Positions 1 through 64,000 of a DNA stretch of 64,000 bases are shown piece after piece. Numbering within the stretch: the first letter of the stretch is position 1; each line of letters begins with the position of its first letter. The notes beneath the pieces were generated by a model. That model was not told the origin of the DNA and did not search any database. It was given only the letters and a program-made list of their open reading frames with translations. The translations under genes were made by a program, and so were the position numbers. This DNA comes from Candidatus Omnitrophota bacterium (GTDB lineage: Bacteria > Omnitrophota > Gorgyraeia > Zapsychrales > Aceulaceae), in contig JAQUUP010000001.1 of the NCBI GenBank assembly GCA_028693815.1, positions 72,433 through 136,432 on the forward strand, written 5' to 3'.

Positions 1-405
1 CCCCCAAGAAATTTGCGTTCTTTTATCGCGCTCGTTCGCCAAAGGCATAATCATGTGATTATACACTTGGGCTAAAGCACTTCCATGTCCTGAAAAATTC
101 TGCTGACTCAATTGATCGGCATACAAAAGATCGCGGTAGGTCTCTGGATCCTTTTTTTCCATCCAAGACAAAAGCGTTGGACCAAAATTAAAACTGATTT
201 TAGAATAATTATTAACAATATCGATAATTTTCTTATCATTATTAAGAATACGTGAAGCAGAATTGCGGGAATAGCACTCAAATGAAATGCGCTCATTCCA
301 GTCATGAAAAGGACGGGCACTATCTTGACCCTCAATTTCCTCTAGCCAAGGATTTTCCCGAGGAGGCTGATAAAAATGACCATGAAGACAAATATATTTA
401 TTCAA
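1..405 (-). CDS. GH57-family glycoside hydrolase, N-terminal part (gene runs off the window 5' end). Start is TTG with a GGAGA RBS.
   Basis: Minus-strand translation from 405 gives (M)NKYICLHGHFYQPPRENPWLEEIEGQDSARPFHDWNERISFECY..., matching the conserved GH57 N-terminal HQP/ENPW block. A stop codon lies 2 codons upstream of the TTG. The 75-aa ORF 108..335 in another frame is discarded. Confidence 0.6.
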   Translation of the reverse strand, partial: MNKYICLHGHFYQPPRENPWLEEIEGQDSARPFHDWNERISFECYSRNSASRILNNDKKIIDIVNNYSKISFNFGPTLLSWMEKKDPETYRDLLYADQLSQQNFSGHGSALAQVYNHMIMPLANERDKRTQISWG

Positions 406-517
406 ACAATTCTCCAGTATTTTTATCTTTTAAATCTCTAAAAAACAAAAGATAGTCAAACGACCACTAAGCCTAATTATATTTTAGTGGTCGTTTCTGA
501 AATACGAATTTTAAAAA

Positions 518-829
518 TTAGTTCTTAATCTTTTTAAGAACTTTTTTTACTTTTGATTTAACAATCGAGCTTGTTCCTTTAGCCGGCGTCTTCTCTACCG
601 AAAAAGTATTTCTAAAATGCTCAAATTCTGGTTCAACCAAAGAAACAAAAGTTTGATTACTTCTAGAAATATAATTAATCTTATCCTCGCGAGCAAGCCA
701 TCCTAAAGACTGAAAAACAATCTCGCCTTTTTCTTTTACAAGCTTAGCAAGATCTGTAACTTTAACTTCTTTTTTTTCGCCTAAAATTTTCCAAGTTTTT
801 CCTGCTGTCTCAATAATTTTATTTTTCAT
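518..829 (-). CDS. Small winged-helix protein (DUF2582-like) with a Lys-rich tail.
   Basis: Pattern ETAGKTWKIL...LGWLAREDKI recalls the DUF2582 winged-helix family. Recognition is from memory only. Confidence 0.4.
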   Translation of the reverse strand: MKNKIIETAGKTWKILGEKKEVKVTDLAKLVKEKGEIVFQSLGWLAREDKINYISRSNQTFVSLVEPEFEHFRNTFSVEKTPAKGTSSIVKSKVKKVLKKIKN

Positions 830-951
830 ACCTTCCTCCTATTTATTAAAATTTCACAAACTTCTAAGTAAAACGCATCTGCTAATGCCATATTTGTATA
901 ACAAAAAGGGGTCTACGTCAAGCAAATTTACTTCGACAAAATACAAAAATT

Positions 952-2877
952 CTAATCTTTTTTCAAAAACAATACCCCTAAAGGAGGCACTGTAATCGAG
1001 AACGAATCTTGGCAGCCATGAGCTGAAATTGGCTCTGTTTCTCTTTTACCAAAGTTTCCTTGGCCGCTTCCGCCATAGTCTTTTGCGTCACTATTTAAAA
1101 TTTCACGCCAGGTGCCTGCCTCTGGCATACCAACGCGATAGTCAAAACGCGTTTCTGGAGTAAAATTACAAATAGCGACAATTTTTTGACTCCAATCATG
1201 GCCACACCGCACAAAACTGATAACACCTTGCTGCCAATCATTACAATCAATCCACCTAAACCCTTCATGAGTAAAATCTTTTTCAAATAAGGCAGCTTCC
1301 TTTTTATAAATACGATTTAAATCTTTCATCCATTTCTGCAAACCCTGATGTGGTGAATATTGTAAAAGATGCCACTGCAGACTAGTTTCATGATTCCACT
1401 CTTCCCACTGGCCGATTTCTGCCCCCATAAAAAGGAGTTTTTTCCCTGGATGAGCAAACATATATCCTAACAAAAGACGCATATTAGCAAATTTCTGCCA
1501 ATCATCCCCTGGCATTTTTGTCAAAAGTGATCCCTTTCCATGAACCACCTCGTCATGAGAAAGAGACAAAACAAAATTCTCTGTAAATGTATACAAAAAG
1601 CTAAATGTCAAATCATTATGATGATACTTTCGGAAAACAGGATCTTTTGAAAAATACAAAAGAACATCGTGCATCCAGCCCATGTTCCATTTCATGCCAA
1701 AACCAAGCCCACCGTCATAAAGAGGCCGAGAAACACCTTGCCATGCCGTTGACTCTTCAGCAATCATCTGTGTATCAGGATAATTCTCATAAACAACACG
1801 ATTAAGCGTTTTTAAAAAATCAACAGCTTCAATATTTTCTCGACCACCAAATTGATTCGGAATCCACTCCCCTTCTTCTCGAGAATAATCCAAATAAAGC
1901 ATGGAAGCAACCGCATCAACGCGAATGCCATCAATATGATATTTGTCCATCCAAAATAATGCGCTTGAAATTAAAAATTCTCTAACCTCGTGACGACTAT
2001 GATCAAAAATATAACTTTTCCAATCCGGATGAAATCCCTTCTTTGGATCAGCATGTTCAAAAAGATGCGTTCCATCAAAATAAAAAAGCCCATGCACATC
2101 CGACGGAAAATGCGATGGGACCCAATCTAAAATAACTCCAATATCATTTCGATGCAAACAATCAATCAGATGCATAAAATCTTGAGGTGTTCCGTATCTC
2201 GAAGTCGGAGAAAAATATCCAACGGATTGATACCCCCAAGATCCATAAAATGGGTGTTCCATAACCGGCAAGAATTCGACATGTGTATAGCCCATCTCTT
2301 TAACGTATTTGACAAAATCTTCTGCCATCTCTCGATAATCAGGAGGACGATTGCACTCTTCAACAATTCTACGCCAAGATCCAAGATGAACTTCATAAAT
2401 CGACATTGGCGAATCAAGACCATTTCGTTTATGTCGACCTTTCATCCATTTACTATCTTTCCAGCGATAATCTGTATTCCAAACAACTGAAGCTGTTTTA
2501 GGAGCAATTTCATTATAAAAAGCAAATGGGTCCCTCTTAAATTCGCGGTACCCATTTTCTTTTGAAACAATATAATACTTATATAAAGAACCTTTTGAAA
2601 CCCCCTCAATAAAGCCTTCCCAAATTCCCGAAGAATCCCAACGCACACCTAAAGGATGACGAGTTCTGTCCCAATCATTAAAATCCCCAACCACATGAAT
2701 CGATTCAGCATTTGGGGCCCAAACCGCAAAATAAGTCCCTTGCTTGCCATCAACAGTCATCTCATGAGAACCAAGCTTATCATAAAGCCTATAATGCGTT
2801 CCTTCCTTAAAAAGATGCGCATCTTGCTCTCCGAACCGCGTAATACCATGCTTAATTCCGTTGATATCGTAAAGCAT
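952..2877 (-). CDS. glgB: 1,4-alpha-glucan branching enzyme (GH13), short form lacking the N-terminal extension.
   Basis: 641 aa with GH13 catalytic blocks (GVILDWVPSHF, GIRVDAV, FMGAEIGQ) and a C-terminal all-beta domain. Confidence 0.9.
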   Translation of the reverse strand: MLYDINGIKHGITRFGEQDAHLFKEGTHYRLYDKLGSHEMTVDGKQGTYFAVWAPNAESIHVVGDFNDWDRTRHPLGVRWDSSGIWEGFIEGVSKGSLYKYYIVSKENGYREFKRDPFAFYNEIAPKTASVVWNTDYRWKDSKWMKGRHKRNGLDSPMSIYEVHLGSWRRIVEECNRPPDYREMAEDFVKYVKEMGYTHVEFLPVMEHPFYGSWGYQSVGYFSPTSRYGTPQDFMHLIDCLHRNDIGVILDWVPSHFPSDVHGLFYFDGTHLFEHADPKKGFHPDWKSYIFDHSRHEVREFLISSALFWMDKYHIDGIRVDAVASMLYLDYSREEGEWIPNQFGGRENIEAVDFLKTLNRVVYENYPDTQMIAEESTAWQGVSRPLYDGGLGFGMKWNMGWMHDVLLYFSKDPVFRKYHHNDLTFSFLYTFTENFVLSLSHDEVVHGKGSLLTKMPGDDWQKFANMRLLLGYMFAHPGKKLLFMGAEIGQWEEWNHETSLQWHLLQYSPHQGLQKWMKDLNRIYKKEAALFEKDFTHEGFRWIDCNDWQQGVISFVRCGHDWSQKIVAICNFTPETRFDYRVGMPEAGTWREILNSDAKDYGGSGQGNFGKRETEPISAHGCQDSFSITVPPLGVLFLKKD

Positions 2878-3147
2878 CTTTCTCCTTTTGTATCTCTATT
2901 TATCTTATCTCTAATAACGCCAAACAATTACATCTTTAATAAAAAACAGATTTCTTATTTTAACGTAAAATTGATTTTTAGCAATTAATTTTATTTAATT
3001 GTCAAGACAAACTTGAAACGTCCATTTTTTAAGTTTTAACAAACCGCTTCCCCTTCTTTTTTAAAATAACAATGGCGTGCCAATACATTCTTTTTCCAAT
3101 CAACTCTTCAAGAAAATCCACAAGTCATACCATTTTTATCCTTTACG

Positions 3148-5043
3148 TTACGTCTCACCACTCAACGCCTGTCTGCAAATCCGACAAGGAATCATATTCT
3201 CACGACATGTAATCGCAACATGAGAAAGAATATTTCCTTCGCAAAGAACAAGACCCTTTAAAGTTGAAAGATAAGGAATCCAATGATTTGGACAATATTC
3301 TGCTAAGACAAATCTCCCAGAATACTTTCGAATATCTTCATAAGAATCAACTCTACAACACTGTTCCCTTGGGATTTCACCAGGAAAAATAATAATACTA
3401 TCTCTACTTCGCTCAACAGGTGGCAACGGATTAGGGAAAAAACGTCCTGAAATTGACATATAGTTACCTTGTACTCTCTTTTCTTTTTTTTCCTTAATCT
3501 CCTTATTCAAGCACATCTTTCTATTCAAGAAATCAGAATAACTGTAGATCCTAAAGAAATCTTTAGGGTGTTTTTTTAAAATAGTAACTCGCATTTTTTG
3601 TAACATTCTCAAAAAAACTTCTTTCCACCTCACCCTCTGTTTCATCCAAAACTGCACATCCTCACAAAGAAAAGGACCATTTTTTAGAAAATCTACTTTC
3701 TCTCTCTGAGCTCTTAACAATAAACTCGAATCTTCATCATACCGAACAGAAGCAACCTCATAAGGATAGTCACACAAATAACCATATTTTTGTAAAAAAT
3801 CTTCAGTCTCTTTTTTGGACATATTCACGGGAAAAAAACTAGTCGCTCCGCAAGCAAATTCTGTTTGCCTTAGGCGATCAAGAAAACTATCTTTTTGCTG
3901 TATCTTTTCTTGCTCTAAAAAAAAAGACAAAAAAACCCCCGAAAGAAAGAAATAAGAAAAAACGCTTTCTAAATCCCTTGCTTCGCTTTCTTTTATTTCC
4001 TTTCTTATTATTTCATAATTAATCTTCATCACTACAAGTCTTTTAAAATTAAAAAAGAATCCTTCTCGACGCGGAAAATATTCTTTCTCTTGCGTTTTAT
4101 TCCAATATGTACGTCCTCCTATATTTTCAAGAATATCAAAAGACAACAACCCTTTTCTTTTTTCACAAAATCCGTTTCTCAATAATCCTTGATAAAGAGT
4201 CTCCGATCTCAACAAAAAATTATATAGCGTAATAGAAAAATAGGTCAGATCTCCTAAGCTTTGAATAAACGTATTCTTTTCCCATAGCTGTTGCTCAAAG
4301 GTATTCTTAAATTTATTCTTAAGACGTTCTTTCTCCAAAAATAATATTTTCTCATCCTCACTTTGAACAATCATCCTTGCTTGCCAGACTGCCACACTGT
4401 CCCCTTTAATCCCAAACTCTATATCCCATCCGCTTTGATCATATTTTTCCAAATTTTTTATTATTTTTTCTAAAATAATTTGAATCTTTCTTGAAAATAT
4501 ACTTTCGCTCCACTTTCTGGAATTTTTATCAAAAACAGCTGAAAAATCACTTCTACGCCCAGAAGTAATCTTTTCAGCTTCTTTCGATATCTCTACGCAC
4601 GCTTTCCAAGAAAAATAAGGCATTTGTGTAAAAAGCACTCCAGAATAATCGAAGTCAAAATAATCTTGAATAATCAAAAAAAGATTTTGAGGATTCTGAC
4701 AAGAAACTTTCTCAAGATTTTTAATCCAATATTCATAAATCTTTTTAGAAGAAACTTCATCAAGAAGCAATTTGGGAGAGCTTTCGAAAATACCAGCATT
4801 TGTTTTATATCTACCGTCCTCCGTAATGCTAGCGCTACGGATAATCACATACTTAACTTTTTTATTTTGAAGAAACTGCTTTTCTCTCTTTAAAAAATTC
4901 TCATCTCGGATTCTTTTTTCATCAACAATAAAGAAATCTGGAACAAAAAATCCAAAAGAACGTAAAAGGAAAAGGGTTTTAATTTTAGCTGGGAAAGCTT
5001 TATTTTTGCACGGGAATATCATAATACTTAAAAATATAATCAA
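3148..5043 (-). CDS. PEP-utilizing enzyme family protein (PPDK_N-like ATP-grasp domain plus C-terminal phosphohistidine mobile domain). The start codon is uncertain because the ORF overlaps the next gene by 44 nt.
   Basis: The N-terminal VIIRSASITEDG and WDIEFGI motifs resemble the PEP synthase/PPDK nucleotide-binding domain. The C-terminal GNILSHVAITCRENMIPC resembles the PEP-utilizers His domain. Confidence 0.5.
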   Translation of the reverse strand: MIIFLSIMIFPCKNKAFPAKIKTLFLLRSFGFFVPDFFIVDEKRIRDENFLKREKQFLQNKKVKYVIIRSASITEDGRYKTNAGIFESSPKLLLDEVSSKKIYEYWIKNLEKVSCQNPQNLFLIIQDYFDFDYSGVLFTQMPYFSWKACVEISKEAEKITSGRRSDFSAVFDKNSRKWSESIFSRKIQIILEKIIKNLEKYDQSGWDIEFGIKGDSVAVWQARMIVQSEDEKILFLEKERLKNKFKNTFEQQLWEKNTFIQSLGDLTYFSITLYNFLLRSETLYQGLLRNGFCEKRKGLLSFDILENIGGRTYWNKTQEKEYFPRREGFFFNFKRLVVMKINYEIIRKEIKESEARDLESVFSYFFLSGVFLSFFLEQEKIQQKDSFLDRLRQTEFACGATSFFPVNMSKKETEDFLQKYGYLCDYPYEVASVRYDEDSSLLLRAQREKVDFLKNGPFLCEDVQFWMKQRVRWKEVFLRMLQKMRVTILKKHPKDFFRIYSYSDFLNRKMCLNKEIKEKKEKRVQGNYMSISGRFFPNPLPPVERSRDSIIIFPGEIPREQCCRVDSYEDIRKYSGRFVLAEYCPNHWIPYLSTLKGLVLCEGNILSHVAITCRENMIPCRICRQALSGET

Positions 5044-6070
5044 TCTGATTAAAAAGAATATTATAATCTATTTCACTTAAATTATAATCTCTAATTAGTC
5101 TATAAATTAATAACTGGGCATAAAAAAGATCTCCGTATCCATTGGCGATCACAACTAACTGCTTTCTTTTGCTCAACTGTTTTGTTAGTTTTTCCATCGC
5201 TTCTTCAACTTCTAAGAATGTCATATTGCCTATTCTAAACCACTGTGAGCCTTTTATATGCATTACCTCGTAATACTTTCTACCTCTCACATCCACAACA
5301 ACACTTTTCTTGCTCTTGATAATATCAGCTGCTAATTTAACGTTAATTTGATATTTTGTAGTATACTCTTTACCAAATAATGCCTCTGAAGGCTCTATTA
5401 ATCCTTGAAAATTCTCTAAGTTTTCCTTAAATTGCAAAACACCTCCGATAAGATATTTGATATTAGGCAAATTCATTCTTTTGGCTAAATCTATACTTCT
5501 ATCTCCGTCGTGACAATATATAATAAATAAGATTTCTTGAAAATCTTTATCCGAAATCTTAAAAATTTTCTTTATTCTTTCTTTGGAAAGCTCAACGCCT
5601 CTTTCATTGTACGCCTTCTTACAATGCCCCACCGCAAACTCCTCCGGCTCTCGGATATCTATAAAGCACACCTTTCTTTTCTTCTCTTCTTCCTCTTCAA
5701 TTGCTTGCATAGAAATTCCGTATTTACGTACGTTATCCCCTATCAACTTCGGGGCTAAAGGTCTCACCAAATAGCTATCTTTCCTTACGGGAAGATAGTA
5801 TCGATAATAGAAGAAAAAACCAATAGCGATTCCCAAAATAACATTATTAACTAACAATATAACAATAATTCTTTTATTCCTTTTTAAGAAAAGCCTTACT
5901 GCAATTAATGGAATTATAGCTAACGCAACGCCGCTTGCCAAAATTATGCCGATAGAAGAAAACGTCTGCACTAGAAATTCTGGCGGTAAAAATGCAAAAG
6001 ATTTCCGAGCAAACAAAAACAAAAGCAATAAAAAAAACAAAATCATTATGCTAAATTTTAGTATTTTCAT
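5000..6070 (-). CDS. Membrane-anchored tandem rhodanese-domain protein (first domain has the active-site Cys, second lacks it).
   Basis: N-terminal TM helices. CFIDIREPEEFAVGH...YCHDGDRS (CxxGxR loop) is a rhodanese fold. The second VVVDVRG...HIKGS domain lacks Cys. There is a 4-nt ATGA overlap with the upstream gene. Confidence 0.55.
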   Translation of the reverse strand: MKILKFSIMILFFLLLLFLFARKSFAFLPPEFLVQTFSSIGIILASGVALAIIPLIAVRLFLKRNKRIIVILLVNNVILGIAIGFFFYYRYYLPVRKDSYLVRPLAPKLIGDNVRKYGISMQAIEEEEEKKRKVCFIDIREPEEFAVGHCKKAYNERGVELSKERIKKIFKISDKDFQEILFIIYCHDGDRSIDLAKRMNLPNIKYLIGGVLQFKENLENFQGLIEPSEALFGKEYTTKYQINVKLAADIIKSKKSVVVDVRGRKYYEVMHIKGSQWFRIGNMTFLEVEEAMEKLTKQLSKRKQLVVIANGYGDLFYAQLLIYRLIRDYNLSEIDYNILFNQIDYIFKYYDIPVQK

Positions 6071-6762
6071 TCTGTATCTCTAATTAAAAATGTTACTTCC
6101 TTAAAGTTTACACATAAATATCTTAAAAGAGCATAAATAAAAACAGCAACCCCCGTCATCTCCAGCGTTTCTTCAATAGTTGTTATTACAAAATAAATAA
6201 GATTTTTTTCCCCAAATGAGAACGAAAACCATCCTCCGAAAAGATCGCATCCAAGGGCTCCGCCAATATAAAGAATTGCCGAAATCTTAAACAAAAACTT
6301 AGTTTCTCTAGGAAGCTGAAGAAAAAATCTCAAAAATAATATTCCAAAAAAAAGAATAAAAATTATTCCCGGGATAACCCATGTAAAATAAAAAATACCT
6401 GTCGCACAAAGAGCTTCCCTTAGAGGGATGATCATCTCTTCGTGTAAAACAGCTGTCTCATCAAGAGAAAAAAACAAAAAAATAAATGCAAGCCATGCCC
6501 AATAAGAACTATTCGCTTTCTTCTTTTTTCTCTCTAATGCAGCTATTATCCCAAGAAGGCCTGCCGAAAAAAGAAGAATTAAAGAAGAAAAATAAGTTGG
6601 AATATTTTGCTCATGATCCAAATGAAATTTATGCAAAAATATAGGGTTTCTAACAAGCATCCCTCCAATAAGATTCAATAAAACAAGCAAGACAATAATC
6701 AGAATTAAGCAAAAAAATATACGTCTTACTTTAAGCGTGATTATTAAATTATTCTTTTCCAT
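6067..6762 (-). CDS. Polytopic inner-membrane protein of unknown function.
   Basis: 231 aa, mostly hydrophobic helices. Translationally coupled to the rhodanese gene. Confidence 0.4.
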   Translation of the reverse strand: MEKNNLIITLKVRRIFFCLILIIVLLVLLNLIGGMLVRNPIFLHKFHLDHEQNIPTYFSSLILLFSAGLLGIIAALERKKKKANSSYWAWLAFIFLFFSLDETAVLHEEMIIPLREALCATGIFYFTWVIPGIIFILFFGILFLRFFLQLPRETKFLFKISAILYIGGALGCDLFGGWFSFSFGEKNLIYFVITTIEETLEMTGVAVFIYALLRYLCVNFKEVTFLIRDTE

Positions 6763-7052
6763 GTGTCATCATTGAAATAAACGTTTAAACAACATTTTTC
6801 GCCTTAAATAAGGGCATCCAAAGTCTTCTAAATAAGCATACCATGCCACACTATTGCTTCCAGCCAACCTATTAATCGCCTTTTTCAATACTACTCAATC
6901 AAAAAACTTCTTTTACTCCAAATAATCTCCTATTTTTACCTATTTTACCACTTGCAAAACAACAAATTTCTATGATCTATGAAGATTTCTTATTTATTTC
7001 TTTTTTATTGCGCTACCCCTGCAATAACAATTCATCCTTGATAAAAAACACC

Positions 7053-7964
7053 TTAAAACGAATAAACAAGAGATGAAATAAATCGAACATCGTTTTTCTT
7101 CGTATCCTCGCTAGGATTGGAATCAAAATCATCAATAACGCTTATTTTTAACGATAAATGCTCATCGAGAGGATTAATAAAAGACACTTCTCCATGAACA
7201 CGATAGCTTTCTATATCATTGAATGGCAAATACAGAGCAATATCTTTCGTTAATCTTGATTTCCCTATTAAAGCATGCTCAGAATAAAATCTTGGGATAA
7301 GAATAGCCTCATCCTTATCTTTTTGATCATCTCTAAAAGAAGTATGCTCAAAGCCAACGCCAAGCTCTCCCTTCCACTTTATTGCTTCCTCATCAAAGAA
7401 CCAATACCCAAGCCCAGCAAACGGTGTAAGCCGATAATCAATGTTAGCAAAACGATCATGATCAACATCAAAACGATAAAAATTATATGCCCTTAAGCTC
7501 TCTCCAAAACTAAACGCATAACGCAAAGATCCATCCCACTTCTGAGAGTCCATCTTTTTGTCTGCGGAAGAATAAAAAGAGGCTGCCTTGAGCGACCATT
7601 CGTCTCGACCTGTTTTTCTGCTTAAAGAAAGAGCTGCTGCAAATTGTGATTTTTCAGTATTCCCACTCGATAAATTATATCCAGCTGAAAGATCTCTCTT
7701 CCAAGCAACTTCTTCTTTTTTTTCTTCTACGCTTTCATCTTTTTTTTCTGCTAAAGCATCTGAAGAAACAATATTTTTAACAAACTCTTTTTTAATTAAA
7801 ATAGTGCCCATTGCCTCAGACTCAACTTGAATTTCTGATTCATCATTTACAGTAACAACCCCTGTTAAGCGGTCGCCATTCTTCAAGTAAACCTCGTCAG
7901 CAGAAACAATCGCTGTGCTTGAAAAAAGAAAAAACATTCCAACTATAAAAAAAACATGCTTCAT
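7053..7964 (-). CDS. DUF481-family outer-membrane beta-barrel protein (YdiY-like).
   Basis: Signal peptide, N-terminal DEVYLKNGDRLTGVV motif typical of DUF481, aromatic C-terminal residue F. Confidence 0.6.
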   Translation of the reverse strand: MKHVFFIVGMFFLFSSTAIVSADEVYLKNGDRLTGVVTVNDESEIQVESEAMGTILIKKEFVKNIVSSDALAEKKDESVEEKKEEVAWKRDLSAGYNLSSGNTEKSQFAAALSLSRKTGRDEWSLKAASFYSSADKKMDSQKWDGSLRYAFSFGESLRAYNFYRFDVDHDRFANIDYRLTPFAGLGYWFFDEEAIKWKGELGVGFEHTSFRDDQKDKDEAILIPRFYSEHALIGKSRLTKDIALYLPFNDIESYRVHGEVSFINPLDEHLSLKISVIDDFDSNPSEDTKKNDVRFISSLVYSF

Positions 7965-7965
7965 T

Positions 7966-8538
7966 TTATCTTATTCCTTTCGCTATATTCTTAACGTTTT
8001 CTAACATCTGCTTTCGTTCATCGCTAGATACAGATGCAACCGAACTAAAATATTTTTGTTCAAGCAACGTCATTCCGCAGAAATTAGCCAAACTTTGCCC
8101 AAGTGTAAAATTCATCGCTTTAAAAGCACCTGTTTTTTCGCTAATATGTTCTGGCGCATTCAACGTACAAATAACAAGAACTTTCTTATCAGGCAAAAGC
8201 CCTTTCATGTCTTCTGTATAAGCAAAACCAACGCTAAATACGCGATCAACATATCCTCTGGTAATGGCAGGAGAACTATTCCACCATATTGGAAAAACAA
8301 ACGTGATCACATCTGCCCATCGAACAAACTCTTGTTCTTTTAAAACATCATCAGCGTATGTACCCTGATCCATTCGCTCAAAATCATTCACATTCAAAAC
8401 AGGGTTAAATTTCATAGCATAAAGATCTCTAATCTTTACTTCGTTACCGCTATCTTTGAGCGCTTGAGAAAAAGACTCCACAATAGCATTATTAAAACTT
8501 TTAGGATTCGGATGACTGTAAATAACTAAATGTTTCAT
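7966..8538 (-). CDS. Flavodoxin-like NAD(P)H-dependent oxidoreductase (quinone reductase family).
   Basis: MKHLVIYSHPNPKSFN...FVFPIWW is Flavodoxin_2-like. Confidence 0.75.
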   Translation of the reverse strand: MKHLVIYSHPNPKSFNNAIVESFSQALKDSGNEVKIRDLYAMKFNPVLNVNDFERMDQGTYADDVLKEQEFVRWADVITFVFPIWWNSSPAITRGYVDRVFSVGFAYTEDMKGLLPDKKVLVICTLNAPEHISEKTGAFKAMNFTLGQSLANFCGMTLLEQKYFSSVASVSSDERKQMLENVKNIAKGIR

Positions 8539-8550
8539 GATGTTCCCTTC

Positions 8551-9282
8551 TTAATTATATTTCTTGTTCATAAGATTTACTTTGATTCTAAATAAATCTA
8601 CAAACATTACAAAAGCATCTTTAATTGGATGAACCTTGCTGCAAGGATTATTAATCCAGCAAACAGGGACTTCTTTAATTCTAAAGCCTCTTTGTTTTGC
8701 AATCGCTAAAATCTCGACATCAAAAGCAAATTTATTAATACGTTGCTTAGAAAAAACTTCTTTAGCTGCCTTACGAGAAAAACATTTAAAACCACATTGG
8801 GTGTCCTTAAACTCTCGATAAAAAAGCATCTTAACAAACAAATTAAATATGCGACCCATAACAATGCGAAAATAAGGCTGACAAATCCTAACATCTGACC
8901 CCTCGATAGACCTCGACCCTAAAACAACATCATATTCATTATTTAAAATAAGCGGCATCACTTTTTTAATTTCTTCGATCGGCGTTGAATTATCTGCGTC
9001 TAAAAACAAAACGCAGTCTCCTCGTGCCGCGAGAACTCCTTTGCGAACCGAAAACCCTTTTCCTCTGTTGCAATCATTTCTTAAAACAACGATAAAATTA
9101 TGCTTTTTTGAAAATTCCTCTGCTATAAGAAATGTATTATCTTTGCTTCCGTCATCAACAATAATAATTTCAGCATCAACATTGTTTGCCTCTAAATAGC
9201 AACAGATTATATCCAAAGTCTCTTGAATACACCTTTGCTCGTTATATGCTGGAATAATTATTGATACTTGCATATTAATCAA
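8551..9282 (-). CDS. Family 2 glycosyltransferase (polyprenyl-phosphate sugar synthase-like).
   Basis: SIIIPAYNE...VDDGSKDNT...DADNS motifs. Confidence 0.85.
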   Translation of the reverse strand: MINMQVSIIIPAYNEQRCIQETLDIICCYLEANNVDAEIIIVDDGSKDNTFLIAEEFSKKHNFIVVLRNDCNRGKGFSVRKGVLAARGDCVLFLDADNSTPIEEIKKVMPLILNNEYDVVLGSRSIEGSDVRICQPYFRIVMGRIFNLFVKMLFYREFKDTQCGFKCFSRKAAKEVFSKQRINKFAFDVEILAIAKQRGFRIKEVPVCWINNPCSKVHPIKDAFVMFVDLFRIKVNLMNKKYN

Positions 9283-9371
9283 ATTCTTTCAAATTTTTAA
9301 TTTTTATTATTATATTATAAGATCACAATAACACAAGCCTGCTAATAGTTCGCACTCTCAATCAAAATCTT

Positions 9372-11060
9372 CTATTTTTTCTCATAGACAGTCCAAAAAG
9401 CTGTTTCTTTAGTTCCTTTTTGAGCATGAAATTCTGGAAATTTTTCTAAAATATACGAATGTCGATATAGATATCTTTTAGGAATAGCAATCTGCTCTAA
9501 CTTCCTTGGAATATACTTCTTAAAATGCTGTGGATCAATGGGAATTCTCGCGTTCTTTCGATCATAAACACCATCTAGACTATGATAAACTTTCTTATCA
9601 GAAAAACAGGTCGACAGAATACTATCTGGAAAATATATTTTCTCAGGATTCTGCAAAGAAAAAACATAGGCCATTTCTTGCGGATTTCGATCGGCTAAAA
9701 TAAGTCTATTAAAAAAAGAAAAAAAAGTTCCTACACTTAAACTCATCAGACAAAACATCAAAATACAAAATAAAAATTTTATTATCTTTTTGCGATCCAG
9801 AGAAACTTCTTTTAACGATTTTAAAAAAAACCGGACTAAGCAAATGGTTGCCGCTAAAACAAAGAAGTATATAGAAAAGCTGAAATTATTTACATCTCCT
9901 CCTTTTTTAAGCATCGCCAAAATCGCTGTCGGAGCCATCGCAACTCCTACCAAAAAAAACAAAACCCAATCATTTTGCTTAAAAAATACATTAAAGCTTA
10001 CTGCCCTTTTAAAAAGTCTCTTTATTGGTTCTATGTTAGTTAAAAGAATTAATGCAACAAACAAGCTTGTATTCTTTAAAAAATACCATGCTATCAAAAA
10101 GAATCCCTTGCCCCATCCCATAGAATATCGCGCGGGGTGCCTAGACGGGATTAAAAACATCTCCTCAAACATCTCTCTGAATCCAAAGGAATAAGAAAAC
10201 AACGCCAACAAAGAAAACAAAAATAAAATTATCTGAAAGAAATAACTCTGGGCTGATCGCCTTCCTTCTTTGACCCATACATACATCGGAAGAGCAATCG
10301 CCAAAGGAACAGCAATTTGCTTAGTCCAAATAGAGCAAGCGACAAAAAAAGCAGAAAGAATTTTATAATGCGGCCTTAACTCTTCTCGATCTCCATACAA
10401 AAACAAACACGCAAGCGCTGCCAAGCCAATCGAGGGGGCATCTGCATGAATCATAAAAATAGACCGGCTCAAAGAATATAGACTAAATGAAAAAAGACAA
10501 AATAATGAAAAATAACAAAAAAATGCGCTTTTCGAGAAAGATTCTTTTTTTGCTTCTATTACAAAAAAACTTATGCTTGGAACAAAAATAAAAAGCACGC
10601 TTAACAAAGACCCCAAACAAATAGCTAGCGTAGGCGTTTTCATCCATGTACACGGCCAATAAGATAATGGCATCAAAGGTCCATACATTCTTGCGAGAAT
10701 GGGCCCCTTGGAAAGACCATAAAAAACTTGATGCCCATATTTTATTGAGAAAGTCCAGGCAAGACGAGCTGAATTCCAATCAAAAAATGGTTCCATTAAA
10801 ATATTAACGACAATGCTTAAGAAACTAAAAAAGACTGTCAGGGAGAGCGTTAGAACAAATAGATGTGCAGCAAGATTTTCTTGCCTTGCAAGGCTAAGAG
10901 CAAAAATAGCAACAATCAAACAAGAAATGAAAAGAAGAGGAAAAATATTCTGAATAAAAGGAGAAAAATATATAATCAAATAATCTAAACACAAAAAAAC
11001 TACCGATAAGAAAACAGCTAATCCTATAGTTTTTTGATAATATAATATTTTTTTAAACAT
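9372..11060 (-). CDS. Large polytopic membrane protein, putative GT-C type glycosyltransferase partnering the adjacent GT2.
   Basis: 562 aa with many TM helices. The GT2 plus membrane-GT gene pair is common. No specific family recognised. Confidence 0.4.
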   Translation of the reverse strand: MFKKILYYQKTIGLAVFLSVVFLCLDYLIIYFSPFIQNIFPLLFISCLIVAIFALSLARQENLAAHLFVLTLSLTVFFSFLSIVVNILMEPFFDWNSARLAWTFSIKYGHQVFYGLSKGPILARMYGPLMPLSYWPCTWMKTPTLAICLGSLLSVLFIFVPSISFFVIEAKKESFSKSAFFCYFSLFCLFSFSLYSLSRSIFMIHADAPSIGLAALACLFLYGDREELRPHYKILSAFFVACSIWTKQIAVPLAIALPMYVWVKEGRRSAQSYFFQIILFLFSLLALFSYSFGFREMFEEMFLIPSRHPARYSMGWGKGFFLIAWYFLKNTSLFVALILLTNIEPIKRLFKRAVSFNVFFKQNDWVLFFLVGVAMAPTAILAMLKKGGDVNNFSFSIYFFVLAATICLVRFFLKSLKEVSLDRKKIIKFLFCILMFCLMSLSVGTFFSFFNRLILADRNPQEMAYVFSLQNPEKIYFPDSILSTCFSDKKVYHSLDGVYDRKNARIPIDPQHFKKYIPRKLEQIAIPKRYLYRHSYILEKFPEFHAQKGTKETAFWTVYEKK

Positions 11061-11107
11061 TAAAAAGAAAATAAATTGTTTAACCAGATTTTAACAAAAA
11101 ATTTTAA

Positions 11108-11178
11108 CTGCCCGGCTTGGATTCGAACCAAAACTAACTGCTCCAGAGGCAGTCGTGCTACCATTACACAACCGGGCA
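11108..11178 (-). tRNA. tRNA-Gln (anticodon CUG)
   Basis: Minus-strand cloverleaf TGCCCGG/CCGGGCA acceptor (U1-A72), GTGT/GCAC D-stem, anticodon loop CTCTGGA, T-loop TTCGAAT, discriminator G. No encoded CCA. Confidence 0.75.
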
Positions 11179-11272
11179 ATATTTTTGTTTTTTATAAAAA
11201 AATGCCATATCCCTTGATCTTCAAAACAAAAGGCATGGCAAATATTAAATTACATTTAAATAAATTTTAATA

Positions 11273-12547
11273 CTAAAGATTAGCAGCCTGCCTCAGCCGT
11301 TGGATTGTCTTTTCTTTTCCAATAACCGCCATTGTCTCAAAAAGACCAGGACCTATTGTTTTTCCTGTTAAAGCAACGCGCACAGGATGCACGAGCTCAG
11401 CAGCTTTTATTTTAAGATCGTCGACAAGAAGGCGAAAGCCTTCCTCCGAAGAATGAATATCAAATATTTCTAATTTCTCAAAACATTCGGCTAAAAGCTT
11501 AAATTGTTTCTTTGCGTCATCTGAAAAGAACTTTTCTTGATCTTCCGCACTTACATTAATTTCTTTAAGAAAAGCAAAATCTGCCCAATCAACAAAATCC
11601 TCTAAAGTCGATACGCGTCCTTTAAATAAATTAACAATACTTTCCAAATTCTTTCTGTCAAATTCACTGTCAAGATAACCTTTTTCTTTTAAAAGTGGAA
11701 TTATCAAATCTGTTAGTTTTTCCAGATCCATCTGTCGAATATGCTGCGCATTGACCCATTTTAATTTCTCTATAGAAAAAATAGCCGCCGCCTTGTTAAT
11801 CTTCTTAATTGAAAACTTCTCTACAGCTTTTTTAAGCATTACAATTTCTTGATTTGGCCCAGGAGACCAACCAAGTAACATAAGATAGTTAACGATACCC
11901 TCAGAAACAAAACCCATTTTTCTATAATCACTAACCGCAACGGCCCCTGTTCTCTTAGAAAGACGTCCTCCATCTTCTCCCATAATCAAAGGCAGATGAG
12001 CAAACTTTGGCACTTTGAAGCCAAGCGCTTCATAAATCATAATTTGTTTTGGTGTATTTGAAATGTGATCTTCCCCACGAATCACGTGAGTAATCTCCAT
12101 CAGCGCATCATCAACAACGCACGCAAAACTATATGTCGGCGATCCATCTGACTTCATCAAAACCTGATCTTTTAAAACAGCTGTATCAAAAATAATTTCA
12201 TCACGAATTAAATCATAAATCTTAACTTCTTTTTGGGGCATCTTTAAAATAACTGCATCTCCATCAAGATACGCCTTTTCCTCTTCAAGCAATTGATCTG
12301 CATATTTTCGGTAAATATCAAATCGATCGCTTTGTTTGTAAACTTCATCCCAAGAAAGCCCAAGCCACTGCATGCTTTCTAAAATCTCATCGAGAAATTC
12401 TTTCTTCGAACGCTCTAAATCCGTATCTTCAATACGCAAAACAAAACTTCCCTTTTGAGATTTTGCATACATCCAATTAAATAAAGCTGTTCTGGCCCCG
12501 CCAATATGTAAATATCCTGTCGGACTAGGAGCAAACCTAACTTTCAT
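11273..12547 (-). CDS. gltX: Glutamyl-tRNA synthetase
   Basis: HIGGARTALFNW (HIGH) and LSKR (KMSKS) motifs. C-terminal anticodon-binding domain present. Confidence 0.9.
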   Translation of the reverse strand: MKVRFAPSPTGYLHIGGARTALFNWMYAKSQKGSFVLRIEDTDLERSKKEFLDEILESMQWLGLSWDEVYKQSDRFDIYRKYADQLLEEEKAYLDGDAVILKMPQKEVKIYDLIRDEIIFDTAVLKDQVLMKSDGSPTYSFACVVDDALMEITHVIRGEDHISNTPKQIMIYEALGFKVPKFAHLPLIMGEDGGRLSKRTGAVAVSDYRKMGFVSEGIVNYLMLLGWSPGPNQEIVMLKKAVEKFSIKKINKAAAIFSIEKLKWVNAQHIRQMDLEKLTDLIIPLLKEKGYLDSEFDRKNLESIVNLFKGRVSTLEDFVDWADFAFLKEINVSAEDQEKFFSDDAKKQFKLLAECFEKLEIFDIHSSEEGFRLLVDDLKIKAAELVHPVRVALTGKTIGPGLFETMAVIGKEKTIQRLRQAANL

Positions 12548-12590
12548 TCTTTACCTTTGTATTTAAGAAATTAATTGAAAAAACGACACT

Positions 12591-12986
12591 TTATCCTCTG
12601 TAAGGTGTCTTTTCATAACCTTCTTTTATCAGTTGAAGAACAACCTGTCTAATTCTTTTTTGCTCTTCAGGAGAAATATTTGAAAATTCAATACCGGTAT
12701 CATAAACGGTCGCTTTTGATTGATTCTTTGCTTGTGTTTTAACAGACCAAACAACGCGACCTTTACACTTAATATTTTTTTCCATATCTAAAAGATCAAT
12801 TTCTAAATCGACTTCAGAAAAAAGCCTTGAACTTTCTTTAAAAATAACGCAAACCCCGCCCGTTCCAATATTTTCCGTATGCGTTAAGAATGCGTCTTTG
12901 CCCTCAGCGTCATGACGGACCGTCACTAAGCACGGATAGTTAACTCTAGGAAATTGTCTTCTCTCTAAACCTTGCCAGTTTGCCAT
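12591..12986 (-). CDS. PilZ-domain (c-di-GMP binding) protein
   Basis: RRQFPR (RxxxR) and NIGTGGVCV (D/NxSxxG) motifs. Confidence 0.7.
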   Translation of the reverse strand: MANWQGLERRQFPRVNYPCLVTVRHDAEGKDAFLTHTENIGTGGVCVIFKESSRLFSEVDLEIDLLDMEKNIKCKGRVVWSVKTQAKNQSKATVYDTGIEFSNISPEEQKRIRQVVLQLIKEGYEKTPYRG

Positions 12987-13769
12987 CTACATCCTCCTTT
13001 GAATTCTTAATATATTTAAAGCTAATCCTGTTTGTTCATCAATTGTAAAAACAACACCATTTAACCAAACATCCTCAGATGCCACTTCAAACTTTGATGG
13101 CATACTTTTTAAAAATCGCTCAATGATTTTTTCTTTATTTTGGCCTATAACCGAGTCAAACGGCCCTGTCATTCCAACATCTGTAATATATCCTGTTTTC
13201 TTTTGTAAAATCTTTTCGTCTGCTGTTTGCACGTGTGTATGCGTTCCGAAAACGCCAGACGCTTTTCCATCAGCGAAATGTCCAAAAGCAATCTTTTCGC
13301 TTGTTGCTTCCGCATGAAAATCAACAATAACGTTTGGCGTTTCCTTCCGAATATCTTTAATCAAATGCTCGAATGCCTTAAATGGACAGTTAACATTATA
13401 TCGCATAAAAACCCGCCCCAAAAGATTAATCACGGCAATTTTATTGCCTTTCTTTGTTGTTGTCACGCAAAAGCCTTTTCCTGGTGATCCTTCTGGAAAG
13501 TTACAGGGACGAAGAATCCTCTTTTCATCACCAAGAAATTCTAAAATCTCTTTTTTATCCCAAACATGATCGCCAGTTGTTAAAACATCACAACCACAAG
13601 ACAAAAAACTTTCAGCTAAACGAGGAATAATCCCTGAGCCACCAGCCGCATTTTCAACATTAGCAATAACAAATTCAATATCATATTCTTTAATCAGCGT
13701 AGGCAAAAGCGTTTCCACAGCTTCTCTGCCGGGCTTTCCGACAATGTCTCCAATACACAAAATATTCAT
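12987..13769 (-). CDS. ymdB: YmdB-like metallophosphoesterase (2',3'-cAMP phosphodiesterase family)
   Basis: MNILCIGDIVGKPGR...NVENAAGGSG. Conserved synteny next to rny. Confidence 0.8.
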   Translation of the reverse strand: MNILCIGDIVGKPGREAVETLLPTLIKEYDIEFVIANVENAAGGSGIIPRLAESFLSCGCDVLTTGDHVWDKKEILEFLGDEKRILRPCNFPEGSPGKGFCVTTTKKGNKIAVINLLGRVFMRYNVNCPFKAFEHLIKDIRKETPNVIVDFHAEATSEKIAFGHFADGKASGVFGTHTHVQTADEKILQKKTGYITDVGMTGPFDSVIGQNKEKIIERFLKSMPSKFEVASEDVWLNGVVFTIDEQTGLALNILRIQRRM

Positions 13770-13875
13770 AAATGAAATCCTAACTCTTAAAGTCCGTCTT
13801 TTAAAAGGAACAAATAAAAAAATATTGGTTAATCTTATCGCCTATATCGCCTAGCGCTACAATCAACACGCTCGT

Positions 13876-15432
13876 TTATTTAGCGTATTCTGTTGCTCGC
13901 GTTTCGCGAATGACAATAACCTTAATTTGCCCGGGGTACTCCATGTCTGATTCAATCTTTTTTCGAATTTCTCGGGACAAAACAATAGACTCATCGTCAT
14001 TTATCTTGTTCGGCTTAACCATAATGCGAACTTCTCGTCCTGCCTGAAGCGCATACGCTTTATCAATACCGTTAAACGAAGTCGCAATCTTCTCTAAAGA
14101 TTCGATTCGTTTAACATACGTCTCCATTGTTTCAGCGCGAGCTCCTGGGCGAGCAGCACTCACCGCATCCGCAGCTGCAACTAAAATACCATAAATATTC
14201 ATCTCAACTTCTTCATGATGAGATTCAATGGCTCTCACAACATCCGGCTGTTCTCCATACTTACGAGAAATCTCTGCTCCAATAATAGCGTGTGGACCTT
14301 CGATATCTTCTCCAGCAACTTTTCCAATATCATGCAAAAGACCAGCCCTACGAGCAACTTTAAAATCTAAATTAAGTTGAGATGCCATGATCCCCATTAA
14401 AGAAGCAACTTCTTTCGAATGACGAAGCGCATTTTGCCCAAAACTTGTTCGATATTTTAATTTTCCGACTAATTTAACAAGCTCTGGATGCATCCCATGA
14501 ATGCCGAGGTCAAAAGTAGCTTGTTCCCCTTCTTCTTTAACTTTTGTATCAATTTCTTTTTTAACCTTTTCAACTACTTCTTCAATGCGTCCAGGATGAA
14601 TGCGTCCATCGTGAATCAATCTTTCCAAAGAAATCTTTGCAATTTCTCGACGCATCATATCAAATCCTGAAATTGTAACCGCTTCTGGAGTATCATCAAT
14701 AATAATGTCAACACCCGTCGCCATCTCAAACGCACGAATATTGCGTCCTTCGCGTCCAATAATGCGACCTTTCATCTCGTCTGAAGGAAGATGAACAACG
14801 CTAATAGTCGTATCTCCAGCATGGTCGCTGGCACATCGGTGAATAGCAGAAGACAAAATCTCTTTCGCTTTTTTATCTGCGTTCGTTTTAAGCTCTTCGT
14901 CCATTTCCCGAATACGGGTTGCTTTCTCGGCAATAAGCTCATCATCAACGCGAGACAAGAGAAGCGTCTTCGCCTCTTCTGATGTCATCGAAGAAATCTT
15001 TTGCAATCGATGCTTTTCTTCCTCAATTAACTGCTCTAACTTTATATCTTTTTCTTTTAGTTCAACTTCATTTTGGTGTAACTGGTTAACACGTCCTTCG
15101 ATATCCTTTTCTTTTCTTTCAAGAAGATCTACACGTTTTTCAAGATTCTCCTCTTTTTGCGAAATACGCTTTTCAGCGGAAGAAAGCTCTTCGCGGCGGT
15201 CCTTTGTTTCTTTTTCAAAATTCTCTCTTAACTGAATGAGCATGTCGCGGCTTTTGATTTCCGCCTCTTTTATCTTATTGTCTCCCTCACGTTCAGCTTT
15301 TTCTAAAAGTTCTTTTGTTTTAATTGTAGATTGTTTAATACGGCGATCACTAAAAAATCGGCTTAAAAAATATCCCAACAAAGCTCCAAAAACAAGAAAT
15401 ACAATATTATTTGCTAATGGTTGTCCTGACAT
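13876..15432 (-). CDS. rny: Ribonuclease Y (N-terminal TM, KH, HD domains). Start chosen at the internal ATG with a GGAGA RBS.
   Basis: KH motif [10 protein letters not shown] and HD motif LLHDIGK. The ORF track extends 20 codons further upstream without an RBS. Confidence 0.9.
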
Positions 15433-15607
15433 GGTAAAAATCTCCCTTCTATGATTAGCCCCACATTTTACGCTTAAGACTAGCATGCGCAATTTAGCTT
15501 TTCTCCAAAAATGTTTAAGAAAAGCGGGGTTTACTTTGATTGCCTAAATGTTTTTTATCGAACAATTAGGATTAAGAGCATTCTAATAATTCAAGAATGC
15601 GAGTCAA

Positions 15608-16171
15608 TTAATTTGTTAGAATACGCGAAACAGGAATGTCGTGTTTTTCGATGGAAGGCAAACAGGAAACAATTTGAAAATCAAACGCTAATCCAAATAT
15701 CGGCGTTGTTTTGGGTAGCATACTTAAAAAACGATCGTAATATCCTTCTCCCCGACCAAGACGATTATTGGCTTGATCAAACCCAACACCCGGAACAATA
15801 ACTAAATCCGGATGTACAGGCACGAAGCCTTTTGCAATGCTATGTTTGGGTTGTTGAATGCCATAAGGTCCTTTTGTTAAATCTTTTTCTATGCTGTCTA
15901 TCAGAGAAGGAATAATCTTTTTTTCTTTTTTAATCGTAATTGGTAACGCTACTTTTTTTCCTAATTTTTGTGCCTTTTCTATCATCGAAAGGGTCTCTAC
16001 TTCTCCATCAAAAGAAAAGTAGAACATGACCACCTGAGCACGCATAAACTCCGGTGTTTTAAACAGCTTATTTTCGATAAGCTTACTTTTTTTAAGTCTA
16101 ACATCCTCCTTTTGAATTCTCAGTAATGTCAAAAGTCTTTTTCGCAAAGACTCCTTGAGGTTGTTGCCCAT
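15608..16171 (-). CDS. 5-formyltetrahydrofolate cyclo-ligase
   Basis: GVGFD...RLGRGEGYYDR signature. Confidence 0.8.
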   Translation of the reverse strand: MGNNLKESLRKRLLTLLRIQKEDVRLKKSKLIENKLFKTPEFMRAQVVMFYFSFDGEVETLSMIEKAQKLGKKVALPITIKKEKKIIPSLIDSIEKDLTKGPYGIQQPKHSIAKGFVPVHPDLVIVPGVGFDQANNRLGRGEGYYDRFLSMLPKTTPIFGLAFDFQIVSCLPSIEKHDIPVSRILTN

Positions 16172-16566
16172 TTATTATCCTTAATCATACAAACTACGTT
16201 AAGGGAAACATTTTACCATTTTTCTAATATATAGACAACTATTAATATTATAGAGATTTATTTATAAAAAGGCGGGCACATGTAAAATAAAACAATATTA
16301 CTATTTAAGAAATTCTTTCAAATATCCTACAAACCTATTGATTCCAGACACTTAAACCTGTAAGCAAGATTCTGCTAAAATATTCTAAACAAAAAAATCC
16401 CCGCTTATGCCGTTAGGATAGGTAACATGAACCGTATGTGTCAAGTGGGTGCCTCTTTAAACCATCCAAAGATGATTTAAAAGCTTAGCTCCCGTGTATA
16501 CTGTGTTGGTTCAGTATAACTTGACCCAACGCACACAGCAGGGAATGATTTATTATAACACAACTA

Positions 16567-18600
16567 TCAACGCTTGATAGCTTGCAAATCCGCAATAATT
16601 CTTTGGCAAATATTGCCATGAACCTCTTGAACCTCTTGCTCCGTAAGTGTCTTTTGAAAAGATTGATACGTAAGAGAAATCGTAACGCCACGGTGTCCTT
16701 TTTCAAGCTTTTCGCCCAAATACTGCTCTACAAAATCAACCTCTAAAAGCAATGGCTCGTTGTCCCTTAAAATGACATCTTTTATTTTTTGATAACTAAT
16801 ATTTTCTTGAAGACTCAAACTAATGTCGCGCACCACACAAGGATATTCGCAAACAGCTTTATATTTCTCAATTTTTTGAGACGCTTTAAAAATAGAACTT
16901 GTTTCAATTTGTGCAAAAAAAACATCTTGATATTTAATATCCCATCTATTTAAAACGCCTTCATCAATCTTCCCCAAAAATCCAATTTTCTTACCCTTAA
17001 AAACAACCTCTGCGCTCTGTCCTTTTTGACAATAACAAATCTCTGCTTTTTCAAAACAACCCTCTTCTTTTAAAAAATAACCTAGCACATTTTCAACAGT
17101 ACCTTTAATGTCATAAAAATCTATTTTTTCTTTTTTTAAACTGCGCCAATCTTTGCTCCTATCTCCGGTCATTACAATTGACAAAATATCTTTCTCGCCA
17201 GACGCTGGATAAATTTTCCCAAGCTCAAATAACTTTAAATTTTTCTGACCTCTTTTTATGTTTAGAGAAACAATATTTAGAATGCTTGGCAAAGAATCTG
17301 TTCTCATAAAAACCTGATCCTCGGTCAAAGGATTTTGATTTTGAATGATTTCTTTATCAAAAGAAATATTTGCATTCTCAATCGTTTTTTCTCCCACCAT
17401 GGTATAGCTAATAATTTCGTCTAATCCTTGCCCTGTTAATGCCTGTGACAAATCTTTTTTAAAAATCCATTTTTGAGAGCCAACAATATTTTGTGCTTTA
17501 ATTTCTGGCATCTTTAGAGGAAGATTGTCAAAGCCAACAACACGCGCGATTTCTTCAATCACGTCAACGTCTTTTGTAATGTCACTTCGAAATGATGGAG
17601 GAGCAACCTCTAAACAATTTTTCTTTTTCTCAGAAACCGAACACTCAAGTTTCTTTAAAATATTCTTAATTCTTGTCGTCGGAAGATTTGCCCCTAAAAG
17701 AGAATTGATTTGATCTGTCGTCACATCAATCTTTTTCTGAATCTTTTTTGACTTGCCAGGATAAACATCTTTTTGAGAAAACGCAACACCACCTGCCAAA
17801 TCTTGAATCAAATTAACTGCTCTTTTAATCCCCGCCTCAACAACATTAACATCAACCCCTCTTTCAAAGCGATAAGAAGAATCGCTTCGAAGCGCGAGAT
17901 TGCGCGATGCGCGCCGAATCAAAATAGGATCAAAATAAGCACTTTCCAACAAAATATTTTTTGTTTCTTTTGTTACCTCGGCTTCTTTGCCTCCCATAAT
18001 ACCTGCGATCGCAACTGGCTTTTTCTCATCTGCGATAACCAAAATAGATGGATCAAGATCATACACAACGTCATCAATCGCTATAATTTTTTCACCTTTT
18101 TTAGCGCGACGCACAACAACTTTGTTGCCTTTTAATTTATCATAATCAAAGGCGTGCATAGGCTGACCGGTTTCCATCAAGCAAAAATTAGTCACGTCAA
18201 CAATATTATTAATAGGGCGAAGACCAATGGTCTTTAAATTTTTTTGCATCCCAAGTGGAGATTGTGCGATTTTGACACCTGTCAAAATCGCACCAATATA
18301 CCGACTACAGTCTTTTTTATCTTCAATTGTGATGTCACATTTATTGTTTAAAAATTTTATTTTTTTTATTTTTGGCTTTTTTAAATTCTTATTTAAAATG
18401 GCAGAAAACTCTCGTGCCAAACCAATAAAGCTAAGACAATCTGGCCGATTCGGAGTCACCTCAAGCTCAAAAACGGTGTCGCCGTTAATCTTTTCGATTT
18501 TCTCGACTTCTTGTCCAGATAAAGTTAGCTTATGCGCAAGCTCATCAACTTTATTTGGAATATCAATATAATCTTTAATCCAATTTAAATTTATTTTCAT
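16567..18600 (-). CDS. pheT: Phenylalanyl-tRNA synthetase beta subunit (short form, 677 aa)
   Basis: N-terminal MKINLNWIKDYIDIP B1 block, B3/4 and B5 regions, C-terminal anticodon-binding fold. Confidence 0.9.
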   Translation of the reverse strand: MKINLNWIKDYIDIPNKVDELAHKLTLSGQEVEKIEKINGDTVFELEVTPNRPDCLSFIGLAREFSAILNKNLKKPKIKKIKFLNNKCDITIEDKKDCSRYIGAILTGVKIAQSPLGMQKNLKTIGLRPINNIVDVTNFCLMETGQPMHAFDYDKLKGNKVVVRRAKKGEKIIAIDDVVYDLDPSILVIADEKKPVAIAGIMGGKEAEVTKETKNILLESAYFDPILIRRASRNLALRSDSSYRFERGVDVNVVEAGIKRAVNLIQDLAGGVAFSQKDVYPGKSKKIQKKIDVTTDQINSLLGANLPTTRIKNILKKLECSVSEKKKNCLEVAPPSFRSDITKDVDVIEEIARVVGFDNLPLKMPEIKAQNIVGSQKWIFKKDLSQALTGQGLDEIISYTMVGEKTIENANISFDKEIIQNQNPLTEDQVFMRTDSLPSILNIVSLNIKRGQKNLKLFELGKIYPASGEKDILSIVMTGDRSKDWRSLKKEKIDFYDIKGTVENVLGYFLKEEGCFEKAEICYCQKGQSAEVVFKGKKIGFLGKIDEGVLNRWDIKYQDVFFAQIETSSIFKASQKIEKYKAVCEYPCVVRDISLSLQENISYQKIKDVILRDNEPLLLEVDFVEQYLGEKLEKGHRGVTISLTYQSFQKTLTEQEVQEVHGNICQRIIADLQAIKR

Positions 18601-18679
18601 TATTATTTTCTTTAACTAAAATAATCCTAAGCTACTATTTAATCTTTTTTTACTTTTTATTCCGTTCAATAAATTTTCA

Positions 18680-20146
18680 TCATTCAATTGGAGATGGGGA
18701 AGGAGAACACACTTCATTCCAATCTCCATGGACAAGATACCATTTCCAATTTGCTCCATTGTCATCAGTAGAGCATAAGCGTAAAGTAGATGTCTGAACA
18801 GTCCCCGTTGCACATACAACTTTTTCAATTGGCGTGAATTTCAACATCCCAGCTGTCTTATCTGAACACGCCGTCCCTTCAGTACCAACTTTAATAGCAC
18901 CATTAACATCCAACTTGGCCTGAGGTACAGTTATCCCAATCCCAAGACGTCCACCGTTTGGCCACCCCTGATCATCAATAACCATAAAATTACTATCAGT
19001 TTGTCCCGCTCCGTTTCTATATCGAGCAAAGGTTAAATTTCCCTGATTACTAAAAATATTATATCGATCGTTTGTTCCTCCGCTAACAAAACTAAGCCCT
19101 GAAGAGCTATTGGCAGCCTCAGATTTAATCCAAACCCCCTCTGCACTCCCCTGAGCATTAACGTGAAGATGAGCTTGAGGAGCAGTTTTTCCTATCCCAA
19201 CATCCCCAGCAAAATAATTATCCCCGCCGCCTGTTTGATAAATTCCATACGCCGTATCAGCAGAAGTTTCCATATAAATTCCTGACTTTGTCGTAACACT
19301 CCTTGGAACGGCATCATTAAAAATCTCAATAACAGGACCATCTGGCGCAGCAGCGGTATTCTCAAAAACAGCAGAATAATTAAAATCTGTATTTTGAACA
19401 TGAAGGTCAGCAAAAGGAGTTTCTGTTCCGATACCAGTTCTTCCATTTTTTAAAACAGTGACTGCATTAGACCGATTCGCAGCACTTGCTCCGTTCCCAA
19501 TCACAAACAAAGGGTCAGTGTCAACCCAGGCATTTGTCGTCCCAGAAACAATATTATATTGTCCAAAAACAGCAGAATTTTTAGCCCTAGCATTAGCAAA
19601 TTGCCCACTAGCAAAAGAATAGTCTCCGCTAGCAAAACTTGCTTGACCAAAAACAGAAGCTCTCTTCCCAGAAGCAACATTCGCATTTCCTGCTGCAAAA
19701 GAATAACTACCACTCACCGAATTGCTTCCACCAAAAGCAGAAGCATTGTCTCCTGCAACATTATTTTGAAACCCTGATGCAAAAGATCTTGTCCCGCTTA
19801 CTGTATTTTCTGAACCAAAAGCCGTTGAATAGTTCCCCGTAGCATTGTTCGATTCTCCTGATGTAAAAGAATTGTTTCCTGTCGTAGTATTATTTAAACC
19901 AAAAGCAACAGAGGCGTTTGTTGCTGTGTTTCCTGACCCAGCAACAAGTGCACCTTGTCCAGCATCGGGAACAATCTCAACTTTATGGATAGGGTTTTCC
20001 TCCCCTACACCTAGCTGTCCCATAACCCTCATCTCTTGATACATGCCAAAAGGGGCTGGATAATACGTTGTCAAAGTAACTTTATCTGCAAAAGCTAATG
20101 AACAACAAGCAACAACAAATAATATGGTAAAAATTATTTTTTTCAT
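18680..20146 (-). CDS. Secreted surface repeat protein, paralog B. Signal peptide, conserved N-terminal module, YadA-head-like 14-residue beta-roll repeats, three GIG..P..L(D/H)V tail-fibre-like motifs, Cys-containing C-terminal domain. Start set at MKKIIF with a GGGGAAG RBS.
   Basis: The first 60 aa after the start are near-identical to the neighbouring paralog (DKVTLTTYYPAPFGMYQEMRVMG). Repeats of the form SFAxGxxNxASGxxS. Motifs GRTGIGTETPFADLHV, GDVGIGKTAPQAHLHV and GRLGIGITVPQAKLDV. Confidence 0.6.
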   Translation of the reverse strand: MKKIIFTILFVVACCSLAFADKVTLTTYYPAPFGMYQEMRVMGQLGVGEENPIHKVEIVPDAGQGALVAGSGNTATNASVAFGLNNTTTGNNSFTSGESNNATGNYSTAFGSENTVSGTRSFASGFQNNVAGDNASAFGGSNSVSGSYSFAAGNANVASGKRASVFGQASFASGDYSFASGQFANARAKNSAVFGQYNIVSGTTNAWVDTDPLFVIGNGASAANRSNAVTVLKNGRTGIGTETPFADLHVQNTDFNYSAVFENTAAAPDGPVIEIFNDAVPRSVTTKSGIYMETSADTAYGIYQTGGGDNYFAGDVGIGKTAPQAHLHVNAQGSAEGVWIKSEAANSSSGLSFVSGGTNDRYNIFSNQGNLTFARYRNGAGQTDSNFMVIDDQGWPNGGRLGIGITVPQAKLDVNGAIKVGTEGTACSDKTAGMLKFTPIEKVVCATGTVQTSTLRLCSTDDNGANWKWYLVHGDWNEVCSPSPSPIE

Positions 20147-20214
20147 TTCTTCCCCCAATACAATATTAAATAAAATAAATTCAAAAGCTAAAATCTAAAC
20201 TAATTTATTATCTT

Positions 20215-21675
20215 TTAATCAGTAAGATTAAGCCCATTTTCTATTCCTGATCCTCCGGGAGGAGAAGCAGCGCCAAGCTTAACCGCATGACAAGCCCCTT
20301 TCCATGTATATCCCGGCCCTCCTGGTATCAAAATCCCGTCTTTATCATATTCTTCTCCAGGATAACAAACCTCCAAAGCACAGCAATCATTACAGCTCCC
20401 AGCGGGCACGGCAGCAACGCGAACAGACCCTGCTCGAGTTGCATTACAGGCAACTAATTGAGCTGTACCAAACTGAGCATATCCATAGACATAAATATTA
20501 CGATTTTCATCAACATCATTACCACCAACAACAATATGGCCAGAACTAATTCTCCCATCTACCTGAAGAAGAGTTGCGCTACTCATCGAAATGCCTCCAA
20601 AATCAAGGCCAACATGAACAGGAAAACTCGGATCTTCCTTGCTTAACCCAATAAAATCACCACCCGTTACACCATCTTGCTTAACAAAAATACCTCGATC
20701 ATTGTCTCCTGAGCTAGAAATATTACCGTCCCCTAACGTGATTGTTCCGTCGCTAACATCAAGCCTAGATACAGGATTTGCAACACCAATCCCAACATCT
20801 CCATTTTTTAAAACAGCCACTGCATCAGATCGATTAGCGTCATTTGTTCCGTTTCCAATAACAAACAAGGGGTCTAAATTTTTCCAAAGATGCTCCGTTC
20901 CCCTAACCAGATTAAATCTTCCAAAAACCGAAGAACCCAAAGCTTTTGCCGTCACGTTTATCCCAGCAGCAAAAGTATTTCTTCCAATAGCATTATTCTG
21001 CTCTCCAAAAGCAAAGCTTTTTTCGTTGCTTACAATGTTCCCCTCTCCAAAGGCAGCGGACTGCTCACTTGAAACAGCATTCTTAAATCCAAAAGCAAAA
21101 GATCTTGTGTTAGAAACCGTATTGCTTTCCCCTGTTGCAAAAGAATTGTCTCCCGAAACAGCGTTGTCAGATCCTGCGGCAAAAGAACTAATTCCATCTA
21201 CATCATTTTTTGAACCAAACGCAGATGAATTTTCACCAGAAACAACATTTTCGTCTCCCGAAGCAAAAGATGTTTCTCCAGAAGCCGTATTTGAAAACCC
21301 AGAAGCAAAAGCTCTAAGCCCAGAAACAGTATTGCCAGATCCTGTTGAAAAAGAACTAGCTCCAGTAGAGCTATTCATATCTCCTGTTGCAAAAGAAGTT
21401 GATCCGCTCGCTGTGTTTCCTGAACCAAGAGCAGAGGACATATTTGACGCTGTGTTTCCTATTCCAGCAACAAGGACACCTTGACCTGCCCCATCAGCAA
21501 TAATCTCCACTTTATGAGTAGGGTTTTCCTCTCCAACGCCGAGCAAGCCCATAACCCGCATCTCTTGATACATGCCAAAAGGGGCTGGATAATACGTTGT
21601 CAGCGTAACTTTATCTGCGAAAACTAACGAACAACAAGCAATAAGAAATAATATTGTAAAAATTACTTTTTTCAT
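20215..21675 (-). CDS. Secreted surface repeat protein, paralog A. Same N-terminal module and beta-roll repeats, with a distinct Cys-rich C-terminus.
   Basis: MKKVIFTILFLIACCSLVFADKVTLTTYYPAPFGMYQEMRV... followed by Ser/Gly/Asn-rich repeats SFAAGSDNAVSGDNSFATGESNTVS and DPLFVIGNGTNDANRSDAVAVLKNGDVGIGVANP. RBS GGAGG. Confidence 0.6.
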   Translation of the reverse strand: MKKVIFTILFLIACCSLVFADKVTLTTYYPAPFGMYQEMRVMGLLGVGEENPTHKVEIIADGAGQGVLVAGIGNTASNMSSALGSGNTASGSTSFATGDMNSSTGASSFSTGSGNTVSGLRAFASGFSNTASGETSFASGDENVVSGENSSAFGSKNDVDGISSFAAGSDNAVSGDNSFATGESNTVSNTRSFAFGFKNAVSSEQSAAFGEGNIVSNEKSFAFGEQNNAIGRNTFAAGINVTAKALGSSVFGRFNLVRGTEHLWKNLDPLFVIGNGTNDANRSDAVAVLKNGDVGIGVANPVSRLDVSDGTITLGDGNISSSGDNDRGIFVKQDGVTGGDFIGLSKEDPSFPVHVGLDFGGISMSSATLLQVDGRISSGHIVVGGNDVDENRNIYVYGYAQFGTAQLVACNATRAGSVRVAAVPAGSCNDCCALEVCYPGEEYDKDGILIPGGPGYTWKGACHAVKLGAASPPGGSGIENGLNLTD

Positions 21676-21757
21676 CTTTTTCCTCCTAAATTTAGCCAGG
21701 GCCTACTCTTCGTAACAACAAAATACAAAGCTCTGTCTAGGTTAAGATTAGTCCCAA

Positions 21758-21907
21758 CACGTTAAACGTGCGAGATAACTTTCAAAAATCAAATATTCAA
21801 TATCCCAGCATTCTACACATGCGGGATAACATTCAAAATCAAATGCTCAATATCCCGAAAACGCTTAGGCGTTTTCGGGACTGCCTCGCTTTTGCTCGGC
21901 TGGTCCC
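21758..21907 (+). repeat. Mosaic hairpin-linker repeat array: 3 GC-rich perfect hairpins separated by 2 copies of a 26-27 nt conserved linker (TAAC[A/T]TTCAAAA[A]TCAAAT..TCAATA).
   Basis: Hairpins are cacgt-taa-acgtg, tccc-agcattctacacatgc-ggga and tcccgaaaacgc-ttag-gcgttttcggga. The linker is repeated at 21776 and 21827. The same grammar is seen at 29.2 kb, 44.1 kb and 60.3 kb. Confidence 0.6.
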
Positions 21908-21935
21908 TTATGTTCTAAAAACCGAGCTTTTGCGT

Positions 21936-22979
21936 CTAGAATTGTTTAAGAAATCTTACATCATTCTCAAAAAACAAACGAATATCATTAATGCCGTACT
22001 TTAGCATGGCAATGCGCTCAACGCCCATTCCAAATGCAAGGCCTGTGTATTTATTTTTTGGATATTTGACCGCTTCAAAAACTTTTGGGTGAACCATGCC
22101 GCAACCCAATATTTCAAGCCATCCTTTTCGTCCACAAACCGAACATCCTTTTCCTTTACAAATATAACACGAAATATCGACCTCTGCCGAGGGCTCGGTA
22201 AACGGAAAGAAATGTGGACGAAATCGCATTTTAATATCTTTTCCAAACAATTTCTGACAAAAAACTGTAAGCAATCCCTTCAACTCGGAAAGAGTCACTT
22301 TTTCATCAACTAGCAATCCTTCAATCTGATGAAACATAAATGAATGACTCGCATCCACCGCATCAGGTCGATATACCTTGCCAGGAACAATCACAGCTAA
22401 AGGAGGTTTATTATTTTGCATCGCACGAATTTGTGCAGGAGAAGTGTGACTGCGGAGCAAAAGATTACGTTCTTTGTTACTCGGGTCTTTCGCATCCAAA
22501 TAAAAAGTATCAAACGCATCGCGAGAAGGATGGTCTGCCGGAATATTAAGCGCTGTAAAATTGTTAAACTCTGTTTCGATTTCTGGACCTTCAAAAACAG
22601 AAAATCCTAATTTCTCAAAAATTGCACAAATTTCATACATTGTTTGAGATAAAATATGCGCATGCCCCAAAGGCACTTTAACTCCTGGCATAGTCACATC
22701 GATACTATCTTGAGCTTTTTTTTCTTCATGCTCAGACTGAAAAAGTTTCTTTTTCTCATCAATAATAGACTGTATTTTATTCCTTAGGTCATTGGCCTTT
22801 TTGCCAATCAAAGGTTTTTCTTCTTTTGAGGCGGCCCCAAGACTTGCGTAAATTTCAGCAACAAACCCTTTTCGCCCTAAATATTTGATACGAAAGGCTT
22901 CTAGCTGATCTGCGCCACTTATCTGAGAAGCTTCTTGAGATAAATTTGTATTAATTTCTTCGAAATTCCAAGATGTCAT
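21936..22979 (-). CDS. pheS: Phenylalanyl-tRNA synthetase alpha subunit
   Basis: Class II motifs FRPHFFPFTEPS and GLAFGMGVERIAM. Confidence 0.9.
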   Translation of the reverse strand: MTSWNFEEINTNLSQEASQISGADQLEAFRIKYLGRKGFVAEIYASLGAASKEEKPLIGKKANDLRNKIQSIIDEKKKLFQSEHEEKKAQDSIDVTMPGVKVPLGHAHILSQTMYEICAIFEKLGFSVFEGPEIETEFNNFTALNIPADHPSRDAFDTFYLDAKDPSNKERNLLLRSHTSPAQIRAMQNNKPPLAVIVPGKVYRPDAVDASHSFMFHQIEGLLVDEKVTLSELKGLLTVFCQKLFGKDIKMRFRPHFFPFTEPSAEVDISCYICKGKGCSVCGRKGWLEILGCGMVHPKVFEAVKYPKNKYTGLAFGMGVERIAMLKYGINDIRLFFENDVRFLKQF

Positions 22980-23057
22980 TTTTTTTAAATTCCAGAAAAT
23001 TAGTAAATAGAAGTAAAAGTATAATTATTATACTATAAAAAATGCCAGAGGCAGAAA

Positions 23058-24512
23058 CTATTTGCGCCAAGTTGTTGGAACCAATAAAATCAAAATAGAA
23101 TAAAGCTCCAGGCGCCCTGCTAACATCAAAAAAGCCAAAACCCATTTTCCTTGAACAGAAATCCAAGCATAATTTTCAACAGCCCCAACCTTACCCAAAC
23201 CAGGGCCAATATTTCCCAAACAAGCAATAGAAGCGGTGGCTGCTGTTTGCAAATCACAATCATTTGTGGCAGCCATAGCAATCGCACCTAAAATAAAAAG
23301 AAGAATAAAAATCGCTCCAAAAGACAAAACTCCCAAGACAATTTTGTCTGAAACTGGTTTATTGTCAACTTTAACAGGAATAACTGCATTTGGAAATATT
23401 GCTTGAACAACTGACCTTAGCGCTACTTTGAAAATTAAAAAAATACGAAGAACTTTCATCCCTCCGCCGGTCGATCCTGCACAGCCACCAACAAACATCA
23501 AACACACAAGACCTATACGAAGCGCCTGAGGCCAAAGGTTAAAATCGGCGGTCACATATCCAGTTGTTGTCAAAATCGAAACAACCTGAAACGCTGCCGT
23601 TCTTAATGGCGTTGTCACGTCGTAATAACTTTTAAGAATAAATGTAAAAATAAAAACAAGGGCAAGCACAAGAAAAAAATACCATCGAAACTCTTCGCTT
23701 CTAAAAAATGTTTTTAAGTTCCCTTTGATAGCTTGATAATGAAGAATAAAATTAGTTCCTGCCAAGAACATAAAAACAATAATTGTCCATTGAATAAAAG
23801 GATTAAACGCAGCGACACTTGCCGTTTTTGTAGAAAAGCCTCCAGTCGCCATTGTCCCAAAAGTATGGCAAAGAGAATCAAACCAAGTCATCCCTCCTGC
23901 TTTCAACAAAAGCGTCTCTAAGACAGACAAAATAAAATAAACACCCCAAAGTGCCTTGGCGGTTTCTTTGACGCGTGGCTGCGCTCGTTCTGCCGTTGGA
24001 CCGGGAGCCTCAGCCTGATAAAGCCGATAAGCGCCTTGTCCAATAACAGGCAACAAAGCTAAAAAAAGAACAATGATTCCCATCCCGCCAAGCCAATGAG
24101 TCAAGCTACGCCAAAAAAGAAGTCCTTTGGGCAGCCCTTCAATATAAGAAAAAATCGTCGCTCCTGTTGTTGTAAATCCACTAACCGTTTCAAAAAAAGC
24201 ATCGGTAAATGACGGAACACTTTCTGCTAAATAAAAAGGCAAAGATCCAAAAAAAGACAAAACAATCCACGACAACCCAACAATAGCTAATCCGTCTTTA
24301 GCATTCAAAAGTTCAAATCCTTCTGAATCCAATGGAAAAACCGCACGCACAACCACAGAAACCAACAATCCCAGCAATATCGTTGTCGTAAATGCAAACA
24401 CCTCAAGGCTTTCCTTGTTATCAAAAAATGCCCATCCTAAAGGGATGAGCATAATAAGGCTAACAACCAAAAGAACTCTAGCCACAATGCTTACAACAAT
24501 CTTTTTATGCAT
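23058..24512 (-). CDS. trkH: Trk-type K+ uptake transporter membrane subunit
   Basis: 484 aa polytopic protein with repeated MPT pore-loop GG motifs (TTTGAT, TTTGYV, GFSTKT). Adjacent to trkA. Confidence 0.85.
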   Translation of the reverse strand: MHKKIVVSIVARVLLVVSLIMLIPLGWAFFDNKESLEVFAFTTTILLGLLVSVVVRAVFPLDSEGFELLNAKDGLAIVGLSWIVLSFFGSLPFYLAESVPSFTDAFFETVSGFTTTGATIFSYIEGLPKGLLFWRSLTHWLGGMGIIVLFLALLPVIGQGAYRLYQAEAPGPTAERAQPRVKETAKALWGVYFILSVLETLLLKAGGMTWFDSLCHTFGTMATGGFSTKTASVAAFNPFIQWTIIVFMFLAGTNFILHYQAIKGNLKTFFRSEEFRWYFFLVLALVFIFTFILKSYYDVTTPLRTAAFQVVSILTTTGYVTADFNLWPQALRIGLVCLMFVGGCAGSTGGGMKVLRIFLIFKVALRSVVQAIFPNAVIPVKVDNKPVSDKIVLGVLSFGAIFILLFILGAIAMAATNDCDLQTAATASIACLGNIGPGLGKVGAVENYAWISVQGKWVLAFLMLAGRLELYSILILLVPTTWRK

Positions 24513-24521
24513 AAGAGGATT

Positions 24522-25880
24522 TTAAAAAATTTTTTTTCTAGTAAATAATTTTTGTAAAGGTACGATACATTTTTCGTGACAAAAAACAATTGTCCCTTCT
24601 CCTTCACGAATATGAGTATTTCCATCTGCCAAAAGAACATCGTCATCCCTAAACACAGCCCCAATAATAGAATCTTTAGGAAATTTAACATCCTTTAACG
24701 GTGCTTTTGTGATCGGAGACCCTTGCTCTGGAACAAGCTCAAGAGCTTCAGCGTTACACCCAACAATTTTTGTAACGGCATTGACCCCATCCCCTCTGAC
24801 TAGACGAAGAATTTGATCAACAGCTAAAAATCGAGGGTTGATCATAACATCAATCTCAAGAGATTCCATGATCGTCATGTAATCTGGCTGTTGTGTAATA
24901 ATGATTGTTTTTTTAGCTCCTGCTTTTTTAGCTAAAACAGCGCTTACTAAATTTGAATGATCGTTTTCCGAAGCTGAAATAAATACATCAACGGCTTCCA
25001 TTCCGCATTCTTTTAAGAGTTCTTTTTCTGATGGAGAACCATTAATCACGCGGACATTCGTTAGTTTGCCAGCCGCCTCAAGAGCCTCTTCTTCGTTCTC
25101 TTCTAAAATAAGAATATCTCTAACATGTCCTACCAAGTCCTGAGCAATTCTCTCACCAATGCTCGTTGCTCCATAAATAACAACTTTCTCTGCCCGTCGA
25201 GCATCCGGATTAACAAACGCTAAAAACTCTCCAAGAGAAGCAGCTGGCAACAAAACATAAATGCGGTCTGCTTTTTGTATAACAATGTCCCCCTTAGGAA
25301 TCACGACGCTATTATCTCTTTTAACGGCAATAATCAAAAAAGGCCATGGCGAATCATCGTTTCGAAAATCTTCTATTTTAGCGTTACACAAAGGAGAATT
25401 TTCCAAGACTACAAAGGAACGTAAAAGAATTTTTCCATCACCAAAATCAGCAACTTCATGTGATCCTGGCGCCATAACAATCTTCACAGTTTGTTCGGCC
25501 GCGACTTGCTCAGGATTGATAATTTCATCAATGGAAAAACGAGAATAACCAAATTTATTTAGGGCTTGGCTTAAAGGAAGATTTCGAATGCGGGCAATTT
25601 TTTTCTTAGCACCATAAGCATCTGCTAAGGAACAAACAACAAAATTTGTTTCATCAGAAGCGGTCACAGCAATCACAAGGTCTGCAGATTCAACGCCTGC
25701 TTGCTTTAAAATCTCAGGATCAGAACCCTCCCCTACTATTACTTTGGCATCTAGTTTTTCATTTGCCTTAGCTGCAATCTCTGGATTCTTCTCAACCACA
25801 TACACTTCATGATTCTGATCAGAAAGATCTTTTGCAAGATTTGACCCGATAATCCCTGCTCCAACAATTGTTATTTTCAT
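24522..25880 (-). CDS. trkA: Trk system NAD-binding subunit (tandem RCK/TrkA-N and TrkA-C domains)
   Basis: Two Rossmann GxGxxG blocks (IVGAGIIGSNLA, IYGATSIGERIA). Confidence 0.85.
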   Translation of the reverse strand: MKITIVGAGIIGSNLAKDLSDQNHEVYVVEKNPEIAAKANEKLDAKVIVGEGSDPEILKQAGVESADLVIAVTASDETNFVVCSLADAYGAKKKIARIRNLPLSQALNKFGYSRFSIDEIINPEQVAAEQTVKIVMAPGSHEVADFGDGKILLRSFVVLENSPLCNAKIEDFRNDDSPWPFLIIAVKRDNSVVIPKGDIVIQKADRIYVLLPAASLGEFLAFVNPDARRAEKVVIYGATSIGERIAQDLVGHVRDILILEENEEEALEAAGKLTNVRVINGSPSEKELLKECGMEAVDVFISASENDHSNLVSAVLAKKAGAKKTIIITQQPDYMTIMESLEIDVMINPRFLAVDQILRLVRGDGVNAVTKIVGCNAEALELVPEQGSPITKAPLKDVKFPKDSIIGAVFRDDDVLLADGNTHIREGEGTIVFCHEKCIVPLQKLFTRKKIF

Positions 25881-25939
25881 ATTTTTAAAAATATTAATAT
25901 TAAAGGCAAGAATAAATTCCTTGCCTTAATATAACGTTC

Positions 25940-26329
25940 TTAAACCTTTTTGGTTGTCTTTGGAACAGGCTTTACTGTTACAGATTCTTGAGCAATCTTG
26001 ATTAGCTTTTTAAGAGCAACCGCAGAATTAACAGCTAATTCTGCTAACATCTGACGATTAACCTCAATATTAGCCTCTTTTAATCCTTTAATAAAGCGGC
26101 TATAGGTTAACCCAGCATCGCGACAAGCGGCATTAATGCGAACGATCCACAAAGATCTAATTTCACGCTTCTTAACACGTCTATCTCGATAAGAATATGC
26201 CATTCCTTTTGTAACAGAACGATCCGCTTGTTGATAACGTTTGCTCCTGTGTCCAAATTGTCCTTTGGCTTGTTTTAAAACTCTTTTTTTTCGCTTGCGT
26301 GAGGCAACAGCGTTTGTAACTCTCGTCAT
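25940..26329 (-). CDS. rplT: 50S ribosomal protein L20
   Basis: MTRVTNAVASRKRKKRVLKQAKG... canonical L20. Confidence 0.95.
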   Translation of the reverse strand: MTRVTNAVASRKRKKRVLKQAKGQFGHRSKRYQQADRSVTKGMAYSYRDRRVKKREIRSLWIVRINAACRDAGLTYSRFIKGLKEANIEVNRQMLAELAVNSAVALKKLIKIAQESVTVKPVPKTTKKV

Positions 26330-26347
26330 GAGATCCCTTCCTCCTTA

Positions 26348-26545
26348 TTAAAGATACGGTAATATCTTTTTTAGTTTCTTTGCATCGCCCGACTTAAGAT
26401 ATCCGTCTTTGCGAAGATGGCGTTTTCTTTTACTTGTTTTTTTTCCTAAAATATGTCCACGATTTGCGCTTCGCTTTTTTATCTTACCTGTCTTGGTAAC
26501 GCGCACTCGCTTAGCGGCAGACCTGTTTGTTTTAAGCTTTGGCAT
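26348..26545 (-). CDS. rpmI: 50S ribosomal protein L35
   Basis: MPKLKTNRSAAKRVRVTKTGKIKKR... Confidence 0.9.
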   Translation of the reverse strand: MPKLKTNRSAAKRVRVTKTGKIKKRSANRGHILGKKTSKRKRHLRKDGYLKSGDAKKLKKILPYL

Positions 26546-26565
26546 AATATTTCCTTTCTACAACT

Positions 26566-27084
26566 TTATTTCTTACTTGCTTTAGGGGCAACGACAATAG
26601 ACATCACGCGGCCCATCATGCTAAGATCTTTTTCGACTTGTCCATGTTCAGAAATTTCTTCCACAAACCTCTTCAACACTTCTTTTCCTTGATCCCTAAA
26701 AGCCATCTCGCGTCCTCGGAAAAAAAGATTTACTTTTACTTTATCTTTTTTCTCTAAAAACGAAATCGCCTGCCTTAATTTTACTTGATAATCATGTTGA
26801 TCAATGTGCGGTTTAAGACGAATTTGCTTTAAATGTGTTATTTTTTGACTCTTTTTTTCAAGCCGCTCTTTTTTCTCTTGATCATACTTATATTTGCTAA
26901 AATCCATAATACGACAAACCGGTGGTTTTGCTGTTGGGGCAATCTCAACAAGATCAAGCTCATTCTCTTGAGCCAACTCTAACGCTCTCTTAATAAGAAC
27001 AACGCCAAGCTGCTCTGACTCTGGCCCAATAACACGTACTTCTGGAACTCGGATACGCTCGTTAGTTCGAATATATTTATTAAT
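26566..27084 (-). CDS. infC: Translation initiation factor IF-3, extended to an in-frame AUU start codon with an AGGAGG RBS
   Basis: The ORF track begins at an internal Met (MAQENELDLVEIAP...). Reading upstream in frame gives (AUU)NKYIRTNERIRVPEVRVIGPESEQLGVVLIKRALELAQ, the conserved IF3 N-domain. Top-strand ggaggt sits 8 nt before the ATT. Confidence 0.85.
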   Translation of the reverse strand: MNKYIRTNERIRVPEVRVIGPESEQLGVVLIKRALELAQENELDLVEIAPTAKPPVCRIMDFSKYKYDQEKKERLEKKSQKITHLKQIRLKPHIDQHDYQVKLRQAISFLEKKDKVKVNLFFRGREMAFRDQGKEVLKRFVEEISEHGQVEKDLSMMGRVMSIVVAPKASKK

Positions 27085-27114
27085 AAAACTACCTCCTGCT
27101 ATAATGGGTTTATC

Positions 27115-28851
27115 TTATACTTTCTGAACAACTTCTTTTTTAAACTGCTCTACCAAAGCATCAAAAGCAATATTTGTTTGATTGCCGCCTCTTTTTCGAA
27201 CAGACACTTCTCTTGTCTCAACTTCTTTGTCCCCTAAAATAATCAAATAAGGAATCTTTTTAACAGAATTTTCTCGAATCTTCTTATTTAAAGTTTCATT
27301 GCTGGTGTCAATTATAACCCGAAAACCGTTTGTTTGTAAATCTTCTTTTATTTGTTTTGCAAAAGCTTGATGTTCCTCTCTAATCGGAATAATCGCCGCT
27401 TGTATTGGCGCAAGCCACAAAGGAAACGCGCCTGCATAATGCTCAATTAGTGTCCCAAAAAAACGTTCCACGCTCCCTAAAATTGCCCGATGAATCATAA
27501 TCGGTTTTTTTTCTTTGCCTTCCTCGTTGATATAAGTCATCTTAAACCGCTCAGGCAAAGCAAAATCACATTGAATTGTCGCGCATTGCCAAGAGCGACC
27601 AATCGCATCTTTAAGCTTAATATCAATCTTCGGCCCATAAAAGGCCCCGTCACCCTCATTGATCTGATATTCAATTTCTTTTTGCTTCAAAGATTCTTCT
27701 AAAGCATTAGTTGCGATTTCCCAATCCTTAATATCTCCAATAAATTTTTCGGGTCTCGTGCTAAGCTCAATCTCATAATCATTAAATCCAAATGTTTTCA
27801 TCACTTTAAATACAAACTCAATAACGCTCATAACCTCATCTTTTACCTGATCTTCTCGACAAAAAATATGTCCGTCGTCTTGGGTAAATCCACGCAAACG
27901 CAAAAGTCCATGCAATACTCCTGCTTTTTCATGACGGTAAACAGTTCCTAATTCAAATAATCGCACTGGCAAATCGCGATAAGAACGCGTCTTTGATTTG
28001 TAAATCAAAATATGACCCGGACAATTCATTGGCTTTACGGCATACTCTTGATTATCCACGTCAAAATAATACATGTTTTCTCGATAATACTCGCTGTGGC
28101 CAGATGTTTCCCAAAGCTTTCCTTTTAGGATATTTGGCGTTTGAACAAGATCATACCCTTGTTTGATATTTTCATCTTTAATATAATCTTCGATTATCTT
28201 TCGAAGCATCGCTCCGTTAGGATGATAAAAAATGAGCCCTGCACCAGCTTCTTCTTGATAAAAATTAAACAAATCTAATTGTGGCCCTAACTTCCGATGA
28301 TCTCTTTTTTGCGCTTCCTCAAGCATCGCTAAATATTCTTTAAGCTCTTTCTCTGACGGAAAACAAGTGCCATAGATTCGCTGAAGCATTTGTTTTGTTT
28401 CGTCTCCACGCCAATAAGCGCCAGCAACCGAAAGCAATTTAAAGGCTTTTATTTCTCCAGCATTATCAACATGCGGGCCTTTACATAAATCCAGAAATCC
28501 ATCGCCTGTCTGATAAACAGAAACTTGTTCGTCCTCTAAATTTTCAATGAGCTCAACTTTATAAATTTCGCCTTGTTTTTCAAAAAGCTCTAAAGCTTCT
28601 TTCTTAGGCATTAGACTTTGAACAATTTTTGGCTTATCCTGAATAATACGGCGCATTGCTTTTTCAATCTTTTTCAAATCATCTGTTGAAAAAGGATCGC
28701 TGCGTTCAAAATCATAATAAAAACCATTATCAATCGCAGGACCAATAGCCACCTTCACATTAGGCCAAAGCTCTTTAACGGCTTGCGCCATCACATGCGA
28801 GCAACTGTGTCTCAAAGTTTCCAATTTTTTTTTGTTTTCTTTCTCTGCCAT
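27115..28851 (-). CDS. thrS: Threonyl-tRNA synthetase (lacks the N-terminal TGS domain)
   Basis: Begins at the editing-domain HSCSHVM block. Class II catalytic motifs and a C-terminal anticodon-binding domain are present. Confidence 0.9.
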   Translation of the reverse strand: MAEKENKKKLETLRHSCSHVMAQAVKELWPNVKVAIGPAIDNGFYYDFERSDPFSTDDLKKIEKAMRRIIQDKPKIVQSLMPKKEALELFEKQGEIYKVELIENLEDEQVSVYQTGDGFLDLCKGPHVDNAGEIKAFKLLSVAGAYWRGDETKQMLQRIYGTCFPSEKELKEYLAMLEEAQKRDHRKLGPQLDLFNFYQEEAGAGLIFYHPNGAMLRKIIEDYIKDENIKQGYDLVQTPNILKGKLWETSGHSEYYRENMYYFDVDNQEYAVKPMNCPGHILIYKSKTRSYRDLPVRLFELGTVYRHEKAGVLHGLLRLRGFTQDDGHIFCREDQVKDEVMSVIEFVFKVMKTFGFNDYEIELSTRPEKFIGDIKDWEIATNALEESLKQKEIEYQINEGDGAFYGPKIDIKLKDAIGRSWQCATIQCDFALPERFKMTYINEEGKEKKPIMIHRAILGSVERFFGTLIEHYAGAFPLWLAPIQAAIIPIREEHQAFAKQIKEDLQTNGFRVIIDTSNETLNKKIRENSVKKIPYLIILGDKEVETREVSVRKRGGNQTNIAFDALVEQFKKEVVQKV

Positions 28852-28896
28852 CTTTCCCTATCTAGCTGAAACAAAAAGACTTATGTTTCTAAAATC

Positions 28897-28973
28897 TGGT
28901 GGGCCCACGAGGACTCGAACCTCGGACACCTTGCATGTCATGCAAGTACTCTAACCAACTGAGCTATGAGCCC
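28897..28973 (-). tRNA. tRNA-Val (anticodon GAC), CCA encoded
   Basis: RC reads GGGCTCATAGCTCAGTTGGTTAGAGTACTTGCATGACATGCAAGGTGTCCGAGGTTCGAGTCCTCGTGGGCCCACCA. Confidence 0.8.
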
Positions 28974-29100
28974 GTAAATAAAATTCAAATATTTGTAAAA
29001 ATTGAAAATAGAGATTTGAACGCAATGACTTTTTTTCTTGTCAATTATCTATTTTCTATTCTCAATTGCTCTGTGAGTTTTTGATTTTCAAAAACTCATA

Positions 29101-29183
29101 TGGGCAAGGAGGGAGTCGAACCCTCATAGTCTTTCGACCAAAGGATTTTAAGTCCTTCGTGTATGCCATTCCACCACTTGCCC
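29101..29183 (-). tRNA. tRNA-Leu (anticodon UAA), long variable arm
   Basis: RC reads GGGCAAGTGGTGGAATGGCATACACGAAGGACTTAAAATCCTTTGGTCGAAAGACTATGAGGGTTCGACTCCCTCCTTGCCCA. Confidence 0.8.
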
Positions 29184-29208
29184 AAATATTCAAAGATCAT
29201 TAACTTCA

Positions 29209-29352
29209 CACGTTTCACGTGCAGAGCAAATTCGCCTACATACCTTACAAAAACTCGTATCCTACATTCTAATCAATCAAATCATTTCTCCGACACGCTT
29301 CGCGTGCGGAGTAAATTCGGACTTATAGTTTACGGAACTTAAGCTCCGTAAA
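29209..29352 (+). repeat. Hairpin-linker mosaic repeats between tRNA-Leu and tRNA-Cys. Includes a 31-nt element GACACGCTTCGCGTGCGGAGTAAATTCGGAC that recurs (reverse orientation) upstream of tRNA-Glu.
   Basis: Hairpins cacgt-ttc-acgtg (29209-29221), cacgc-ttc-gcgtg (29294-29306) and tttacgga-acttaagc-tccgtaaa (29329-29352). TAAATTCG / CAAATTCG linker motif. Confidence 0.55.
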
Positions 29353-29367
29353 CCATGTCCTCATTTA

Positions 29368-29439
29368 AAGGCGCGAGCCGGATTCGAACCGGCGCATAAT
29401 GGTTTTGCAAACCACTGCCTTACCACTTGGCTATCGCGC
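29368..29439 (-). tRNA. tRNA-Cys (anticodon GCA)
   Basis: RC reads GGCGCGATAGCCAAGTGGTAAGGCAGTGGTTTGCAAAACCATTATGCGCCGGTTCGAATCCGGCTCGCGCCT. Confidence 0.8.
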
Positions 29440-29532
29440 CAAAAAAATAACTAAAATTCTTTGCTGCCCTATTCTAGCTTTCGTATAGAAATCTGGAATG
29501 CCGACATCCTTAAAAAATCGATTAAAAAAATC

Positions 29533-29557
29533 GGCCCACTTTGCTATCGCGCCAAAC
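29533..29557 (-). repeat. Duplicated fragment of the tRNA-Cys 5' end (acceptor 5' strand plus D-arm), 21/22 nt identical, about 95 bp from the intact gene
   Basis: cggcccactttgctatcgcgccaaa versus ccacttggctatcgcgccaaa inside tRNA-Cys. Confidence 0.5.
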
Positions 29558-29568
29558 GTCTAATCATT

Positions 29569-30120
29569 TTATGCATTTTTCAAAAGAGCGCAAACTTTTT
29601 TTATAATAATATCTGTCTGCGCTAAATGGCCTTTGCCTACATCGCCACACGCGAGCTTTCCAGGAATAGGATCAATAAACTCTATTCCGTGCTTTTTCAA
29701 ATCTTTAATATTATTTTGAACAATTGTATTTTCATACATCGCCGTATTCATCGCTGGCGCAATTACAATAGGTGCTTTTGTTGTTATTGCGGTGCTTGTC
29801 AAAAGATCGTCTGCAATACCCCCTGCAATTTTTCCAATCACATTTGCTGTTGCTGGAGCAATTAAAAAAACATCTGCTTTTTGCGCCAAGCTAATATGAT
29901 CCATTTCCCATTGATCAAAATTTGATACAAACATTTCACAATACACTTTATTCTGAGAAAGACTCATTAACGTAAGTGGCGTAATAAAATTTTTTGCCTT
30001 TTCAGTCATCAGAACCGTAACAAAAATATTTTTTCTTTGAAGCCCTCGAATAATATCGCACGCCTTATACGCGGCGATACTTCCTGTAACTCCCAGAACA
30101 ACATGCTTTTGCTTCGCCAC
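29569..30120 (-). CDS. coaC: Phosphopantothenoylcysteine decarboxylase flavoprotein (CoaC domain only). GTG start immediately after the rpoZ stop.
   Basis: VVLGVTGSIAAYKA...PAMNTAMYEN... flavoprotein motifs. The GTG is preceded by AAGAGGA. The ORF-track start (30201) would overlap rpoZ by 77 nt. Confidence 0.75.
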   Translation of the reverse strand: MAKQKHVVLGVTGSIAAYKACDIIRGLQRKNIFVTVLMTEKAKNFITPLTLMSLSQNKVYCEMFVSNFDQWEMDHISLAQKADVFLIAPATANVIGKIAGGIADDLLTSTAITTKAPIVIAPAMNTAMYENTIVQNNIKDLKKHGIEFIDPIPGKLACGDVGKGHLAQTDIIIKKVCALLKNA

Positions 30121-30124
30121 TGTT

Positions 30125-30406
30125 CTATTCCTCTTTTTCTGCACCCATCTCTTCAGATTTTTCATCCTCTTCTTCGATTTTAGGCAAATCCCCAGGAACA
30201 AGCTGATCCTCCGCTCCTTTTAAAACAACTTTTCCTTCCATAATTTCGTCTAAAGCAAGCGTTGTTGTTTTAATATTCGAAGGTCTTGAAATGAGACTTG
30301 GCATCCCTTCGGCAAGTTCAGTCGCTCTTTTTGCGGCCAACAAAACAAGTTTGTAAATACTATATTTAGCTTTGGGCAAAAGCTTTTCTAGCGGTTGATA
30401 CCCCAT
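30125..30406 (-). CDS. rpoZ: DNA-directed RNA polymerase omega subunit
   Basis: SIYKLVLLAAKRATEL block. Acidic C-terminal tail. Confidence 0.8.
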   Translation of the reverse strand: MGYQPLEKLLPKAKYSIYKLVLLAAKRATELAEGMPSLISRPSNIKTTTLALDEIMEGKVVLKGAEDQLVPGDLPKIEEEDEKSEEMGAEKEE

Positions 30407-31013
30407 TGACTCCTCCTGTTTCTCTATTTATCTCATCTAAAAGAATGCTCTCGATCTTTTTTGTTGCTACGTCTAGAACATCATTAATAACGACATACTT
30501 GTACTTCTTTATTTCTTTCATCTCTTTTTGAGCCGTCTGGATGCGCCTGCAAAAATCTTCACTTGTCTCTGCACCTCTTTCTTGGAGACGCTTTTTTAGA
30601 ACGCTCATATTCTTAGTTTTTAAAAAAATACCAACGGCTTCTTTATTCTGCCGAAACACAACCTTTGCGCCTTGAACGTCGATGCAAAGTAAAACATTCT
30701 TTCCTTTTTTCAGAACCCCGTCGACCAATTTCTTTGGCGTTCCATAATAACAATCAAAAACCTTTTTCCACTCTAAAAAATACCCAATCTTTCTCCGATA
30801 AAGAAATTCTTTTTCCGTAAGAAATAAATAATCTTGGCCATTCTTTTCTCCTTTTCGAGGAGCACGCGTTGTCGCCGAAATAGTTTTAACAAGCACTTTT
30901 GAAATTTTTTTATTTTTAAGCACTCGCTTATGTAGTGTTGTTTTTCCTGAACCCGACGGGCCCGAAAGAACAAAAATTTTTCCTTTTTCTTTTTTTGTGT
31001 TTTTCTTATTCAA
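30366..31013 (-). CDS. gmk: Guanylate kinase
   Basis: IFVLSGPSGSGKTTL P-loop. yicC-gmk-rpoZ synteny. Confidence 0.9.
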   Translation of the reverse strand: MNKKNTKKEKGKIFVLSGPSGSGKTTLHKRVLKNKKISKVLVKTISATTRAPRKGEKNGQDYLFLTEKEFLYRRKIGYFLEWKKVFDCYYGTPKKLVDGVLKKGKNVLLCIDVQGAKVVFRQNKEAVGIFLKTKNMSVLKKRLQERGAETSEDFCRRIQTAQKEMKEIKKYKYVVINDVLDVATKKIESILLDEINRETGGVNGVSTARKAFAQS

Positions 31014-31827
31014 CGTTTTGTGCTTGCTCTCTTAATTTTTCGATCTTGCTTTTCAGAGAAATAACTGAATTAGAAACAATTTTGTCTTGTATTTTTGAAC
31101 CAATAGTATTTGTTTCTCGCTGCATTTCTTGTGCAATAAAATCAAGTTTTTTTCCAACAGCCCCGTTGCTTTTTAAAAACAGCTGAAATTCTACAACATG
31201 ATGCGCTAAACGAGAAATTTCTTCATTAACATCAATGCTTTTTTGATACGACTCAAATTCTTCAGAATCCATTTTTTTCTTATTCAAAAACAATACTTGT
31301 TTTTCTCTAAGCTGTATCTTCTTTATTTGCAAGGACATAAGAGATAGCTGGCTTTTAACATCTTTGGCAATGCTCAGGCCTTCTCTTTTTCGCATCTTCA
31401 CCAAAGACGCCAAAGCTTTTGTAATTGCCTTTTCTACAGCTGGCCATAAAGTGCTTGCATTAACATCTGTTTCTTGTACATCAACAACCCCAGGAAGACG
31501 AATTAGCTCTCCCAAAGACAAATCTCCAGATAATCCAAACTCTTTTTTTAAGTTTTTCTCTTGCTTTAAATACGTTTGAATAACTTTTTTATTAAAAGAA
31601 ACTGTTGGCGCCTCTTTTTTCGTAATCTTCATTACGATAGAAATGCGTCCACGAAAAATATCCTTTTGAACAAGCTTGCGAATTTTATCTTCTAACAGCA
31701 TAAATCCTGGAGGTAAAAAATATCCGACGTCCAAATAACGATGGTTAACGCTTTTAACCTCGACGATACCTTTTGTTGCTCCGGAAGAAATTTCAGCGCT
31801 TCCAAACCCTGTCATTCCCTTAATCAT
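31006..31827 (-). CDS. yicC: YicC-family stress-induced protein
   Basis: MIKGMTGFGSAE...NHRYLDV N-terminal block. Coiled C-terminal DUF1732-like region. Confidence 0.75.
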   Translation of the reverse strand: MIKGMTGFGSAEISSGATKGIVEVKSVNHRYLDVGYFLPPGFMLLEDKIRKLVQKDIFRGRISIVMKITKKEAPTVSFNKKVIQTYLKQEKNLKKEFGLSGDLSLGELIRLPGVVDVQETDVNASTLWPAVEKAITKALASLVKMRKREGLSIAKDVKSQLSLMSLQIKKIQLREKQVLFLNKKKMDSEEFESYQKSIDVNEEISRLAHHVVEFQLFLKSNGAVGKKLDFIAQEMQRETNTIGSKIQDKIVSNSVISLKSKIEKLREQAQNVE

Positions 31828-31854
31828 GTCTATCCCCTCGACGGAAAATCCGTC

Positions 31855-32703
31855 TTATTTTTTAATAATATCAATAATACGCTCAAGATCGTCGGAAGAA
31901 TAATATTCAATAACAACTTGCCCGCGTTTTTTTTGCGCTTTAATACGAACTTTTGTGCCCAAGGCTCTTTGCAAATCTTCTTCCAAATCTACAACATATC
32001 GATCCCTTTGATCCAAAGGTTTTGTTTTCTTTTTCCCATAACCATCGGTCTCAGACTTAACTAAATTTTCAACCTCACGAACAGAAAGCCCTTTATCTAA
32101 TGTTTTTTTCCAAAGAGCTCTTTGAACAGATTCATCTTTAATACTAAGAATCGCGCGCGCATGCCCCATAGAAAAAGACCCCATCAAAACACTTTTTTGA
32201 ATTTCTTCCGGCAGCATAAGCAATCTTAAAATATTAGTAACTGTTGTTCGATCTCTCCCAACTGATTGCGCCACAACATCTTGCGTAAAATTAAATTCAT
32301 CAATAAGACGTTTAAACGCCTTTGCTTCCTCAATAACATTAAGCTCTTGTCTTTGAATATTTTCAATTAATGCCAAGACTAAAGCCTCTTGATCAGATGC
32401 TATTTTAACAATCGCCGGAACCTTTTCGATATTTAAACTTTGCGCTGCCCTTAAACGACGTTCTCCTGCGATCAGCTCATATTGATCGCCGCTTCTTCGA
32501 ACGAGCAACGGCTGCAAAACCCCTTTTTCTTTTATAGAGCAAATTAAATCATCAAGCCTTTCTTGATTAAATTCTTTTCTTGGCTGAAACGTGTTTTTTT
32601 TAATATGAGACGTACTAATATAGGCGATCGTCTCTCCTTTTTCCAAGCTTACGTTCTCTGTAATTAACGCAGAAAGTCCTCTTCCTAAAGCACTTTTTTC
32701 CAT
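31855..32703 (-). CDS. parB: Chromosome partitioning protein ParB (Spo0J)
   Basis: GERRLRAAQ ParB box and an HTH. Confidence 0.9.
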   Translation of the reverse strand: MEKSALGRGLSALITENVSLEKGETIAYISTSHIKKNTFQPRKEFNQERLDDLICSIKEKGVLQPLLVRRSGDQYELIAGERRLRAAQSLNIEKVPAIVKIASDQEALVLALIENIQRQELNVIEEAKAFKRLIDEFNFTQDVVAQSVGRDRTTVTNILRLLMLPEEIQKSVLMGSFSMGHARAILSIKDESVQRALWKKTLDKGLSVREVENLVKSETDGYGKKKTKPLDQRDRYVVDLEEDLQRALGTKVRIKAQKKRGQVVIEYYSSDDLERIIDIIKK

Positions 32704-32734
32704 AAGTTGTTTCCTTTTCTTATTTTAAATAAAA

Positions 32735-33541
32735 CTACTTTGCTTCAACAGCCTCTTCTTCTTTATTCTCAACTCTCTCGCCTAAAAATTCTGCTGCAAA
32801 TTCATCATATTTTTTTGCACCAATCGAGCTGCTATCATAAATCGCAATTGGCTTTCCAAAGCTTGGCGCCTCACTCAATCGAACGTTTCTTGGAATTACA
32901 GTTTTATAAACCTTTTCCTTAAAAAAGCTTCTTATCTCATTAATAACTTCTGTTGTTAAATTTGTTCTAAAGTCTGCCATAGTCATTAAAACACCTTCAA
33001 TTGCTAAATTCGGATTAAGCCCGTCTCTTATCAAATTAATTGTATTTAAGAGTTGTGAGACGCCTTCTAAAGCATAGAATTCACATTGTATTGGAATAAT
33101 AATCGAATCACTTGCAACCAAAGAATTCAACGTAATCAGACCTAAAGATGGCGGTGAATCAATAAAAATATAATCATATTCATTTTTTATTTCTTCAATC
33201 GCGCGTTTTAACCTTGCCTCTCGAGATAAAGCCCCAACAAGCTCAATCTCTGCTCCAGTTAAATTAATATTACACGGCGCAACAGTTAAATTTTCATATT
33301 CAGTTTGGACAACAATATCTTTTATTTTTGCTTTGTTTAAAAGAACATCATAAATAGATACTTCAATATTATTTTTATTAATTCCTAGTCCACTCGTTGC
33401 GTTTCCCTGAGGATCTGTATCGACTAAAAGAATTTTTTTATTTTTATGGGCCAACGCAGCAGAAAGATTGACTGACGTTGTAGTCTTTCCAGTTCCACCT
33501 TTTTGATTACATAACGCGATTGTTTTTCCCATATTATTCAC
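32735..33541 (-). CDS. parA: Chromosome partitioning ATPase ParA (Soj)
   Basis: IALCNQKGGTGKTTTSVNL deviant Walker A. Confidence 0.9.
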   Translation of the reverse strand: MNNMGKTIALCNQKGGTGKTTTSVNLSAALAHKNKKILLVDTDPQGNATSGLGINKNNIEVSIYDVLLNKAKIKDIVVQTEYENLTVAPCNINLTGAEIELVGALSREARLKRAIEEIKNEYDYIFIDSPPSLGLITLNSLVASDSIIIPIQCEFYALEGVSQLLNTINLIRDGLNPNLAIEGVLMTMADFRTNLTTEVINEIRSFFKEKVYKTVIPRNVRLSEAPSFGKPIAIYDSSSIGAKKYDEFAAEFLGERVENKEEEAVEAK

Positions 33542-33595
33542 CCCTATGTTCCACGTGAAACATTAATTAAATTACCCGATTTTAATAATATTCTA

Positions 33596-33799
33596 CTATG
33601 ATTCCTTCAAAGAAACAATGATTTTTGCGGGTTTTTCGCCTTCCATTCCAAAAAGACCCTTTTTCTCTTCTGAAACAACTTTAACAATTATTCTATCCCT
33701 TTCTACTTTTAGCTCTTTTAGAGCTTTTTGGATAGCCTCTTCTACTGTTGTTCCATATGCCTCAATACTTTTAGCAGGCTTGTTTGACTCTTTCGGCAT
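33596..33799 (-). CDS. Jag N-terminal-domain protein (truncated Jag/SpoIIIJ-associated protein, no KH/R3H)
   Basis: AYGTTVEEAIQKALKEL...EEKKGLFG matches the Jag_N fold. Sits downstream of yidC as jag usually does. Confidence 0.5.
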   Translation of the reverse strand: MPKESNKPAKSIEAYGTTVEEAIQKALKELKVERDRIIVKVVSEEKKGLFGMEGEKPAKIIVSLKES

Positions 33800-33800
33800 A

Positions 33801-35417
33801 TTACCCTACCTTTTTTATTTTGGACATTCTCATTTGAGTAAAAGTCGAGAGAATATAAAACATCGTAAAATACAATGTTAGCCCGCTTGAAAATTTATAA
33901 AATATAAATCCTAAAAATATTGGAAAAATCATGGTCATCATTTTTTGTTGCATTATTTGATTTGGATCTGTTGCCGCCATGTTTTTGGATGAAGCCTTTT
34001 GTTGAAAAAACATCGCTACCATCATAATAATTGGCAAAATATTTAATTCATTCCCAATAATCGGAAGCGAAAACGGAAAAATAAACAATCTATCTGGCAT
34101 AGAAAGATCTTTAATCCATAAAAAATTTGCTCCTTTTAAAGATACCGTTCTCCAAAGCGCTTGATATAAAGCAATGAATGCAGGCATTTGTAAGATCATT
34201 GGGAGACAACCACCCATAGGATTTACTGAATTTGTCTTGTACAAATCCATAATCTCTTTGTTTAAGCGCTGTGGATTGTTTTTATATTGTTCCCTTATCT
34301 TTGTAATTTCTGGCTGCAAAGCTTGCATTTTTTTCATAGAAAGCATGCTTTTTATGGTCAGCGGATACGTCACTAAATAAAATAAAATACTGATCATAAT
34401 AATACAAAATCCCCAATTTGGAATAACCTTGTATATCAAGTTCATTGTGATCACAACCAAGTTTGATATTGAATCTAATATCCAATATTTACTAAAAACA
34501 GACACTTTTTCAATTCCAAGATCATATCCGGATAAAATTGTCTTATCTTGAGGACCAACATAAACAAAAGCGTTATAAGAAATTTTTTCTCCAGGCTTCA
34601 TTTCAACATTTTTTGTTTCTAAAATTAAGTCGAGCTGATTTTTTCCAACAGGAACCGTTTTGTAATCTTTTGTTTTAAATTCAGGCTTAACGATAGCACA
34701 AAAATACCGATTTCTAAAAGCAGACCAATCAACATTTCCCATCTTATGAAATAAATTTTTAGAATTAAACTCAATAGCATTATTTTTTCTTATGATTTCC
34801 CCGTCTAAAGAAACGCTATATTCATAAAGTCCGCGTTCGCGAGCATTATTTTTATCATTAATCAATTCGCTTGTTTCAACAGTCAAAGTGTTTATTTTTA
34901 AATTTTTCACTTTGGACATTCCTGAAACATTTTGTATGTTTAATTCAACATTGAAGAGATAATCCTCTTTGGACAAATCATATGTTTTTGTAACTTCATA
35001 TGAATCATCTCTGTAATAAAAAATAACTTTATTGTCCAAAGATTTTCGAAGCGAGAAGGGGTATCTTTCATAACCAGCTAAACCAATAATATTTTCAACC
35101 GGCATGGATTCTTGATACTTCTTAATTGTAATTTTCTTTAAATTACCGCCAATATTTGAAAATTCTGCCTTAAAAACATCGTTTTCAATTATTGTTACTT
35201 CTTCTTTTGCTCCAGAAAAATTTGCTGAATCAGGGGTTGCTTCAGCAACCTCAATATTTGTAAACTCTTTATTGTCAAATACTTGCGTTTCTTCTGCTGA
35301 AGGACCTAAAACAATATTCTTCGCTTCTCCTACAGGGCTTTTCTTTAATACTAAAGCGTTATATCCAAATAATATAACTATTGATATTAATATAGCCAAA
35401 AAAGTTCTTTTTTCCAT
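33801..35417 (-). CDS. yidC: Membrane protein insertase YidC
   Basis: 538 aa. Periplasmic domain plus a conserved C-terminal 5-TM core (PMILQMP...). Confidence 0.9.
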   Translation of the reverse strand: MEKRTFLAILISIVILFGYNALVLKKSPVGEAKNIVLGPSAEETQVFDNKEFTNIEVAEATPDSANFSGAKEEVTIIENDVFKAEFSNIGGNLKKITIKKYQESMPVENIIGLAGYERYPFSLRKSLDNKVIFYYRDDSYEVTKTYDLSKEDYLFNVELNIQNVSGMSKVKNLKINTLTVETSELINDKNNARERGLYEYSVSLDGEIIRKNNAIEFNSKNLFHKMGNVDWSAFRNRYFCAIVKPEFKTKDYKTVPVGKNQLDLILETKNVEMKPGEKISYNAFVYVGPQDKTILSGYDLGIEKVSVFSKYWILDSISNLVVITMNLIYKVIPNWGFCIIMISILFYLVTYPLTIKSMLSMKKMQALQPEITKIREQYKNNPQRLNKEIMDLYKTNSVNPMGGCLPMILQMPAFIALYQALWRTVSLKGANFLWIKDLSMPDRLFIFPFSLPIIGNELNILPIIMMVAMFFQQKASSKNMAATDPNQIMQQKMMTMIFPIFLGFIFYKFSSGLTLYFTMFYILSTFTQMRMSKIKKVG

Positions 35418-35427
35418 AAATTTAATC

Positions 35428-35640
35428 CTATGTTAAAGGGTCAAACCCTCCTCGAGAGAGGGGGGAACAGCGCAAAATTCGACAAATTGCCTTTATAGAG
35501 CCTTTGACAGCCCCATATTTTTGCAAAGCTTCGAGCGCATACTCCGAGCATGAAGGATGAAAACGACACGTACCTGTAAAAAGGCTGTGTTTAATTTTTT
35601 GATATAAGCGTATCAAAAACGATAATATATTAATAATCAT
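35428..35640 (-). CDS. yidD: Membrane protein insertion efficiency factor YidD
   Basis: RFHPSCSEYALEAL signature. Confidence 0.8.
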   Translation of the reverse strand: MIINILSFLIRLYQKIKHSLFTGTCRFHPSCSEYALEALQKYGAVKGSIKAICRILRCSPLSRGGFDPLT

Positions 35641-35665
35641 AATTAGATTTTTTTGAGGATAGATG

Positions 35666-35803
35666 CTAAACTGCTAATTTCTTTCGCCCTTTTTGTCGTC
35701 GGCGTTTTAGAATTTCTCGTCCATCAGGCGTTTCCATGCGGTGGCGAAAACCATGCTTTCTTTTACCTTTTATTTTTGTTGGTGTTTTTAGTGTCTTTTT
35801 CAT
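35666..35803 (-). CDS. rpmH: 50S ribosomal protein L34 (not in the ORF track, below its size cutoff)
   Basis: Minus-strand translation gives [45 protein letters not shown]. Confidence 0.85.
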
Positions 35804-35826
35804 TTTTTGAATTTCCTCGTTAATAA

Positions 35827-36183
35827 AATTAAAAGATACTGGTGCTCAGTATCTTTACTTTTTTTGTAAATATTTGAATAAGTATAACACGACTGATTTT
35901 CTAGTCAAGCTTTTTTCTTTTTTCAAAGGCCCTAAAACAATCTATTCCCAATATGTTAGGAGCCATTTTCATTTTTAAAAACCTTTTATAATCACCAAGG
36001 GGGAGAAGGGGAAGTTTTAGGTTGAAATTCGTTTTTTCTCTGTTATAATAAATTCGCTTTTGCCGCTTCTTTAGAATATTCATTTTATTTTTTTGTGTTC
36101 CTCGAAGGCTCACGGCGAAAAACCATACACTGTTTCTGTGGAAAAGCTGTTAATTCTGTGGATTAACCTATTTAAACCTTTTA
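35827..36183. other. oriC: Putative chromosomal replication origin / dnaA promoter region (rpmH<- ->dnaA divergent intergenic)
   Basis: Canonical rpmH|dnaA-dnaN-gyrB-gyrA synteny. DnaA-box-like 9-mers TGTGGAAAA (36137-36145) and TGTGGATTA (36157-36165) lie just upstream of dnaA. AT-rich tracts. A second AT-rich spacer runs 37549-37698. Confidence 0.45.
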
Positions 36184-37548
36184 TTGTCATCTTTTATGAG
36201 CTTATTAACAATCTGGGAAAACGCACAGCCTCTTATTCGATCCAAAATCGGAGAGACCTCCCATGAAACCTGGTTTTCCATTTTAAGCATCAAAGAAAAA
36301 AATCCTGATACACTCATTATCGAAACACCTGACGAATTTTTTAAAAACTGGATTGTCGAACACTATCTTACTTTCATTGAAGAAGCTGTCAACGAACAAA
36401 CACCAAAAAATATCAATCTTGAATTTGAAGTCAATTCTCAACTTCTCGGCGCCCAAAAACAAAAAAAATTTAGCATATTAGAAAAAAAATTTGAAGAAAA
36501 ACATTCGCCGAAAACAGGGATTGTTGATTCCTCTATCATCACGCCTCGATTTACTTTTGAAAATTTTGTCGTCGGGTCTTCGAACCGTTTTGCTCATGCC
36601 GCTAGCTTTGCTGTTGCTGAATCTCCAGCAAAAGAATACAATCCATTGTTTCTTTACGGCGGAGTTGGGCTTGGAAAAACACATTTAATGCAATCCATCG
36701 CAAATAAAATTAGAATAAGTAAACCAGAAACAAAATTCTGCTATATTTCTTCTGAAAAATTTACTAACGGCCTTATTGATGCTATTCGCCATCGATCAAC
36801 AGCACAATTTCGTCAAAAATATCGTTCTGTAGATGTTCTTCTTGTCGACGATATTCAGTTTATTGCTGGCAAAGAATCAACACAAGAAGAATTTTTTCAC
36901 ACGTTTAATGATCTTCACCAAGCTCGTAAGCAAATCGTTGTTTCGTCGGATAGGCCACCTCAAAATATTCCAAATTTAGAAGATCGGCTAAGCTCTCGTT
37001 TTGCGTGGGGGCTTGTTGCAGATGTTCAACCGCCAGACTTTGAAACTCGCGTTGCTATTTTAAAAAAGAAAATTGAACGTGAGTCAACTAAAGTGCCAGA
37101 TGAAGTTGTTTTTTTTATTGCCGAGCAAATTAAAACAAATATTCGAGAACTTGAAGGGGCTTTGGTTCGAGTTATGGCATATTCTTTATTAGAGGAACGA
37201 ACCGTTTCTTTAGAAATGGCTAAAATTATATTAAAAGATATGGTTAAAGAAACAACTAAGCTAATTACGGTTGATATGATCCAAAAAATTGTGGCTAATC
37301 ATTATAATATTTCTTTACATGACTTAAAAACAACCAAAAGACATAAAAATATTGTTTTGCCTCGCCAAATTGCAATGTATTTATCTAGACAGCTTACGAA
37401 TCTTTCGTTACCTGAAATCGGAACTGCATTTGGGGGTAAAGACCATACGACAGTTTTACACTCATGTAAAAAAATTGGAAAAGAAATAACCGAAAATAGT
37501 ATTTTGAAACAATCCACGGAACAGTTATCCTTGGAGATTAAACAATAA
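36184..37548 (+). CDS. dnaA: Chromosomal replication initiator DnaA
   Basis: AAA+ Walker A GGVGLGKTHL. C-terminal DNA-binding domain. Confidence 0.95.
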   Translation: MSSFMSLLTIWENAQPLIRSKIGETSHETWFSILSIKEKNPDTLIIETPDEFFKNWIVEHYLTFIEEAVNEQTPKNINLEFEVNSQLLGAQKQKKFSILEKKFEEKHSPKTGIVDSSIITPRFTFENFVVGSSNRFAHAASFAVAESPAKEYNPLFLYGGVGLGKTHLMQSIANKIRISKPETKFCYISSEKFTNGLIDAIRHRSTAQFRQKYRSVDVLLVDDIQFIAGKESTQEEFFHTFNDLHQARKQIVVSSDRPPQNIPNLEDRLSSRFAWGLVADVQPPDFETRVAILKKKIERESTKVPDEVVFFIAEQIKTNIRELEGALVRVMAYSLLEERTVSLEMAKIILKDMVKETTKLITVDMIQKIVANHYNISLHDLKTTKRHKNIVLPRQIAMYLSRQLTNLSLPEIGTAFGGKDHTTVLHSCKKIGKEITENSILKQSTEQLSLEIKQ

Positions 37549-37698
37549 TCTTTTTTAATCCACTAGTTTTAAACATGATTTTTTTTTATAAGTTCTTTGT
37601 TTTCTTATAGTTTTGTTCTTATTCAAATTATTAACAGGCACTACGATAACTACAACTATTTTTTTTAAAATAGTTAGAATCATTTTTTTGTAAAGGAT

Positions 37699-38799
37699 GT
37701 GAATATTATGAAAATCAAGATTTTAAAAGATGACTTGTTGTTTGGAATAACAAAGGTACAAAATGTTGTGTCTTCAAAAACAACATTACCAATCCTTTCT
37801 AATATGTTGCTAGAAACAACAAAAAAATCAACAATTCGTCTCTATGCAACAGATCTTGATATTGGAATATCCTGTGAAATACCTGTGCAAATCTTTGAAG
37901 AAGGAGCGATAACTCTTCCAGCTAAAAAGTTTAGTGATATTATTAAAGAATTACCATCGGGGGATATTTTAATTACAGCAAAGAAAAACAATCATGTTGA
38001 AATTGAGGGAGAAAAATGCTTATTCAAATTAATTGGTCTTCCTAAAGAAGAATTTCCAAAATTTCCTGAATTTAAAAATGTAGAAGCTGTTGTGATTAAT
38101 CAAGGAGTTTTGAAAGAAATGTTAAAAATGACTTCTTTTGCTGTATCGCATGAAGAAGCAAGATATATCTTAAATGGTGTTTTGTTGGAGATTGAAGATG
38201 ATATTATACGCCTTGTTGCAACTGATGGCAGAAGATTAGCTAAGATTGAGAAAACAACATCAGCACCAATTAAAAAAGAAACTAAAATCATTATCCCAAC
38301 AAAAGCTGTTTATGAAGTTATGAGAAATATAAAAGAAGAGGGGCAGATTTCTTTGTTGACGAACGCAAACCAACTTTTGTTTGATATTGATCATGTATTA
38401 ATTGCAACACGTGTTATCGAAGGAGATTATCCGAACTATAATCAAGTTATTCCTACTGAACAAAAAAATAAAATTATTATCAATACGCAAGAATTGTTAG
38501 CTGCAATCAAACGAGCTAATCTTTTAACAACACCTGATTTTCAAGCAGTGAAGTTTGAAGTTTTTAAAGATAAATTAGTTGTTTCAAAAATTACTCCTGA
38601 CCTAGGGGAATCCAGAGAAGAAGTAAAAATTGAATATGGCGGCCCAGAACTTATTGTTGGTTTTAATCCGCATTTCTTTATTGAAGCTTTAAAAAATATT
38701 GAATCAGAAGAGATTGGATTAGAACTTTTAGGGGCGGATAAACCAGGTGTTATAAGAATGAACGATTATCTTTATTTAGCGCTTCCAATGCGTATTTAA
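37699..38799 (+). CDS. dnaN: DNA polymerase III beta sliding clamp
   Basis: 366 aa, three-domain clamp. Follows dnaA. Confidence 0.9.
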   Translation: MNIMKIKILKDDLLFGITKVQNVVSSKTTLPILSNMLLETTKKSTIRLYATDLDIGISCEIPVQIFEEGAITLPAKKFSDIIKELPSGDILITAKKNNHVEIEGEKCLFKLIGLPKEEFPKFPEFKNVEAVVINQGVLKEMLKMTSFAVSHEEARYILNGVLLEIEDDIIRLVATDGRRLAKIEKTTSAPIKKETKIIIPTKAVYEVMRNIKEEGQISLLTNANQLLFDIDHVLIATRVIEGDYPNYNQVIPTEQKNKIIINTQELLAAIKRANLLTTPDFQAVKFEVFKDKLVVSKITPDLGESREEVKIEYGGPELIVGFNPHFFIEALKNIESEEIGLELLGADKPGVIRMNDYLYLALPMRI

Positions 38800-38803
38800 A
38801 AAA

Positions 38804-41553
<2,750 letters not shown>

Positions 41554-41592
41554 AGGAAAATAGATATTTTTAAGAAAGGTTAGAAAAAAAAG

Positions 41593-44046
41593 ATGAAAGA
41601 TTTTACGACGAAAGAAAAAATACTCCCAGTTAACATTGAAGAAGAAATGAAGACGTCTTATCTTTCTTATGCGATGAGCGTTATTGTTAGCCGTGCATTG
41701 CCAGATGTTCGAGATGGGCTTAAACCAGTTCATCGACGAGTATTGTATGCAATGAAAGAATTAGGCCTTGAACACAGCAAGAGTTATAAAAAAAGTGCGC
41801 GTATCGTTGGTGAGGTTTTAGGTAAATATCATCCTCATGGAGACACAGCTGTTTATGATACGATTGTGCGTTTGGCTCAAGATTTTTCTATGCGCTATCC
41901 ATTGGTAGATGGTCAAGGAAATTTCGGGTCTGTAGATGGAGATTCTGCGGCAGCTATGCGCTATACTGAAATACGCATGGAATCAATTTCCGAAGAAATC
42001 TTAAAAGATTTAGAGAAAAAAACAGTTGATTTTAGTCCAAATTTTGACAACACTCTCCAGGAGCCGCAAGTATTGCCATCGGCAATCCCTAATCTTTTAG
42101 TTAATGGATCAAGCGGCATTGCTGTTGGGATGGCAACAAATATGGCGCCTCATAACCTAGAAGAAATTTCTGACGGAATTATTGCTCTTTTGGACAAACC
42201 AGAAACAACGATTAAAGAATTAATGAAGTATGTTAAAGGACCAGATTTTCCAACGGCAGGCATTATTTGCGGACGCCAAGGTATTGTAGATGCATATACA
42301 ACTGGACGAGGAAAAATTACTTTAAGAGCGAAAGCTGTGATTGAGAGGCAAAAAGGAAGCAAGGATAGGATTGTTGTTACAGAGCTTCCCTATCAAGTTA
42401 ACAAAGCTAATCTAGTTGAAAACATAGCGCATCTTGTGCAGGATAAAAAAGTAGATGGCATTACAGATCTTCGAGACGAATCTGATAAAGACGGTATTCG
42501 GGTTGTTGTTGATCTTCGTCGAGATGTGCAGCCAGAAATTATTCTAAATTATCTTTATAAACACACTCAGATGGAGACAACTTTTGGAATTATTAATTTA
42601 GCACTAACGAATAATCAGCCTAGAGTTTTAAATCTTAAGCAGTTAATGAATTATTTTCTAGAACATCGTCGTGTTATTATTAGAAGACGAACCCAATTTG
42701 ATCTTGATAAAGCGCTGCGCCGAGCACACATTCTTGAAGGATTAAAAATTGCTTTAAAATTTATCAATCAAATTATTAAAACAATCAAAGAGTCTAAGAC
42801 AGCGCAAGAAGCCAAAAAAGCATTGATGAAGAATTTTGATCTTTCAGAGATTCAAGCGCAAGCTATTCTTGAAATGCAGTTGCAGAGATTAACGGCTCTT
42901 GAACAAGATAGATTGGAATCAGAATATAAAGAACTTTTAAAAAATATTGAGATGTTTCGGTCTATTTTAGGGTCAGAAAAGAAAATAGATGGAATTATTA
43001 AAGAAGAAATTCTTTATATAAAAAAGAAATATGCCGATGAGAGGCGAACGGAAATTGCTGGGAAAGCCGAAGAAATTGAGGTTGAAGATTTGATTGCGGA
43101 AGAAGATATGGCCATCACAATTAGTCATACAGGATATATTAAAAGACTTAGCGTTGATGCTTATCGTAAACAAAAACGTGGAGGAAAAGGTGTTTCAGCG
43201 ATGACAACAAAAGAAGAGGATTTTGTTGAGCATTTGTTTGTTGCTTCATCGAAAGATTATCTTTTGATTTTTTCTGATAAGGGAATTGTTCGTTGGCTTA
43301 AAGTTTACGAAATTCCGGTTGCATCACGTAATTCTAAAGGAAAGGCGATTGTTAACCTTCTTTCTGTTGGAGCTGATGAGCGCATTAGTTCGATTGTGGC
43401 GGTCAAAGAGTTTAGTGACGAAAAGTTTGTTATTGCGACAACAGCGCAAGGAAACATTAAAAAAACAAAACTCTCTGCTTACAGCAATCCTCGAAAAGGA
43501 GGCATTGTTGGAATTACCTTAGAAAAAGGAGATGTTTTGATTGGAACCGATATTAGTGACAGCAGCTGTGAGGTTCTTTTAGCTACCAGGGAAGGAAAAG
43601 CTGTTCGGTTTCATGAAAAACAAATTCGGGATATGGGGCGAAGTGCCAAGGGTGTTCGCGGCATTCGATTAGGGAAAAAAGATGCTGTTGTGAGTATGGA
43701 GGTTATGTCTCCTGGTATCGAAAAAACAGGAAGCACATTTTTAAGCGTAACTTCTAAGGGGTTTGCGAAACGGACAGATTTTTGTGATTATCGCCAGCAA
43801 TCGAGAGGCGGGAAAGGAATTATCAATATTAGTGTCACGGAAAAGAATGGACATGTTGTTCGAAGTCTTTCTGCAACGCCAGAAGATGAGATTATGGCTA
43901 TGACTAAAAAAGGGATGGTTGTTAGATGCTCTGTTAAGGATATTCGGCAAACAGGGCGTAATACGCAAGGAGTCAGGCTGATCAATTTGGACAAAGATGA
44001 CGTTGTTAGTTCTGTTGCAAGTGTTGTAGCTAAAGAAGAGGAGTAA
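41593..44046 (+). CDS. gyrA: DNA gyrase subunit A
   Basis: The [22 protein letters not shown] block spans the catalytic Tyr and the QRDR. C-terminal beta-pinwheel repeats. Confidence 0.95.
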
Positions 44047-44063
44047 AAGGAAAATATTTTTTC

Positions 44064-44091
44064 TTGACTGTGTTAGTTTTTTGTTTATAAT
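44064..44091 (+). promoter_or_regulatory. Sigma70-like promoter (TTGACT, 16 nt spacer, TATAAT) upstream of tRNA-Glu
   Basis: cTTGACTgtgttagttttttgttTATAATg. Confidence 0.35.
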
Positions 44092-44130
44092 GCTGAAACA
44101 TAAATTTAAGACTCTATCGTTAAATGAGCC

Positions 44131-44200
44131 TCAAGTTTATGAAGCGTTAGCGTTCATAAACTTGACAGGCGAATTTACCCCGCATGCGAAGCGTGTCGGG
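44131..44200 (-). repeat. 13-bp perfect hairpin plus reverse-orientation copy of the 31-nt tRNA-associated element (RC: CCGACACGCTTCGCATGCGGGGTAAATTCGCCTG)
   Basis: tcaagtttatgaa-gcgttagcg-ttcataaacttga (44131-44165). Bases 44166-44200 are about 28/31 identical to the element at 29292-29322 after reverse complement. Confidence 0.55.
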
Positions 44201-44214
44201 CAAAAGATATTTAA

Positions 44215-44288
44215 GACCCCATCGTCTAGCCTGGTTAGGACACAAGCTTTTCAAGCTTGCAGCACGGGTTCAAATCCCGTTGGGGTCG
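44215..44288 (+). tRNA. tRNA-Glu (anticodon UUC)
   Basis: GACCCCATCGTCTAGCCTGGTTAGGACACAAGCTTTTCAAGCTTGCAGCACGGGTTCAAATCCCGTTGGGGTCG. Glu-type GTCTAG D-loop. Confidence 0.8.
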
Positions 44289-44324
44289 CTTTTGTGGCTC
44301 TGAAGGAAATTCCTTCAGAGCCAT

Positions 44325-46304
44325 TTGTTTTATCTGAGAAACAGGGGATTTGATGTGGATAATTTGAAAGAGGAAATAAAAAAAAGTGCTATTGACAAGA
44401 TAGCTTTTGTTTCGCTAGGGATTTATCTTTTTTTGTTTTCTGTGGTTGCAGTTTTGAGATATCACTTCTTTTCTTTTGTTGATTTTGATTTTGCAATATA
44501 TGCACAAGTTATGTGGAATATGCTGCATGAAACCCTACATAGTTCGCTTTTGGGCGTCTCTTTTTTAGAAAACCATATAAGTCTTATTCTTTTTTTTATT
44601 TTTCCTTTTTATTTTGTGCTTAAAACACCTGCTTGCCTTCTTGTTTTTCAAGTGTTTGCTATTTTTGTTGGCGGGCATCTTTTTTATCGTTTTGCTTCTC
44701 AAATTATTGGGCGAGCATGGGCGGTTGCCTTACTCGCGCTATATTTAACATATCCGCCGTTAATATATGCAAATCTTTATGAATTTCATCCTGTTGTTCT
44801 AACTATTCCTTTTTTAATGTTGGCATTGATTTCTTATCAAAAAAAGGAATTTGCTATTTTCTTGCTTTCTTGTTTTTTTGCGATGCTATGCAAAGAGAAC
44901 ATTCCTTTGGCTGTTTCAATGTTTGGGATATTGGCGTTTTTTGATAAAAGATCTGTCAGGTGGATCTTAATACCGTTTTTTTTAGGTTTTTTTGTTTTCT
45001 TTTTCTTTACTGTTATTATTAAATCTTATCTGGACAGTAACTCATTAAATTATTTTTTGATTTATCAGCAAATCGGAGGGACCCCTGAGGGTATTTTTAG
45101 AAATATTCTTTCTTCTCCATATAAAATTATAGGAATGCTGTTTTCGTTAGATAATTTCTTTCTTGTTTTTCAGATGTTTTTGTCGGTAGCGTTCTTTCCT
45201 CTGTTTTCTTTAAAAATGCTTGTTCCAGCCTTTCCTTTATTTTTGCAGCATTTTTTGTCCAACAGACTTTTGGAAAAAACAATTTTTTTCCATTATTCTG
45301 CGAAATTTGTTCCGTTTTTATTTATTTCGTCAGCTTACGGACTCAAACAATTGATTTCAAAATCTTCTGTAAAGAAGAGAAAAATAGTTGGAATTTTAAT
45401 AGTAATTATTTGTTTTTTTAATATTTATTTTGTAGTAAACACAAATTCCGGGAGAAGAAATATTGATGTATGGAAAGAAGTGTTTTGTGTTTTTCAGCGG
45501 GAGCATCAAAGGAAAATTTATCAAGAAAAAATTGACCTCATTCCGGCAGAAGCTTCTGTGGCTTCAACATTTCGTTTTCTTCCAAAGCTTTCTCAGAGAA
45601 AGAACGTTTATTCGTTTCATTATTTTCTCCAAGGAACGTATATCATGTCTTTAAAAGAATATCCTTGGCCAAAAAGCGTGGACTATGCGCTTGTTGATTT
45701 TGATGATGAGTTTGCTTTTTCCTTTAAAAGCAAGGATGCAGACAAAAATTTAAACAAGTTTTTTATGACTACCTACAATTGGGAAGTTGTTGATTTTGAA
45801 GAATCGACAGTTTTATTTAAAGCTTCTAAGAACAGTAATTTTTCTTCTTTGTTTGAAATTTTGGGTGAAAAAGAAAGCCCAAATTTAAATATTAAAGGCA
45901 AGATAAAAGATGATATAGAGCTTTTAGGATTTGATTTTGACATCCAAGAGAAAGAGTGTTGCACAGAGGTTCTTTTTTTCTTTTATTGGAAGTGCTTAAG
46001 ACCAACCAGAAATGATTATAATGCAAGCGTTGCTATTGTTGATGCTCAGGGAAAAGTGAGTCACCAGCAAAGAAAATATACATGTTATCGTCTTTATCCG
46101 ACATATCAATGGAAAAAAGGGGAAGTTGTCAAAGAAAAGTATCGCTATTGTTTGCCTCGATCTTTTTTTAAAGAAAAGAATTTTTTAAAAATGATAATTA
46201 TGGACGACACAAATAAAGAGTTTATTAAAATAGAGTCAGAGTATAAAAAAAGATTTGATTCTGACGGGAATTTAATATTGTTTAATGGAAAAAAAATGAA
46301 ATGA
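44325..46304 (+). CDS. Large membrane protein (N-terminal polytopic domain of about 330 aa plus soluble C-terminal domain), possibly DUF2079/GT-C-like. Start codon uncertain.
   Basis: Multiple TM helices, then a hydrophilic C-terminal half. The family call is from general architecture only. Confidence 0.4.
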   Translation: MFYLRNRGFDVDNLKEEIKKSAIDKIAFVSLGIYLFLFSVVAVLRYHFFSFVDFDFAIYAQVMWNMLHETLHSSLLGVSFLENHISLILFFIFPFYFVLKTPACLLVFQVFAIFVGGHLFYRFASQIIGRAWAVALLALYLTYPPLIYANLYEFHPVVLTIPFLMLALISYQKKEFAIFLLSCFFAMLCKENIPLAVSMFGILAFFDKRSVRWILIPFFLGFFVFFFFTVIIKSYLDSNSLNYFLIYQQIGGTPEGIFRNILSSPYKIIGMLFSLDNFFLVFQMFLSVAFFPLFSLKMLVPAFPLFLQHFLSNRLLEKTIFFHYSAKFVPFLFISSAYGLKQLISKSSVKKRKIVGILIVIICFFNIYFVVNTNSGRRNIDVWKEVFCVFQREHQRKIYQEKIDLIPAEASVASTFRFLPKLSQRKNVYSFHYFLQGTYIMSLKEYPWPKSVDYALVDFDDEFAFSFKSKDADKNLNKFFMTTYNWEVVDFEESTVLFKASKNSNFSSLFEILGEKESPNLNIKGKIKDDIELLGFDFDIQEKECCTEVLFFFYWKCLRPTRNDYNASVAIVDAQGKVSHQQRKYTCYRLYPTYQWKKGEVVKEKYRYCLPRSFFKEKNFLKMIIMDDTNKEFIKIESEYKKRFDSDGNLILFNGKKMK

Positions 46305-47206
46305 AAAATAATCAAGAATGTCCCCTTTGCGGCCTTCAAAAAAACAGAATTGTTTATAAAGAATTATCGAAGGGGTTAAAGGAAGGAGTCGATCAGGGTT
46401 ATCGGATTTCTGAGGGAAAGCTTCAAAAACCAGAAGAAGTCTATCAGTGTGATGTTTGCAATTTTATTTTTGCTGGTAAAGACAGATCGAGCACATTTTA
46501 TTTGAAGCAATACGAAGACATGATTGATGAAGATTATTTAAAAGAAGAGCAAGGGCGGCGTGAGGCAGCGCGAATAATTATTAAAAAGATTGAAAAACAT
46601 AAAAAACGCGGAAAACTTTTAGATATAGGGTGTGCAAATGGATTTTTTCTTGATGAAGCAAGAAAGAGAGGCTGGGAAGTTTTTGGTGTTGAGGTGTCTC
46701 AATGGGCGCTTGATTATGCTAAAGAAAAATTAAATCTTAATGTTTTTAAAGGGCCATTAAAAAACGCTAGCTTAAAAGAAGGATCTTTTGATGTTGTTGT
46801 TATGATGGATGTCATTGAGCATCTTCAAGAACCCAGAAAGCAACTTGAACAGATAAAAAAAATACTTAAAAAAGATGGGATTCTCTATATTAGCACTCCG
46901 GACATTTCTAGTTTTGCGAGTCGAATTTTAAGAGCTAAATGGTGGGGAATTAACAGAGCACATCTTGTTTATTTCTCGAAAGAAACATTTCAAAAAATGT
47001 TGACATTATGTGGGTTTAAAATAAGCCGTTATTATTCTCATGTGAGAATTTTTTCTTTTTCCTATTGGGCGAAAAGAATTAGTCAGTATGATATGCCAGG
47101 GATTTTAAAAATATTTAATTTTATTTCTAAAAAAAGTAGTTTTGGGAAAATAAAGATAAAAATAAATCTACACGATCAAATTGAAGCGGTGGCTTTTAAA
47201 AAATAA
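46301..47206 (+). CDS. Class I SAM-dependent methyltransferase with N-terminal Cys4 zinc ribbon
   Basis: CPLCG...CDVCNF. Motif I LLDIGCANGFF. Post-I acidic residue. Confidence 0.75.
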   Translation: MKNNQECPLCGLQKNRIVYKELSKGLKEGVDQGYRISEGKLQKPEEVYQCDVCNFIFAGKDRSSTFYLKQYEDMIDEDYLKEEQGRREAARIIIKKIEKHKKRGKLLDIGCANGFFLDEARKRGWEVFGVEVSQWALDYAKEKLNLNVFKGPLKNASLKEGSFDVVVMMDVIEHLQEPRKQLEQIKKILKKDGILYISTPDISSFASRILRAKWWGINRAHLVYFSKETFQKMLTLCGFKISRYYSHVRIFSFSYWAKRISQYDMPGILKIFNFISKKSSFGKIKIKINLHDQIEAVAFKK

Positions 47207-47218
47207 AAAGGAGGAGCT

Positions 47219-47749
47219 ATGAATTTTTGTAATTGTTTTAAAAAGATTAAAGAAGATCACCTGTTGCTAGAAAAGAATTTTTCTTCTGAAGCATGCTGGA
47301 AGCTATCAACAGCGCTCCAAGAGGCTGACAATGAACTAAGGGAAGGAATTCAGGAGTTAACAAAAATCGAAGTAAAAAAGATTATTAATAAGCTTGTTGG
47401 TAACCAGAGTCTTTCGTCTGAGGAGCTAGAATATCTGAAATTGTGGATTGTTGGAGATGCGGATTATTATATAAAAATGGAAAATAATTTTGAAGAGTGG
47501 GTAAGAGAGGTGAAACGATTAATCGACGAGATTAACAAAGAAACAAAAGATAATATGGATTTTGTCTGTGCAGGAAAGATTCAGGGGATGGTCCGTGATG
47601 TGATCCGGACATTAGGTGATGTTTTATTTTATCTTCAAAGCAAAGAAAGGCTTGAAAAATTTAAAGAAGCGACAAAAAAAATAGACAATGAAGAACGTGC
47701 GCTTTTGATTGACCTTCTTCAGCACAAAATGAATTCACCAAAAGTTTAA
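47219..47749 (+). CDS. Hypothetical protein
   Basis: 176-aa helical ORF with no recognised motif. Retained on length and operon position. Confidence 0.35.
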
Positions 47750-47784
47750 TTATTCATAGAAACATTTTTAGAAAAGGAAAAAAG

Positions 47785-49176
47785 ATGAACGAGAAAAAGA
47801 TTTTTTTAAATGAAAAGGATATCCCAAAAAAGTGGTATAACTTAGCGGCAGATTTGCCCACTTCAGTTTTGCCTCCTTTGGGGCCAGATGGAAAACCAAT
47901 TACCCCGGATATGTTAGGGGCTATTTTCCCAATGAATTTAATTGATCAAGAAGTTTCTACTGAGCGTTGGATAGACATTCCTGACGAGATATTAGAAATT
48001 CTTTATCGGTGGAGACCTGCTCCTCTTAGAAGGGCAGTTTATTTAGAAAAATATTTAAATACACCGGCAAGAATTTACTATAAAGATGAAAGCGTTTCGC
48101 CTGCTGGAAGCCATAAACCGAATACAGCGGTTGCGCAAGCTTGGTATAATAAACAATTTGGAACAAAAAAACTAACAACTGAAACAGGTGCTGGCCAGTG
48201 GGGGAGTGCTTTGTCTTTTGTTTGTGGTCTTGTTGGGCTGGAGTGCAAGGTTTATATGGTGCGTGTGAGCTTTGATCAAAAGCCGTTAAGAAAAGCAATG
48301 ATGGCAACATGGGGAGGACGATGTATTGCAAGCCCTAGCAGCGAAACAGAAGTTGGAAGAAAAATTTTAAAAGAAATGCCAGATACGCCAGGAAGTCTTG
48401 GGATTGCTATTAGCGAAGCTATTGAAGAAGCGGTATCAGATAAAACAGGGCAAACTAAATATTCTTTAGGAAGCGTTTTAAATCATGTTATGTTACACCA
48501 GACAATTATTGGGTTAGAAGCTAAAAAGCAACTTGAAATTGCCGGTGAAAAAAAGGTAGATGTTGTGATTGGATGTGCAGGCGGAGGAAGTAATTTTGCA
48601 GGACTTGCATTTCCTTTCGTTAATGACAAAATTCACGGGGAAAAGATAGAGATTATTCCTGTTGAGCCACTGGCTTGCCCTAAAATGACTAGAGGAATTT
48701 TTTCGTATGATTTTGGGGACTGTGCCGGCATGACTCCACTTTTAGCTATGTATTCACTCGGTCATGGGTTTATTCCAGCACCAATACATGCAGGAGGGTT
48801 AAGATATCATGGAATGGCTCCACTTGTCAGCCAGGCCATTGTTGAAGGTTTGATGAAGCCAAAGGCGTATGATCAGATCAAGTGCTATGAGTCTGCCCTT
48901 CTTTGGGCAAAGACAGAAGGTACAATTTGTGCGCCAGAAACAAGTCATGCTATAGCGTGCGCTATTGATGAAGCTATTAAAGCAAAGGAAGAGGGAAAAG
49001 AAAAAGTAATTCTTTTTAATTATAGTGGGCATGGACTTATGGATTTGCTTGGTTATGAAAAATTCTTAGCCGGGAAGCTCGAACCGTATTCTTTGTCTGA
49101 TAAAGAGCTTGAAAAATCAATTGATCAAATTAAGGATTTGCCAAAAGCTGAAGAAAGAAAAACCGGAAAGTGGTAG
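47785..49176 (+). CDS. TrpB-like PLP-dependent enzyme (COG1350 family paralog of tryptophan synthase beta)
   Basis: The [15 protein letters not shown] lysine block and a GGGSNFAG glycine loop fit fold-type II PLP enzymes. Confidence 0.65.
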
Positions 49177-50168
49177 GAAATAAAAAAATAGATGTTATGT
49201 TTTATGAAGCTTTTGAGGAGGAGCAAAAGCTATTAAAAGAATTGTGCCCAGCACAAATAAATTCACAATTTACGTCTCAAACAATTCAAGAAAAAAAAGA
49301 CGAAGAACCACAGAGCACCTTCATTAGCATTCGGACACAATCGAAAATTCCCGATAATTGGGCGCAAAACCTAGAAGGCATTTTAACGAGAAGCACGGGA
49401 TATGACCATATTTTAGATTATGTTAATTGGACAGAAACATCTGCGCAAACAGGATATCTTCCTTGTTATTGTGCTCGCGCTGTTGGCGAACAGGCGCTGT
49501 TACTTGTGATGAGTCTTTTAAGAAAATTAAAAAAACAGATCAATAGTTTTGAAATATTTAATCGAGATGGATTGACGGGTCAAGAATGTCAGAATAAAAA
49601 TATTTTAGTTGTTGGCGTCGGGAGCATTGGATTAGAAATTGTTGATATTGCAAAAGGGTTGCGCATGAATGTAGCTGGTGTTGATATTAAAAAAAAGGTC
49701 AAAGATTTTAAATATATAAGCTTAGCGTCTGGACTCGCCTGGGCTGACATTGTTGTTTGTGCTCTTTCTTTGACCAAAGAAACAACCCGGATGTTAGGAT
49801 ATGAGGCGTTAAAGAATGTAAAAAAAGGAGCTATTTTTGTTAATATCGCTCGAGGAGAAATTTCTCCGCTCAAAGATTTAAAACAACTTTTAGATGAAGG
49901 TGTTTTGGCTGGTGTTGGATTAGATGTGTTTGAAGATGAAAAAAATATTGCTCATTTCTTAAGAAATTCTAAAAAGAAACCAGAAGATGAAATTGTTAAG
50001 ATTATAGAAGAATTTCAAAAAAGAGATGACGTTGTTCTAACACCACACAATGCGTTTAATACCAAGGAAGCCTTGAAAAGAAAAGCTGAGCAAACAATGG
50101 AATCTGTTGCTTTATTCTTAAAAGAAAAAAGATTTCCTTGTTCGGTGCCATTAATAGAGAGGAATTAA
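49170..50168 (+). CDS. D-isomer specific 2-hydroxyacid dehydrogenase family protein
   Basis: NAD-binding [11 protein letters not shown]. Catalytic-domain layout. Confidence 0.75.
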
Positions 50169-50175
50169 AGAAGAA

Positions 50176-50820
50176 ATGCTTAAAATTTATGGAGGAGACC
50201 TGTCTTCTTTTTGCAATAAAGTTCGGCTTGCTGCTAACGCGATGGGCATTGAATATGAATATATAAAAATTAATTTTAAAGATAAGCAGCACAAAACTCC
50301 TGAATTTTTGAAGATGCACCCTGCCGGAAAAATTCCTGTTATTGACGATGACGGTTTTATTGTTTTTGAAAGCAATGCGATTATTAAATATTTAGCTGAG
50401 AAAAATAATTCAGATCTTTATCCTGAAGATATAAAAAAGAAAGCAGAAGTTGACCAATGGATTGATTTTTGTTCGTTTCATGTGGGTAGTGCGATGGATA
50501 AAATTTTATTCAATAAAGTATTTGCTCCTCGTATTAAAGTTCCTGTTGACGAGCGCGCAATTCAAGACGGATATATGTTTTTGAATAGATATCTTCCTGT
50601 CATAGAAGAGCAGCTTGGAAAAAACAAGTTTCTTGCTGGAAGTCAAGCGACCTTGGCTGACATTAATCTTCTCGCTATCTTAGATCCATGCGAAGTAGCG
50701 GATATCGATCTTTTACCGTATGACAATCTTTCTCGGTGGAGAGAGATGCTTAAAAGGCAAGATTTTTATACAAAATGTTATAAAGAGTATGGAGAATCTC
50801 TTCCCCGTAGGGAAAAATAA
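50176..50820 (+). CDS. Glutathione S-transferase
   Basis: Thioredoxin-like N-domain ending in HPAGKIPVIDDDGF...ESNAIIKYL. Helical C-domain. Confidence 0.8.
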   Translation: MLKIYGGDLSSFCNKVRLAANAMGIEYEYIKINFKDKQHKTPEFLKMHPAGKIPVIDDDGFIVFESNAIIKYLAEKNNSDLYPEDIKKKAEVDQWIDFCSFHVGSAMDKILFNKVFAPRIKVPVDERAIQDGYMFLNRYLPVIEEQLGKNKFLAGSQATLADINLLAILDPCEVADIDLLPYDNLSRWREMLKRQDFYTKCYKEYGESLPRREK

Positions 50821-51602
50821 TGAAAATCGCACTTGTTCAATTTAAAACAGAAAAAGAAAAACAAAAAAATATTAATAAGGCTATTTGCTTTATTCAAAAG
50901 GCCGCGGCTAAAAAAGCAAAGCTTGTTCTTTTTCCAGAAGCGTTTTTGTCCTATATAAAAAAATCAGAGGACATTTTTCTGCAGGCAGAAGAAATTAAAG
51001 GATCGACGGTAAAACTGTTTATGCAGCAGGCAAAGGAGCTTAAGATTGCAATCTTGCTAGGTTCTGTTTACGAGAAAACAAAACGAACTAAAAAGGTTTA
51101 TAATACATCTCTTTTGATTAGCGATAGTGGAAAGATTTTATCAAAATATAGAAAAAGAAATTTATTTTTAGCGTGCATTAATGGTAAAAAAATTGATGAG
51201 TCTAAATATATTTCTTCAGGAACTTCTTTGACGACGGGTAAAATAGAAAATTTTAAATTCGGATTTTCTATTTGTTATGATTTGCGATTTGCAGACATGT
51301 ATGCTAAATATAGAAGCAAAGATGTGAACGTGTTTTTGGTCCCGTCTGCATTTACAAAGGTAACGGGACAAAAACATTGGGAAGTTCTCTTAAGGGCGCG
51401 GGCGATTGAAAATGGCTCTTATGTTTTGGCGCCTAATCAAGTTGGAACAAGTGGGCAAGGTATTGCTCTTCATGGAAACAGTATGGTTGTTGACCCGTCG
51501 GGAAAGATATTAAAGAAAGGGTCTGGGCACAAGGAAGAAATGTTTTATGTGGAGTTAAATTTAAAAGAATTAGAAAAGATAAAAAAGATTTTACCTCGCT
51601 AA
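50820..51602 (+). CDS. Carbon-nitrogen hydrolase family amidohydrolase
   Basis: E-K-C triad context (FPEAF, RKRNLF, SICYDLRF). Confidence 0.8.
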   Translation: MKIALVQFKTEKEKQKNINKAICFIQKAAAKKAKLVLFPEAFLSYIKKSEDIFLQAEEIKGSTVKLFMQQAKELKIAILLGSVYEKTKRTKKVYNTSLLISDSGKILSKYRKRNLFLACINGKKIDESKYISSGTSLTTGKIENFKFGFSICYDLRFADMYAKYRSKDVNVFLVPSAFTKVTGQKHWEVLLRARAIENGSYVLAPNQVGTSGQGIALHGNSMVVDPSGKILKKGSGHKEEMFYVELNLKELEKIKKILPR

Positions 51603-51659
51603 AGAGGAAAGTTTTTTAAAACGGTTTGTTGAATTTTTTGAATAAGGAATTTTAAAATT

Positions 51660-52637
51660 ATGAAAAAAAGTATTCGCGTTTGTGTAACAGGAGCTGCCGG
51701 GCAAATTGGATATGCTCTTGTTTTTCGTATTGCATCTGGAGAGATGTTCGGAAAAGATACGCAGGTTCATTTGAATTTGTTGGAGCTTCCTGGAAGCTTA
51801 GATGCGCTTTCAGGTGTTGTTATGGAATTAGATGACTGTGCTTTCCCTTTATTAAAGAGCGTTACTCAAACAGCGGATCTAAGCGTTGCTTTTAAAGATG
51901 TAGATTGGGCTCTTTTAGTTGGAAGCGTTCCAAGAAAAGAGGGGATGGAAAGAAGCGATCTTTTAAAGATTAACGGGAAAATTTTTGTTGAACAAGGGAA
52001 AGCTTTGGACGAAAATGCTAACCCGAATTGCAGGGTTTTAGTTGTTGGAAACCCTTGCAATACAAATGCTTACATAGTAAAGAGTGTTTGCAAAAAAATT
52101 CCAAAAGAGAACTTTTTTGCCATGACTATGCTGGATCAAAATAGAGCTGTTGCGCAAGTTGCGTGTAAGGCAAAAGTTTCCATTGATAGTGTTAAAAATT
52201 TAGGGATATGGGGAAATCATTCTGCAACGCAATATCCTGATTTTTACAATGCAATGATTAATGGCAAAAAAGCAATCGATGTGATTAAAGACGAAAAATG
52301 GATTCAAGAAACATTTTTAAGCGTTGTGCAAAAAAGAGGGGCAGCTATTCTTAAGGCAAGAGGAAAATCTTCAGCCGCTTCAGCCGCTAACGGAGTGGTT
52401 GACACAATAAAAAATCTTATAATGCCAACAGAAAAAGATTTATTCTTTTCTGTGGCGGTTTGTTCGGATGGAAGCTATGGTATTCCTGAAGGGCTTATGT
52501 TTAGTTTTCCTGTTCGGTCCGACGGAGAAAAATGGGAAATTGTAAAAAATATTTCTCTCAACGATTTTGCTAAAGCAAAAATAAAAATAACGCTTCAAGA
52601 GCTCGAAGAAGAAAAACAAAAAGCACAAGAAAATTAA
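51660..52637 (+). CDS. mdh: Malate dehydrogenase (LDH-like MDH2 type)
   Basis: [17 protein letters not shown] motif and a [10 protein letters not shown] block. Confidence 0.85.
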
Positions 52638-52658
52638 AAATGGATGGAGAATACATAA

Positions 52659-53165
52659 ATGGAAGAAAATAATTCTCAGCCACAAGAGGAAGAAAAAAAA
52701 GAAGTGGGAAATGAATCAGAGCTTGATAATTTAAAAAATGTTTTGGACAAAGCTGATCAAGAAGCAGAAAATTTGAGCATTGAATCAAAGGAAGATATCG
52801 TCGAAGAAGAGGAAGAGTTTTTAGGTGTGTCTCCTGAGGAAAAAGAACAAGATAGCGTAAAAGAATCGGCAATAGAAGAGCCGCAGCCTGCTTCAGAAAT
52901 CCTAGAAAGCGTTTCAGAAGATGCTCAAAATGTTGCTGCAGAAGAAGTTGCAGAGACTCCGAAAGAAGTTCAAGGTGAGCCGAAAGAAAATATTGAGCCT
53001 CAAGAGGGAAAAGAAGAAAAGTTAGATCAGGAATTAACAGAAGAAAAAGAAGCAATTTTGCAACAAGATCGGCAAAAAGATACGCATGAAACAAAACTAT
53101 CTTTTAACGAAAATGTAGATAAGCTTGATCAGATGATAAAAGATTTTAGCAAAAAAGAAGAATAA
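52659..53165 (+). CDS. Highly acidic, Glu-rich low-complexity protein immediately upstream of the pilus locus
   Basis: 168 aa, about a third Glu/Asp. Its own RBS region. The antisense Leu-rich ORF 52570..53094 is treated as a mirror artefact. Confidence 0.4.
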   Translation: MEENNSQPQEEEKKEVGNESELDNLKNVLDKADQEAENLSIESKEDIVEEEEEFLGVSPEEKEQDSVKESAIEEPQPASEILESVSEDAQNVAAEEVAETPKEVQGEPKENIEPQEGKEEKLDQELTEEKEAILQQDRQKDTHETKLSFNENVDKLDQMIKDFSKKEE

Positions 53166-53240
53166 TTTTTTTCTAGAATTAGCTGTTTAATGATTTTTAG
53201 TGTATAATTAAAATAGTTCCATTTTTAAGAAAGGAAAGGC

Positions 53241-53696
53241 ATGAATAAGAAGAATGCTCAATCGCCTCTAGAATATATTATGATTATTATTGCTGTTATT
53301 GCGTCGATCACAGCGATGGGGCCGTATGTTATTCGGGGAGTTAATGCTTATATGCGTTCTTGGGAGATTTCAGCTGAACAGACACAAAGAGACACAAGGG
53401 CGCGCTTAAATGCTTGGGAGGTTCCAGGGGCAGAGCCTCCTTTGTCTGTTGAATGTGGATATTTTTCTACTGACCAGAGCGGTTGCAAGGCAGCTGTTGG
53501 TGAAGATGGAAGTCGGTGCTGGTGGTGGCAGCAATACGAAGAAGTGACTGATAATCCTGGTGATTGCGCTGTTACCTTTGATACATGTAGGATGAGAGGA
53601 TCAACAACTTCGGGATTTATTGTTATAAATGGATGCACCATGAGTGATAATTTTTGTAACGTAACATATGACGAGGATTGTAATTTTGCGACTTAG
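53241..53696 (+). CDS. Flp/TadE-like pilin with N-terminal prepilin motif and Cys-rich (8 Cys) C-terminal domain
   Basis: MNKKNAQSPLEYIMIIIAVIASITAMG (A/QSPLEY is a Flp-type motif), then C-rich ECGYF..GCKAAV..RCWWW..CAVTFDTC..CTMSDNFC..DEDC. Confidence 0.55.
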   Translation: MNKKNAQSPLEYIMIIIAVIASITAMGPYVIRGVNAYMRSWEISAEQTQRDTRARLNAWEVPGAEPPLSVECGYFSTDQSGCKAAVGEDGSRCWWWQQYEEVTDNPGDCAVTFDTCRMRGSTTSGFIVINGCTMSDNFCNVTYDEDCNFAT

Positions 53697-53740
53697 GTTC
53701 TTTATTTAAACGGGAGAAACCCAAAAAAATTAGAAAAATG

Positions 53741-53769
53741 TTGTACTGACCTCGATTCCCCAGTATAAT
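53741..53769 (+). promoter_or_regulatory. Sigma70-type promoter (TTGTAC, 17 nt spacer, TATAAT) ahead of the PPIase-cpaB-secretin-cpaEF operon
   Basis: TTGTACtgacctcgattccccagTATAAT. The operon's first gene starts with GTG behind an AAGGAGG RBS. Confidence 0.45.
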
Positions 53770-53812
53770 CAAATATACATATTTTTAATAACAATATTTT
53801 AAGGAGGTTTTT

Positions 53813-54778
53813 GTGAAAAAGAAGCAATTATTTATATTTTTTAGTATTTTTATACTTTTATCGACAACAGGTTGCGATAAGTTTTCTTTTTTAGAGGATT
53901 ATTTCCCTTCTCTTAAGAAAAACAAGAAAGAAAAAGTTGTTCAGAAAGAAAATATTAAAAGTGGCCAGAACGAACCTGTTAAAAAAGAAACAATAGTTTC
54001 TGCGAAGCCTGAAGCACCTCTTGCTAAAAATGTTTTAGTAAAAATGGGTGACTGGACGATGACGATTGAAGAATTTAAGGAGAAAACAAAAGGGTTAAAA
54101 GAAGTTTTGCCGGAATACGACGAGAATGACCCTGAAACAAAAAAATTAGTTTTAGAAGAATTGATTCGTCAACAGCTTTTAGTTGAGGCTGCTAAAAAAA
54201 GAGGGATTGATAAAAAAGAAACGGTTGTTGCTGCTATCGAAGAATTCAAAAAAACTCTTTTAGTTCGTGAGCTGGCTGTTGAGATTGCTGAAAGCATTGT
54301 CGTTACAGATCAAGAAGCTAAAACATTTTATGATGAGAATCAAGAATTATTTAAAGAGCCAGATCAGTGGCGTATCCGAGAGATTCTTGTTGACAATGAA
54401 GCAAGAGCAAAAGAATTGGCTGTTGCTCTTTTGCAAGGAGCAGACTTTGCACAAGTGGCTCGAGAAAACTCTATTGCTGAAACAGCTTCTAGCGGGGGAG
54501 ACACGGGATTTGTTGTGGAATTTGAAGATCCAAAAATCCAAAATGCTGTTTTTACATTAGAGCCAGGCTCTGCGAGCAATGTTTTTAAAGGAGACAAAGG
54601 ATATTATATTGTTAAGCTCGAAGAAAAAAAGCAAGGAATAATGCAGAATTTTGAGGATGTGAAAGAAGAGTTAAAAGAAGGCCTTGTAGCGATGAATCAA
54701 CAGCAAGCGATTATTGATTATGTTGAAACTTTGCGATCAGAGGCGAATATTGAAATTAACGAAGATCTTTTAAAATAA
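53813..54778 (+). CDS. Parvulin-type peptidyl-prolyl isomerase lipoprotein (SurA/PrsA-like), GTG start
   Basis: Lipobox LLSTTGC. PpiC domain GGDTGFV...GSASNVFKGDKGYYIVKLEE. Confidence 0.7.
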   Translation: MKKKQLFIFFSIFILLSTTGCDKFSFLEDYFPSLKKNKKEKVVQKENIKSGQNEPVKKETIVSAKPEAPLAKNVLVKMGDWTMTIEEFKEKTKGLKEVLPEYDENDPETKKLVLEELIRQQLLVEAAKKRGIDKKETVVAAIEEFKKTLLVRELAVEIAESIVVTDQEAKTFYDENQELFKEPDQWRIREILVDNEARAKELAVALLQGADFAQVARENSIAETASSGGDTGFVVEFEDPKIQNAVFTLEPGSASNVFKGDKGYYIVKLEEKKQGIMQNFEDVKEELKEGLVAMNQQQAIIDYVETLRSEANIEINEDLLK

Positions 54779-54788
54779 AGGCTGGTCT

Positions 54789-55607
54789 ATGGCTATTGAT
54801 TTTAAAAAATTTAATAATAAGCAAATTGGCATTGTTATTTTGGCGGTGATTGCGGGGATTGTGGCCATTGTGTTGACTAATAACTATATCAATACGACGG
54901 TTTCAAAAGGAGCTTCGTCGGAAGAGATTAAGGCTTTGTTTGAAAAAATACAAAAACTAGAACAAGAAAACAAGTCGCTTTATCAGCGACAAGACGCCTA
55001 TGCTGGCCAAATTCAGCAAAGGCTTGATTCGTTTTCCCAAACACAGGCACAACAGCGTCAGGCCCCACCAAAAGAAAACGGAGACATTGTAAAACCTCAA
55101 TCTCTGGCCCTCAAAACACCTTCTGGTAAAAGAGCGATTACGGTTAAGATCGAGACTTTATCTGCTGTTGGAGGCTTGATTAATCCAGGGGATTTTGTCG
55201 ACATTTTAGTTCATATAAAAGCAAATGGTTCAAGTTCTGGAGAAAAAACAACAGTTACATTATTCCAGAATATTCAAGTTTTAGCTATTGGCTATAATGT
55301 TGAGATGCCTGCAAATTTTGAAGCTCAACAAAAAACAGCTACTCTTCCTATAACATTAGCTGTTGATCCAGAACAAGTTGAGATGATTACATTTGCTGAA
55401 ACACATGGAAATCTTCAGCTTGTTTTAAGGGGCCCAAGAGAAACGAGAGAAGAACGTTTGCCATCGGGCAATTGGGATACATTTAACAAATATCTCTTAG
55501 AAGAGCAAGGAGTTGTTGTTAGCTCTCCAGCGTCGCCGAAAGAAACCGTAGATCTTAACGAAAAAGAACAATCTAATATTCAAGTTTTTCGAGGGGGAGT
55601 AGAATAA
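54789..55607 (+). CDS. cpaB: Flp pilus assembly protein CpaB/RcpC (N-terminal TM, SAF and RcpC domains)
   Basis: RAITVKIETLSAVGGLINPGDFVDILV...LFQNIQVLAIGYNV matches the CpaB SAF/RcpC pattern. Confidence 0.7.
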   Translation: MAIDFKKFNNKQIGIVILAVIAGIVAIVLTNNYINTTVSKGASSEEIKALFEKIQKLEQENKSLYQRQDAYAGQIQQRLDSFSQTQAQQRQAPPKENGDIVKPQSLALKTPSGKRAITVKIETLSAVGGLINPGDFVDILVHIKANGSSSGEKTTVTLFQNIQVLAIGYNVEMPANFEAQQKTATLPITLAVDPEQVEMITFAETHGNLQLVLRGPRETREERLPSGNWDTFNKYLLEEQGVVVSSPASPKETVDLNEKEQSNIQVFRGGVE

Positions 55608-55614
55608 AAACTTT

Positions 55615-57255
55615 ATGAAAAAAAATATTTCAAAAAAATATATTGGATTTTTTATTTTTGTCGCGACAGTCTTTTTCTTAATAGCGGCAGCGCCTGAAGC
55701 GTTTTCGAAAAGTTTCAGGGAAACAATTGGTGCTTTTGGAGAGGATACCCTTGAGATGGTCGTCGGAGATCTTGATACAATTTGGACTAAAGAATTGACA
55801 AGGGTTGCCGTTACAGATCCTTCTGTTGCGGATGTGGTCGAAACAAGCGCATCTGAGATTTTAATGTCAGGAAAAAAAGCTGGTAAAACAACTGTTTTTA
55901 TTTGGGATCAATATGGAAAGAGATCAATCGTCGTTTGGGTGTTTGAGGAGAATTTAGATCTCGTCGAAACACGATTGAAATCTCTTTTGCAGAGCGCTGG
56001 CATTAAAGACTTAGAGTTTAAAGAAAACGCACTTGAAGGAAAGATTGTTGTTTCTGGTGAGCTCGATGACGCAAAGAAAAAGGAATTTGATGGTATGGTT
56101 GAGCCTTTTTCAGATAGCATCGTGAATCTTGTTAAAGAAAGAGAAAAAAAAGAGCTTATTGAAATTGATATTCAAATATCAGAGATTAATACAACGGTAA
56201 CAAAGAATTTAGGAATTGAATGGACCAACTCTGAAGGCGGAGGAAGCTTAGAGTACGATGAAACTTTACCAACATTTAATCCTAACGCACCCACTGATTT
56301 TTTCAAAATAGGCGATTTTGCTAGAACCACGGCGCTTAAGGCAACAATCAATGCGCTTATTACTGAAGGAGAAGGAAAGGTTCTCTCTCGGCCAAGAATT
56401 GTTATGAAAAGCGGAGAAGAAGCTAGTTTTTTAGTTGGAGGCCAGATTCCCGTTAGCACTACAACGACAACCGAAGGTGGCAATGTTACACAAAACATAG
56501 AGTTTAAAGATTACGGAGTTGATTTAAATCTTAAGGCTATAGTAAAAGAGGACGATAAGATTGACATTGAGCTTAAGGTTGAGGTAACAGATGTCGACAG
56601 CTCCTATATTGTTTCTGGAAACTATGCCTATACGACACGTACAGCAGAAACAAAGCTTCTTTTGGACAACCTTCAAACCGTTGTCTTGGCAGGATTTATT
56701 AAAGACAATAAAGCAGAAAATATCTCTAGAGTCCCATTCTTGAGTGATATTCCTATATTAGGAGCTATTTTTAGAAATAAAAGCACAGACCCAAATAAGC
56801 AAACAGAGCTTTTCATTACTTTGACGCCTAAAATTATTTCAAGAAACCGTATGGCAGAAAGTGATGATGTAGAAGAAAATATTGTAAAAGCGACTCCAGT
56901 TATTGAGGAAAAGCCCATTTCAACAGCTAAGGAAACATTTCGGTCTATTTCGGTTCCAGCAAATATAGCAAATTATGTTAAAGCGATTCAGAGAAAAATT
57001 GCTGGAAATCTTATGTATCCCGAGGATGCCAGACAGTCCAATTTTCAAGGAGCTGTTGATTTAGAGCTTGTGCTTCTTAGAAACGGCGCTCTTTTGTCCG
57101 CTTTGATAAGCCAATCTTCCGGCTATCCAGTTTTAGATCAAGCTGCGCTTAATACGGCACAGCGTTTTTCCCCTTATGGAAATTTTCCTTCAGATGTTAA
57201 TGCTAGAGAAATAACAGTAACAATTCCTATTGTCTATCGACTAGACATGGATTAA
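55615..57255 (+). CDS. cpaC: Tad-type secretin (CpaC/RcpA) with an added C-terminal TonB-C-like domain
   Basis: Secretin core VLSRPRIVMKSGEEASFLVGGQIPV...RVPFLSDIPILGAIFRNK. The C-terminal 100 aa YPEDARQSNFQGAVDLELVLLRNGALLSALISQSSGYPVLDQAALNTAQRFSPY follow the TonB_C pattern (YP..A....EG.V.....V...G......SSG...LD.AAL.A). Confidence 0.8.
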   Translation: MKKNISKKYIGFFIFVATVFFLIAAAPEAFSKSFRETIGAFGEDTLEMVVGDLDTIWTKELTRVAVTDPSVADVVETSASEILMSGKKAGKTTVFIWDQYGKRSIVVWVFEENLDLVETRLKSLLQSAGIKDLEFKENALEGKIVVSGELDDAKKKEFDGMVEPFSDSIVNLVKEREKKELIEIDIQISEINTTVTKNLGIEWTNSEGGGSLEYDETLPTFNPNAPTDFFKIGDFARTTALKATINALITEGEGKVLSRPRIVMKSGEEASFLVGGQIPVSTTTTTEGGNVTQNIEFKDYGVDLNLKAIVKEDDKIDIELKVEVTDVDSSYIVSGNYAYTTRTAETKLLLDNLQTVVLAGFIKDNKAENISRVPFLSDIPILGAIFRNKSTDPNKQTELFITLTPKIISRNRMAESDDVEENIVKATPVIEEKPISTAKETFRSISVPANIANYVKAIQRKIAGNLMYPEDARQSNFQGAVDLELVLLRNGALLSALISQSSGYPVLDQAALNTAQRFSPYGNFPSDVNAREITVTIPIVYRLDMD

Positions 57256-57278
57256 AAAAGTGATTTTAAAAGGAAACA

Positions 57279-59438
57279 ATGAGCGCAAAAACAACCGTTG
57301 TTTTTAGCACTAAAGGGGGCGTTGGAAAAACTTTTGTTGCCCTTAATTTGGCTGTGGAAATGGCTTCCAAAAGAACAAAAGTTCTTTTGCTTGATTTTGA
57401 TCTTCAGGCGAGCCAAGATTTGGCTAGAACAGCAAATATTAAAACAGAAAAATCTATTGTTGATATTCTTTCTAATAATGAGTCCCTGGAAAATGCAGAG
57501 ATGATTGTTAAGGCGTGCTCTAAACATTCGTCTGGAATTCATTTTCTGCCATGTGTGACTCATGTCGATCAAGTTCCTTTGATTAATCAAGAGAAAATTA
57601 TATTGTTTTTCAAAAAAGTTGCACCTCTTTATGACTATATTATTGTCGACGGAGGAAAGGTTTTTAACGAGACGCTGATTACTGTTTTTGATCAGTCAAA
57701 TCTTATCTTGTTAACGGCAACGCCAGATATTTTAGCTGTTTTTCAGGCCCGATGGTGCTTGGATGTTTTAGAGAGACTTCATTTTCCAAATAGCATTGTT
57801 AAACTTGTTTTAAATCGATCGCAAAGTCGCGGAGGAGTTGCCTGGCAGGAAGTACGCTCTGCTCTCCCCTGTGAAATTTTTGCACAGATTCCATCGGACG
57901 GACATGCTGTTGGGCTTGCACTAAACAGAGGTGTTCCGTGTGTTTCGGATGCACCAGGTAGTCCTGCTAGCGAAGCTGTCAAGAAGCTCGCAGATCGATT
58001 AATCAAAGAAACAGTTTTTATTCAAGGAACAGAAGTTGCTCGCATTCGCACAACAACAAATTCTGGCCAAGAAGAGAATTTCTGGGAAAAGTTGGGAATT
58101 AGTTCAAAGATTTCAGAAAGCAAAGAGGTTTTGTCGGTTGCTCACGAGGATGATGAAATTATTAAGTTAAAGCAAGCTGTACACGACAAACTTGTTGATC
58201 GATTAAATTTAAGTACTATTACAACAGAAGCTTTAAGGGACCCTAAGCAATCTAAGAAAATTAGGGAAAGCACCGAAAAAGTGATTGGCGATCTTTTAGC
58301 TGAAGAGGCAGACGCCCTTATTTCTTCTCATGACGAGAGGAGACGATTGGTTAAAGAAATTGCTGATGAGACTCTTGGCCTTGGCCCATTGGAAGAATTT
58401 TTAGCCGACCCAGAGATTACAGATATTATGGTTAACAATAAAGATGAGCTTTATGTTGAAAAAAACGGACGCATTATTTTAACTAATAAAAAATTTATTT
58501 CAAATGGTCAAATTCGTGCGATTATTGAGCGTATTATAGCTCCTTTAGGACGACGCATTGATGAATCTGTGCCTATGGTTGATGCTCGACTTCCGGACGG
58601 ATCTCGTATCAACGCGATCATTCCTCCTTTGTCTTTAAAAGGACCAATGCTGACTATTCGAAAATTTGCACAAGACAGGATTACCGTTGAAGATCTTCTG
58701 CATATTCATCATTCTGTTTCGCAGCCAATGGTTGATTTTTTAAAAGCTTGTGTTTTGTCGCGAAAAAATATTATTGTTTCCGGTGGGACGGGATCTGGCA
58801 AGACAACATTGCTAAATGTTATTTCTTCTTTTGTCCCGGACGGGGAGCGTATTTTGACAATTGAAGATGCCGCAGAGCTTAAGCTTCGGCAAAGGCATTG
58901 GGGTCGGCTTGAGTCTCGTCCTCCTAATGTTGAAGGAAAAGGCGCCATTACAATACGAGATCTTTTTGTTAATTCTTTGCGCATGCGTCCAGATCGCATT
59001 GTTATTGGCGAATGTCGTGGGCCAGAAGTTTTAGATATGCTTCAGGCGATGAATACTGGGCATGATGGTTCTATGACAACGATTCACGCGAACACAACGC
59101 GGGATGTTTTAGTTCGCATGAGTTCTTTGATTTTGTTAAGCGGCTTAGATCTTCCGCTAAAGGCGATTTATGAAATGTTTTCAACAGCGATTGACATTGT
59201 TGTCCAGATTTCTCGATTTTCAGACGGAACAAGGAAGATCTCAGGGATCACAGAGATTGCCGGATTAACAAAAGAACGCGAAATCATAATGAAAGATGTC
59301 TTTGTTTTTGAACATCAGGGTATTAGTGAATCTGGAGAAATTTTAGGTGAATACAAGGCGACCGGCTATGTTCCAGCTTGTTTTGACGATTTTGCCAAAA
59401 GAGGTATTGCCATCACCAAAGATGTTTTTAATGCATAA
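57279..59438 (+). CDS. cpaEF: Single-polypeptide fusion of a TadZ/CpaE-like ParA/MinD ATPase (N-terminal 270 aa) and TadA/CpaF secretion ATPase (C-terminal 430 aa)
   Basis: N-terminal TTVVFSTKGGVGKTFVALNLA deviant Walker A. C-terminal IIVSGGTGSGKTTLLN Walker A, ILTIEDAAEL Asp box, GHDGSMTTIHAN His box. One uninterrupted 719-codon frame. Confidence 0.8.
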   Translation: MSAKTTVVFSTKGGVGKTFVALNLAVEMASKRTKVLLLDFDLQASQDLARTANIKTEKSIVDILSNNESLENAEMIVKACSKHSSGIHFLPCVTHVDQVPLINQEKIILFFKKVAPLYDYIIVDGGKVFNETLITVFDQSNLILLTATPDILAVFQARWCLDVLERLHFPNSIVKLVLNRSQSRGGVAWQEVRSALPCEIFAQIPSDGHAVGLALNRGVPCVSDAPGSPASEAVKKLADRLIKETVFIQGTEVARIRTTTNSGQEENFWEKLGISSKISESKEVLSVAHEDDEIIKLKQAVHDKLVDRLNLSTITTEALRDPKQSKKIRESTEKVIGDLLAEEADALISSHDERRRLVKEIADETLGLGPLEEFLADPEITDIMVNNKDELYVEKNGRIILTNKKFISNGQIRAIIERIIAPLGRRIDESVPMVDARLPDGSRINAIIPPLSLKGPMLTIRKFAQDRITVEDLLHIHHSVSQPMVDFLKACVLSRKNIIVSGGTGSGKTTLLNVISSFVPDGERILTIEDAAELKLRQRHWGRLESRPPNVEGKGAITIRDLFVNSLRMRPDRIVIGECRGPEVLDMLQAMNTGHDGSMTTIHANTTRDVLVRMSSLILLSGLDLPLKAIYEMFSTAIDIVVQISRFSDGTRKISGITEIAGLTKEREIIMKDVFVFEHQGISESGEILGEYKATGYVPACFDDFAKRGIAITKDVFNA

Positions 59439-59464
59439 TCTCACCGCTTTTTAATTCTTTTCTT

Positions 59465-59806
59465 ATGAGAATTCTTAATTTAACAGAAAAAACAATTGTT
59501 GCAGTAAAAGCAAAAGAGGCTAAAAGTTTTTTAGCTCGCCTCAAAGGTCTTTTGGGAAAAAAATTTTTTGGTCCTGAGGATGCGCTAGTTATCGATGGAT
59601 GTCAGGCGATTCATATGTTTTTTATGAAATTTTCAATCGACGTTCTTTTTATTGACCAAAAAAATAAGGTTGTAGGATTGGTTCAAAACATAAAGCCTTT
59701 TTGCATAAGTCCTTTTTTCTTTAGAGCAAGGCAGGCGATTGAACTTCCTGCAGGAAGCATTGAGAAATCCTCAGTTCATATTGGGGATTGTTTAGAAATA
59801 GAATAA
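59465..59806 (+). CDS. DUF192 family protein
   Basis: ARLKGLLGKK...IHMFFMKFSIDVLFID...ELPAGS matches DUF192. Confidence 0.6.
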   Translation: MRILNLTEKTIVAVKAKEAKSFLARLKGLLGKKFFGPEDALVIDGCQAIHMFFMKFSIDVLFIDQKNKVVGLVQNIKPFCISPFFFRARQAIELPAGSIEKSSVHIGDCLEIE

Positions 59807-59810
59807 TAAG

Positions 59811-60161
59811 TTATTCGATATTATCAAATGTATCACTTGCATCCATAACACGATCTAGCCATTGATGACAATGTTTACAGATTCGCGCTTCCTTAAAGAC
59901 TTTTTTTCCACAAAAAAAACATTTCTTTTTTTCAATACTTTTGTAATCAACATTAATTAAATCATCAATAATAAATTGGTCACAAAAAGGGCATTTTTTT
60001 GGTTGCTCTAAAACAGCTTCAAAACAATAGGGACATTTTTGCATAAAGAGTTTCCTTTCTTTTTTTATATTTTGAATGGTTTGTTTTATTTTGACAAGAA
60101 GAATTTTTGATTTTAATAAATAGAGAATAATTGCCTTTTTAAGCTTGACGTTGGTATTCAA
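59811..60161 (-). CDS. Double zinc-ribbon protein (three CxxC pairs). The true start is probably the internal Met (MQKCPYCF), which leaves the upstream region intergenic.
   Basis: CPYC..CPFC..CFFC..CKHC. The track start is a TTG 39 codons upstream of the first ATG. Confidence 0.45.
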   Translation of the reverse strand: MNTNVKLKKAIILYLLKSKILLVKIKQTIQNIKKERKLFMQKCPYCFEAVLEQPKKCPFCDQFIIDDLINVDYKSIEKKKCFFCGKKVFKEARICKHCHQWLDRVMDASDTFDNIE

Positions 60162-60174
60162 GCTAGGATATAAT
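60145..60174 (+). promoter_or_regulatory. Sigma70-type promoter (TTGACG, 18 nt spacer, TATAAT) on the plus strand, divergent from the zinc-ribbon gene
   Basis: aagcTTGACGttggtattcaagctaggaTATAATg. Confidence 0.4.
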
Positions 60175-60180
60175 GAAAAA

Positions 60181-60278
60181 AAGCATTTTGGACATTTTCT
60201 CTCTGGACATTCTTGTCTGATTTCTTTAGAGTTTTCTAGAAAAATCAGGCAGATGACCCCGCAAAGCGGGGTTTTATA
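60181..60278 (+). ncRNA. Candidate small RNA (about 100 nt) bounded by the promoter above and an intrinsic terminator. No homology assigned.
   Basis: Promoter-to-terminator unit with no ORF longer than 15 codons. Contains the direct repeat TGGACATT twice. Confidence 0.3.
60256..60278 (+). terminator. Rho-independent terminator (7-bp GC stem ACCCCGC/GCGGGGT, AAA loop, TTTTAT tract)
   Basis: gACCCCGCaaaGCGGGGTtttat read directly. The reverse-complement side lacks a U-tract. Confidence 0.55.
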
Positions 60279-60306
60279 AGAAAGATAATAATAAAAATTT
60301 TAATTC

Positions 60307-60438
60307 GTTCCGCTAGGCCGCGGAACTCACAGGGTAAATTCGAAAATCTAATCGGTGAATATCCCGATACCCTTCGGGTACGGGATAAATTCGCTCAATA
60401 AACTTATGTCGGCAAAATTGGCCTCCATAAGTTTGGAG
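60307..60438 (+). repeat. Hairpin-linker mosaic repeat array (3 hairpins, 2 TAAATTCG linkers) directly upstream of ORF 60446. The last hairpin sequesters the GGAG Shine-Dalgarno sequence.
   Basis: gttccgc-taggcc-gcggaac, tcccgataccc-ttcg-ggtacggga and ctcca-taagtt-tggag. Linkers GGTAAATTCGAAAATCTAATCGGTGAATA and TAAATTCGCTCAATAAAC align with the 21.8 kb linker TAACATTCAAAATCAAATGCTCAATA. Confidence 0.55.
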
Positions 60439-60445
60439 CTCATTT

Positions 60446-62080
60446 ATGGGTGTAACGTATAAACTAAAAAAAGAAGTTGTTGATTATATCCTTCTTCAAA
60501 AAAGGACAAGTCCTTCTTTGAGCTGTCGAAAAATTTCCGACTTAGCAAGTCAATTCTTTCAAAAAAAAATTTCAAAATCTTCTGTTAATACTATTCTTAA
60601 AACTTTTCTTTTGAGCAGTCCTATTGGACGCAGGTCGAGAGAAGACAAAAAACAAGAAAAATTTAAAATTCCAGAGTATCGAAAAAAAGAACTTTTTGTT
60701 AATGTGCCAAGGGAGCTCTTAGGCGAGGAACCGGCGGCTGTTGTTGTGCAGGAAAAGAAAGAGTATCCATTAAAGAAGCTGGGATCTTTTATTCTAAAGG
60801 CAGCTGAATTGCAGATAGCAAAAGAAGGGTTTGTAAGCTTTCTTACAGATTCAGCGGCTCAATCAGGTCTGGCAGGGAGTTTTTTGTATGCGCCTTTGTT
60901 TGGTATCAGTGATCAGAGCGTGTTAGCTGAAGAAATAGGTTGGCAAAAAATAAATGGAATAAACGCTTCTCCACCTACGCAAGAAATTCATCAAGCCACG
61001 GCAATGCTAAAGGATCTAGAAAATAAAAAACAAGAAATTAGTCTAAAGTCTTCTGAGATTTTTACAGAGGTCAAGTGTTTTAAATTTATTCTTAAAAATG
61101 GTAATATTTTTTGTATTGACGCGCAATTTAATTCAGTCTGGACAAAAGATAATGTCCATTCTAGCTTTTCTTTGCCTTTAGAGAAATCTCTTGATTTTTT
61201 ATCAAAAAAGATAGCGACTAACATTCGCCCTATTGTCTTGCGATGCGCTCCTGGCATTGAAAGTTTCCCATCTTATTTTTATACCATGTTAGCATGCTTT
61301 GAAGGATTTCCTTCTTACGGGGTCGCTCAGGTTGATCTTATTTCTAAACAAGACGAGATTCTCTCTTCCTTTGACACCGTTCTTCATAAAAGACGTCATT
61401 TCATTACATTTTTACCGAATTCTCATATGATTTTTGCCCAAGCTCTAGAAAAAAAAGGCGTAACACAAGAAAAAGCGTTTAATTTTATAAATCAAAATGT
61501 TTTGTATTCGGAGTCTGATCTTATTATTGAGAATCCTTTACTTGACAAAGAAATTAATTTACGGGCTTTTATTTTAAAAATCGAAGGACAAGAACCGTTT
61601 GTTCTCATAAGCAATATTCCAAAGCCAATTCAAATCGCAGAGCAAATTATCAATCAGTATTTTGCGCAGTGGCCGCATCCTGGGACTGGGCATCAAGATT
61701 TTATGATGACAAAAGAAGAGCCGACAACAAAAGATTGCTCGAATATGTTTTCTACCGACGAGAAGTCAGGCGAGGATGGGGAGTCGATGTTTCTTGGGGA
61801 AAGAAACACATTGGCGCATAATTTTCTAATGAATATGCACCGGTATTGCCGAGAGCATTTCTTTCCATCAAGTTGCAAGCAGTTTTCGTTTAAGGATGCG
61901 CAAAATGTTTTTTATCGTCTTTCTGGGTTCGCAGAGGAACAAGACGGCATTGTAAAAGTATCGTTAATTTTGCCGCAAGAATATACATATATAAAAGAAT
62001 TAAAATATATATTAAGGCGAGTCAATGAGAGCAACGCCTGCTTAAACCAGAAGATCCGGATTTTCTTTGCTAACGCCTAG
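60446..62080 (+). CDS. Hypothetical 544-aa soluble protein with N-terminal helix-turn-helix. Possibly a regulator or a degenerate transposase-like protein.
   Basis: N-terminal LSCRKISDLASQFFQKKISKSSVNTILK is an HTH like those of transposases and regulators. No DDE triad could be assigned by eye. Confidence 0.35.
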   Translation: MGVTYKLKKEVVDYILLQKRTSPSLSCRKISDLASQFFQKKISKSSVNTILKTFLLSSPIGRRSREDKKQEKFKIPEYRKKELFVNVPRELLGEEPAAVVVQEKKEYPLKKLGSFILKAAELQIAKEGFVSFLTDSAAQSGLAGSFLYAPLFGISDQSVLAEEIGWQKINGINASPPTQEIHQATAMLKDLENKKQEISLKSSEIFTEVKCFKFILKNGNIFCIDAQFNSVWTKDNVHSSFSLPLEKSLDFLSKKIATNIRPIVLRCAPGIESFPSYFYTMLACFEGFPSYGVAQVDLISKQDEILSSFDTVLHKRRHFITFLPNSHMIFAQALEKKGVTQEKAFNFINQNVLYSESDLIIENPLLDKEINLRAFILKIEGQEPFVLISNIPKPIQIAEQIINQYFAQWPHPGTGHQDFMMTKEEPTTKDCSNMFSTDEKSGEDGESMFLGERNTLAHNFLMNMHRYCREHFFPSSCKQFSFKDAQNVFYRLSGFAEEQDGIVKVSLILPQEYTYIKELKYILRRVNESNACLNQKIRIFFANA

Positions 62081-62245
62081 ATGTCACTTTCTTTTTTATT
62101 TCTTTGAATAACATGGATTTCCTGAGTTTCATATGCTATATTTAATATGAGAAATAAATTTCCATATAATGGAAAATCTCGGAAAATGAAAAAATTGCTA
62201 ACCGGCATTTTTTTTCTCAATAACCCAAAGCCACGGGAGAAAAAA

Positions 62246-62401
62246 AGTGAGATTGTTTCCTTTGAATAATAAAGCCCAGAATTTAATCGAGTATGCCATT
62301 GTCATATCATTAGTGGCGGCGGCTATGATTGCTATGAGTACGTATGTTTCCCGTTCAACGCAAGCGATTCAAAAACAGATTGAAGAAGAAATGCGACAAT
62401 A
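62246..62401 (+). CDS. flp: Flp-family pilin (about 51 aa, GTG start; not in the ORF track)
   Basis: VRLFPLNNKAQNLIEYAIVISLVAAAMIAMSTYVSRSTQAIQKQIEEEMRQ*. Motif A/QNLIEY plus a hydrophobic helix. RBS GGGAGAAAAAAA. Coordinates approximate within 1-2 nt. Confidence 0.5.
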
Positions 62402-62437
62402 GCTATGATTTATTATTAATAAAAAAAGGAGGAAATT

Positions 62438-62644
62438 GTGTTAAAACTATTGAGAAATAAAAAAGGGCAGAGCACGTTGGAATATATTCTTTTGATAACA
62501 GCTGTTATTGCGGTGGCTATTATTTTCTTAAATCCGACAACAGGGCAGTTTGGTCGAGTTCTTAATGATACACAGAATACAATCTCGAGTGAAATAGATG
62601 AGGCTGGGGTAGATTTAGCTGGGAATATTAGAGTTTCATTATAA
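62438..62644 (+). CDS. flp: Flp-family pilin (GTG start)
   Basis: LLRNKKGQSTLEYILLITAVIAVAIIFL. The G/QSTLEY motif equals the Flp G/XXXXEY processing motif. AAGGAGG RBS. Confidence 0.65.
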   Translation: MLKLLRNKKGQSTLEYILLITAVIAVAIIFLNPTTGQFGRVLNDTQNTISSEIDEAGVDLAGNIRVSL

Positions 62645-62670
62645 AAGAATAAGCAAAAAAGGAGGAAATT

Positions 62671-62865
62671 GTGTCAAAATTATTGAGAAACAAAAAAGGA
62701 CAGAGCACGCTGGAATACATTCTTTTGGTAACAGCCGTTATTGCGGTGGCTATTATTTTTTTAAATCCGGCAACAGGACAGCTTGGCAATATTCTTGGCG
62801 ACACATACAACACAGTTGCAAACGAAATGAACGCAGCCGCTAACACTTTATCTGGGGCGTTTTAA
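62671..62865 (+). CDS. flp: Flp-family pilin, tandem paralog of 62438 (GTG start)
   Basis: The N-terminal 40 aa are near-identical to the previous gene. Identical RBS context aaaaaaggaggaaattGTG. Confidence 0.65.
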   Translation: MSKLLRNKKGQSTLEYILLVTAVIAVAIIFLNPATGQLGNILGDTYNTVANEMNAAANTLSGAF

Positions 62866-62896
62866 GCTTAACTATAAAAAAGAAAAAAAGGAGGAG

Positions 62897-63274
62897 ATGA
62901 TGATGAGGTTTTTAAAAAACAAGAAAGCGCAAAATGTTGCTGAGTATGCTATTTTGATTGCTTTGGTTGTTGGTGCAATTATTGCTATGCAAACATTTGT
63001 CAAAAGAACCATGCAAGGAAGACTTAGAGATGCTTCGCAGTATTTGACAGATAATAGTAATTTTGGTGCCGGTGGGGCAACTACTTACAGCACTGGACAA
63101 TACGAGCCTTATTATACACAAAGCAACTATGCTACCACGCGCACTGCAAATGAAATGCAGGCAGTTACTGCTGGTCAAGCGAGCTTGATATCAAATACAG
63201 ATACAACAAGAACAGGTTCTTCGAATACGATGTATGACACTACTGCCACTATTGGCAATGGAATAGCGTTTTAA
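62897..63274 (+). CDS. Flp/TadE-like minor pilin (125 aa) with Thr/Ser/Asn-rich C-terminal tail
   Basis: KNKKAQNVAEYAILIALVVGAIIAM (A/QNVAEY). GGAGG RBS. Confidence 0.55.
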   Translation: MMMRFLKNKKAQNVAEYAILIALVVGAIIAMQTFVKRTMQGRLRDASQYLTDNSNFGAGGATTYSTGQYEPYYTQSNYATTRTANEMQAVTAGQASLISNTDTTRTGSSNTMYDTTATIGNGIAF

Positions 63275-63372
63275 TAATGATGTTGGAAAAAAGAAGAAAG
63301 TTTAAGAAGCATAAATAATGGTTTTTGTAAGAGGGTCGCTAATATACATTGAATAAATAAAGAGGAGGGAGA

Positions 63373-63678
63373 ATGCCGTATAGATTAAGAACAAAAACAG
63401 CCCAAAGTACTCTGGAATATGCTGTCCTTATTGTGATTATTATCGGTGCCTTAATTGCTATGCGGACATATTTAAATAGAGGCATTCAGGGCAAGCTTAA
63501 ATCGTCAACTGATGATATTTCTTCAGGTCAGTTTGATCCAAGCGCTACGACGTATTCGAAAGAGACTAACAGTTCTAGCACAACTCGTGAGATCGTTCAA
63601 GACGGCCAAACGAATTCTGCGCTTATCGGGCAAGAGTTAACAAGTGTTCGAGAAGATTCAGCAACTGATATTGAGTAA
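63373..63678 (+). CDS. Flp/TadE-like pilin (101 aa) with Ser/Thr-rich tail
   Basis: KTAQSTLEYAVLIVIIIGALIAM. GAGGAGGG RBS. Confidence 0.55.
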   Translation: MPYRLRTKTAQSTLEYAVLIVIIIGALIAMRTYLNRGIQGKLKSSTDDISSGQFDPSATTYSKETNSSSTTREIVQDGQTNSALIGQELTSVREDSATDIE

Positions 63679-63746
63679 AAAAATGAGATTGTTGGTTGAA
63701 ATTAATAATATTTAGGCTGAACTAAAAAAGCAAGAAAGGAAAAAAG

Positions 63747-64000
63747 ATGCTGTTAAAAATAAAACAAAAAACAGCCCAAAGTACTCTGGAGTATGCTGTC
63801 CTTATTGTCATTATTATCGGTGCCTTGATTGCTATGCGGACATATTTGCAAAGAGGCATCCAGGACAAGCTTAAATCATCAACCGATGATGTTTCCTCTG
63901 AACACTTTGATCTGACGGGTACAAATTATACGAAAATAACCAATAGTTTCAGTAGGACAGCAGAGGATACTTATGCTGGGCAAATAGACACCACTCTTCG
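63747..64000 (+). CDS. Flp/TadE-like pilin, paralog of 63373 (3' end beyond the window)
   Basis: MLLKIKQKTAQSTLEYAVLIVIIIGALIAMRTYLQRGIQDKLKSSTDD. About 45 aa near-identical to the previous gene. Confidence 0.55.
   Translation, partial: MLLKIKQKTAQSTLEYAVLIVIIIGALIAMRTYLQRGIQDKLKSSTDDVSSEHFDLTGTNYTKITNSFSRTAEDTYAGQIDTTL

Follow-up and report, generated by a model that had tools for sequence, protein, structure and literature searches.

A pair of secreted fibre-like proteins encoded between pheS and pheT in Omnitrophota

Two paralogous genes, referred to here as A and B, separate pheS from pheT in a genome of Candidatus Omnitrophota, and each encodes a protein with a Sec signal peptide, a YadA-head-type beta-roll, segments resembling the mosaic adhesive trimer (MAT) fibres of Bdellovibrio and phage tail fibres, and a Cys-containing C-terminus. 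The reading that we favour, with some reservation, is that both are Sec-exported modular fibre proteins that act as homotrimeric, MAT-like surface attachment proteins and belong to a family almost confined to Omnitrophota.

The pheS-pheT locus, its leader and its history

In the window, by which we mean the whole 64-kb stretch of DNA analysed, pheS and pheT are both minus-strand genes and are separated by 3.3 kb, which holds the two paralogous genes. Both flanking genes are complete: pheS (21936-22979), upstream, encodes the PheRS alpha subunit (Pfam tRNA-synt_2d, 1.7e-100, and Phe_tRNA-synt_N), while pheT (16567-18600), downstream, encodes the beta subunit (B3_4, B5, tRNA_synthFbeta and FDX-ACB) and is separated from gene B by 79 nt. 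The preliminary description of this DNA had reported a pheS-pheT pair split by two paralogous secreted repeat genes, and every feature it described is present where it had been placed. PheS shares 85% identity with its counterpart in locus L004 and 90% with the one in Ca. Aceula lacicola. The neighbouring genes (thrS, infC, rplT, trkAH, pheS, pheT, MTHFS and rny) recur in related loci, with the order thrS-infC-rplT-trkAH-pheS-[fibres]-pheT in the window's clade, and the GC content of the insert is at most slightly above that of its flanks.

With as little as 21-66 nt between genes in locus L001 and 34-54 nt in L025, an operon can be argued for, and strand and spacing suggest that the fibre genes are probably co-transcribed with pheST. 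In the window, a 260-nt structured leader between pheS and gene A (21676-21935, minus strand) could equally terminate or process the transcript. Two linkers of about 26 nt, of the form GGGATATTGAGCATTTGATTTTGAA, separate its three hairpins. In these the outer stem (AUCCCG/CGGGAU) is conserved and the inner one varies with compensating changes; a bulge of one nucleotide lies on the 3' side. The whole leader has a folding z-score of -4.3 relative to shuffled sequences, with energies of -9 to -21.5 kcal/mol for individual hairpins. In L006 the unit, for which 0 matches are expected by chance, stands at the same position in two copies, and in L004 in one, which is the linker only; the rest of the 1.57 Mb of fetched loci contains no copy, and the leader has no match in Rfam. 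The hairpin-linker array noted earlier exists, as a run of two and a half units, and the two closest genomes conserve it. As a clade-specific element, this leader would modulate the junction between pheS and the fibre genes.

In one clade, which includes Ca. Aceula, fibre genes are always found between pheS and pheT, across PheT identities down to 55%. Syntenic sister lineages have an intact pheST without an insert, pheS and pheT are adjacent in 60 of 64 metagenomic loci, and a few other, scattered lineages are also occupied at this site. Fibre genes between pheS and pheT are not a recent insertion, and they are not generally ancestral either. The comparison with relatives suggested in the preliminary description does uncover empty sites, in the sister lineages and in those 60 metagenomic loci, but the split is shared clade-wide and not private to this genome; an equally split pheST, which would point to an ancestral arrangement, is found throughout the clade, but not as a general condition. 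Occupied sites differ between genomes in gene number (one or two), in length (148-541 aa) and in tip type, the order of the tips is reversed between the window and L001, and MAG contigs break inside the locus. Along with the scattered occupancy, these differences lend indirect support to the earlier view of the site as a hotspot for surface-protein variation.

Architecture of the proteins encoded by genes A and B

Gene A (20215-21675) encodes a secreted fibre protein of 486 aa with a Cys-rich tip, here type A; the protein is identical to P0001, a Ca. Omnitrophica entry deposited as hypothetical. Gene B (18680-20146) encodes one of 488 aa with a different tip, type B, if read from the ATG at 20146; this product is identical to the deposited P0002, and the ATG is likely to be the true start rather than the TTG of the ORF 18680-20158. 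Both genes, and all features described below, are on the minus strand, and both assignments rest on the ORF, Pfam matches (YadA_head and LbR_Ice_bind for gene A) and an AF2 model. The two proteins share 50% identity along the first ~310 residues (BLASTP E 2e-89), with 52 of the first 60 residues identical, and their C-termini are unrelated to each other, in agreement with the initial account of paralogues with a near-identical 60-aa N-terminus and differing, Cys-containing C-termini.

The gene A protein starts with a Sec signal peptide, MKKVIFTILFLIACCSLVFA/DK (21616-21675), whose n-region, h-region and AxA-like site can be read from the sequence and for which SPase I cleavage is predicted after VFA. 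We considered lipoproteins, given the lipobox-like IAC/C in A and VAC/C in B, but the Cys is missing in most homologues; the AxA-type site (..FA/D or Q) is kept in all of them. Next comes the N-terminal family module (N-module) DKVTLTTYYPAPFGMYQEMRVMGLLGVGEENPTHKVEI (21496-21615), which has 23 invariant columns in alignments A1 and A3. Its second half is the first copy of a fibre motif, GxxGVGxxxPxxxVxI, and positions 40-70 of the N-module profile match a widespread repeat. In gene B, the signal peptide and N-module (19967-20146) are 87% identical to those of gene A at the DNA level, with an identical core of 44 nt.

The following region of gene A (20746-21483; AF2, Foldseek and periodicity) contains a left-handed beta-roll in which a 14-residue repeat makes about 13-14 turns; the cap LFVIGNG..RSDAVAVLKNG and the motif GDVGIGVANPVSRLDV also lie here. 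The repeat is strictly 14-periodic, with SxAxG at residues 80, 94, 108 and 136 and then every 14 residues to 234. The roll of gene B is shorter, with about 7-8 regular turns before the cap LFVIGNG..RSNAVTVLKNG (19433-19951; AF2 and PDB sequence matches). The AF2 models are confident in the rolls, with pLDDT 93-99 over residues 70-300 of A and >90 for residues 80-150 of B, whereas confidence is low in the N-module (~50-55), in residues 315-405 of A and in residues 265-310 of B.

After the roll, the motif GxxGIGxxxPxxxLxV occurs once in A and three times in B (19397-19444, 19160-19207 and 18905-18952), where the copies lie between the beta-sandwich-like segments of a post-roll shaft (18905-19444; motifs, Foldseek, phmmer and BFVD); one more, degenerate copy lies inside the N-module of each protein. 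The type-A tip, ..VACNATRAGSVRV..C..CCALEVCYPG..WKGAC.. (20218-20463; pLDDT ~78), is followed by a Pro/Gly tail whose last residues are -LTD, and the type-B tip, G..ACSDKTAGMLKFTP..C......STLRLCS....W.W..V.G.W..C (18683-18904), by a tail ending in -PIE. Both tip types are shared with other proteins: type A recurs, on different shafts, in P0011, in P0012 and in the second L001 gene, and type B recurs in L010, P0070, P0149 and P0003 (the first L001 gene), whose shafts either include or lack a beta-roll.

Several lines of evidence identify the 14-residue repeat as a true YadA-head-type left-handed beta-roll, so that the YadA-head likeness proposed from the sequence is now seen at the level of both sequence and fold. 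In Pfam, the two proteins scored 31.3 and 29.5 bits against YadA_head (cut-off 25) and 35.5 and 42 bits against LbR_Ice_bind (cut-off 30; E 1e-8 to 1e-10), the latter being the strongest match. The top Foldseek matches of the gene A model were heads of trimeric autotransporter adhesins (TAAs), namely BpaC (7o23, 1.2e-6), UspA1, CbpF and BoaA. PDB sequence matches to the repeat region likewise included CbpF (2e-9, gene B), BpaC, Hep_Hag and UspA1 heads.

Fibre-like segments and a mosaic family

In line with the earlier suggestion that the GIG motifs and the post-roll region are tail-fibre-like, this region matched both phage tail fibres and Bdellovibrio MAT fibres. The four top PDB matches of the gene B model in Foldseek were to the MAT fibres Bd2133 (6.9e-5), Bd1334 (4.1e-4) and Bd3182 (6.4e-3), with probabilities of 0.99-1.0 but low TM-scores (0.11-0.22), an outcome that could be anticipated for a single-chain model set against the intertwined chains of a trimer. 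With phmmer, the MAT chain 8on4_A was the sole PDB match of the C-terminal half of gene B, at a marginal E of 0.0057, and Bd2133 was the best of three weak PDB sequence matches of the corresponding half of gene A, again marginal (E 0.11); both alignments cross the GxVGIG..P...L.V motif. The gene A model had a single MAT-like segment in Foldseek (8oml_A, 40 columns). Among the predicted viral structures in BFVD, 60 matched gene B at E <= 1e-3, tail fibres of phages and S74 proteins among them.

MATs have one conserved end, a trimeric shaft and swappable tips, and fall into S74 and non-S74 classes; an Omnitrophica protein was included among them by Caulton et al. 2024 (PMC10769870). Like the MAT superfamily of Bdellovibrio bacteriovorus (PMC10769870), the window proteins have a Sec signal, a tail-fibre-like shaft around GxVGIGxxxPxxxLxV motifs and interchangeable tips, and the conserved N-terminal end that comes after the signal may be a counterpart of the one in MATs. 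Both groups also have many paralogues per genome and S74-terminated as well as non-S74 classes, A and B being of the latter, and both come from organisms with a known or proposed predatory or host-dependent lifestyle. They differ in that the N-terminal domain of the Bdellovibrio MATs, compared here by description, is beta-rich and of ~130 residues, as opposed to ~40 residues with TTYYPAPFGxY, and in that the MATs are 600-1900 aa long, whereas the window proteins have about 490 aa, a shaft that is mostly YadA-head beta-roll, and genes inside the pheST operon.

In a scan of GTDB species genomes, the N-module (TTYYPAPFGxY) was found at 76 loci, nearly all in Omnitrophota, holding 92 genes of 107 to >800 aa that often stand in tandem. 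TTYYPAPFG is invariant in 85 genes and all of its synonymous codons are in use, indicating selection on the peptide. The Peptidase_S74 domain that the preliminary description had proposed to look for is absent from A and B, but other family members end in it (E 1e-17 to 1e-18 in L069, L032, L021, L058 and L028), and Hint domain ends and dockerin inserts also occur in the family. Shafts and tips are mosaic, the same tip type being found on shafts with and without a beta-roll; the roll is optional, while the N-module and variable tips are universal. Among paralogues, N-terminal identity is 82-98% within a genome versus 56-76% between genomes, while tip identity is 36-48% between genomes versus 24-29% within. 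YadA-head repeats, the cap FVIGNG..RSNA..VLKNG and GNVGIGTxxP motifs are shared with the 'tail fiber domain-containing proteins' of Bacteroidota, CPR and other phyla (YadA_head and Peptidase_S74). One S74-type member of the Omnitrophota family, which itself carries that name at NCBI, has >3400 relatives. These proteins mostly lack the TTYYPAPFG N-module, are larger and have S74 or C1q ends, neither of which occurs in A or B.

Proposed function and alternative readings

In the model that we favour, the signal peptide would be cleaved on Sec export, and the ~40-residue module (xTLTTYYPAPFGMYQEMRVMGxLGVG...) would form the cell-proximal end, docking the fibre to a conserved envelope component or assembly route. 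The shaft would consist of the YadA-head-type roll, the FVIGNG..RSNA..VLKNG cap and then MAT/tail-fibre-like segments, each opened by GxVGIGxxxPxxxLxV, and would carry a small disulfide-bonded tip domain that gives binding specificity, the tips of A and B being unrelated. The analogy to YadA heads, phage tail fibres and Bdellovibrio MAT fibres suggests that these proteins are most likely surface-displayed homotrimers, with which the tiny Omnitrophota cell would hold on to a partner, prey cell or substrate. A point against this model is that the genes adjoining family members include neither an outer-membrane anchor nor a secretion system, nor any partner gene that is conserved. The 5' modules of paralogues in the same genome are probably homogenised by gene conversion while tips are kept or exchanged, which would yield a small, changeable adhesin repertoire.

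Among solved structures, those closest to the repeat region are TAA heads (BpaC 7o23, UspA1 3pr7, CbpF 9u93, BoaA 3s6l and AtaA 3wp8), which share the 14-residue SxAxG left-handed parallel beta-roll, and this, with YadA_head repeats above the Pfam cut-off and a weak NCBIfam match to Ata, would be expected of classical type Vc autotransporters (YadA/Hep_Hag), exported and anchored by a C-terminal beta-barrel of their own. It is nonetheless extremely improbable that A and B are such proteins, since they lack an autotransporter anchor: Pfam detected no YadA_anchor (PF03895), HIM/neck (PF05662) or stalk domain in either, even at E <= 1, and the AF2 models have no helix besides the signal peptide and one 3-residue turn per C-terminal region. 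Where TAAs have a neck, a coiled-coil stalk and a C-terminal barrel, the roll here is followed by tail-fibre-type segments matching MAT and phage fibres and by small domains that contain Cys and carry Pro/Gly tails; it is the N-terminus that is conserved here, and through it the Omnitrophota proteins would be anchored, if at all, whereas TAAs conserve the C-terminus. Very unlikely, too, is an origin from the tail-fibre genes of a prophage, tailocin or other mobile element that landed between pheS and pheT. Phage tail fibres and spikes with a Peptidase_S74 chaperone do have a similar shaft fold, seen in the predicted structures, a weak PHROG tail-fibre match and a tblastn match on a Flavobacterium phage tail spike were obtained, and other Omnitrophota family members carry the S74 chaperone. 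A and B, however, have Sec signal peptides and no S74, and are chromosomal, beside housekeeping genes; no phage genes lie near the fibre genes at the window or related loci, and no capsid, baseplate, integrase or other phage gene was found in ~80 family loci. The stability of the arrangement across the clade, the near-uniform GC content and the chromosomal, phylum-wide distribution of the family-specific N-module also speak against such an origin.

Non-adhesive roles for secreted beta-roll proteins, as ice-binding (antifreeze) proteins or as structural, S-layer-like coat subunits, seem unlikely to us but deserve more weight. LbR_Ice_bind gave the strongest Pfam match, a ryegrass ice-binding protein is among the PDB matches, some members (107-200 aa) have no obvious shaft, and proteins with a constitutive structural role might well be encoded within essential operons, as here in pheST and, in other genomes, beside pyrR and glmS. 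Yet YadA heads and the grass ice-binding protein belong to one fold class, and the LbR_Ice_bind match does not discriminate between functions. Moreover, the roll is optional in the family, unlike the N-module and the variable tips, and recognition fibres are characterised by such features as tip mosaicism, S74 ends, dockerin and collar-like tips.

The attachment-fibre reading suits the proposal that Omnitrophota are host-dependent or predatory nanobacteria, and A and B probably represent a lineage-specific variant of known MAT/tail-fibre-like adhesins and not a new kind of system. A further idea, possible but doubtful, is that TTYYPAPFGxY after the cleavage site is an undescribed N-terminal surface-sorting or anchoring signal, comparable in its logic to lipoprotein export signals and T9SS or sortase tags, which would pass fibres of 107 to >800 aa to an envelope receptor or export route. 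The C-terminal Pro/Gly tail ending in a hydrophobic-acidic dipeptide is equally recurrent and could be a second processing tag. If this idea were true, placement in essential operons would tie the display of host-attachment fibres to growth-rate-controlled transcription in host-dependent nanobacteria.

Paralogous exported fibre genes between pheS and pheT

The preliminary description of two paralogous secreted repeat genes splitting pheS from pheT was confirmed by the ORF table, by Pfam and by alignment of the two products. All four genes lie on the minus strand: pheS (21936-22979) and pheT (16567-18600), each with a complete Pfam domain set, flank gene A (20215-21675; 486 aa) and gene B (18680-20158; 492 aa from a TTG start, or 488 aa from the ATG at 20146, as in the deposited protein). 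The two products match exactly two hypothetical proteins on a 190-kb contig of a 'Candidatus Omnitrophica bacterium' MAG. They are 50% identical across their first ~310 residues (E 2e-89) and share 52 of the first 60, while their C-termini are unrelated to each other; the N-terminal motif is found in the window only twice, once in each gene. In gene A, SxAxG recurs with strict 14-residue periodicity (residues 80, 94, 108 and 136, then every 14 residues up to 234). A 281-aa ORF antisense to gene A (20639-21484, plus strand) is the Ser/Gly/Asn repeat read in a reverse frame that lacks stops, with no sign that it is a gene. A link between phenylalanine content and PheRS was also considered, and the 5.5% Phe of the fibre proteins gives no strong signal. 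Directly downstream of pheT lies a 6S RNA (16394-16547, minus strand; Rfam RF00013, 70.2 bits, E 9e-13).

Both proteins score above the Pfam thresholds for YadA_head and LbR_Ice_bind, and their sequence matches in the PDB are the head domains of CbpF, BpaC, BoaA/Hep_Hag and UspA1. The AF2 model of gene A forms a left-handed beta-roll of 13-14 turns at pLDDT 93-99, and its best Foldseek matches are these same autotransporter heads, so that the earlier 'YadA-head style' assignment was correct at the level of the fold. A cap, LFVIGNG..RS[DN]AV.VLKNG, directly follows the roll in both proteins, and beyond it GxxGIGxxxPxxxLxV motifs, one in A and three in B, alternate with beta-rich segments. The only solved relatives of this post-roll region are the mosaic adhesive trimer (MAT) fibres of Bdellovibrio. 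Gene B matches 8on4_A by phmmer (E 0.0057), Bd2133 is the best of three weak matches for gene A (E 0.11), and the top four PDB matches of the gene B model in Foldseek are to Bd2133, Bd1334 and Bd3182, with a probability of ~1. The TM-scores of these four matches are low, which could be expected of a single-chain model set against chains taken from an intertwined trimer. Predicted viral structures also matched (n=60 at E <= 1e-3), many of them annotated as tail fibres or as proteins with the Peptidase_S74 (S74) chaperone; phage matches by direct sequence comparison are weak. The signal peptides of A and B have an AxA-type cleavage site, between ..FA and DK. A lipoprotein reading of the 'ACC' within them was rejected because the Cys-Cys is not kept in relatives, which argues for SPase I cleavage rather than a lipobox.

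An old insertion with changing content

Empty pheS-pheT sites, which the preliminary description had proposed seeking in related genomes, do exist. In a metagenome scan with PheS, 60 of the 64 loci holding both genes had them spaced by 2-196 nt; two carried family genes at the junction and two an unrelated small insert. Occupied sites are found in relatives over a range of identities to the window: two genes in locus L004 (PheS 85%, PheT 72%) and in L001 (72%, 55%), a single gene of 430 aa in Ca. Aceula meridiana (L010; 76%, 62%), a locus divided over two contigs in Ca. Aceula lacicola (L006 and L008; 90%, 77%), and at least one gene in a further divided locus (L007 and L039; 71%, 51%). In L009, whose contig begins inside the locus with pheS off it, two family genes lie upstream of pheT (PheT 61%). 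A neighbour-joining tree of PheS places the window, L004, L006, L010, L007, L001 and L082 in one clade, all occupied, and the lineages neighbouring this clade are empty. The empty neighbours L083, L089, L096 and L102 have the order trkA-trkH-pheS-pheT; of these, L083, L089 and L096 extend far enough past pheT to show that MTHFS-rny-ymdB follows. In the clade of the window, then, the insertion is a derived state that is old and has been inherited stably. Further occupied sites are scattered among deeper lineages (L091, L025/L059, L032 and L135), where there were repeated gains or else repeated losses of the insertion; how many is uncertain, as the tree has no support values. In another lineage, the junction holds a ~180-aa nucleotidyltransferase-like ORF together with a 69-77-aa ORF (L116:8690-9460, L130:9000-9450 and L159:2760-3370), and it therefore accepts other cargo too.

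The gene content of the site varies from genome to genome. One or two fibre genes encoding 148-541 aa are present, the type of the C-terminal domain or tip (a small Cys-containing domain of type A in gene A and of type B in gene B) differs between genomes, and the tip order in the window is swapped relative to L001. Assembly breaks fall inside the pheS-fibre-pheT locus in both MAGs with divided loci, as is typical where sequence varies between strains or has paralogues. Over the first 62 residues, paralogues are 82-98% identical within a genome and 56-76% between genomes, whereas tips are 36-48% identical between genomes and 24-29% within one; this pattern marks gene conversion between paralogues at their 5' ends while the tips stay distinct. 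A recent conversion of A and B over their whole length was rejected, since 12 synonymous differences separate their first 60 codons and the identical core spans just 44 nt. In L004 (and also in L011), both pheST-embedded fibre genes share a +1 frameshift, located in a G5 run (CTTGGGGGTAGGG) within the conserved GSLGVG codons (L004 segments 6217-6516 and 7901-8161), so that gene callers start the L004 genes in another frame (proteins P0004 and P0005 begin 'MVCIKRCGLWEV'). Either phase variation by strand slippage or an error of assembly may lie behind this frameshift.

The 260-nt leader between pheS and gene A folds much better than its shuffles (z -4.3). It comprises three hairpins, each with an outer stem that is conserved, a bulge of one nucleotide and an inner stem that differs yet remains complementary, alternating with two copies of the linker GGGATATTGAGCATTTGATTTTGAA. 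At the same position, Ca. Aceula lacicola has two copies of this unit and L004 has one, of the linker only, whereas the more distant occupied loci have gaps of only 21-108 nt and lack it. No copy was found in the rest of the window or anywhere else in 1.57 Mb of fetched sequence, and the motif is not a dispersed repeat. An Rfam search of the leader returned no family, and sigma-70 and terminator scans inside it gave no site save one promoter-like sequence (21675-21648; 9/12 positions matched) at the start codon of gene A, in a scanned region where 20 such matches were observed against 16.2 expected. The leader may be a recently evolved cis-element, specific to this locus, that fixes how strongly the fibres are expressed relative to pheS, in which case it could act through processing, stability or partial termination.

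A mosaic family with an invariant N-terminal module

The closest homologues of A and B share with them either the whole architecture or just the first ~60 residues, and an alignment of homologue N-termini has 23 invariant columns. The family is defined by the N-module, a conserved segment of ~40 residues after the signal peptide with the signature TTYYPAPFGxY. A scan of one genome per GTDB species with the queries TTYYPAPF and GMYQEMRV yielded 76 loci, almost all from Omnitrophota MAGs (including Ca. Aceula, Susulua and Aadella), with several under placeholder 'Planctomycetales' labels and three odd bins. These loci encode 92 family genes of 107 to >800 aa, frequently in tandem. TTYYPAPFG is unchanged in 85 genes with all synonymous codons in use, indicating selection on the peptide and not on the DNA; a longer variant of the module reads TTYYPAPFGAYDRLRLVPR..C..GTLY..C. 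The second half of the N-module is the first copy of a generic fibre repeat, GxLGVGTTxPxxxLxV, and the 26,309 representative proteins that matched an N-module profile in a HMMER census (E <= 1e-3) consequently give no count of the family, since this widespread repeat dominates them. The top matches were giant proteins with 12-52 copies of the repeat each; such metagenomic proteins, 1.3-7.7 kaa in length, number in the thousands (P0121-P0264 among them).

Downstream of the N-module the members are mosaic. YadA-type rolls are present in some and absent from many; several have Peptidase_S74 at the C-terminus (E 1e-17 to 1e-18), a Hint domain terminates one, and dockerin inserts are present in some, while the pheST-embedded member of L135 has a tail-collar-like tip, as read from sequence alone. 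Among the proteins retrieved, type-A tips occur on window A, P0011, P0012 and L001 gene 2, and type-B tips on window B, L001 gene 1, P0070, P0149 and the L010 gene, each type being found on differing shafts. One S74-type member bears the NCBI name 'tail fiber domain-containing protein', and its relatives, >3400 in Bacteroidota, CPR and other phyla, mostly lack the N-module. Many non-S74 members have a C-terminal stretch rich in Pro and Gly with a hydrophobic-acidic dipeptide at its very end (-PIE, -LTD, -LPD, -SIE, -PID, -LID, -FID, -PED or -TVE; alignment A4), the corresponding tails in the window lying at 18683-18720 (gene B) and 20218-20260 (gene A). This tail could be a sorting or processing tag.

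Outside the window's clade, family genes lie divergent from pyrR-pyrB, beside rsmI-glmS or after the gene for the CCA-adding enzyme, and neighbourhoods of the family show recurring housekeeping contexts with no universal neighbour as a conserved partner. Large (600-1400 aa) secreted repeat proteins rich in Cys are repeatedly encoded downstream of family genes (L036:6884-10684 and L043:6767-8554, with the same position in L041, L055, L062, L077, L079 and L012); they have helical N-terminal repeats and CCxYG.. and CGDGxC repeats, and no Pfam match. Short members (128-159 aa) in L040, L044 and L066 (and L051) belong to a conserved cluster, c67-FAM-c36-c20-c37, with two small ORFs and a putative radical SAM/SPASM-type enzyme, so named from its motif.

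Function of the fibres

The best-supported reading is that A and B are two exported fibres, which by analogy with known fibres are most likely trimers displayed on the surface, and whose genes are probably co-transcribed with pheS and pheT. The conserved N-module would hold the fibre on the cell and the variable tips would bind a partner, giving the pair a role as adhesins. Experiments on the Bdellovibrio MAT fibres have demonstrated a fibre with a conserved end and variable tips; the paper describes this same design and counts one Omnitrophica protein among its MATs (PMC10769870). On sequence and predicted structure, A and B may follow this design. They are probably a lineage-specific variant of MAT or tail-fibre-like adhesins, with a YadA-type roll.

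Other readings fare less well. That A and B are trimeric autotransporters, like the proteins whose heads their rolls resemble, can be rejected because Pfam finds no YadA anchor, neck or stalk in either. Prophage fibres, with the viral structural matches on their side, are likewise rejected on both the gene context and the signal peptides. An ice-binding or structural-coat function is unlikely and would leave the variable tips unexplained. The preliminary interpretation holds in part: the YadA-type roll, the tail-fibre-like shaft and the split pheST stand, but the proteins are not autotransporters and the insertion is not a recent one.

Two features of these genes are new: an N-terminal module that does not vary, and a position inside pheST that is fixed in the clade while gene content turns over. 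A literature search found no paper describing the N-module or a placement of fibres in pheST. The fibre genes reveal no new molecular mechanism. The locus offers a comparative case in which probable adhesin genes have become fixed within the operon of an essential aminoacyl-tRNA synthetase, the site being empty in sister lineages and its content turning over, and lends itself to work on the recruitment and exchange of surface-protein cassettes in reduced genomes. Omnitrophota are abundant, uncultured and ultra-small, are thought to be attached to, or to prey on, other cells, and have been argued to be host-dependent or predatory. To our knowledge, only pili and giant ORFs have so far been proposed as their attachment factors. 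The compact family described here, almost confined to Omnitrophota and easily recognised by a signal peptide followed by TTYYPAPFGxY, is a candidate target for antibody or FISH-style tags and a possible basis for predicting host range from the tips, and its members are candidates for the recognition of host or prey.

Follow-up and report, generated by a model that had tools for sequence, protein, structure and literature searches.

The REPs and BIMEs of Enterobacteria and Pseudomonas (REPINs) are mobilized by RAYT Y1 transposases, whose IS200-like gene the repeats typically flank; a REP is a single palindrome of 20–40 nt and is species-specific. Binding of gyrase and of IHF has been proposed for BIMEs. 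PATEs, derived from IS200/IS605, carry subterminal hairpins recognized by TnpA, a fixed left-end target of 4–5 nt, and a replication strand bias. The attC sites of integrons are selected as folded single strands, and a CRISPR array comprises at least three near-identical repeats of 23–50 nt with unique spacers of similar length. MITEs are bounded by terminal inverted repeats (TIRs) and flanked by a target-site duplication, often TA, and an intrinsic terminator is a GC-rich hairpin with a U-tract right behind it. According to one study, the REP palindrome bears an unpaired GTAG (or CGTC) tag at one end (PMC3733652). The class of MITE hairpins includes the Correia/NEMIS elements of Neisseria, ERIC, RUP, and the CIR of Caulobacter (PMC2229807); NEMIS undergo RNase III processing and some MITEs alter the fate of neighboring mRNAs (PMC2229807).

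We analyzed a 64-kb stretch of Omnitrophota DNA (the window) that contains four intergenic sites (21758–21907, 29209–29352, 44131–44200, and 60307–60438), at which, as the initial annotation had recognized, GC-rich hairpins with TCCC...GGGA feet lie beside an AT-rich conserved sequence. All four belong to a high-copy intergenic repeat family that is defined by its structure, and one of these copies is decayed. The full unit, of about 85 nt, is composed of two directly abutting hairpins. HP1 (aTCCCG-A-stem-CGGGAt; 24–28 nt) has aTCCCG/CGGGAt feet and a stem that varies and covaries; in most cases it also contains a bulged A or a 2x2 loop. HP2 (55–60 nt) spans TAAATTCG to CTCATTTA and has about 22 bp, one 2x2 loop, and a bulge of 2 nt. 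The TAAATTCG segment, previously read as the start of a linker, is the 5' foot of HP2, closed by CTCATTTA (29312–29367, 44121–44177 on the minus strand, and 60386–60446); the unit grammar had been misparsed because HP2 was missed. The modules are solitary or form mosaic arrays, in which the linker resembles a shortened HP2. The feet and the junction are conserved, the junction CGGGAUAAAUUCG strictly so, as are the 2x2 loops, and the stem sequences vary freely yet covary. The palindromes had been described as variable, but their sequences are not free: several share ACACG..CGTG and most have a bulged A after TCCCG. The AT-rich linker proper, formerly attributed to all four sites, is present only at sites 1 (twice) and 4 (once); site 2 has a remnant of it.

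The window holds three canonical units (sites 2, 3, and 4) and about five partial ones. HP1 with its junction was located with a covariance model, R2, whose training sequences all come from outside the window, and HP2 with a second model, R1; the canonical HP1 of sites 2–4 score E 3e-7 to 5e-11 in R2. Both orientations occur, as initially claimed: the strand reading GTAAATTCG is sense at site 4 and antisense at sites 1–3. On the plus strand of site 4, an atypical HP1 detected by the hairpin scan (GTTCCGC..GCGGAAC with a GGGTAAATTCG junction, 60307–60342; R2 14.1 bits, E=0.3, at 60324–60342) is followed by a linker of the site-1 type (TAAATTCGAAAATCTAATCGGTGAATA, 60335–60359), whose pattern TTCRAAAATCWAA is also found in the loci L001 and L017. 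Then come a canonical HP1 with junction (ATCCCG-A-TACCC-TTC-GGGTA-CGGGAT-AAATTCG, 60360–60393; R2 54.9 bits, E=5e-11) and a canonical HP2 (60386–60446; R1 58.8 bits). The last base of this HP2 is the A of the ATG of a 544-aa ORF (60446–62080), and its 3' arm holds GGAG, a candidate Shine-Dalgarno sequence for that ORF.

Site 3 lies on the minus strand, with a canonical HP1 and junction (44170–44202; R2 38.9 bits, E=3e-7) and a canonical HP2 (44121–44177; plus strand reading TAAATGAG...CGAATTTA; R1 65.1 bits), between a promoter-like TTGACT-16-TATAAT (44064–44091) and tRNA-Glu (44215–44289), after which a terminator is predicted. Site 2 is inside the tRNA-Cys/tRNA-Leu spacer. Its plus strand carries a degenerate HP1 with junction (CACACGTTTCACGTGCAGAG-CAAATTCG, 29203–29234; R2 18.2 bits, E=0.03), a decayed HP2 or linker remnant likened to the linker by eye only (...TTCTAATCAATCAAATCATTTC, 29235–29285), a canonical HP1 with junction (TCCG-A-CACGC-TTC-GCGTG-CGGAG-TAAATTCG, 29286–29319; R2 46.1 bits, E=6e-9), and a canonical HP2 (TAAATTCG...CTCATTTA, 29312–29367; R1 59.5 bits) whose end is 1 nt away from the tRNA-Cys 3' terminus (29369, minus strand).

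Site 1 (21758–21907), the weakest, is a degenerate array whose three hairpin units score 8–13 bits in R2 (E 0.65–7.6). Its plus strand shows, in order, the degenerate HP1-like U1 (TCCCAA-CACGT..ACGTG-CGAGA, 21752–21775; R2 11.4 bits, E=1.3, at 21750–21783), linker 1 (TAACTTTCAAAAATCAAATATTCAATA, 21776–21802), which is of the type present at the orthologous site of L001 and L017, the HP1-like U2 (TCCC-A-GCAT..ATGC-GGGA, 21803–21826; R2 9.0 bits, E=4.8, at 21801–21835), linker 2 (TAACATTCAAAATCAAATGCTCAATA, 21827–21852), read directly from the sequence, and U3, a perfect 12-bp HP1-like hairpin from the hairpin scan (TCCCGAAAACGC-TTAG-GCGTTTTCGGGA, 21853–21880; R2 12.7 bits on the minus and 8.2 bits on the plus strand). 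Linker 1 corresponds to the HP2 frame (TAA..TTC ... CTCAATA) without its inner stem. A divergent long hairpin (CGCTTTTGCTCGG ... CCGAGCTTTTGCG, 21887–21934) gives no R1 match; comparison with L017 and L142 places it where relatives have HP2, and its end is 1 nt away from the stop codon of pheS (21936–21938). Site 1 is assigned to the family because its two linkers of 26–27 nt recur at site 4 and in relatives, and because the orthologous pheS-downstream spacer of L017 and L142 has a canonical array.

Both helices covary strongly. In HP2, 95.7% of the cells are paired, against 22–43% in slid controls, and 284 cells are double-changed against 86 in shuffles (0/500). HP1 is 93% paired, with 25 double changes against 7.2 in shuffles (0/500). 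Among the variable pairs, G.U (28 cells) and A.C (21 cells) each account for about 2%; with no asymmetry between the two, strand assignment by this measure was rejected. The three 2x2 loops read as stabilizing tandem G.A pairs on one strand only, and the minimum free energy is lower on that strand in 118 of 129 cases. Such loops suggest that one strand is the functional one.

The same two-hairpin architecture was found more than 130 times by pattern scans, in Omnitrophota, Smithellaceae, and Bacteroidota-labeled MAGs. A strict HP1-plus-junction pattern, run over species representatives that do not include the source genome, gave 11 matches with complementary arms, all 11 of which also have HP2 and a CTCAT-type 3' end, in most cases exactly CTCATTTA. 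The metagenome scan was anchored on the junction and the 3' end alone; it returned at least 120 stretches, and an HP1 hairpin, which the pattern does not demand, lies upstream in most of the matches listed. Copies were gathered with fixed anchors (CGGGATAAATTCG and CTCATTTA). The initial annotation held that the likeness of the sites would be coincidental if the genome had no further copies and relatives no conservation; many further copies exist elsewhere. Viral contigs contained no match to either of the two patterns, and a phage origin was rejected on this ground. Tandem arrays are seen at L014, L017, L022, L027, and L091, inverted head-to-head pairs at L041, L057, and L103, and dense arrays reach four to five units within a few hundred nucleotides.

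A core sequence of 13+8 nt is common to different phyla, including Omnitrophota, Smithellaceae, and a Flavobacterium-labeled MAG. Judged from these matches, the family extends beyond Omnitrophota to a minimum of one or two further bacterial phyla. Such a shared core would mean that the family spread horizontally or that it has a protein partner that is conserved, and it points to what may be a conserved cellular partner. A scan of the whole window with Rfam 15 detected only tRNAs and 6S RNA, and no family for the element. Permissive Rfam searches with sites 4 and 1 gave at best 21.4 bits for Fibrobacter-1 (threshold 77.9), 18.7 for RT-19 (78.3), and 23.8 for COG3610-DE (73.5), and these three identities were rejected since the scores lie far under the gathering thresholds. 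A literature search with the motif strings and for Omnitrophota repeats found nothing relevant. The family is apparently uncatalogued and is absent from Rfam and from the searched repeat literature.

All copies are intergenic, and the flanking genes are unrelated housekeeping genes with nothing in common, in agreement with the earlier argument that the arrays are not gene-specific leaders. The CTCATTTA/TAAATGAG end is positioned with precision. In 44 cases it is flush with a start codon or a ribosome-binding site, and these copies, about half of all, have no gene end nearby; in 41 cases the gene that faces it terminates at a TAA or TGA contained in TAAATGAG. The third reading frame of this end is essentially unused (three cases, probably spurious). 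The 3' ends of tRNAs are flush with the element in L044, L075, and L111, and 1 nt off in the window. Relative to co-directional neighbor genes, the two orientations occur 24:22. No fixed word of 4–5 nt follows CTCATTTA, and the left flanks before TCCC are mostly GA, AA, or AG, with TA in a minority. The element thereby provides stop codons, abuts or contains ribosome-binding sites, and separates tRNA genes, and can for these reasons lead gene callers and operon predictions astray.

Presence and absence, which the initial annotation had proposed to compare between strains, do vary among relatives, as does orientation. The gap between tRNA-Cys and tRNA-Leu measures about 6 nt in L001, where the whole spacer is missing, versus 184 nt with the element in the window; this is the sole filled/empty comparison, and it is too diverged to define exact junctions. 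Relatives differ at the pheS site: L142 and L017 have a canonical element, L143 and L001 a decayed one, L144 has none, and L145 has it in reverse orientation. Downstream of xerC, four Smithellaceae-type contigs retain a copy that shows compensatory changes, which looks like selection on a host function.

The most likely explanation in our estimation, although at no better than even odds, is that the family is a palindromic element that, like REPs, BIMEs, and MITEs, is mobile or duplicative but non-autonomous. Mobility would then be the cause of its spread, and the hairpin form would be the selected feature, more probably at the DNA level, as a single-stranded or cruciform structure recognized by a putative trans-acting enzyme. 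Indeed, G.U pairs are no commoner than A.C pairs, which hints at the DNA level, a signature of the transcribed strand not being visible. The AT-rich TAAAT end could allow precise settling at coding and tRNA boundaries: one of its strands offers TAA and TGA, and the other would fit directly before a ribosome-binding site or ATG. Once settled, the element would be co-transcribed with its neighbors, and its stable hairpins would probably serve as orientation-independent punctuation, as a putative termination barrier or one protecting RNA ends. No transposase or other candidate enzyme was found next to the copies (148 flanking ORFs). In line with the earlier statement that the window has no RAYT, the sequences of IS200 TnpA and of the RAYT of E. 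coli, used as approximate tblastn queries, matched nothing below E=0.1 in the window and 141 element-bearing loci (925 kb in all). Against a mobile element speak the lack of TIRs spanning the unit and of a target-site duplication, the core common to several phyla, which is unusual for REPs and MITEs, the retention of the copy downstream of xerC, and the fact that the tandem-G.A strand is the transcribed strand at three of the four window sites.

A rival reading, which we consider less likely, is a host-functional structured RNA that is not primarily mobile DNA. The element would be a co-transcribed punctuation between cistrons and beside tRNAs. It might be bound by an RNA-binding protein or cut by a ribonuclease, either of them conserved; directly behind a stop codon or a tRNA 3' end it might terminate transcription or block exonucleases, and directly ahead of the RBS/ATG it might stabilize the 5' end or gate translation. 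Its functional strand would be TAAATGAG...CGAATTTATCCCG, on which the internal loops become tandem G.A pairs and which is sense at window sites 1–3. Strong covariation of both helices, the energy difference between strands, the cross-phylum core, and the compensatory changes downstream of xerC are consistent with such an RNA, as are the gap-free junctions with stop codons and tRNA discriminator bases, the position of site 2 in a tRNA spacer and of site 3 between a promoter-like site and tRNA-Glu with its terminator, and the candidate Shine-Dalgarno sequence within HP2 of site 4. In addition, canonical terminator-like sites in this genome are not above chance (19 versus 14.4 ± 3.4). However, roughly every second copy is oriented oppositely to its flanking genes (44 START versus 41 STOP cases; 24:22 in co-directional pairs), G.U is not in excess of A.C, and copies decay, vanish, or invert at one orthologous site, pheS. 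Four to five units per few hundred nucleotides are functionally hard to justify, the neighbor genes share nothing, and no Rfam family matches.

A more far-reaching claim, common to both explanations, is that this two-hairpin module of distant phyla, with its three 2x2 tandem-mismatch loops, represents either a new kind of mobile, non-autonomous element whose targets are the precise edges of CDS and tRNA genes and which donates stop codons to them, or an RNA punctuation signal common to several phyla and recognized by a putative conserved factor. We regard this claim, taken jointly over its two forms, as doubtful; if either form were true, the family would be new to Rfam and to the searched repeat literature.

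It is improbable that the element serves as a binding site, in double-stranded or cruciform DNA, of gyrase, a recombinase, a nucleoid-associated protein, or another protein of the chromosome, for which the ATCCCG...CGGGAT and TAAAT...ATTTA feet might, by analogy with BIMEs, be half-sites. Conserved symmetric feet around variable interiors, orientation independence, extragenic placement, and the lack of wobble asymmetry would suit such a site, but a dimeric duplex binder needs no self-complementary interior, yet the interior covaries strongly; the linker misfits the IHF consensus WATCAANNNNTTR, and the flush placement at start and stop codons is left unexplained. That the four sites are unrelated ordinary terminators or leaders of an AT-rich genome is scarcely credible and already refuted for sites 2–4, for although the words GTAAATTCG (3 observed, 0.9 expected) and TAAATTCG (8 observed, 5.9 expected) alone are not enriched in the window and the site 1 units individually are as weak as given above, the composite of HP1 and junction is highly significant, models from other genomes match sites 2–4, the further copies share the two-hairpin architecture, and canonical units stand at the orthologous site in relatives.

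Several narrower identities were also rejected. Promoter hexamers in the linker or junction, compared by eye, differ between copies in sequence and spacing, and a generic promoter scan finds none in the elements; peptides of a small ORF from the ATG inside TAAATGAG differ, again by eye, in length and sequence. A hammerhead-like core (UGAG...CGAA) lacks the CUGA box, with Rfam silent, and in the case of a kink-turn the bulge is 4 bp from the G.A pairs. The likeness of GCTCATTTAAC to an rRNA-type boxA fits one copy only, and a gene-specific leader or riboswitch is at odds with the unrelated downstream genes.

Whatever its level of action, the family would be a major unannotated component of Omnitrophota genomes if its abundance is as the samples suggest: the 64-kb window has 3–8 units, the Ca. 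Aceula lacicola locus L007 has five HP2 copies within 8 kb, and the metagenome scan gave the stretches counted above. Its hundreds of covarying copies, in both orientations and with decay and inversion at orthologous sites, offer a clean comparative set for distinguishing DNA-level from RNA-level selection on small palindromic repeats.

Compared with known systems, the family shares with REPs and BIMEs its short GC-rich imperfect palindromes, high copy number, strictly extragenic location among housekeeping genes, mosaic arrays with conserved linkers in both orientations, turnover between relatives, and, by analogy, probable co-transcription with flanking genes. The initial assignment to a BIME/REP-like class is therefore sound as far as a dispersed, extragenic, mosaic palindromic repeat family with arrays is concerned, but is not supported for REPs or BIMEs proper. 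GTAG/CGTC occurs next to the feet in no window unit, nor in alignments A1 and A4, and the module has two hairpins over about 85 nt. The units of the window arrays are direct, unlike the alternating palindromes of BIMEs, inverted pairs occurring elsewhere at the loci listed above, and the linkers AATCAAATGCTCA, AATCAAATATTCA, and ATCTAAACACTCA all lack the TTR part of the IHF site WATCAANNNNTTR of the BIME-1 linker. Stems vary and covary, with only feet and junction conserved; one end is flush with starts, stops, and tRNA ends; and the sharing of the core by several phyla contradicts a REP-like lineage specificity. No RAYT was seen in the window and the 141 loci (approximate queries).

Like MITEs, the elements are small non-coding dispersed repeats with stable stem-loops, presumably co-transcribed by analogy, and some MITEs also fuse with ORF ends (PMC2229807). 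Two independent stem-loops are likewise found in CIR, where they are joined by a linker (PMC2229807). Unlike those MITEs, the unit is shorter (about 85 nt), and it has no TIRs: its ends, aTCCCG... and ...CTCATTTA, are not inverted copies, each hairpin being its own palindrome. No TA or other target duplication and no direct repeat brackets the units, and it is the complementarity of the arms that is conserved and not their sequence, which a TIR-binding transposase would need. With respect to PATEs, no TnpA was found (925 kb, approximate queries), no fixed word lies past CTCATTTA, and the 24:22 ratio argues against a strand bias, replication direction being known for the window only.

The resemblance to bidirectional intrinsic terminators resides in a stable hairpin between an A-tract and a U-tract (UAAAU...AUUUA), in principle orientation-independent, and in a location directly after stop codons and tRNA genes, as for 3'-stabilizing hairpins; a terminator scan flags 60423–60438 (plus strand, HP2 of site 4) and 60368–60351 (minus strand). 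The tail, however, has only three U: beyond HP2 the two strands read CUCAUUUA and CGAAUUUAU, with three U each. Termination does not need the conserved junction CGGGAUAAAUUCG, the 2x2 loops, or a second abutting hairpin, and terminators account neither for multi-unit arrays nor for the half of the copies that precede a start codon. As in attC, structure-conserved but sequence-variable imperfect palindromes have extrahelical bases and an unpaired central spacer, and ORFs begin or end right at the edges. Nevertheless, the consensus AYAACTTAYG/CRTAAGTTRT misfits the RYYYAAC/GTTRRRY core sites, and there are no cassette arrays, the neighbors being syntenic housekeeping genes with no integrase nearby except the housekeeping xerC in one lineage. 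Unlike a CRISPR array, each site has at most two linkers, and the "spacers" are self-complementary hairpins of 24–28 nt with conserved feet. Although it lacks defining features of the REP/RAYT, MITE, attC, and CRISPR systems, the family is REP/BIME- or MITE-like in its behavior.

The four intergenic sites at 21758–21907, 29209–29352, 44131–44200, and 60307–60438 (sites 1 to 4) do carry the hairpins and conserved AT-rich stretches described in the initial annotation. Short words by themselves are not enriched in the window, so that significance must rest on the composite. On the strand reading GTAAATTCG, termed orientation A, the shorter hairpin, HP1, consists of aTCCCG, most often with a bulged A after it, a variable stem of 4–7 bp, a short loop, and CGGGAt, and is followed by TAAATTCG or TAAC[A/T]TTC. 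The former, previously read as the start of a linker, actually opens a second, longer hairpin, HP2, which had been overlooked; a unit is therefore HP1 joined without a gap to HP2 and measures about 85 nt. The AT-rich linker proper stands at sites 1 and 4, where it resembles the HP2 frame (TAA..TTC ... CTCA(A/T)TA) devoid of the inner helix. The pattern CCGANNNNNTTCNNNNNCGGRRTAAATTCG, run on one genome per species, gave 18 stretches: seven have non-complementary N5 arms, apparently in coding sequence, and are chance matches, while 11 have complementary arms, all 11 carrying the HP1–HP2 architecture onward, as do sites 2, 3, and 4. HP2 consists, from the base inward, of a TAAAT:ATTTA pairing, a 2 × 2 loop (TC/TC), a G-C pair, and an extended helix of variable sequence; its 3′ end is of the CTCAT type among the 11, exactly CTCATTTA in most. 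HP1 exists in three forms: bulged-A (the window type), with a TC/TC 2 × 2 loop as in HP2, and long with an extra apical hairpin.

Both hairpins covary. In a 95-sequence HP2 alignment, 95.7% of the cells are paired (22–43% in slid controls), with 284 double-sided changes versus a shuffle mean of 86, a value reached by 0 of 500 shuffles. Several pairs occur in all four Watson–Crick types (e.g., CG 41, GC 25, AU 21, UA 3); six invariant pairs are set by the search pattern and are uninformative. For HP1, 15 non-window sequences gave 93% paired cells and 25 double-sided changes versus a shuffle mean of 7.2, again with 0 of 500 shuffles reaching the observed value. Conservation of the junction and 3′ end is overstated by the fixed-anchor collection of the alignments. 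At one locus from outside the window (L091, 1–260), a prepilin-like gene is closely preceded by two tandem units that share the same 63-nt long-form HP1 part and differ clearly in HP2, a pair suggesting that the modules are exchanged or evolve independently.

Membership of the window sites was assessed with covariance models of HP2 (R1) and of HP1 plus the junction (R2). R2, trained without any window sequence, matched site 4 at 60360–60393 (54.9 bits, E = 5e-11), site 2 at 29286–29319 (46.1 bits, E = 6e-9) and 29203–29234 (18.2 bits, E = 0.03), and site 3 at 44170–44202(−) (38.9 bits, E = 3e-7). R1 detected exactly three HP2 copies, 44121–44177(−), 29312–29367, and 60386–60446, which were included in its training set and all match the anchor pattern exactly regardless. 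The site 1 units reach 8–13 bits (E 0.65–7.6) with R2; site 1 is tied to the family by its linkers, which recur, and by orthology, the spacer downstream of pheS being arranged as HP2-HP1-linker-HP1-linker in two relatives (L017 and L142).

The family extends outside the window, with at least 120 stretches from a metagenome scan using only the anchors CGGGATAAATTCG-N30–60-CTCATTTA, besides the 11 of the species-genome scan. Among the matches listed, every one has a long self-complementary HP2, and most have the upstream HP1 hairpin although it is absent from the pattern. The 2.9 million viral contigs gave 0 matches with either pattern. Carriers belong to Omnitrophota (record titles from the species-genome scan; GdhA of L118 is 98% identical to Omnitrophica MAGs), to Smithellaceae (Desulfobacterota; XerC of L062 matches a protein from a 1.4-Mb Smithellaceae contig at 100% identity) and, by MAG record title only, to Bacteroidota, including a 692-kb contig labelled Flavobacterium sp. 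In Omnitrophota, copies are dense: L007 has five HP2 copies within 8 kb, with composite modules repeated at about 90% identity by eye, copy number per genome being an extrapolation from sampled loci. Arrays are tandem as well as inverted.

The least expected result is the flush placement of the element end at gene edges. Among 120 copies with enough flanking sequence (ORFs of at least 80 codons, mechanically called, a few conflicting assignments being settled by ORF length or an SD-like word), 44 have a same-strand ORF whose start lies no more than about 20 nt from CTCATTTA: an AGGAGG precedes it, or its ATG adjoins or includes the final A of CTCATTTA. In 41, an opposite-strand ORF terminates inside the element's own TAAATGAG; frame analysis counts 28 TAA and 14 TGA stop codons, and the third frame, without a stop in the 8-mer, accounts for only three, probably spurious. 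The remaining 35 fall in neither class and include tRNA neighbours and other copies. Opposite-strand tRNA genes end 0–1 nt from the CTCATTTA/TAAATGAG end (L044, L075, L111, and the window tRNA-Cys), just where a CCA would start. The HP1 end lies near its neighbours, yet not sharply (0–400 nt). The last base of site 4 doubles as the first base of the start codon (ATG) of ORF 60446, with GGAG carried in the 3′ arm. A single nucleotide separates the end of site 1 from the pheS stop codon; in L017 and L142 this stop is a TGA within TAAATGAG, and their PheS has one lysine more than that of relatives. Close to site 4, a 116-aa minus-strand ORF (59811–60272; its zinc-ribbon match is weak and misses the Pfam cut-off) is flanked by a DUF192 gene and a plus-strand GC-rich hairpin, ACCCCGCAAAGCGGGGT, followed by TTTATAA (60256–60272); either the ORF call or the terminator assignment may be wrong.

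The window, a chromosomal segment of a Candidatus Omnitrophota MAG whose PheS shows 100% identity to an NCBI Omnitrophica protein, has a GC content of about 36%, five tRNA genes, and one 6S RNA gene (16394–16547(−); Rfam RF00013, 70 bits), the latter just upstream of the pheT ORF (16567–18600) in the spacer toward ORF 15608–16171. GC skew changes sign near 36–37 kb, at dnaA, dnaN, and gyrA, with genes on the minus strand to the left and the plus strand to the right. The cumulative skew minimum (about 36–38 kb) coincides with this flip and is followed by dnaA (36184–37548), dnaN, and gyrB-like and gyrA ORFs; a 765-nt spacer upstream of dnaA holds an 11-bp hairpin (35832–35856), and the replication origin region apparently lies at 35400–37700. 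A cluster of short tandem paralogous ORFs at 62415–63950, spanned by repeat families D3, D5, D8, and D9, has AAAAAGGAGGAAATTGTG in front of each; they open with ..LLRNKKG and a hydrophobic stretch, resembling a prepilin or pseudopilin N-terminus.

Genes beside the copies are unrelated housekeeping genes (FabG/F, XerC, HslV, PhoH, TrpC/F, Prs, EF-Ts, aminoacyl-tRNA synthetases, and others), without enrichment of transposases or reverse transcriptases, and tblastn of IS200 TnpA and RAYT queries over 925 kb found nothing, which is a weak negative. Copies turn over locally. The tRNA-Cys to tRNA-Leu spacer measures about 6 nt in the relative L001 (PheS 85% identical) versus 184 nt, containing 1.5 units, in the window. 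A second indel affects the same cluster: the tRNA-Leu/tRNA-Val interval holds a 159-aa ORF with a signal-peptide-like start in L001 (3336–3849) and is only 126 nt in the window (28974–29099), with hairpin GAGTTTTTGAAAATCAAAAACTC and a TTGACA box. At pheS, L142 and L017 have the canonical element and L143 and L001 a decayed one; in the window it is reorganised, in L144 unrecognisable or absent, and in Ca. Aceula meridiana (L145) a single unit of reversed orientation. Between pheS and pheT (18680–21675) lie two paralogous genes of about 490 aa that consist of repeats with a 42-nt (14-aa) period, match LbR_Ice_bind and YadA_head weakly, and have near-identical 5′ ends (19963–20154 versus 21492–21683, 86% identical); one or two genes of this kind occupy the corresponding position in L001, L144, and L145. 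Downstream of xerC, the copy persists across species: four Smithellaceae-type contigs have it, their HP2 sequences differing by compensatory changes, which makes it a good locus for testing in-situ selection. In L031, L032, L062, and L099, this unit (about 90 nt) is flush with the xerC stop codon and a same-strand ORF follows shortly after; three of the flanking ORFs gave Proteasome (HslV-like) family matches in a batch scan.

On the reverse strand, orientation B (TAAATGAG...CGAATTTATCCCG), the 2 × 2 loops read as tandem G·A pairs, and a C-G pair closes a GAA loop in many HP1 hairpins. This orientation, which is the sense strand at sites 1–3, has the lower predicted folding energy in 118 of 129 copies (mean −24.0 versus −20.2 kcal/mol). 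Site 3 is placed between a TTGACT-16-TATAAT promoter-like site and tRNA-Glu, with a strong terminator after the tRNA. This compact transcription unit (44064–44324), with the element as leader, ends in a 14-bp perfect hairpin, which has a TTGTTT tail and overlaps the start of a DUF2079 ORF (44325). Over the collection, orientation relative to genes is balanced (24:22 and 44:41), and G·U is not commoner than A·C (28 versus 21 cells, or about 2% of the variable cells in each case), which argues against one functional RNA strand; the pattern is better explained by selection acting on hairpins in DNA, or on the two strands alike, than on a single transcript, a suggestive and not decisive indication. 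The main rival, an RNA punctuation element that serves the host and is recognised by a conserved factor, is favoured by the G·A strand asymmetry, the core conserved across phyla, and the persistence after xerC, but sits poorly with the even split of orientations, the arrays, and copies that decay or invert locally; we consider it possible, on the unlikely side. Our preferred reading, to which we give about an even chance, is a non-autonomous duplicative palindromic element: it would be kept by selection for hairpin form, its AT-rich end would let it settle at gene edges, and it would then serve as passive hairpin punctuation in transcripts. The two readings are compatible.

No Rfam family was matched at the gathering threshold, permissive searches of sites 1 and 4 gave no family either, and a literature text search returned nothing on the family. 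The family lacks the defining features of CRISPR. MITEs differ by their TIR and TSD, and attC by its core sites and cassettes, all missing here. Compared with REP/RAYT, the likeness to BIMEs and REPs initially proposed does not extend to the defining tag and IHF linker, which are missing, or to RAYT, not found in the 925 kb searched, but holds for genomic behaviour: what the evidence establishes is a large family of structured repeats that behaves in genomes much as REP/BIME do.

Follow-up and report, generated by a model that had tools for sequence, protein, structure and literature searches.

A probable Tad (type IVc) pilus cluster of an Omnitrophota bacterium in which a pilin block separates tadA from tadB and tadC

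The DNA analyzed here (the window, 64 kb in length) comes from an uncultured Omnitrophota bacterium, a MAG close to Ca. Aceula, and its last part raises the question of what kind of machine is encoded by a locus with a secretin, a motor ATPase and many pilin-like proteins, but with no evident membrane platform. An earlier note had proposed a Tad/Flp-type locus with a rearranged core. The Tad/Flp assignment is borne out by Pfam and PDB matches, which indicate a type IVc system, and by a prepilin motif restricted to the locus. Positions 53241-64000 very probably make up the first ~11 kb of a Tad (type IVc, Flp) pilus cluster of roughly 20 kb in all, and the platform looked absent because the window stops partway through the pilin genes. 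The order proposed for the cluster is a Cys-rich pilin-like gene, parvulin, rcpC, rcpA::TonB_C, tadZ::tadA, DUF192, a zinc-ribbon gene (- strand) and a gene for an HTH/Tn5-like protein, followed by 8-10 small pilin genes, a ~540-aa pseudopilin, a ~90-aa TadE-like pseudopilin, a ~1000-aa Cys-rich membrane protein, tadB and tadC. The parts are identified, their order is conserved, and tadB and tadC lie downstream in the Omnitrophota genome under study; this reading is drawn from gene sequences, and the functional roles are predicted throughout.

The relatives compared were L003-L005 (Aceula lacicola), L006 and L007 (ATPase 64% identical), L008 and L009, and gene order matches in every related locus fetched. 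The combination of gene order, fusions and pilin expansion, which had been thought undescribed, is therefore not unique: it recurs in Omnitrophota with ATPases 64-87% identical. Among the envelope and motor genes, all on the + strand, the claimed parvulin, CpaB homolog, secretin, CpaE-CpaF fusion and DUF192 protein were each confirmed by a Pfam match. The parvulin-type PPIase (53813..54778; Rotamase_2 6.2e-20, SurA_N_2 4.5e-4), found at the matching position in L003, L006 and L007, begins with a signal peptide that ends in Cys; the protein is a candidate lipoprotein that may assist periplasmic folding. It is followed by the RcpC/CpaB periplasmic ring protein (54789..55607; PF16976 RcpC 1.6e-27), with a single N-terminal TM-like segment, and by an RcpA/CpaC-type secretin (55615..57255; NCBI MDD3374201.1) in which T2SS-T3SS_pil_N (9.8e-12) and Secretin (7.7e-42) domains are joined to a C-terminal TonB_C domain (1.6e-15), an architecture that recurs in L003-L007. 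The TadZ-TadA (CpaE-CpaF) fusion ATPase (57279..59438, 719 aa; MDD3374202.1) has an N-terminal ParA/MinD domain (AAA_31/ParA at residues 1-240, Walker A motif KGGVGKT) and, as its C-terminal part, the CpaF motor (T2SSE at 367-642, 6e-58); in comparison with the PDB, residues 299-706 match Caulobacter CpaF (1.6e-113) and residues 9-234 a ParA-family ATPase (1.6e-13). Its best 120 database matches are all 716-737 aa long, at least 60% identical and from Omnitrophota throughout, the closest being from Ca. Aceula lacicola (87%). The 113-aa DUF192 protein (59465..59806; PF02643 1.3e-15), whose gene holds the matching position in L003-L009, is a conserved accessory.

When the whole 64-kb window was scanned in six frames with a regular expression ([GAS][QSA]xxxE[YFL] followed by at least 11 hydrophobic residues), exactly seven pilin sites were matched, and the one extra match was an antisense artefact without a start codon. 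The [G/A]-Q-x3-E-Y prepilin motif thus occurs in seven + strand genes, all real ORFs, and nowhere else in the 64 kb, in agreement with the seven genes noted earlier except that the start given as 62246 is corrected to 62247. The predicted cut is followed by Gln (+1) and preceded by Ala or Gly (-1) in all pilins, and a strong Shine-Dalgarno sequence (AAGGAGG) lies upstream of four of the seven genes. The first gene of the cluster (53241..53696), recognized by the motif scan, encodes a 151-aa pilin-like protein with a class III-type signal (NKKNA↓QSPLEY) and hydrophobic helix, a single TM-like segment (residues 8-34), and a C-terminal domain rich in Cys (8 Cys); its positional orthologues in L003 and L006 have the motif GPYV(I/L)RGVN in common with it. 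The pilin block begins with a Flp-size pilin of 51 aa (62247..62402; NNKA↓QNLIEY; motif scan, Flp_Fap E 0.0028, sub-threshold), the L006 orthologue of which has a precomputed Flp_Fap match, and continues with a tandem pair of Flp-size pilins, of 68 aa (62438..62644; NKKG↓QSTLEY; Class_IIIsignal 2.9e-8; perfect Shine-Dalgarno sequence; TRF repeat of period 233, 2 copies) and 64 aa (62671..62865; Class_IIIsignal 6.3e-8). Next come a longer pilin-like protein of 125 aa with a Ser/Thr/Tyr-rich C-terminus (62897..63274; Flp_Fap E 0.0054, sub-threshold), probably a minor pilin, with orthologues in L003 and L009, and a second pair, comprising a 101-aa pilin-like protein found by the motif scan (63373..63678; 100-101-aa orthologue in L003 and L009) and a copy recognized from its sequence that runs past the window end (63747..64000).

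The Pfam scan, which covered the six complete genes and not the partial 63747, upholds the family assignment in part: the proteins of the 62438 and 62671 genes pass PF04021 Class_IIIsignal (33.8 and 32.8 bits vs a gathering score of 23.7), but the Flp_Fap gathering score is reached by none of the window's pilins, the matches of 62247, 62438, 62671 and 62897 being below threshold (E 0.001-0.005), and 63373 has no pilin-family Pfam match and 53241 no Pfam match of any kind. The tandem pairs, described previously as near-identical, are so only at their 5' ends: identity is 87-88% over the first 120-150 nt and 57-59% beyond (about 75% DNA identity in all), and overall amino acid identity is 69% for 62438/62671 and 67% for 63373/63747. 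Tandem duplication specific to this lineage is upheld for two pilin genes, which L003, L006 and L009 have in single copy. Each relative has 10-11 signal-motif genes.

The zinc-ribbon and HTH genes, which lie between the ATPase gene and the pilins, are not an insertion peculiar to this locus: they are at the matching position in all relatives examined. The zinc-ribbon protein (59811..60044, - strand; 77 aa from the ATG, although the ORF as called mechanically extends to 60161) has four CxxC pairs (8 Cys) and sub-threshold Pfam matches only, the best being Zn_ribbon_3 (8.4e-5; 22.3 bits vs a cut-off of 27); the L003 and L006 orthologues, of 77 aa and 74 aa, are likewise encoded on the - strand. 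The top-scoring promoter in a scan of the region is sigma-70-like (TTGACG-18-TATAAT, 60145..60174, + strand; 11/12 matches), is followed on its 3' side by two TGGACAT direct repeats, and is kept in L003 and L006 (alignment A1). It precedes a leader of about 270 nt (60175..60445, + strand), 5' of the 544-aa gene, with a folding energy of -91.8 kcal/mol (MFE; z = -6.2) and a module of a hairpin plus ACRGGRTAAATTCG that is present in two copies in the window and one in L003. The small RNA proposed here is structured, but an Rfam search of the leader matched no family and it is read instead as a leader behind a conserved promoter; the supposed repeat array is a two-copy 14-nt repeat, no more than chance expects. 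The 544-aa cytoplasmic protein (60446..62080, + strand), characterized by conservation and structure searches, has a highly conserved three-helix HTH at its N-terminus (Pfam HTH only E 0.16) and a body that is weakly Tn5-transposase-like (TM 0.2), two independent structure searches each ranking Tn5 transposase first among full-length matches. It is a candidate regulator of the pilin operon.

As the earlier note stated, TadB/TadC, a prepilin peptidase and TadD are not encoded between the ATPase and the pilins: a Pfam scan found no T2SSF, A24 peptidase or TPR pilotin there, nor among ORFs of at least 110 aa across the rest of the window. The conclusion that the platform proteins are missing does not hold, however. 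In relatives the pilin block leads into more pilin-like genes, ~540-aa and ~90-aa pseudopilins and a ~1000-aa Cys-rich membrane protein, with tadB-tadC last; those of L008 have one T2SSF domain each (5e-18 and 1.6e-13). In the genome under study a single 190,578-bp contig encodes the secretin, the ATPase, the 544-aa protein (4205) and TadB (MDD3374220.1), the last 18 accession numbers past the ATPase. Logan contig L010 (sample SRR22315505) carries part of a pseudopilin gene, genes of 90 aa and 1006 aa, tadB and tadC (T2SSF 1.1e-14), its TadB being 100% identical to MDD3374220.1, and L001 and L002, which derive from that sample too, are contained letter for letter in the window; an ORF of at least 1359 aa with a C39 domain lies 3' of tadC. 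Continuity from the window to tadB/tadC is inferred across about 2-3 kb (64000 to the start of L010) from accession order, the shared contig and synteny. The tadB and tadC genes do lie downstream, though at a distance of about 7 kb instead of directly adjoining, and they are set apart from tadA, which is not the case in the Aggregatibacter and Caulobacter loci. Neither the window nor any of the relative loci fetched yielded a prepilin peptidase, and pilin processing is therefore assumed; a Tad detection model permits TadV as a "loner" (PMC6668835).

Tad complexes in Omnitrophota have been published already. V. archaeovorus LiM is reported to have a complete Tad locus of about 17.5 kb (CP019384.1:12382-29832) that is expressed in co-culture (Seymour et al. 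2023, PMC10066038), and the same survey, which scored presence and phylogeny with TXSScan, detected TadB/TadC/RcpA in many Omnitrophota species; it concerns the same phylum and the same kind of system, but its available text does not describe gene order, fusions, pilin multiplicity or the HTH protein. Also published are the TadZA fusion and tad loci without TadV in Bdellovibrio, where PilD stands in for the absent TadV (bioRxiv 10.64898/2026.07.08.737194). Bdellovibrio bacteriovorus TadZA (K/RGGxGxS/T Walker A, linker to TadA) resembles the present fusion by architecture, and the loci of both organisms lack TadV and have several pilin/pseudopilin genes; however, the Bdellovibrio tad genes are dispersed, with tadC apart, whereas here all but the peptidase appear in one co-oriented cluster. 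With the canonical loci (Aggregatibacter flp-tadV-rcpCAB-tadZABCDEFG and Caulobacter pilA-cpaA-K) the cluster shares a core of Flp-like pilins, RcpC, RcpA secretin, TadZ, TadA/CpaF, and TadB and TadC with one T2SSF domain each, as well as the order rcpC-rcpA-tadZ-tadA. It differs from them in the fusion of tadZ and tadA, the TonB_C domain on the secretin, the regulator, pilin and pseudopilin genes that put about 11-13 kb between tadA and tadB/tadC, the lack of tadV and tadD, the additional parvulin, DUF192, zinc-ribbon and HTH genes, the number of signal-bearing genes (10-13 vs about 4-5), and the pilin cleavage motif ([G/A]↓Q vs G↓[A/V]).

The window by itself, with no T2SSF or A24 gene, would suit a novel Tad-like machine in which TadB/TadC and TadV were lost and replaced by the zinc-ribbon protein, an RNA and the 544-aa HTH protein. 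Such a machine is exceedingly improbable: platform loss is refuted by the tadB/tadC genes of L008, MDD3374220.1 and L010, tadB-tadC being found downstream in the organism's own genome and in every relative reaching that far; the leader RNA has no family match; and the zinc-ribbon and 544-aa proteins have no TM segments and therefore cannot be a membrane platform. The 544-aa protein is like Tn5/IS4-family DDE transposases in having an N-terminal HTH and then a mixed alpha/beta body, and it and the zinc-ribbon gene could be viewed as IS/transposon cargo splitting an ordinary tad operon; this is very unlikely, as both genes keep their position down to 64% ATPase identity, the promoter 5' of the 544-aa gene is conserved, the structural match to Tn5 is weak, and the family, which is large and unannotated (920 clusters, mostly full-length), has no invariant acidic residue. 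The 544-aa gene resembles a host gene in its evolution (66% identity, against 87% for the ATPase). At most, the case would be one of ancient domestication and not of interruption. A conserved Gln after the predicted cut site is a trait of EppA-dependent (Epd) pilins. The cut-site residues of all the pilins, together with the two that are above threshold on the archaeal Class_IIIsignal and below it on Flp_Fap, would fit an archaeal, Epd-like pilus of recent acquisition and not a bacterial Tad; short pilins above threshold on PF04021 are a point of likeness to Epd pili, as are two separate platform genes (following Denise et al. 2019), and Tad is thought to be derived from Epd-like systems (PMC6668835). 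Against this scarcely credible origin stand the secretin, RcpC and the TadZ-type domain, a CpaF-type motor (383 bits vs bacterial CpaF, 120 bits vs archaeal FlaI), tadB and tadC split with one T2SSF domain each, and close ATPase homologues that are all from Omnitrophota, hence bacterial, among the best 120 matches.

A different proposal, doubtful but deserving consideration, is a Tad-derived contact-dependent killing or secretion device, by analogy with Myxococcus Kil or the Bdellovibrio invasion apparatus, and not mainly an adhesive fibre; its effector or tip would be the large Cys-rich pseudopilins and the long C39-domain protein encoded after tadC. In the available text of the survey, Omnitrophota TadB/C group with Bdellovibrionales, and RcpA with predatory myxobacteria and Lysobacter (PMC10066038); the TadZA fusion is common to Bdellovibrio, which requires Tad to attach to and invade its prey; the pilin-like proteins are unusually numerous and large; and Omnitrophota long proteins are reportedly flanked by pilus and secretion genes. 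However, Ca. Aceula is described as a fermentative heterotroph, in a paper whose text has no pilus or Tad term (PMC8542988). This proposal concerns what the machine is used for biologically and does not conflict with the same molecular mechanism.

For the Tad pilus favored here, a hexameric motor of the CpaF type, with a ParA/MinD-like TadZ domain of its own attached to it, would drive a TadB/TadC platform that polymerizes short Flp-like pilins, the class III signal being cut before the conserved Gln by a prepilin peptidase presumably encoded elsewhere, as PilD is in Bdellovibrio. The fibre would exit via the RcpC ring and the secretin, whose TonB_C domain may serve as an anchor to the wall or an envelope partner, and the HTH protein, with a conserved strong promoter just 5' of the pilin block, probably controls pilin expression. 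Priming or capping of the fibre and adhesion to a host or prey surface are the probable tasks of the many longer pilin-like proteins and the large pseudopilins.

Comparison with the relatives examined shows that the Tad locus starting at 53241 of the window is complete and normal for its lineage, in which this Tad architecture is widespread. Between 53241 and 64000 every substantial ORF except one lies on the + strand, and the core components listed in the earlier note (a fused CpaE-CpaF ATPase, a CpaB homolog, a secretin, a parvulin and DUF192) are all supported by Pfam or PDB matches. The parvulin-type PPIase (53813-54778, +; Pfam Rotamase_2, 6e-20) has a signal peptide and is the sole candidate lipoprotein of the cluster; it is followed by RcpC/CpaB (54789-55607, +; Pfam RcpC, 1.6e-27) and by the RcpA/CpaC secretin (55615-57255, +; Pfam Secretin, 7.7e-42, and T2SS-T3SS_pil_N, 9.8e-12), whose N-domain is of the Tad type and which carries TonB_C as an extra C-terminal domain (1.6e-15). 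A literature search found neither a secretin-TonB_C fusion in Tad systems nor a link between pili and DUF192, here encoded at 59465-59806 (+; Pfam match). The zinc-ribbon protein, encoded on the - strand, is 77 aa long from an ATG at 60044 (the start used in relatives), and its four CxxC motifs are accompanied by sub-threshold zinc-ribbon matches in Pfam.

The ATPase is encoded on the + strand by a single uninterrupted ORF of 719 aa, with a ParA/MinD domain at residues 1-240 and a T2SSE domain at 367-642 (6e-58). The N-terminal domain matches AAA_31 (1.7e-16) and ParA (8.5e-11) in Pfam and resembles ParA/MinD proteins in the PDB (best match a ParA-family ATPase, 1.6e-13); residues 299-706 resemble the Caulobacter CpaF structures (1.6e-113). 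The protein is a ParA/MinD-like TadZ, a linker and TadA in one polypeptide, that is, a TadZA fusion of the Bdellovibrio type, and its Walker A motif, KGGVGKT, is the TadZ-type motif quoted for Bdellovibrio TadZA. It is identical to MDD3374202.1, its closest relatives are from Ca. Aceula lacicola (87% identity), and the best 120 matches, Omnitrophota proteins at 60% identity or more, all have lengths of 716-737 aa.

The TadB/TadC platform, which the earlier note had considered missing, is found further downstream. In relatives the small-gene block consists of eight genes with the signal motif and is followed by a ~540-aa protein sharing the pilin N-terminus, a ~89-aa TadE-like protein (20.9 bits vs a TadE gathering score of 22.9, E 4e-4, for the copy in L008, an Aceula lacicola locus), and a Cys-rich protein of ~1010 aa whose N-terminal part contains two hydrophobic segments. 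The ~540-aa and ~1000-aa proteins beyond the window have no Pfam match, and their N-termini are pilin- or TadG-like by eye only. The cluster ends with tadB and tadC, which encode polytopic proteins of ~285-290 aa with one T2SSF domain each (5e-18 and 1.6e-13); both single-domain genes are present in L008 and in another related locus, L009. A query with Aceula TadB retrieved MDD3374220.1 at 87% identity, just as the ATPases of the two genomes are 87% identical, and the contig that encodes it is 190,578 bp long. By exact look-up, the window secretin (MDD3374201), ATPase (4202) and 544-aa protein (4205) come from a contig of equal length. Accession order therefore places TadB 18 proteins past the ATPase, with 14 proteins between the 544-aa protein and TadB, close to the 13 expected from synteny together with the two duplications. 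Additional support comes from Logan contigs of sample SRR22315505, two of which (L001 and L002) are exact substrings of the window. A third contig of the same sample, L010, has part of the ~540-aa pseudopilin, genes for 90 and 1006 aa, and both tadB and tadC (T2SSF in each, 1.1e-14 for tadC), and its TadB is 100% identical to MDD3374220.1. Since ~2-3 kb between the window and L010 is unseen, the start of tadB is placed by synteny at probably ~6.5-7 kb past position 64000; tadB and tadC, two of the genes to be sought beyond that position, do lie downstream, though at this estimated remove. The platform-less core is an artefact of the window boundary.

Directly 3' of tadC lies a long ORF (L009 15431-19509, open at the contig end; L010 7289-8629; L008 ~15490-16237), within which all three independent assemblies end. 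In L009 it encodes at least 1359 aa with an N-terminal TM segment and a Peptidase_C39 match (2.4e-7), and it may belong to the long or giant proteins that Omnitrophota are reported to encode beside pilus genes. An rRNA operon after tadC in L009 was considered and rejected, as Rfam returned nothing and a single long ORF, which continues past the contig end, occupies the stretch.

The gene order, for which no described counterpart had been known to the earlier note, recurs in L003-L009. In the Aceula lacicola loci (L003-L005 and L008), in L009, and in L006/L007, where the ATPase is merely 64% identical to the window TadZA and the order is still kept, the arrangement is identical to that of the window: a pilin-like gene, parvulin, RcpC, secretin::TonB_C, the ParA::T2SSE fusion, DUF192, the zinc ribbon (-), a large protein of 543-978 aa lacking Pfam matches, and the small-gene block. 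Because the same order is found, gene for gene, around orthologous ATPases, the layout is common to the Omnitrophota relatives examined and is not special to this locus. Two local variations were observed at or next to the 5' end of the cluster. In Aceula lacicola an extra 494-aa protein with ~10 TM segments (L003 4978-6462) is encoded between the first pilin-like gene and parvulin, a spacer of only 116 nt in the window; and a very acidic, low-complexity 168-aa protein without family match (52659-53165, +), which precedes the first pilin-like gene and may or may not be part of the cluster, has a 156-aa counterpart at the same place in Aceula lacicola and is absent from that place in L006.

A prepilin peptidase (TadV/CpaA) is indeed absent between the ATPase and the pilins: Pfam Peptidase_A24 matched no scanned ORF of the window or related loci, and the signature G-x-[GAH]-D-x-[KR] occurs in no hydrophobic ORF of the window or L001-L010. 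This absence does not disqualify the Tad assignment, because TadV may be a loner in the published Tad detection model (PMC6668835) and because Bdellovibrio tad loci, which have the TadZA fusion, lack TadV and rely on the T4aP peptidase PilD to process Flp1 (bioRxiv 10.64898/2026.07.08.737194). Type IVa pilus genes are described by Seymour et al. (PMC10066038) as common in Omnitrophota classes other than Velamenicoccia. No called gene in the related clusters examined matches a TPR Pfam family, as would a TadD-type pilotin; TadD is an accessory component in the published detection model (PMC6668835).

The pilin-like genes were sought in all six frames of the whole window using the pattern [GAS][QSA]xxxE[YFL] with 11 or more hydrophobic residues after it. 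This returned precisely seven genes on the + strand (starting at 53241, 62247, 62438, 62671, 62897, 63373 and 63747, the last partial) and one extra match, an antisense artefact without a start codon; all seven genes to which a prepilin motif had been ascribed were recovered, and the window holds no other genuine site. A perfect Shine-Dalgarno sequence precedes four of the seven. Assignment to the Flp family is borne out by HMM searches only in part: 62438 and 62671 score above the gathering threshold with the archaeal Class_IIIsignal model (Pfam), but Flp_Fap reaches only 17-19 bits in four genes, below its gathering score of 32.2, and two of the six complete genes scanned have no pilin HMM match. 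For 62247, a precomputed Flp_Fap match exists in the L006 orthologue. Against the PDB, an N-terminal pilin profile picked up no Tad pilin; its sole match was Geobacter PilA-N, through the generic leader of type IV prepilins. In all copies the predicted cut site is preceded by Gly or Ala and followed by Gln. Archaeal Epd (EppA-dependent) pilins also have a conserved Gln after the cut site; the literature search found nothing usable on an Epd pyroglutamate link.

The two tandem pairs had been described as near-identical with divergent C-termini. The pairing and the divergence hold, with 87-88% DNA identity over the first 120-150 nt and 57-59% in the 3' parts, but protein identity is just 69% and 67%. 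Each pair corresponds to one gene in L003, L006 and L009, and the pairs are therefore lineage-specific duplications that later diverged in the exposed C-terminal part. The Flp-size products of 62247 and 62438/62671 are candidates for the major subunit, and the longer Ser/Thr-rich, Cys-rich, ~540-aa and ~1000-aa proteins are candidate minor pilins and tip adhesins.

In the intergenic stretch 60045-60445 lies a near-consensus promoter (TTGACG-18-TATAAT, 60145-60174), which among the sigma-70-like sites of the 11 kb scores best and is kept in L003 and in the more distant L006. Two direct TGGACAT repeats come next (about 60189-60211); promoter and repeats together (60145-60215) form a candidate operator in front of the HTH-protein and pilin genes. 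The ~270-nt leader past the promoter folds far better than shuffled sequences (z = -6.2). The proposed small RNA is structured, but it is the leader of the 544-aa gene and has no Rfam family, the only match at E <= 1 being at chance level (20.8 bits vs a gathering score of 174.8). Compared with Aceula lacicola the leader has ~100 nt of extra hairpins (60276-60393); a module consisting of a hairpin plus ACRGGRTAAATTCG occurs twice in it, 51 nt apart, and once in Aceula, which resembles duplication in place rather than a repeat dispersed through the sequence. The supposed repeat array reduces to this two-copy 14-nt repeat, whose motif is not enriched in the window.

The 544-aa protein (60446-62080, +) has no family match in Pfam, NCBIfam or PDB sequence searches and no TM segment. 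Its family comprises 920 clusters at 50% identity, all lacking annotation, in which the first ~80 residues are nearly invariant and the remainder diverges fast. An AlphaFold model built with 18 homologues is confident (pLDDT 82.6), and Foldseek independently ranked Tn5 transposase first for it, at a TM-score of merely ~0.2. An IS4/Tn5 DDE transposase identity was nevertheless rejected: no acidic residue that could belong to a D, D, E core is invariant among the 18 family members (the most conserved are D225, 89%, and D438, 94%, the latter in a low-confidence loop), and the gene keeps a fixed place in L003-L009, with the zinc-ribbon gene on one side and the pilin block on the other. A search of the upstream side (60040-60450) found no terminal inverted repeats, the arms pairing within that stretch and not with the far side of the gene. 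The 544-aa protein is read as DNA-binding and possibly descended long ago from a transposase; its position and domain content suggest that it may regulate the adjacent pilin operon. In more distant Omnitrophota the HTH family protein reaches 900-980 aa (e.g. L006 12978-15914), with the extra length inserted past the conserved N-terminal HTH, and in a search of representatives several members of 908-968 aa match in two stretches.

Elsewhere in the window, a stand-alone PilZ-domain protein (12591-12986, -; 3.3e-15) is a possible c-di-GMP receiver, and PilZ proteins have been noted near Bdellovibrio tad genes. Between pheS and pheT lie adjacent ~490-aa paralogues (18680-20158, -, and 20215-21675, -) with LbR_Ice_bind beta-roll and YadA-head repeat matches, possibly surface adhesins. 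The window spans the replication origin region (dnaA, dnaN, gyrB and gyrA at 36184-44046, with parA/parB/yidC divergent upstream), and the Tad cluster starts 17 kb past dnaA; for V. archaeovorus, the coordinates given for the Tad locus are 12.4-29.8 kb of the genome record.

The protein families suggest how the machine would work. A CpaF-type motor, acting via the TadB/TadC platform, would power pilin insertion into the fibre and possibly extraction too, CpaF being bifunctional in Caulobacter (PMC11300603). Fusion to TadZ would couple the motor to the factor that determines where the machine sits; the TadZ portion of the Bdellovibrio protein binds RomR, a polarity hub (bioRxiv 10.64898/2026.07.08.737194). 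RcpC would form the periplasmic conduit (PMC12307814), with the secretin as pore in the outer membrane. The TonB_C domain and the parvulin may stand in for the absent pilotin and anchor functions.

Omnitrophota are uncultured, mostly ultra-small and suspected to be host-dependent or predatory, and Tad machinery is among the main genomic arguments for this view. Tad in this phylum is already published: PMC10066038 reports a "complete", expressed Tad locus in V. archaeovorus and TadB/C trees in which Omnitrophota group with Bdellovibrionales, the one support for a common origin with Bdellovibrio TadZA. The TadZA fusion and the absence of TadV from tad loci, in which the present locus resembles Bdellovibrio, have likewise already been described there (bioRxiv 10.64898/2026.07.08.737194). 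For the fixed cluster order, the secretin::TonB_C fusion, the pilin number with its archaeal-style signal and the HTH family, no description was found in the literature covered, though some of them may already be described by Kizina et al. 2022.

These results remove the false lead of a "platform-less" pilus and put in its place features that go beyond presence/absence surveys: the order of the genes is fixed, ATPase and secretin are both fusions (TadZA and secretin::TonB_C), 10-13 genes encode pilin-like proteins in which Gln occupies +1, a local peptidase is lacking, and a large HTH family lacking annotation stands at the head of the pilin block. Annotation models could be improved with these features (TXSScan, for example, may under-call Omnitrophota pilins and pseudopilins), and experiments in the V. 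archaeovorus enrichment could be guided by them. A further proposal, which we put forward tentatively and consider rather improbable, is that the Omnitrophota-type Tad constitutes a distinct and hitherto undescribed type IVc sub-architecture, with a TadZ::TadA motor, a TonB_C-anchored secretin, archaeal-style [G/A]|Q signals cut by a non-local peptidase, a very large Cys-rich pseudopilin tip, and a dedicated regulator with a Tn5-like transposase as its ancestor. If this is true, these ultra-small bacteria could use the machine to attach to host cells or to attack them.

Follow-up and report, generated by a model that had tools for sequence, protein, structure and literature searches.

The secretin RcpA of the Pseudomonas aeruginosa Tad pilus, one of the closest described counterparts of the protein analysed here, is a 13/14-mer in which the TPR lipoprotein pilotin TadD is bound by the four C-terminal residues, themselves essential (PMC10499894). 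Coupling of Tad components by β-strand docking also has a precedent, as a β-hairpin of RcpC completes the sheet of the RcpA N-domain (PMC12307814). The targeting, anchoring and alignment of Tad secretins are just beginning to be understood, in Pseudomonas and Caulobacter. TonB and TolA C-terminal domains pair an edge strand with the short "box" strand of a partner, and the SHLS motif of the N-terminal TM helix of TonB provides coupling to ExbB/ExbD (PMC12204202). In P. aeruginosa, PocAB-TonB3 is required for assembly/localisation of type IVa pili and a contact between TonB3 and the secretin PilQ has been hypothesised (PMC5285504). In Omnitrophota, ultra-small and uncultured bacteria suspected to be predators or parasites, Tad pili are the leading candidate for the structure that attaches to the host. 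In the sole member that has been co-cultured, the Tad locus is expressed during growth with prey.

The gene studied here lies in a 64-kb stretch of Omnitrophota DNA (the window), at 55615..57255 on the + strand, which is the strand of all the features described below. Its 546-aa product, a Tad (CpaC/RcpA-type) secretin with a C-terminal TonB_C domain, is 100% identical to MDD3374201.1, which is named "TonB family protein" by NCBI. Residues 1 to ~30 (MKKNISKKYIGFFIFVATVFFLIAAAPEAF, 55615..55704), as read from the sequence, form a probable signal peptide with a putative cleavage site; this signal-peptide-like stretch is devoid of His, lacks a TonB anchor motif of the SHLS type, and leads into the secretin domains. 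The first of these is a pilus-type N-domain (PF13629, T2SS-T3SS_pil_N; aa 44-102, 55744..55920; 44.9 bits, cutoff 23), which is all-β in the predicted model and, by analogy, would correspond to the N-domain with which RcpA accepts the RcpC β-hairpin (PMC12307814). It is followed by an α/β domain (aa 113-175, 55951..56139) that, judging by its predicted secondary structure (H114-127, E134-138, E143-150, H152-165, E169-175; pLDDT ~80-87), may be a ring-building motif, and that gives a weak, sub-threshold match to PF21934. The secretin core (PF00263; aa 247-408, 56353..56838) is matched with an E-value of 7.7e-42 (143.2 bits, cutoff 27.5). Among solved chains, 8jvb (E 8.6e-36) comes closest to this core, followed by 8odn, RcpA of P. 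aeruginosa (E 2.9e-27). The protein, which has the pilus-type N-domain and not the N0/STN domains of GspD or PilQ, scores far under the cutoffs of the equivalog models for GspD, PilQ, MshL and SctC. These domain matches, together with the operon context described below, identify the protein as the outer-membrane secretin of an Omnitrophota Tad/Flp (type IVc) pilus machine.

A preliminary description of this DNA had claimed a 546-aa secretin with a TonB_C domain in a single frame, and this is what we find: the ORF is uninterrupted, its sole stop being the terminal one, and both PF00263 and PF03544 are matched. The segment highlighted at the time (56935-57255) is in frame and corresponds to aa 441-546 plus the stop, and the peptide that was quoted (YPEDARQSNF...YGNFP) is located at about aa 468-525. 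The length given for the extension past the secretin core, ~100 aa, was an underestimate, as 138 aa lie beyond the end of the Pfam secretin match. They consist of a disordered tether of ~32 aa (MAESDDVEENIVKATPVIEEKPISTAKETFRS, aa 413-444, 56851..56946; pLDDT <50), a conserved helix (aa 449-464, 56959..57006; consensus YVxxIQxxIA, with Y454 and Q459 invariant), and the TonB_C domain (aa 466-543, 57010..57243), which covers positions 3-79 of the 79 in the PF03544 profile. We regard it as near certain that the architecture is that of a secretin barrel, followed by a disordered tether and a complete TonB-type C-terminal domain.

As proposed in the preliminary description, the C-terminal segment was checked against Pfam and by structure prediction, and both analyses support the assignment. 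The TonB_C match is full-length and above threshold, both in the whole protein (E 1.6e-15; 57.7 bits, cutoff 24.6) and when the last 131 aa are searched alone (E 1.5e-16; 61 bits), and the NCBIfam model TIGR01352 (tonB_Cterm) scores 49-52 bits (cutoff 27.1), which places these sequence matches far beyond chance expectation. The motifs of the family are all present, i.e. YP, QG/EG in β1, a DG/NG turn, SSG at β2, and helix α2. In addition, the TonB_C domain of these secretins displays a family-specific APYxxFP loop and a β3 strand (TIPIVY, in which PIVY is invariant) that closes the C terminus, with a median of 1 residue following it in 120 homologues. The AlphaFold model of aa 445-546 (the last 102 aa) is confident (pLDDT 92.5, pTM 0.82), with a helix-helix-β-β-helix-β topology, and superposes on solved TonB C-terminal domains. 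When this model was used in Foldseek, the top matches were all C-terminal domains of TonB, HasB, FusB or TolA, including 6sly (H. pylori TonB, the best match, TMq 0.80), 9dc4, 2m2k, 7zc8, and 2gsk. The helix at aa 449-464 aligns with the N-terminal helix of the extended C-terminal domain of H. pylori TonB, and a profile of the segment matches H. pylori TonB over its full length, leading helix included (E 2e-13). An identity as TolA was rejected, since TIGR02794 scores 24-28 bits against a cutoff of 59.45 and TolA structures rank below TonB (TMq 0.55-0.62).

The fusion is widespread in relatives, where the preliminary description had suggested looking for it. It was found in all of the 120 best protein homologues and in each of the 80 best species-level genomes (the best 80 of 569 relatives). 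Carriers with informative names are Omnitrophota, the 80 best loci all bearing either Omnitrophota or placeholder names, and the class is Velamenicoccia in the 5 of 5 that were checked. Within the best 80 of 569 relatives, this makes the fusion a lineage-wide trait of Omnitrophota Tad loci, present in at least 80 species as judged by sequence. The mean pairwise identity of the TonB_C domain is 52.7%, vs 52.3% for the secretin core, indicating that purifying selection acts equally on the domain and on the pore. The linker, for its part, shows a mean pairwise identity of 9.2% and varies in length from 29 to 278 aa among the 120 homologues, in which it is rich in E, K, A, and S and contains 7.7% Pro. 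Tandem TonB_C domains occur in 8 of 120 homologues and in 13 of 78 family representatives (~1 in 6). A TonB-box-like motif at the secretin's own mature N terminus was considered and rejected; this region is unconserved (14% identity).

A library of 1.84 billion proteins was searched for related domains. All those scoring at least 108 bits are carried either by secretins or by short proteins without a secretin part, mostly 100-220 aa long and probably fragments. TonB_C domains of other proteins in this library reach at most 76 bits per domain, except in a few short proteins with two domains, which may be fragmentary as well. By profile score, the secretin TonB_C is a subtype of its own, of which secretins are the sole carriers aside from these short, probably fragmentary proteins. 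A free-standing TonB as domain donor was also sought, and the exhaustive profile search returned none with a domain of the family type (at least 108 bits).

The genes around the secretin, which were surveyed in the 64-kb window and in about 10 kb of flank per related locus, form a Tad module whose order is lipoprotein PPIase, CpaB, secretin::TonB_C, TadZ::CpaF fusion, DUF192, and Flp pilins; this synteny is kept in about 80 loci. The conserved upstream neighbour at 53813..54778 encodes a PpiC/SurA-like PPIase, probably a lipoprotein (..TGC|D), in which the N-terminal peptide precedes a disordered linker. Of 80 loci, 70 have it, and with a single exception its gene immediately precedes cpaB. 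The CpaB/RcpC homologue, an inner-membrane alignment protein (54789..55607), contains a disordered linker and ends in a conserved strand (..IQVFRGGVE). Downstream lie a 719-aa fusion of a TadZ/CpaE-like ParA ATPase with a CpaF/TadA secretion ATPase (57279..59438), a DUF192 protein recognised by Pfam and synteny (59465..59806), and a 544-aa protein (60446..62080), best conserved in its N-terminal ~90 aa, that occupies this position in 61 of the 80 related loci. An ORF between the secretin and tadZ-cpaF genes in some loci (e.g. L022) is an unrelated 391-aa P-loop insertion, outside the system. At least five Flp/class-III-signal pilin-like ORFs (51, 68, 64, 125, and 101 aa) follow at 62247..63678 and share an N-terminal K-x-(G/A)-Q-x-x-x-EY motif; two exceed the Class_IIIsignal cutoff, and the rest give sub-threshold Flp_Fap matches or none. 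Upstream of the PPIase gene, a 151-aa ORF (53241..53696) w/o Pfam match encodes a putative pilin, as suggested by its Flp-like N terminus (NAQSPLEYIMIIIAVIA), with a Cys-rich C-terminal part. Among the Pfam-scanned proteins of the window, and within 10 kb in a related annotated locus (L082), there is no T2SSF domain (tadB/tadC platform); TadBC, which has been reported in the class Velamenicoccia (Seymour et al.), may be encoded elsewhere in the genome. No tolQRB-pal genes were found nearby, and there is no TonB-dependent transporter among the Pfam-scanned window proteins.

What might a TonB-type domain do on a pore? The preliminary description had suggested anchoring of the channel to peptidoglycan or to a partner box, and both ideas are plausible. 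Lacking a TonB-type membrane anchor, the protein has modules that would be unable to transmit the proton-motive force themselves. Considering this and the strand-pairing mode of TonB and TolA, we favour a role as a passive periplasmic docking module, a reading that we hold with about even confidence. By homology to RcpA, the pore would be a 13-14-mer with its C termini on the periplasmic side. Once assembled, it would carry below the outer membrane a crown of 13-14 (or 26-28) TonB_C modules on leashes of ~30-280 residues. These modules would catch a short strand of another envelope protein, tying the pore to its partner, which would help to assemble or target the pore or to align it with the inner-membrane platform. 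The secretin's own conserved operon encodes two candidate boxes. One is the strand that ends CpaB (kp.IQIFRGG.EL) after a disordered linker; 61 of 64 orthologues have its motif. The lipoprotein PPIase would supply the other with its N-terminal peptide (C-D-x-[IL]-..-YF), ahead of a disordered linker; a lipobox-like GC[DE] is found in 55 of 58 orthologues. A sequence-based search for partners found nothing specific linking either of these conserved terminal peptides to TonB_C, and neither peptide changes correspondingly in loci with two TonB_C domains. By homology, the CpaB strand would be expected to bind the N-domain of the secretin rather than TonB_C.

The ligand of the crown could instead be the cell wall. 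A ring of tethered TonB_C domains binding peptidoglycan would fix the secretin in the envelope and withstand the pull of pilus retraction, a part like that of the N-terminal AMIN domains of PilQ. Several features agree with such an anchor, which we nonetheless consider doubtful. An unconstrained tether (29-278 aa) and occasional duplication of the domain would be tolerable under avidity for a polymeric ligand, and they fit a fixed protein partner no better than they do a ligand that is abundant and non-stoichiometric, such as peptidoglycan. Moreover, the C-terminal domain of E. coli TonB reportedly binds peptidoglycan in vitro. The peptidoglycan role in Tad machines is vacant, because no peptidoglycan-binding or -cleaving component is known for them (PMC12307814). 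However, all structurally characterised TonB, TolA, HasB, and FusB C-terminal domains in our fold search bind proteins, by strand addition. A Pfam scan of the 546-aa protein found no LysM, OmpA_C, AMIN or SPOR signature, and a literature search on peptidoglycan binding by TonB_C yielded no citable support.

The position of the domain points to another role, as TonB_C sits exactly where RcpA has its pilotin-binding tail. Replacing the TadD-binding tail, it could act as a built-in pilotin or assembly module that recruits a lipoprotein chaperone or an outer-membrane insertion factor, the co-transcribed PpiC/SurA-like lipoprotein being the obvious candidate. In agreement with this, neither the window nor the annotated locus L082 has a TadD-like TPR lipoprotein within ~10 kb, and 70 of 80 loci contain a lipoprotein PPIase, a protein that is unusual for Tad loci. 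On the other hand, a TadD gene could sit elsewhere in the genome, the N-terminal YF motif of the PPIase is found in only 24 of 58 orthologues and one orthologue has no lipobox. In addition, Asp at position +2 of the PPIase would signify inner-membrane retention by E. coli rules. Taking both sides into account, we judge this role to be unlikely.

Energy coupling in trans, in which the secretin TonB_C would pair with the domain that a bona fide TonB, ExbD or TolR-type stator exposes to the periplasm, so that the proton-motive force acts on the secretin (gate opening or localisation), seems very improbable to us. It would fit the need for PocAB-TonB3 in type IVa pili and the hypothesised TonB3-PilQ contact (PMC5285504), the formation of TonB-ExbD heterodimers in vivo, at least as cited in PMC9389320, and some of the linkers (K/E/A repeats in P0019, P0115, and P0116), which resemble domain II of TolA. 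Against it, no ExbB, ExbD, TolQ, TolR or TonB gene is found in the window or in the conserved module, and the secretin itself has no motor anchor. Finally, the notion that a frameshift, a missing stop or a chimeric assembly fused a secretin gene with a separate TonB-like gene, against which the preliminary description had argued from the single frame, can be dismissed with hardly any reservation: there is no frameshift or stop between the two parts, the same single ORF recurs across the 80 species-level genomes and 120 protein clusters, whose assemblies and sources are independent, a Logan contig that was assembled separately encodes a 100% identical protein, and the lone apparent exception (L076) is explained by a stretch of N in the assembled sequence at the C-terminal match. 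The junction is free of overlap by any other + strand ORF of 60 aa or more, and nothing unusual was seen in the DNA at 56780-57300.

Returning to the docking module, the fusion may be read more broadly as a "Rosetta-stone" clue that TonB-type C-terminal domains dock on type IV pilus secretin machines in general, with the Omnitrophota crown taking the CpaB C terminus or the PPIase N terminus as its box. Taken as a whole this is a tentative reading, which we think is probably wrong. If true, it would point to a pilotin-independent way of assembling the pore or of aligning it with the inner-membrane platform, and the same contact made in trans would explain why Pseudomonas pili need PocAB-TonB3.

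Full-text literature searches (secretin with TonB_C; Omnitrophota with Tad or TonB) found no description of a secretin-TonB_C fusion, and the design seems to be previously undescribed. A 2026 preprint lists "TonB-domain" genes beside pilus genes, their nature being unrecognised. The protein is a Tad secretin and not a TonB. Its NCBI name is misleading because it has neither a TonB-type membrane anchor nor a proline-rich spacer, and the label hides a pilus secretin and inflates the apparent TonB content of Omnitrophota genomes. Both domains are well known and nothing is overturned; what is new is their combination, with a putative function, which offers a natural hint on contacts between parts of the envelope.

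How does this secretin compare with known systems? Like RcpA (P. aeruginosa, 8odn) and the CpaC-type secretin (8jvb), it combines a secretin core with a pilus-type N-domain, and its operon, like theirs, encodes RcpC/CpaB, TadZ, a TadA/CpaF ATPase, and Flp pilins. Whereas the RcpA tail is short and unstructured and binds TadD, the Omnitrophota protein has a ~30-280-aa tether with one or two TonB_C domains. Its locus also differs in that TadZ is fused to CpaF, TadB/TadC are not adjacent, and no TadD-like gene is nearby. With a TonB-type connector in place of the pilotin-binding tail, and with the TadZ::CpaF fusion, these loci therefore show an alternative solution. The domain shares its fold with the C-terminal domains of TonB (6sly/5lw8, H. 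pylori; 9dc4/9ddz, N. meningitidis; 2gsk/2grx, E. coli), HasB, and FusB, and with TolA domain III. It has in common with TonB the YP, EG-β1, SSG-β2, and α2 motifs, the C-terminal β3, and the leading helix, but differs from it by the APYxxFP loop and the invariant PIVY in β3. TonB is anchored in the inner membrane, coupled to ExbBD and has a proline-rich spacer, whereas the Omnitrophota domain is carried by an outer-membrane pore on a spacer that is not proline-rich. PilQ of type IVa pili is similar in that the secretin is tied to another layer of the envelope by an accessory domain in the periplasm, borne on a flexible linker. Its accessory AMIN domains, which bind peptidoglycan and have a fold unrelated to TonB_C, are N-terminal, whereas that of the Omnitrophota protein is C-terminal and TonB-type. 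PocAB-TonB3 is another case of a TonB homologue functionally tied to a type IV pilus machine, but TonB3 is a protein in its own right, located in the inner membrane and served by an ExbBD-like motor of its own, whereas in Omnitrophota the C-terminal domain occurs alone, fused in cis to the secretin. The Myxococcus gliding machine, in its GltG/GltJ proteins, also uses TonB_C as a modular periplasmic connector outside classical nutrient import, and TonB9 and TonB10 of B. thetaiotaomicron are a precedent for tandem TonB_C within a single protein. These Glt and TonB proteins all have an inner-membrane anchor and are either associated with a motor or of unknown role, and none is a secretin.

The Tad secretin gene with a C-terminal TonB-like extension (secretin::TonB_C; 55615-57255, plus strand) is a single 546-aa frame without internal stop, confirming the preliminary description of one ORF in one frame. 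The peptide quoted there from 56935-57255 (plus strand) is present in the protein, as part of aa 441-546. Pfam scanning identified three domains, each over its curated cutoff: a pilus-type N-domain (PF13629, aa 44-102, 44.9 bits), a secretin domain (PF00263, aa 247-408, 143 bits), and a TonB_C domain (PF03544, aa 466-543), which scores 57.7 bits (cutoff 24.6) and covers 77 of 79 profile positions. The TonB_C score is 61 bits when the last 131 aa are scanned alone, and the NCBIfam model tonB_Cterm is concordant (49-52 bits, cutoff 27.1). The extension is as previously described except for its length past the secretin match, which is 138 residues rather than about 100.

The fusion is not an artefact, and the TonB_C domain is under selection. 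A metagenome-assembled genome of Omnitrophota has the same protein (NCBI MDD3374201.1, 100% identity), which was found again on an independently assembled contig. Both parts are present in 120/120 best homologues, at identities down to 37%. In a collection of one genome per species, the match reaches the C-terminal domain in the best 80 loci of 569, the sole exception (L076) having a run of N at that position. The earlier argument against a two-gene artefact is thus borne out by contig, homologues, and related genomes alike. Pairwise identities among 39 aligned members average 52.7% for TonB_C, 52.3% for the secretin core, 45.5% for the N-domain, and 9.2% for the linker. Within the C-terminal part, 12 positions never vary (Y454, Q459, P469, G479, G491, S502, G503, D508, A511, P520, F524, and P538).

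A profile built from the C-terminal part was searched in a library of 1.84 billion representative proteins. Scores of 108-152 bits per domain were confined to proteins with a secretin core and to short ones lacking it (mostly 100-220 aa), which are probably fragments. The non-secretin matches are multi-copy TonB_C proteins with at most 76 bits per copy, barring a few short proteins with two domains, which may be fragments too. By these scores, the secretin-borne TonB_C forms a subtype of its own. The library also holds many secretin-less proteins made of 3-7 tandem TonB_C domains (P0121, P0132, P0136, P0145, and others). Clustered at 50% identity, proteins with the fusion form 78 or more clusters; a tandem pair of TonB_C domains is present in 13 of the 78 and in 8/120 close homologues. 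Across the 120 homologues, the linker measures 29-278 residues (median 47) and is rich in Glu, Lys, Ala, and Ser, not Pro, with K/E/A repeats resembling TolA domain II in a few. TonB_C forms the protein end, with a median of 1 residue past the last strand.

A whole-protein AlphaFold model made with 39 homologues predicts well the N-domain, an α/β domain (aa 113-175), most barrel strands, and the C-terminal domain (pLDDT 88-91), whereas the linker (aa 413-444) is predicted to be disordered (pLDDT <50). Modeled separately, the final 102 residues (pLDDT 92.5, pTM 0.82) display a helix, a short helix, two strands, a helix, and a strand. The top 24 solved-structure matches of this model are all C-terminal domains of TonB, HasB, FusB, or TolA, the closest being the extended Helicobacter pylori TonB domain (6sly; TMq 0.80, rmsd 2.4 Å, 99 columns). 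A sequence profile of the segment matches H. pylori TonB end to end, leading helix included (E 2e-13). Model, structure matches, and profile together show a complete TonB-type C-terminal domain, beyond motif likeness.

The protein as a whole is a Tad-type secretin, considering its closest solved chains (8jvb and Pseudomonas aeruginosa RcpA 8odn), its pilus-type N-domain, its Tad operon, and the failure of the equivalog models GspD, PilQ, MshL, and SctC. NCBI names it "TonB family protein," an identity that we reject because there is neither an SHLS anchor nor a proline-rich spacer. Its N terminus is signal-peptide-like and lacks the His-containing SHLS anchor, by which TonB and TolA couple to their motors (PMC12204202).

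Among named organisms, Candidatus Aceula lacicola (77%) and A. meridiana are the closest. These and three further genomes among the matched loci belong to class Velamenicoccia, order Zapsychrales (Seymour et al., 2023). The range of the fusion rests on the 80 best among 569 genome matches, whose remaining loci are mostly labeled Omnitrophota; some bear placeholder labels ("uncultured Planctomycetales" and one "Elusimicrobia"). Practically all 80 keep the same gene order: a lipoprotein PpiC/SurA-like PPIase (53813-54778), CpaB/RcpC (54789-55607), the secretin, a 719-aa TadZ::CpaF fusion (57279-59438), DUF192, a small zinc-ribbon protein on the strand opposite to the rest, and a 544-aa protein without Pfam family (60446-62080), the genes with coordinates lying on the plus strand. 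The 719-aa ORF joins a TadZ/CpaE-like ParA/MinD ATPase (aa 4-154) to a CpaF/TadA secretion ATPase (aa 367-642), which are separate proteins in classical Tad systems; the fusion recurs at 55-87% identity in 77/80 related loci. In seven loci (L022, L029, L031, L048, L058, L061, and L062), ∼1.1-1.4 kb intervene between secretin gene and tadZ-cpaF; in L022, a 391-aa P-loop ORF (11738-12913) looks like a secondary insertion. The large protein, 978 aa in L082 (14641-17577), comes after the DUF192 and zinc-ribbon genes in every case and is well conserved only over its N-terminal ∼90 residues, where there is a weak helix-turn-helix match. The module is preceded by an Flp-like 151-aa gene (53241-53696, plus strand), whose product matches no Pfam family and is Cys-rich in its C-terminal part. 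Downstream, five or more pilin-like genes of the Flp/class-III-signal kind (51-125 aa; 62247-63678, plus strand) stand in tandem and share the N terminus K-x-(G/A)-Q-x-x-x-EY. For a single Tad locus, this is an unusually large pilin repertoire. A stand-alone 131-aa PilZ-domain protein (12591-12986, minus strand), adjoining ymdB-like phosphoesterase and RNase Y genes, hints at c-di-GMP signaling in a small genome, and two adjoining paralogues of 492 and 486 aa (18680-21675, minus strand), with weak β-roll ("grass antifreeze") and YadA-head repeat matches, may be surface adhesins. The distance between the module and dnaA is about 17-27 kb, and the Tad locus of V. archaeovorus LiM (12382-29832, CP019384.1) may be at a comparable distance from the origin. 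In the chromosomal origin region (33801-44046), where gene orientation flips and GC skew changes sign (∼36-38 kb), yidC, parA, and parB are on the minus strand and dnaA (36184), dnaN, gyrB, and gyrA on the plus strand.

In P. aeruginosa RcpA, an unstructured tail follows the barrel; its final four residues enter a groove of the lipoprotein pilotin TadD, no secretin is formed without them, and 13 or 14 subunits make up the complex (PMC10499894). At exactly the same place, the Omnitrophota secretins have a tether and TonB_C instead. By homology, 13-14 TonB_C modules, or double, would hang from an assembled pore on flexible leashes in the periplasm directly beneath the outer membrane. Characterized members of the fold all bind through a partner's short strand joining their own sheet (PMC12204202, and the structures matched), and RcpC docks onto the RcpA N-domain likewise through strand addition (PMC12307814). 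By analogy, a passive, non-energized docking module is most likely. Two conserved terminal peptides from the same operon, at the ends of disordered linkers, are candidate ligands. One is the CpaB C terminus (kp.IQIFRGG.EL), a conserved strand after a variable acidic/basic linker in 61/64 orthologues. The other is the PPIase N terminus, where a GC[DE] lipobox is found in 55/58 orthologues and a ..YF motif next to it in only 24/58; the peptide C-D-x-[IL]-..-YF, in about 40% of orthologues (L002-L079), is followed by a low-complexity linker before the chaperone domain. This lipoprotein could be the secretin's chaperone or pilotin. Computational comparison of the module orthologues found no specific tie of either peptide to TonB_C, and homology points to the secretin N-domain as the expected site for the CpaB strand. 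A peptidoglycan anchor would suit equally well, with a tether varying freely in length and a TonB_C that is sometimes duplicated. A pilotin-like function would suit the vacancy of the TadD role: no TPR lipoprotein (TadD) was found among the window proteins scanned or within 10 kb in the annotated locus L082. No T2SSF (TadB/C) was found there either. Coupling to a genuine TonB/ExbD motor is least supported, because no ExbB/D, TonB, or TonB-dependent transporter genes were found in that same search space.

Public databases already list proteins of this type, both Pfam matches being precomputed. Secretin and TonB_C are each textbook families, and we found no paper describing their combination; those with both terms have other subjects. 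Seymour et al. (2023) present an Omnitrophota RcpA phylogeny without mentioning TonB, and a 2026 preprint lists "TonB-domain" genes beside pilus genes without recognizing the secretins. For specialists of type IV filament machines, the fusion is a useful natural experiment more than a surprise, and its value would go up if the partner revealed a general contact between TonB domains and secretins. Related precedents exist. PilQ carries AMIN domains, comparable with the TonB_C of the Omnitrophota secretins, the Myxococcus gliding machine has TonB_C modules, and Bacteroides TonB9/10, with tandem TonB_C, parallel the tandem copies on secretins. A further precedent is PocAB-TonB3, which is required for type IVa pili and for which a TonB3-PilQ contact has been hypothesized (PMC5285504).
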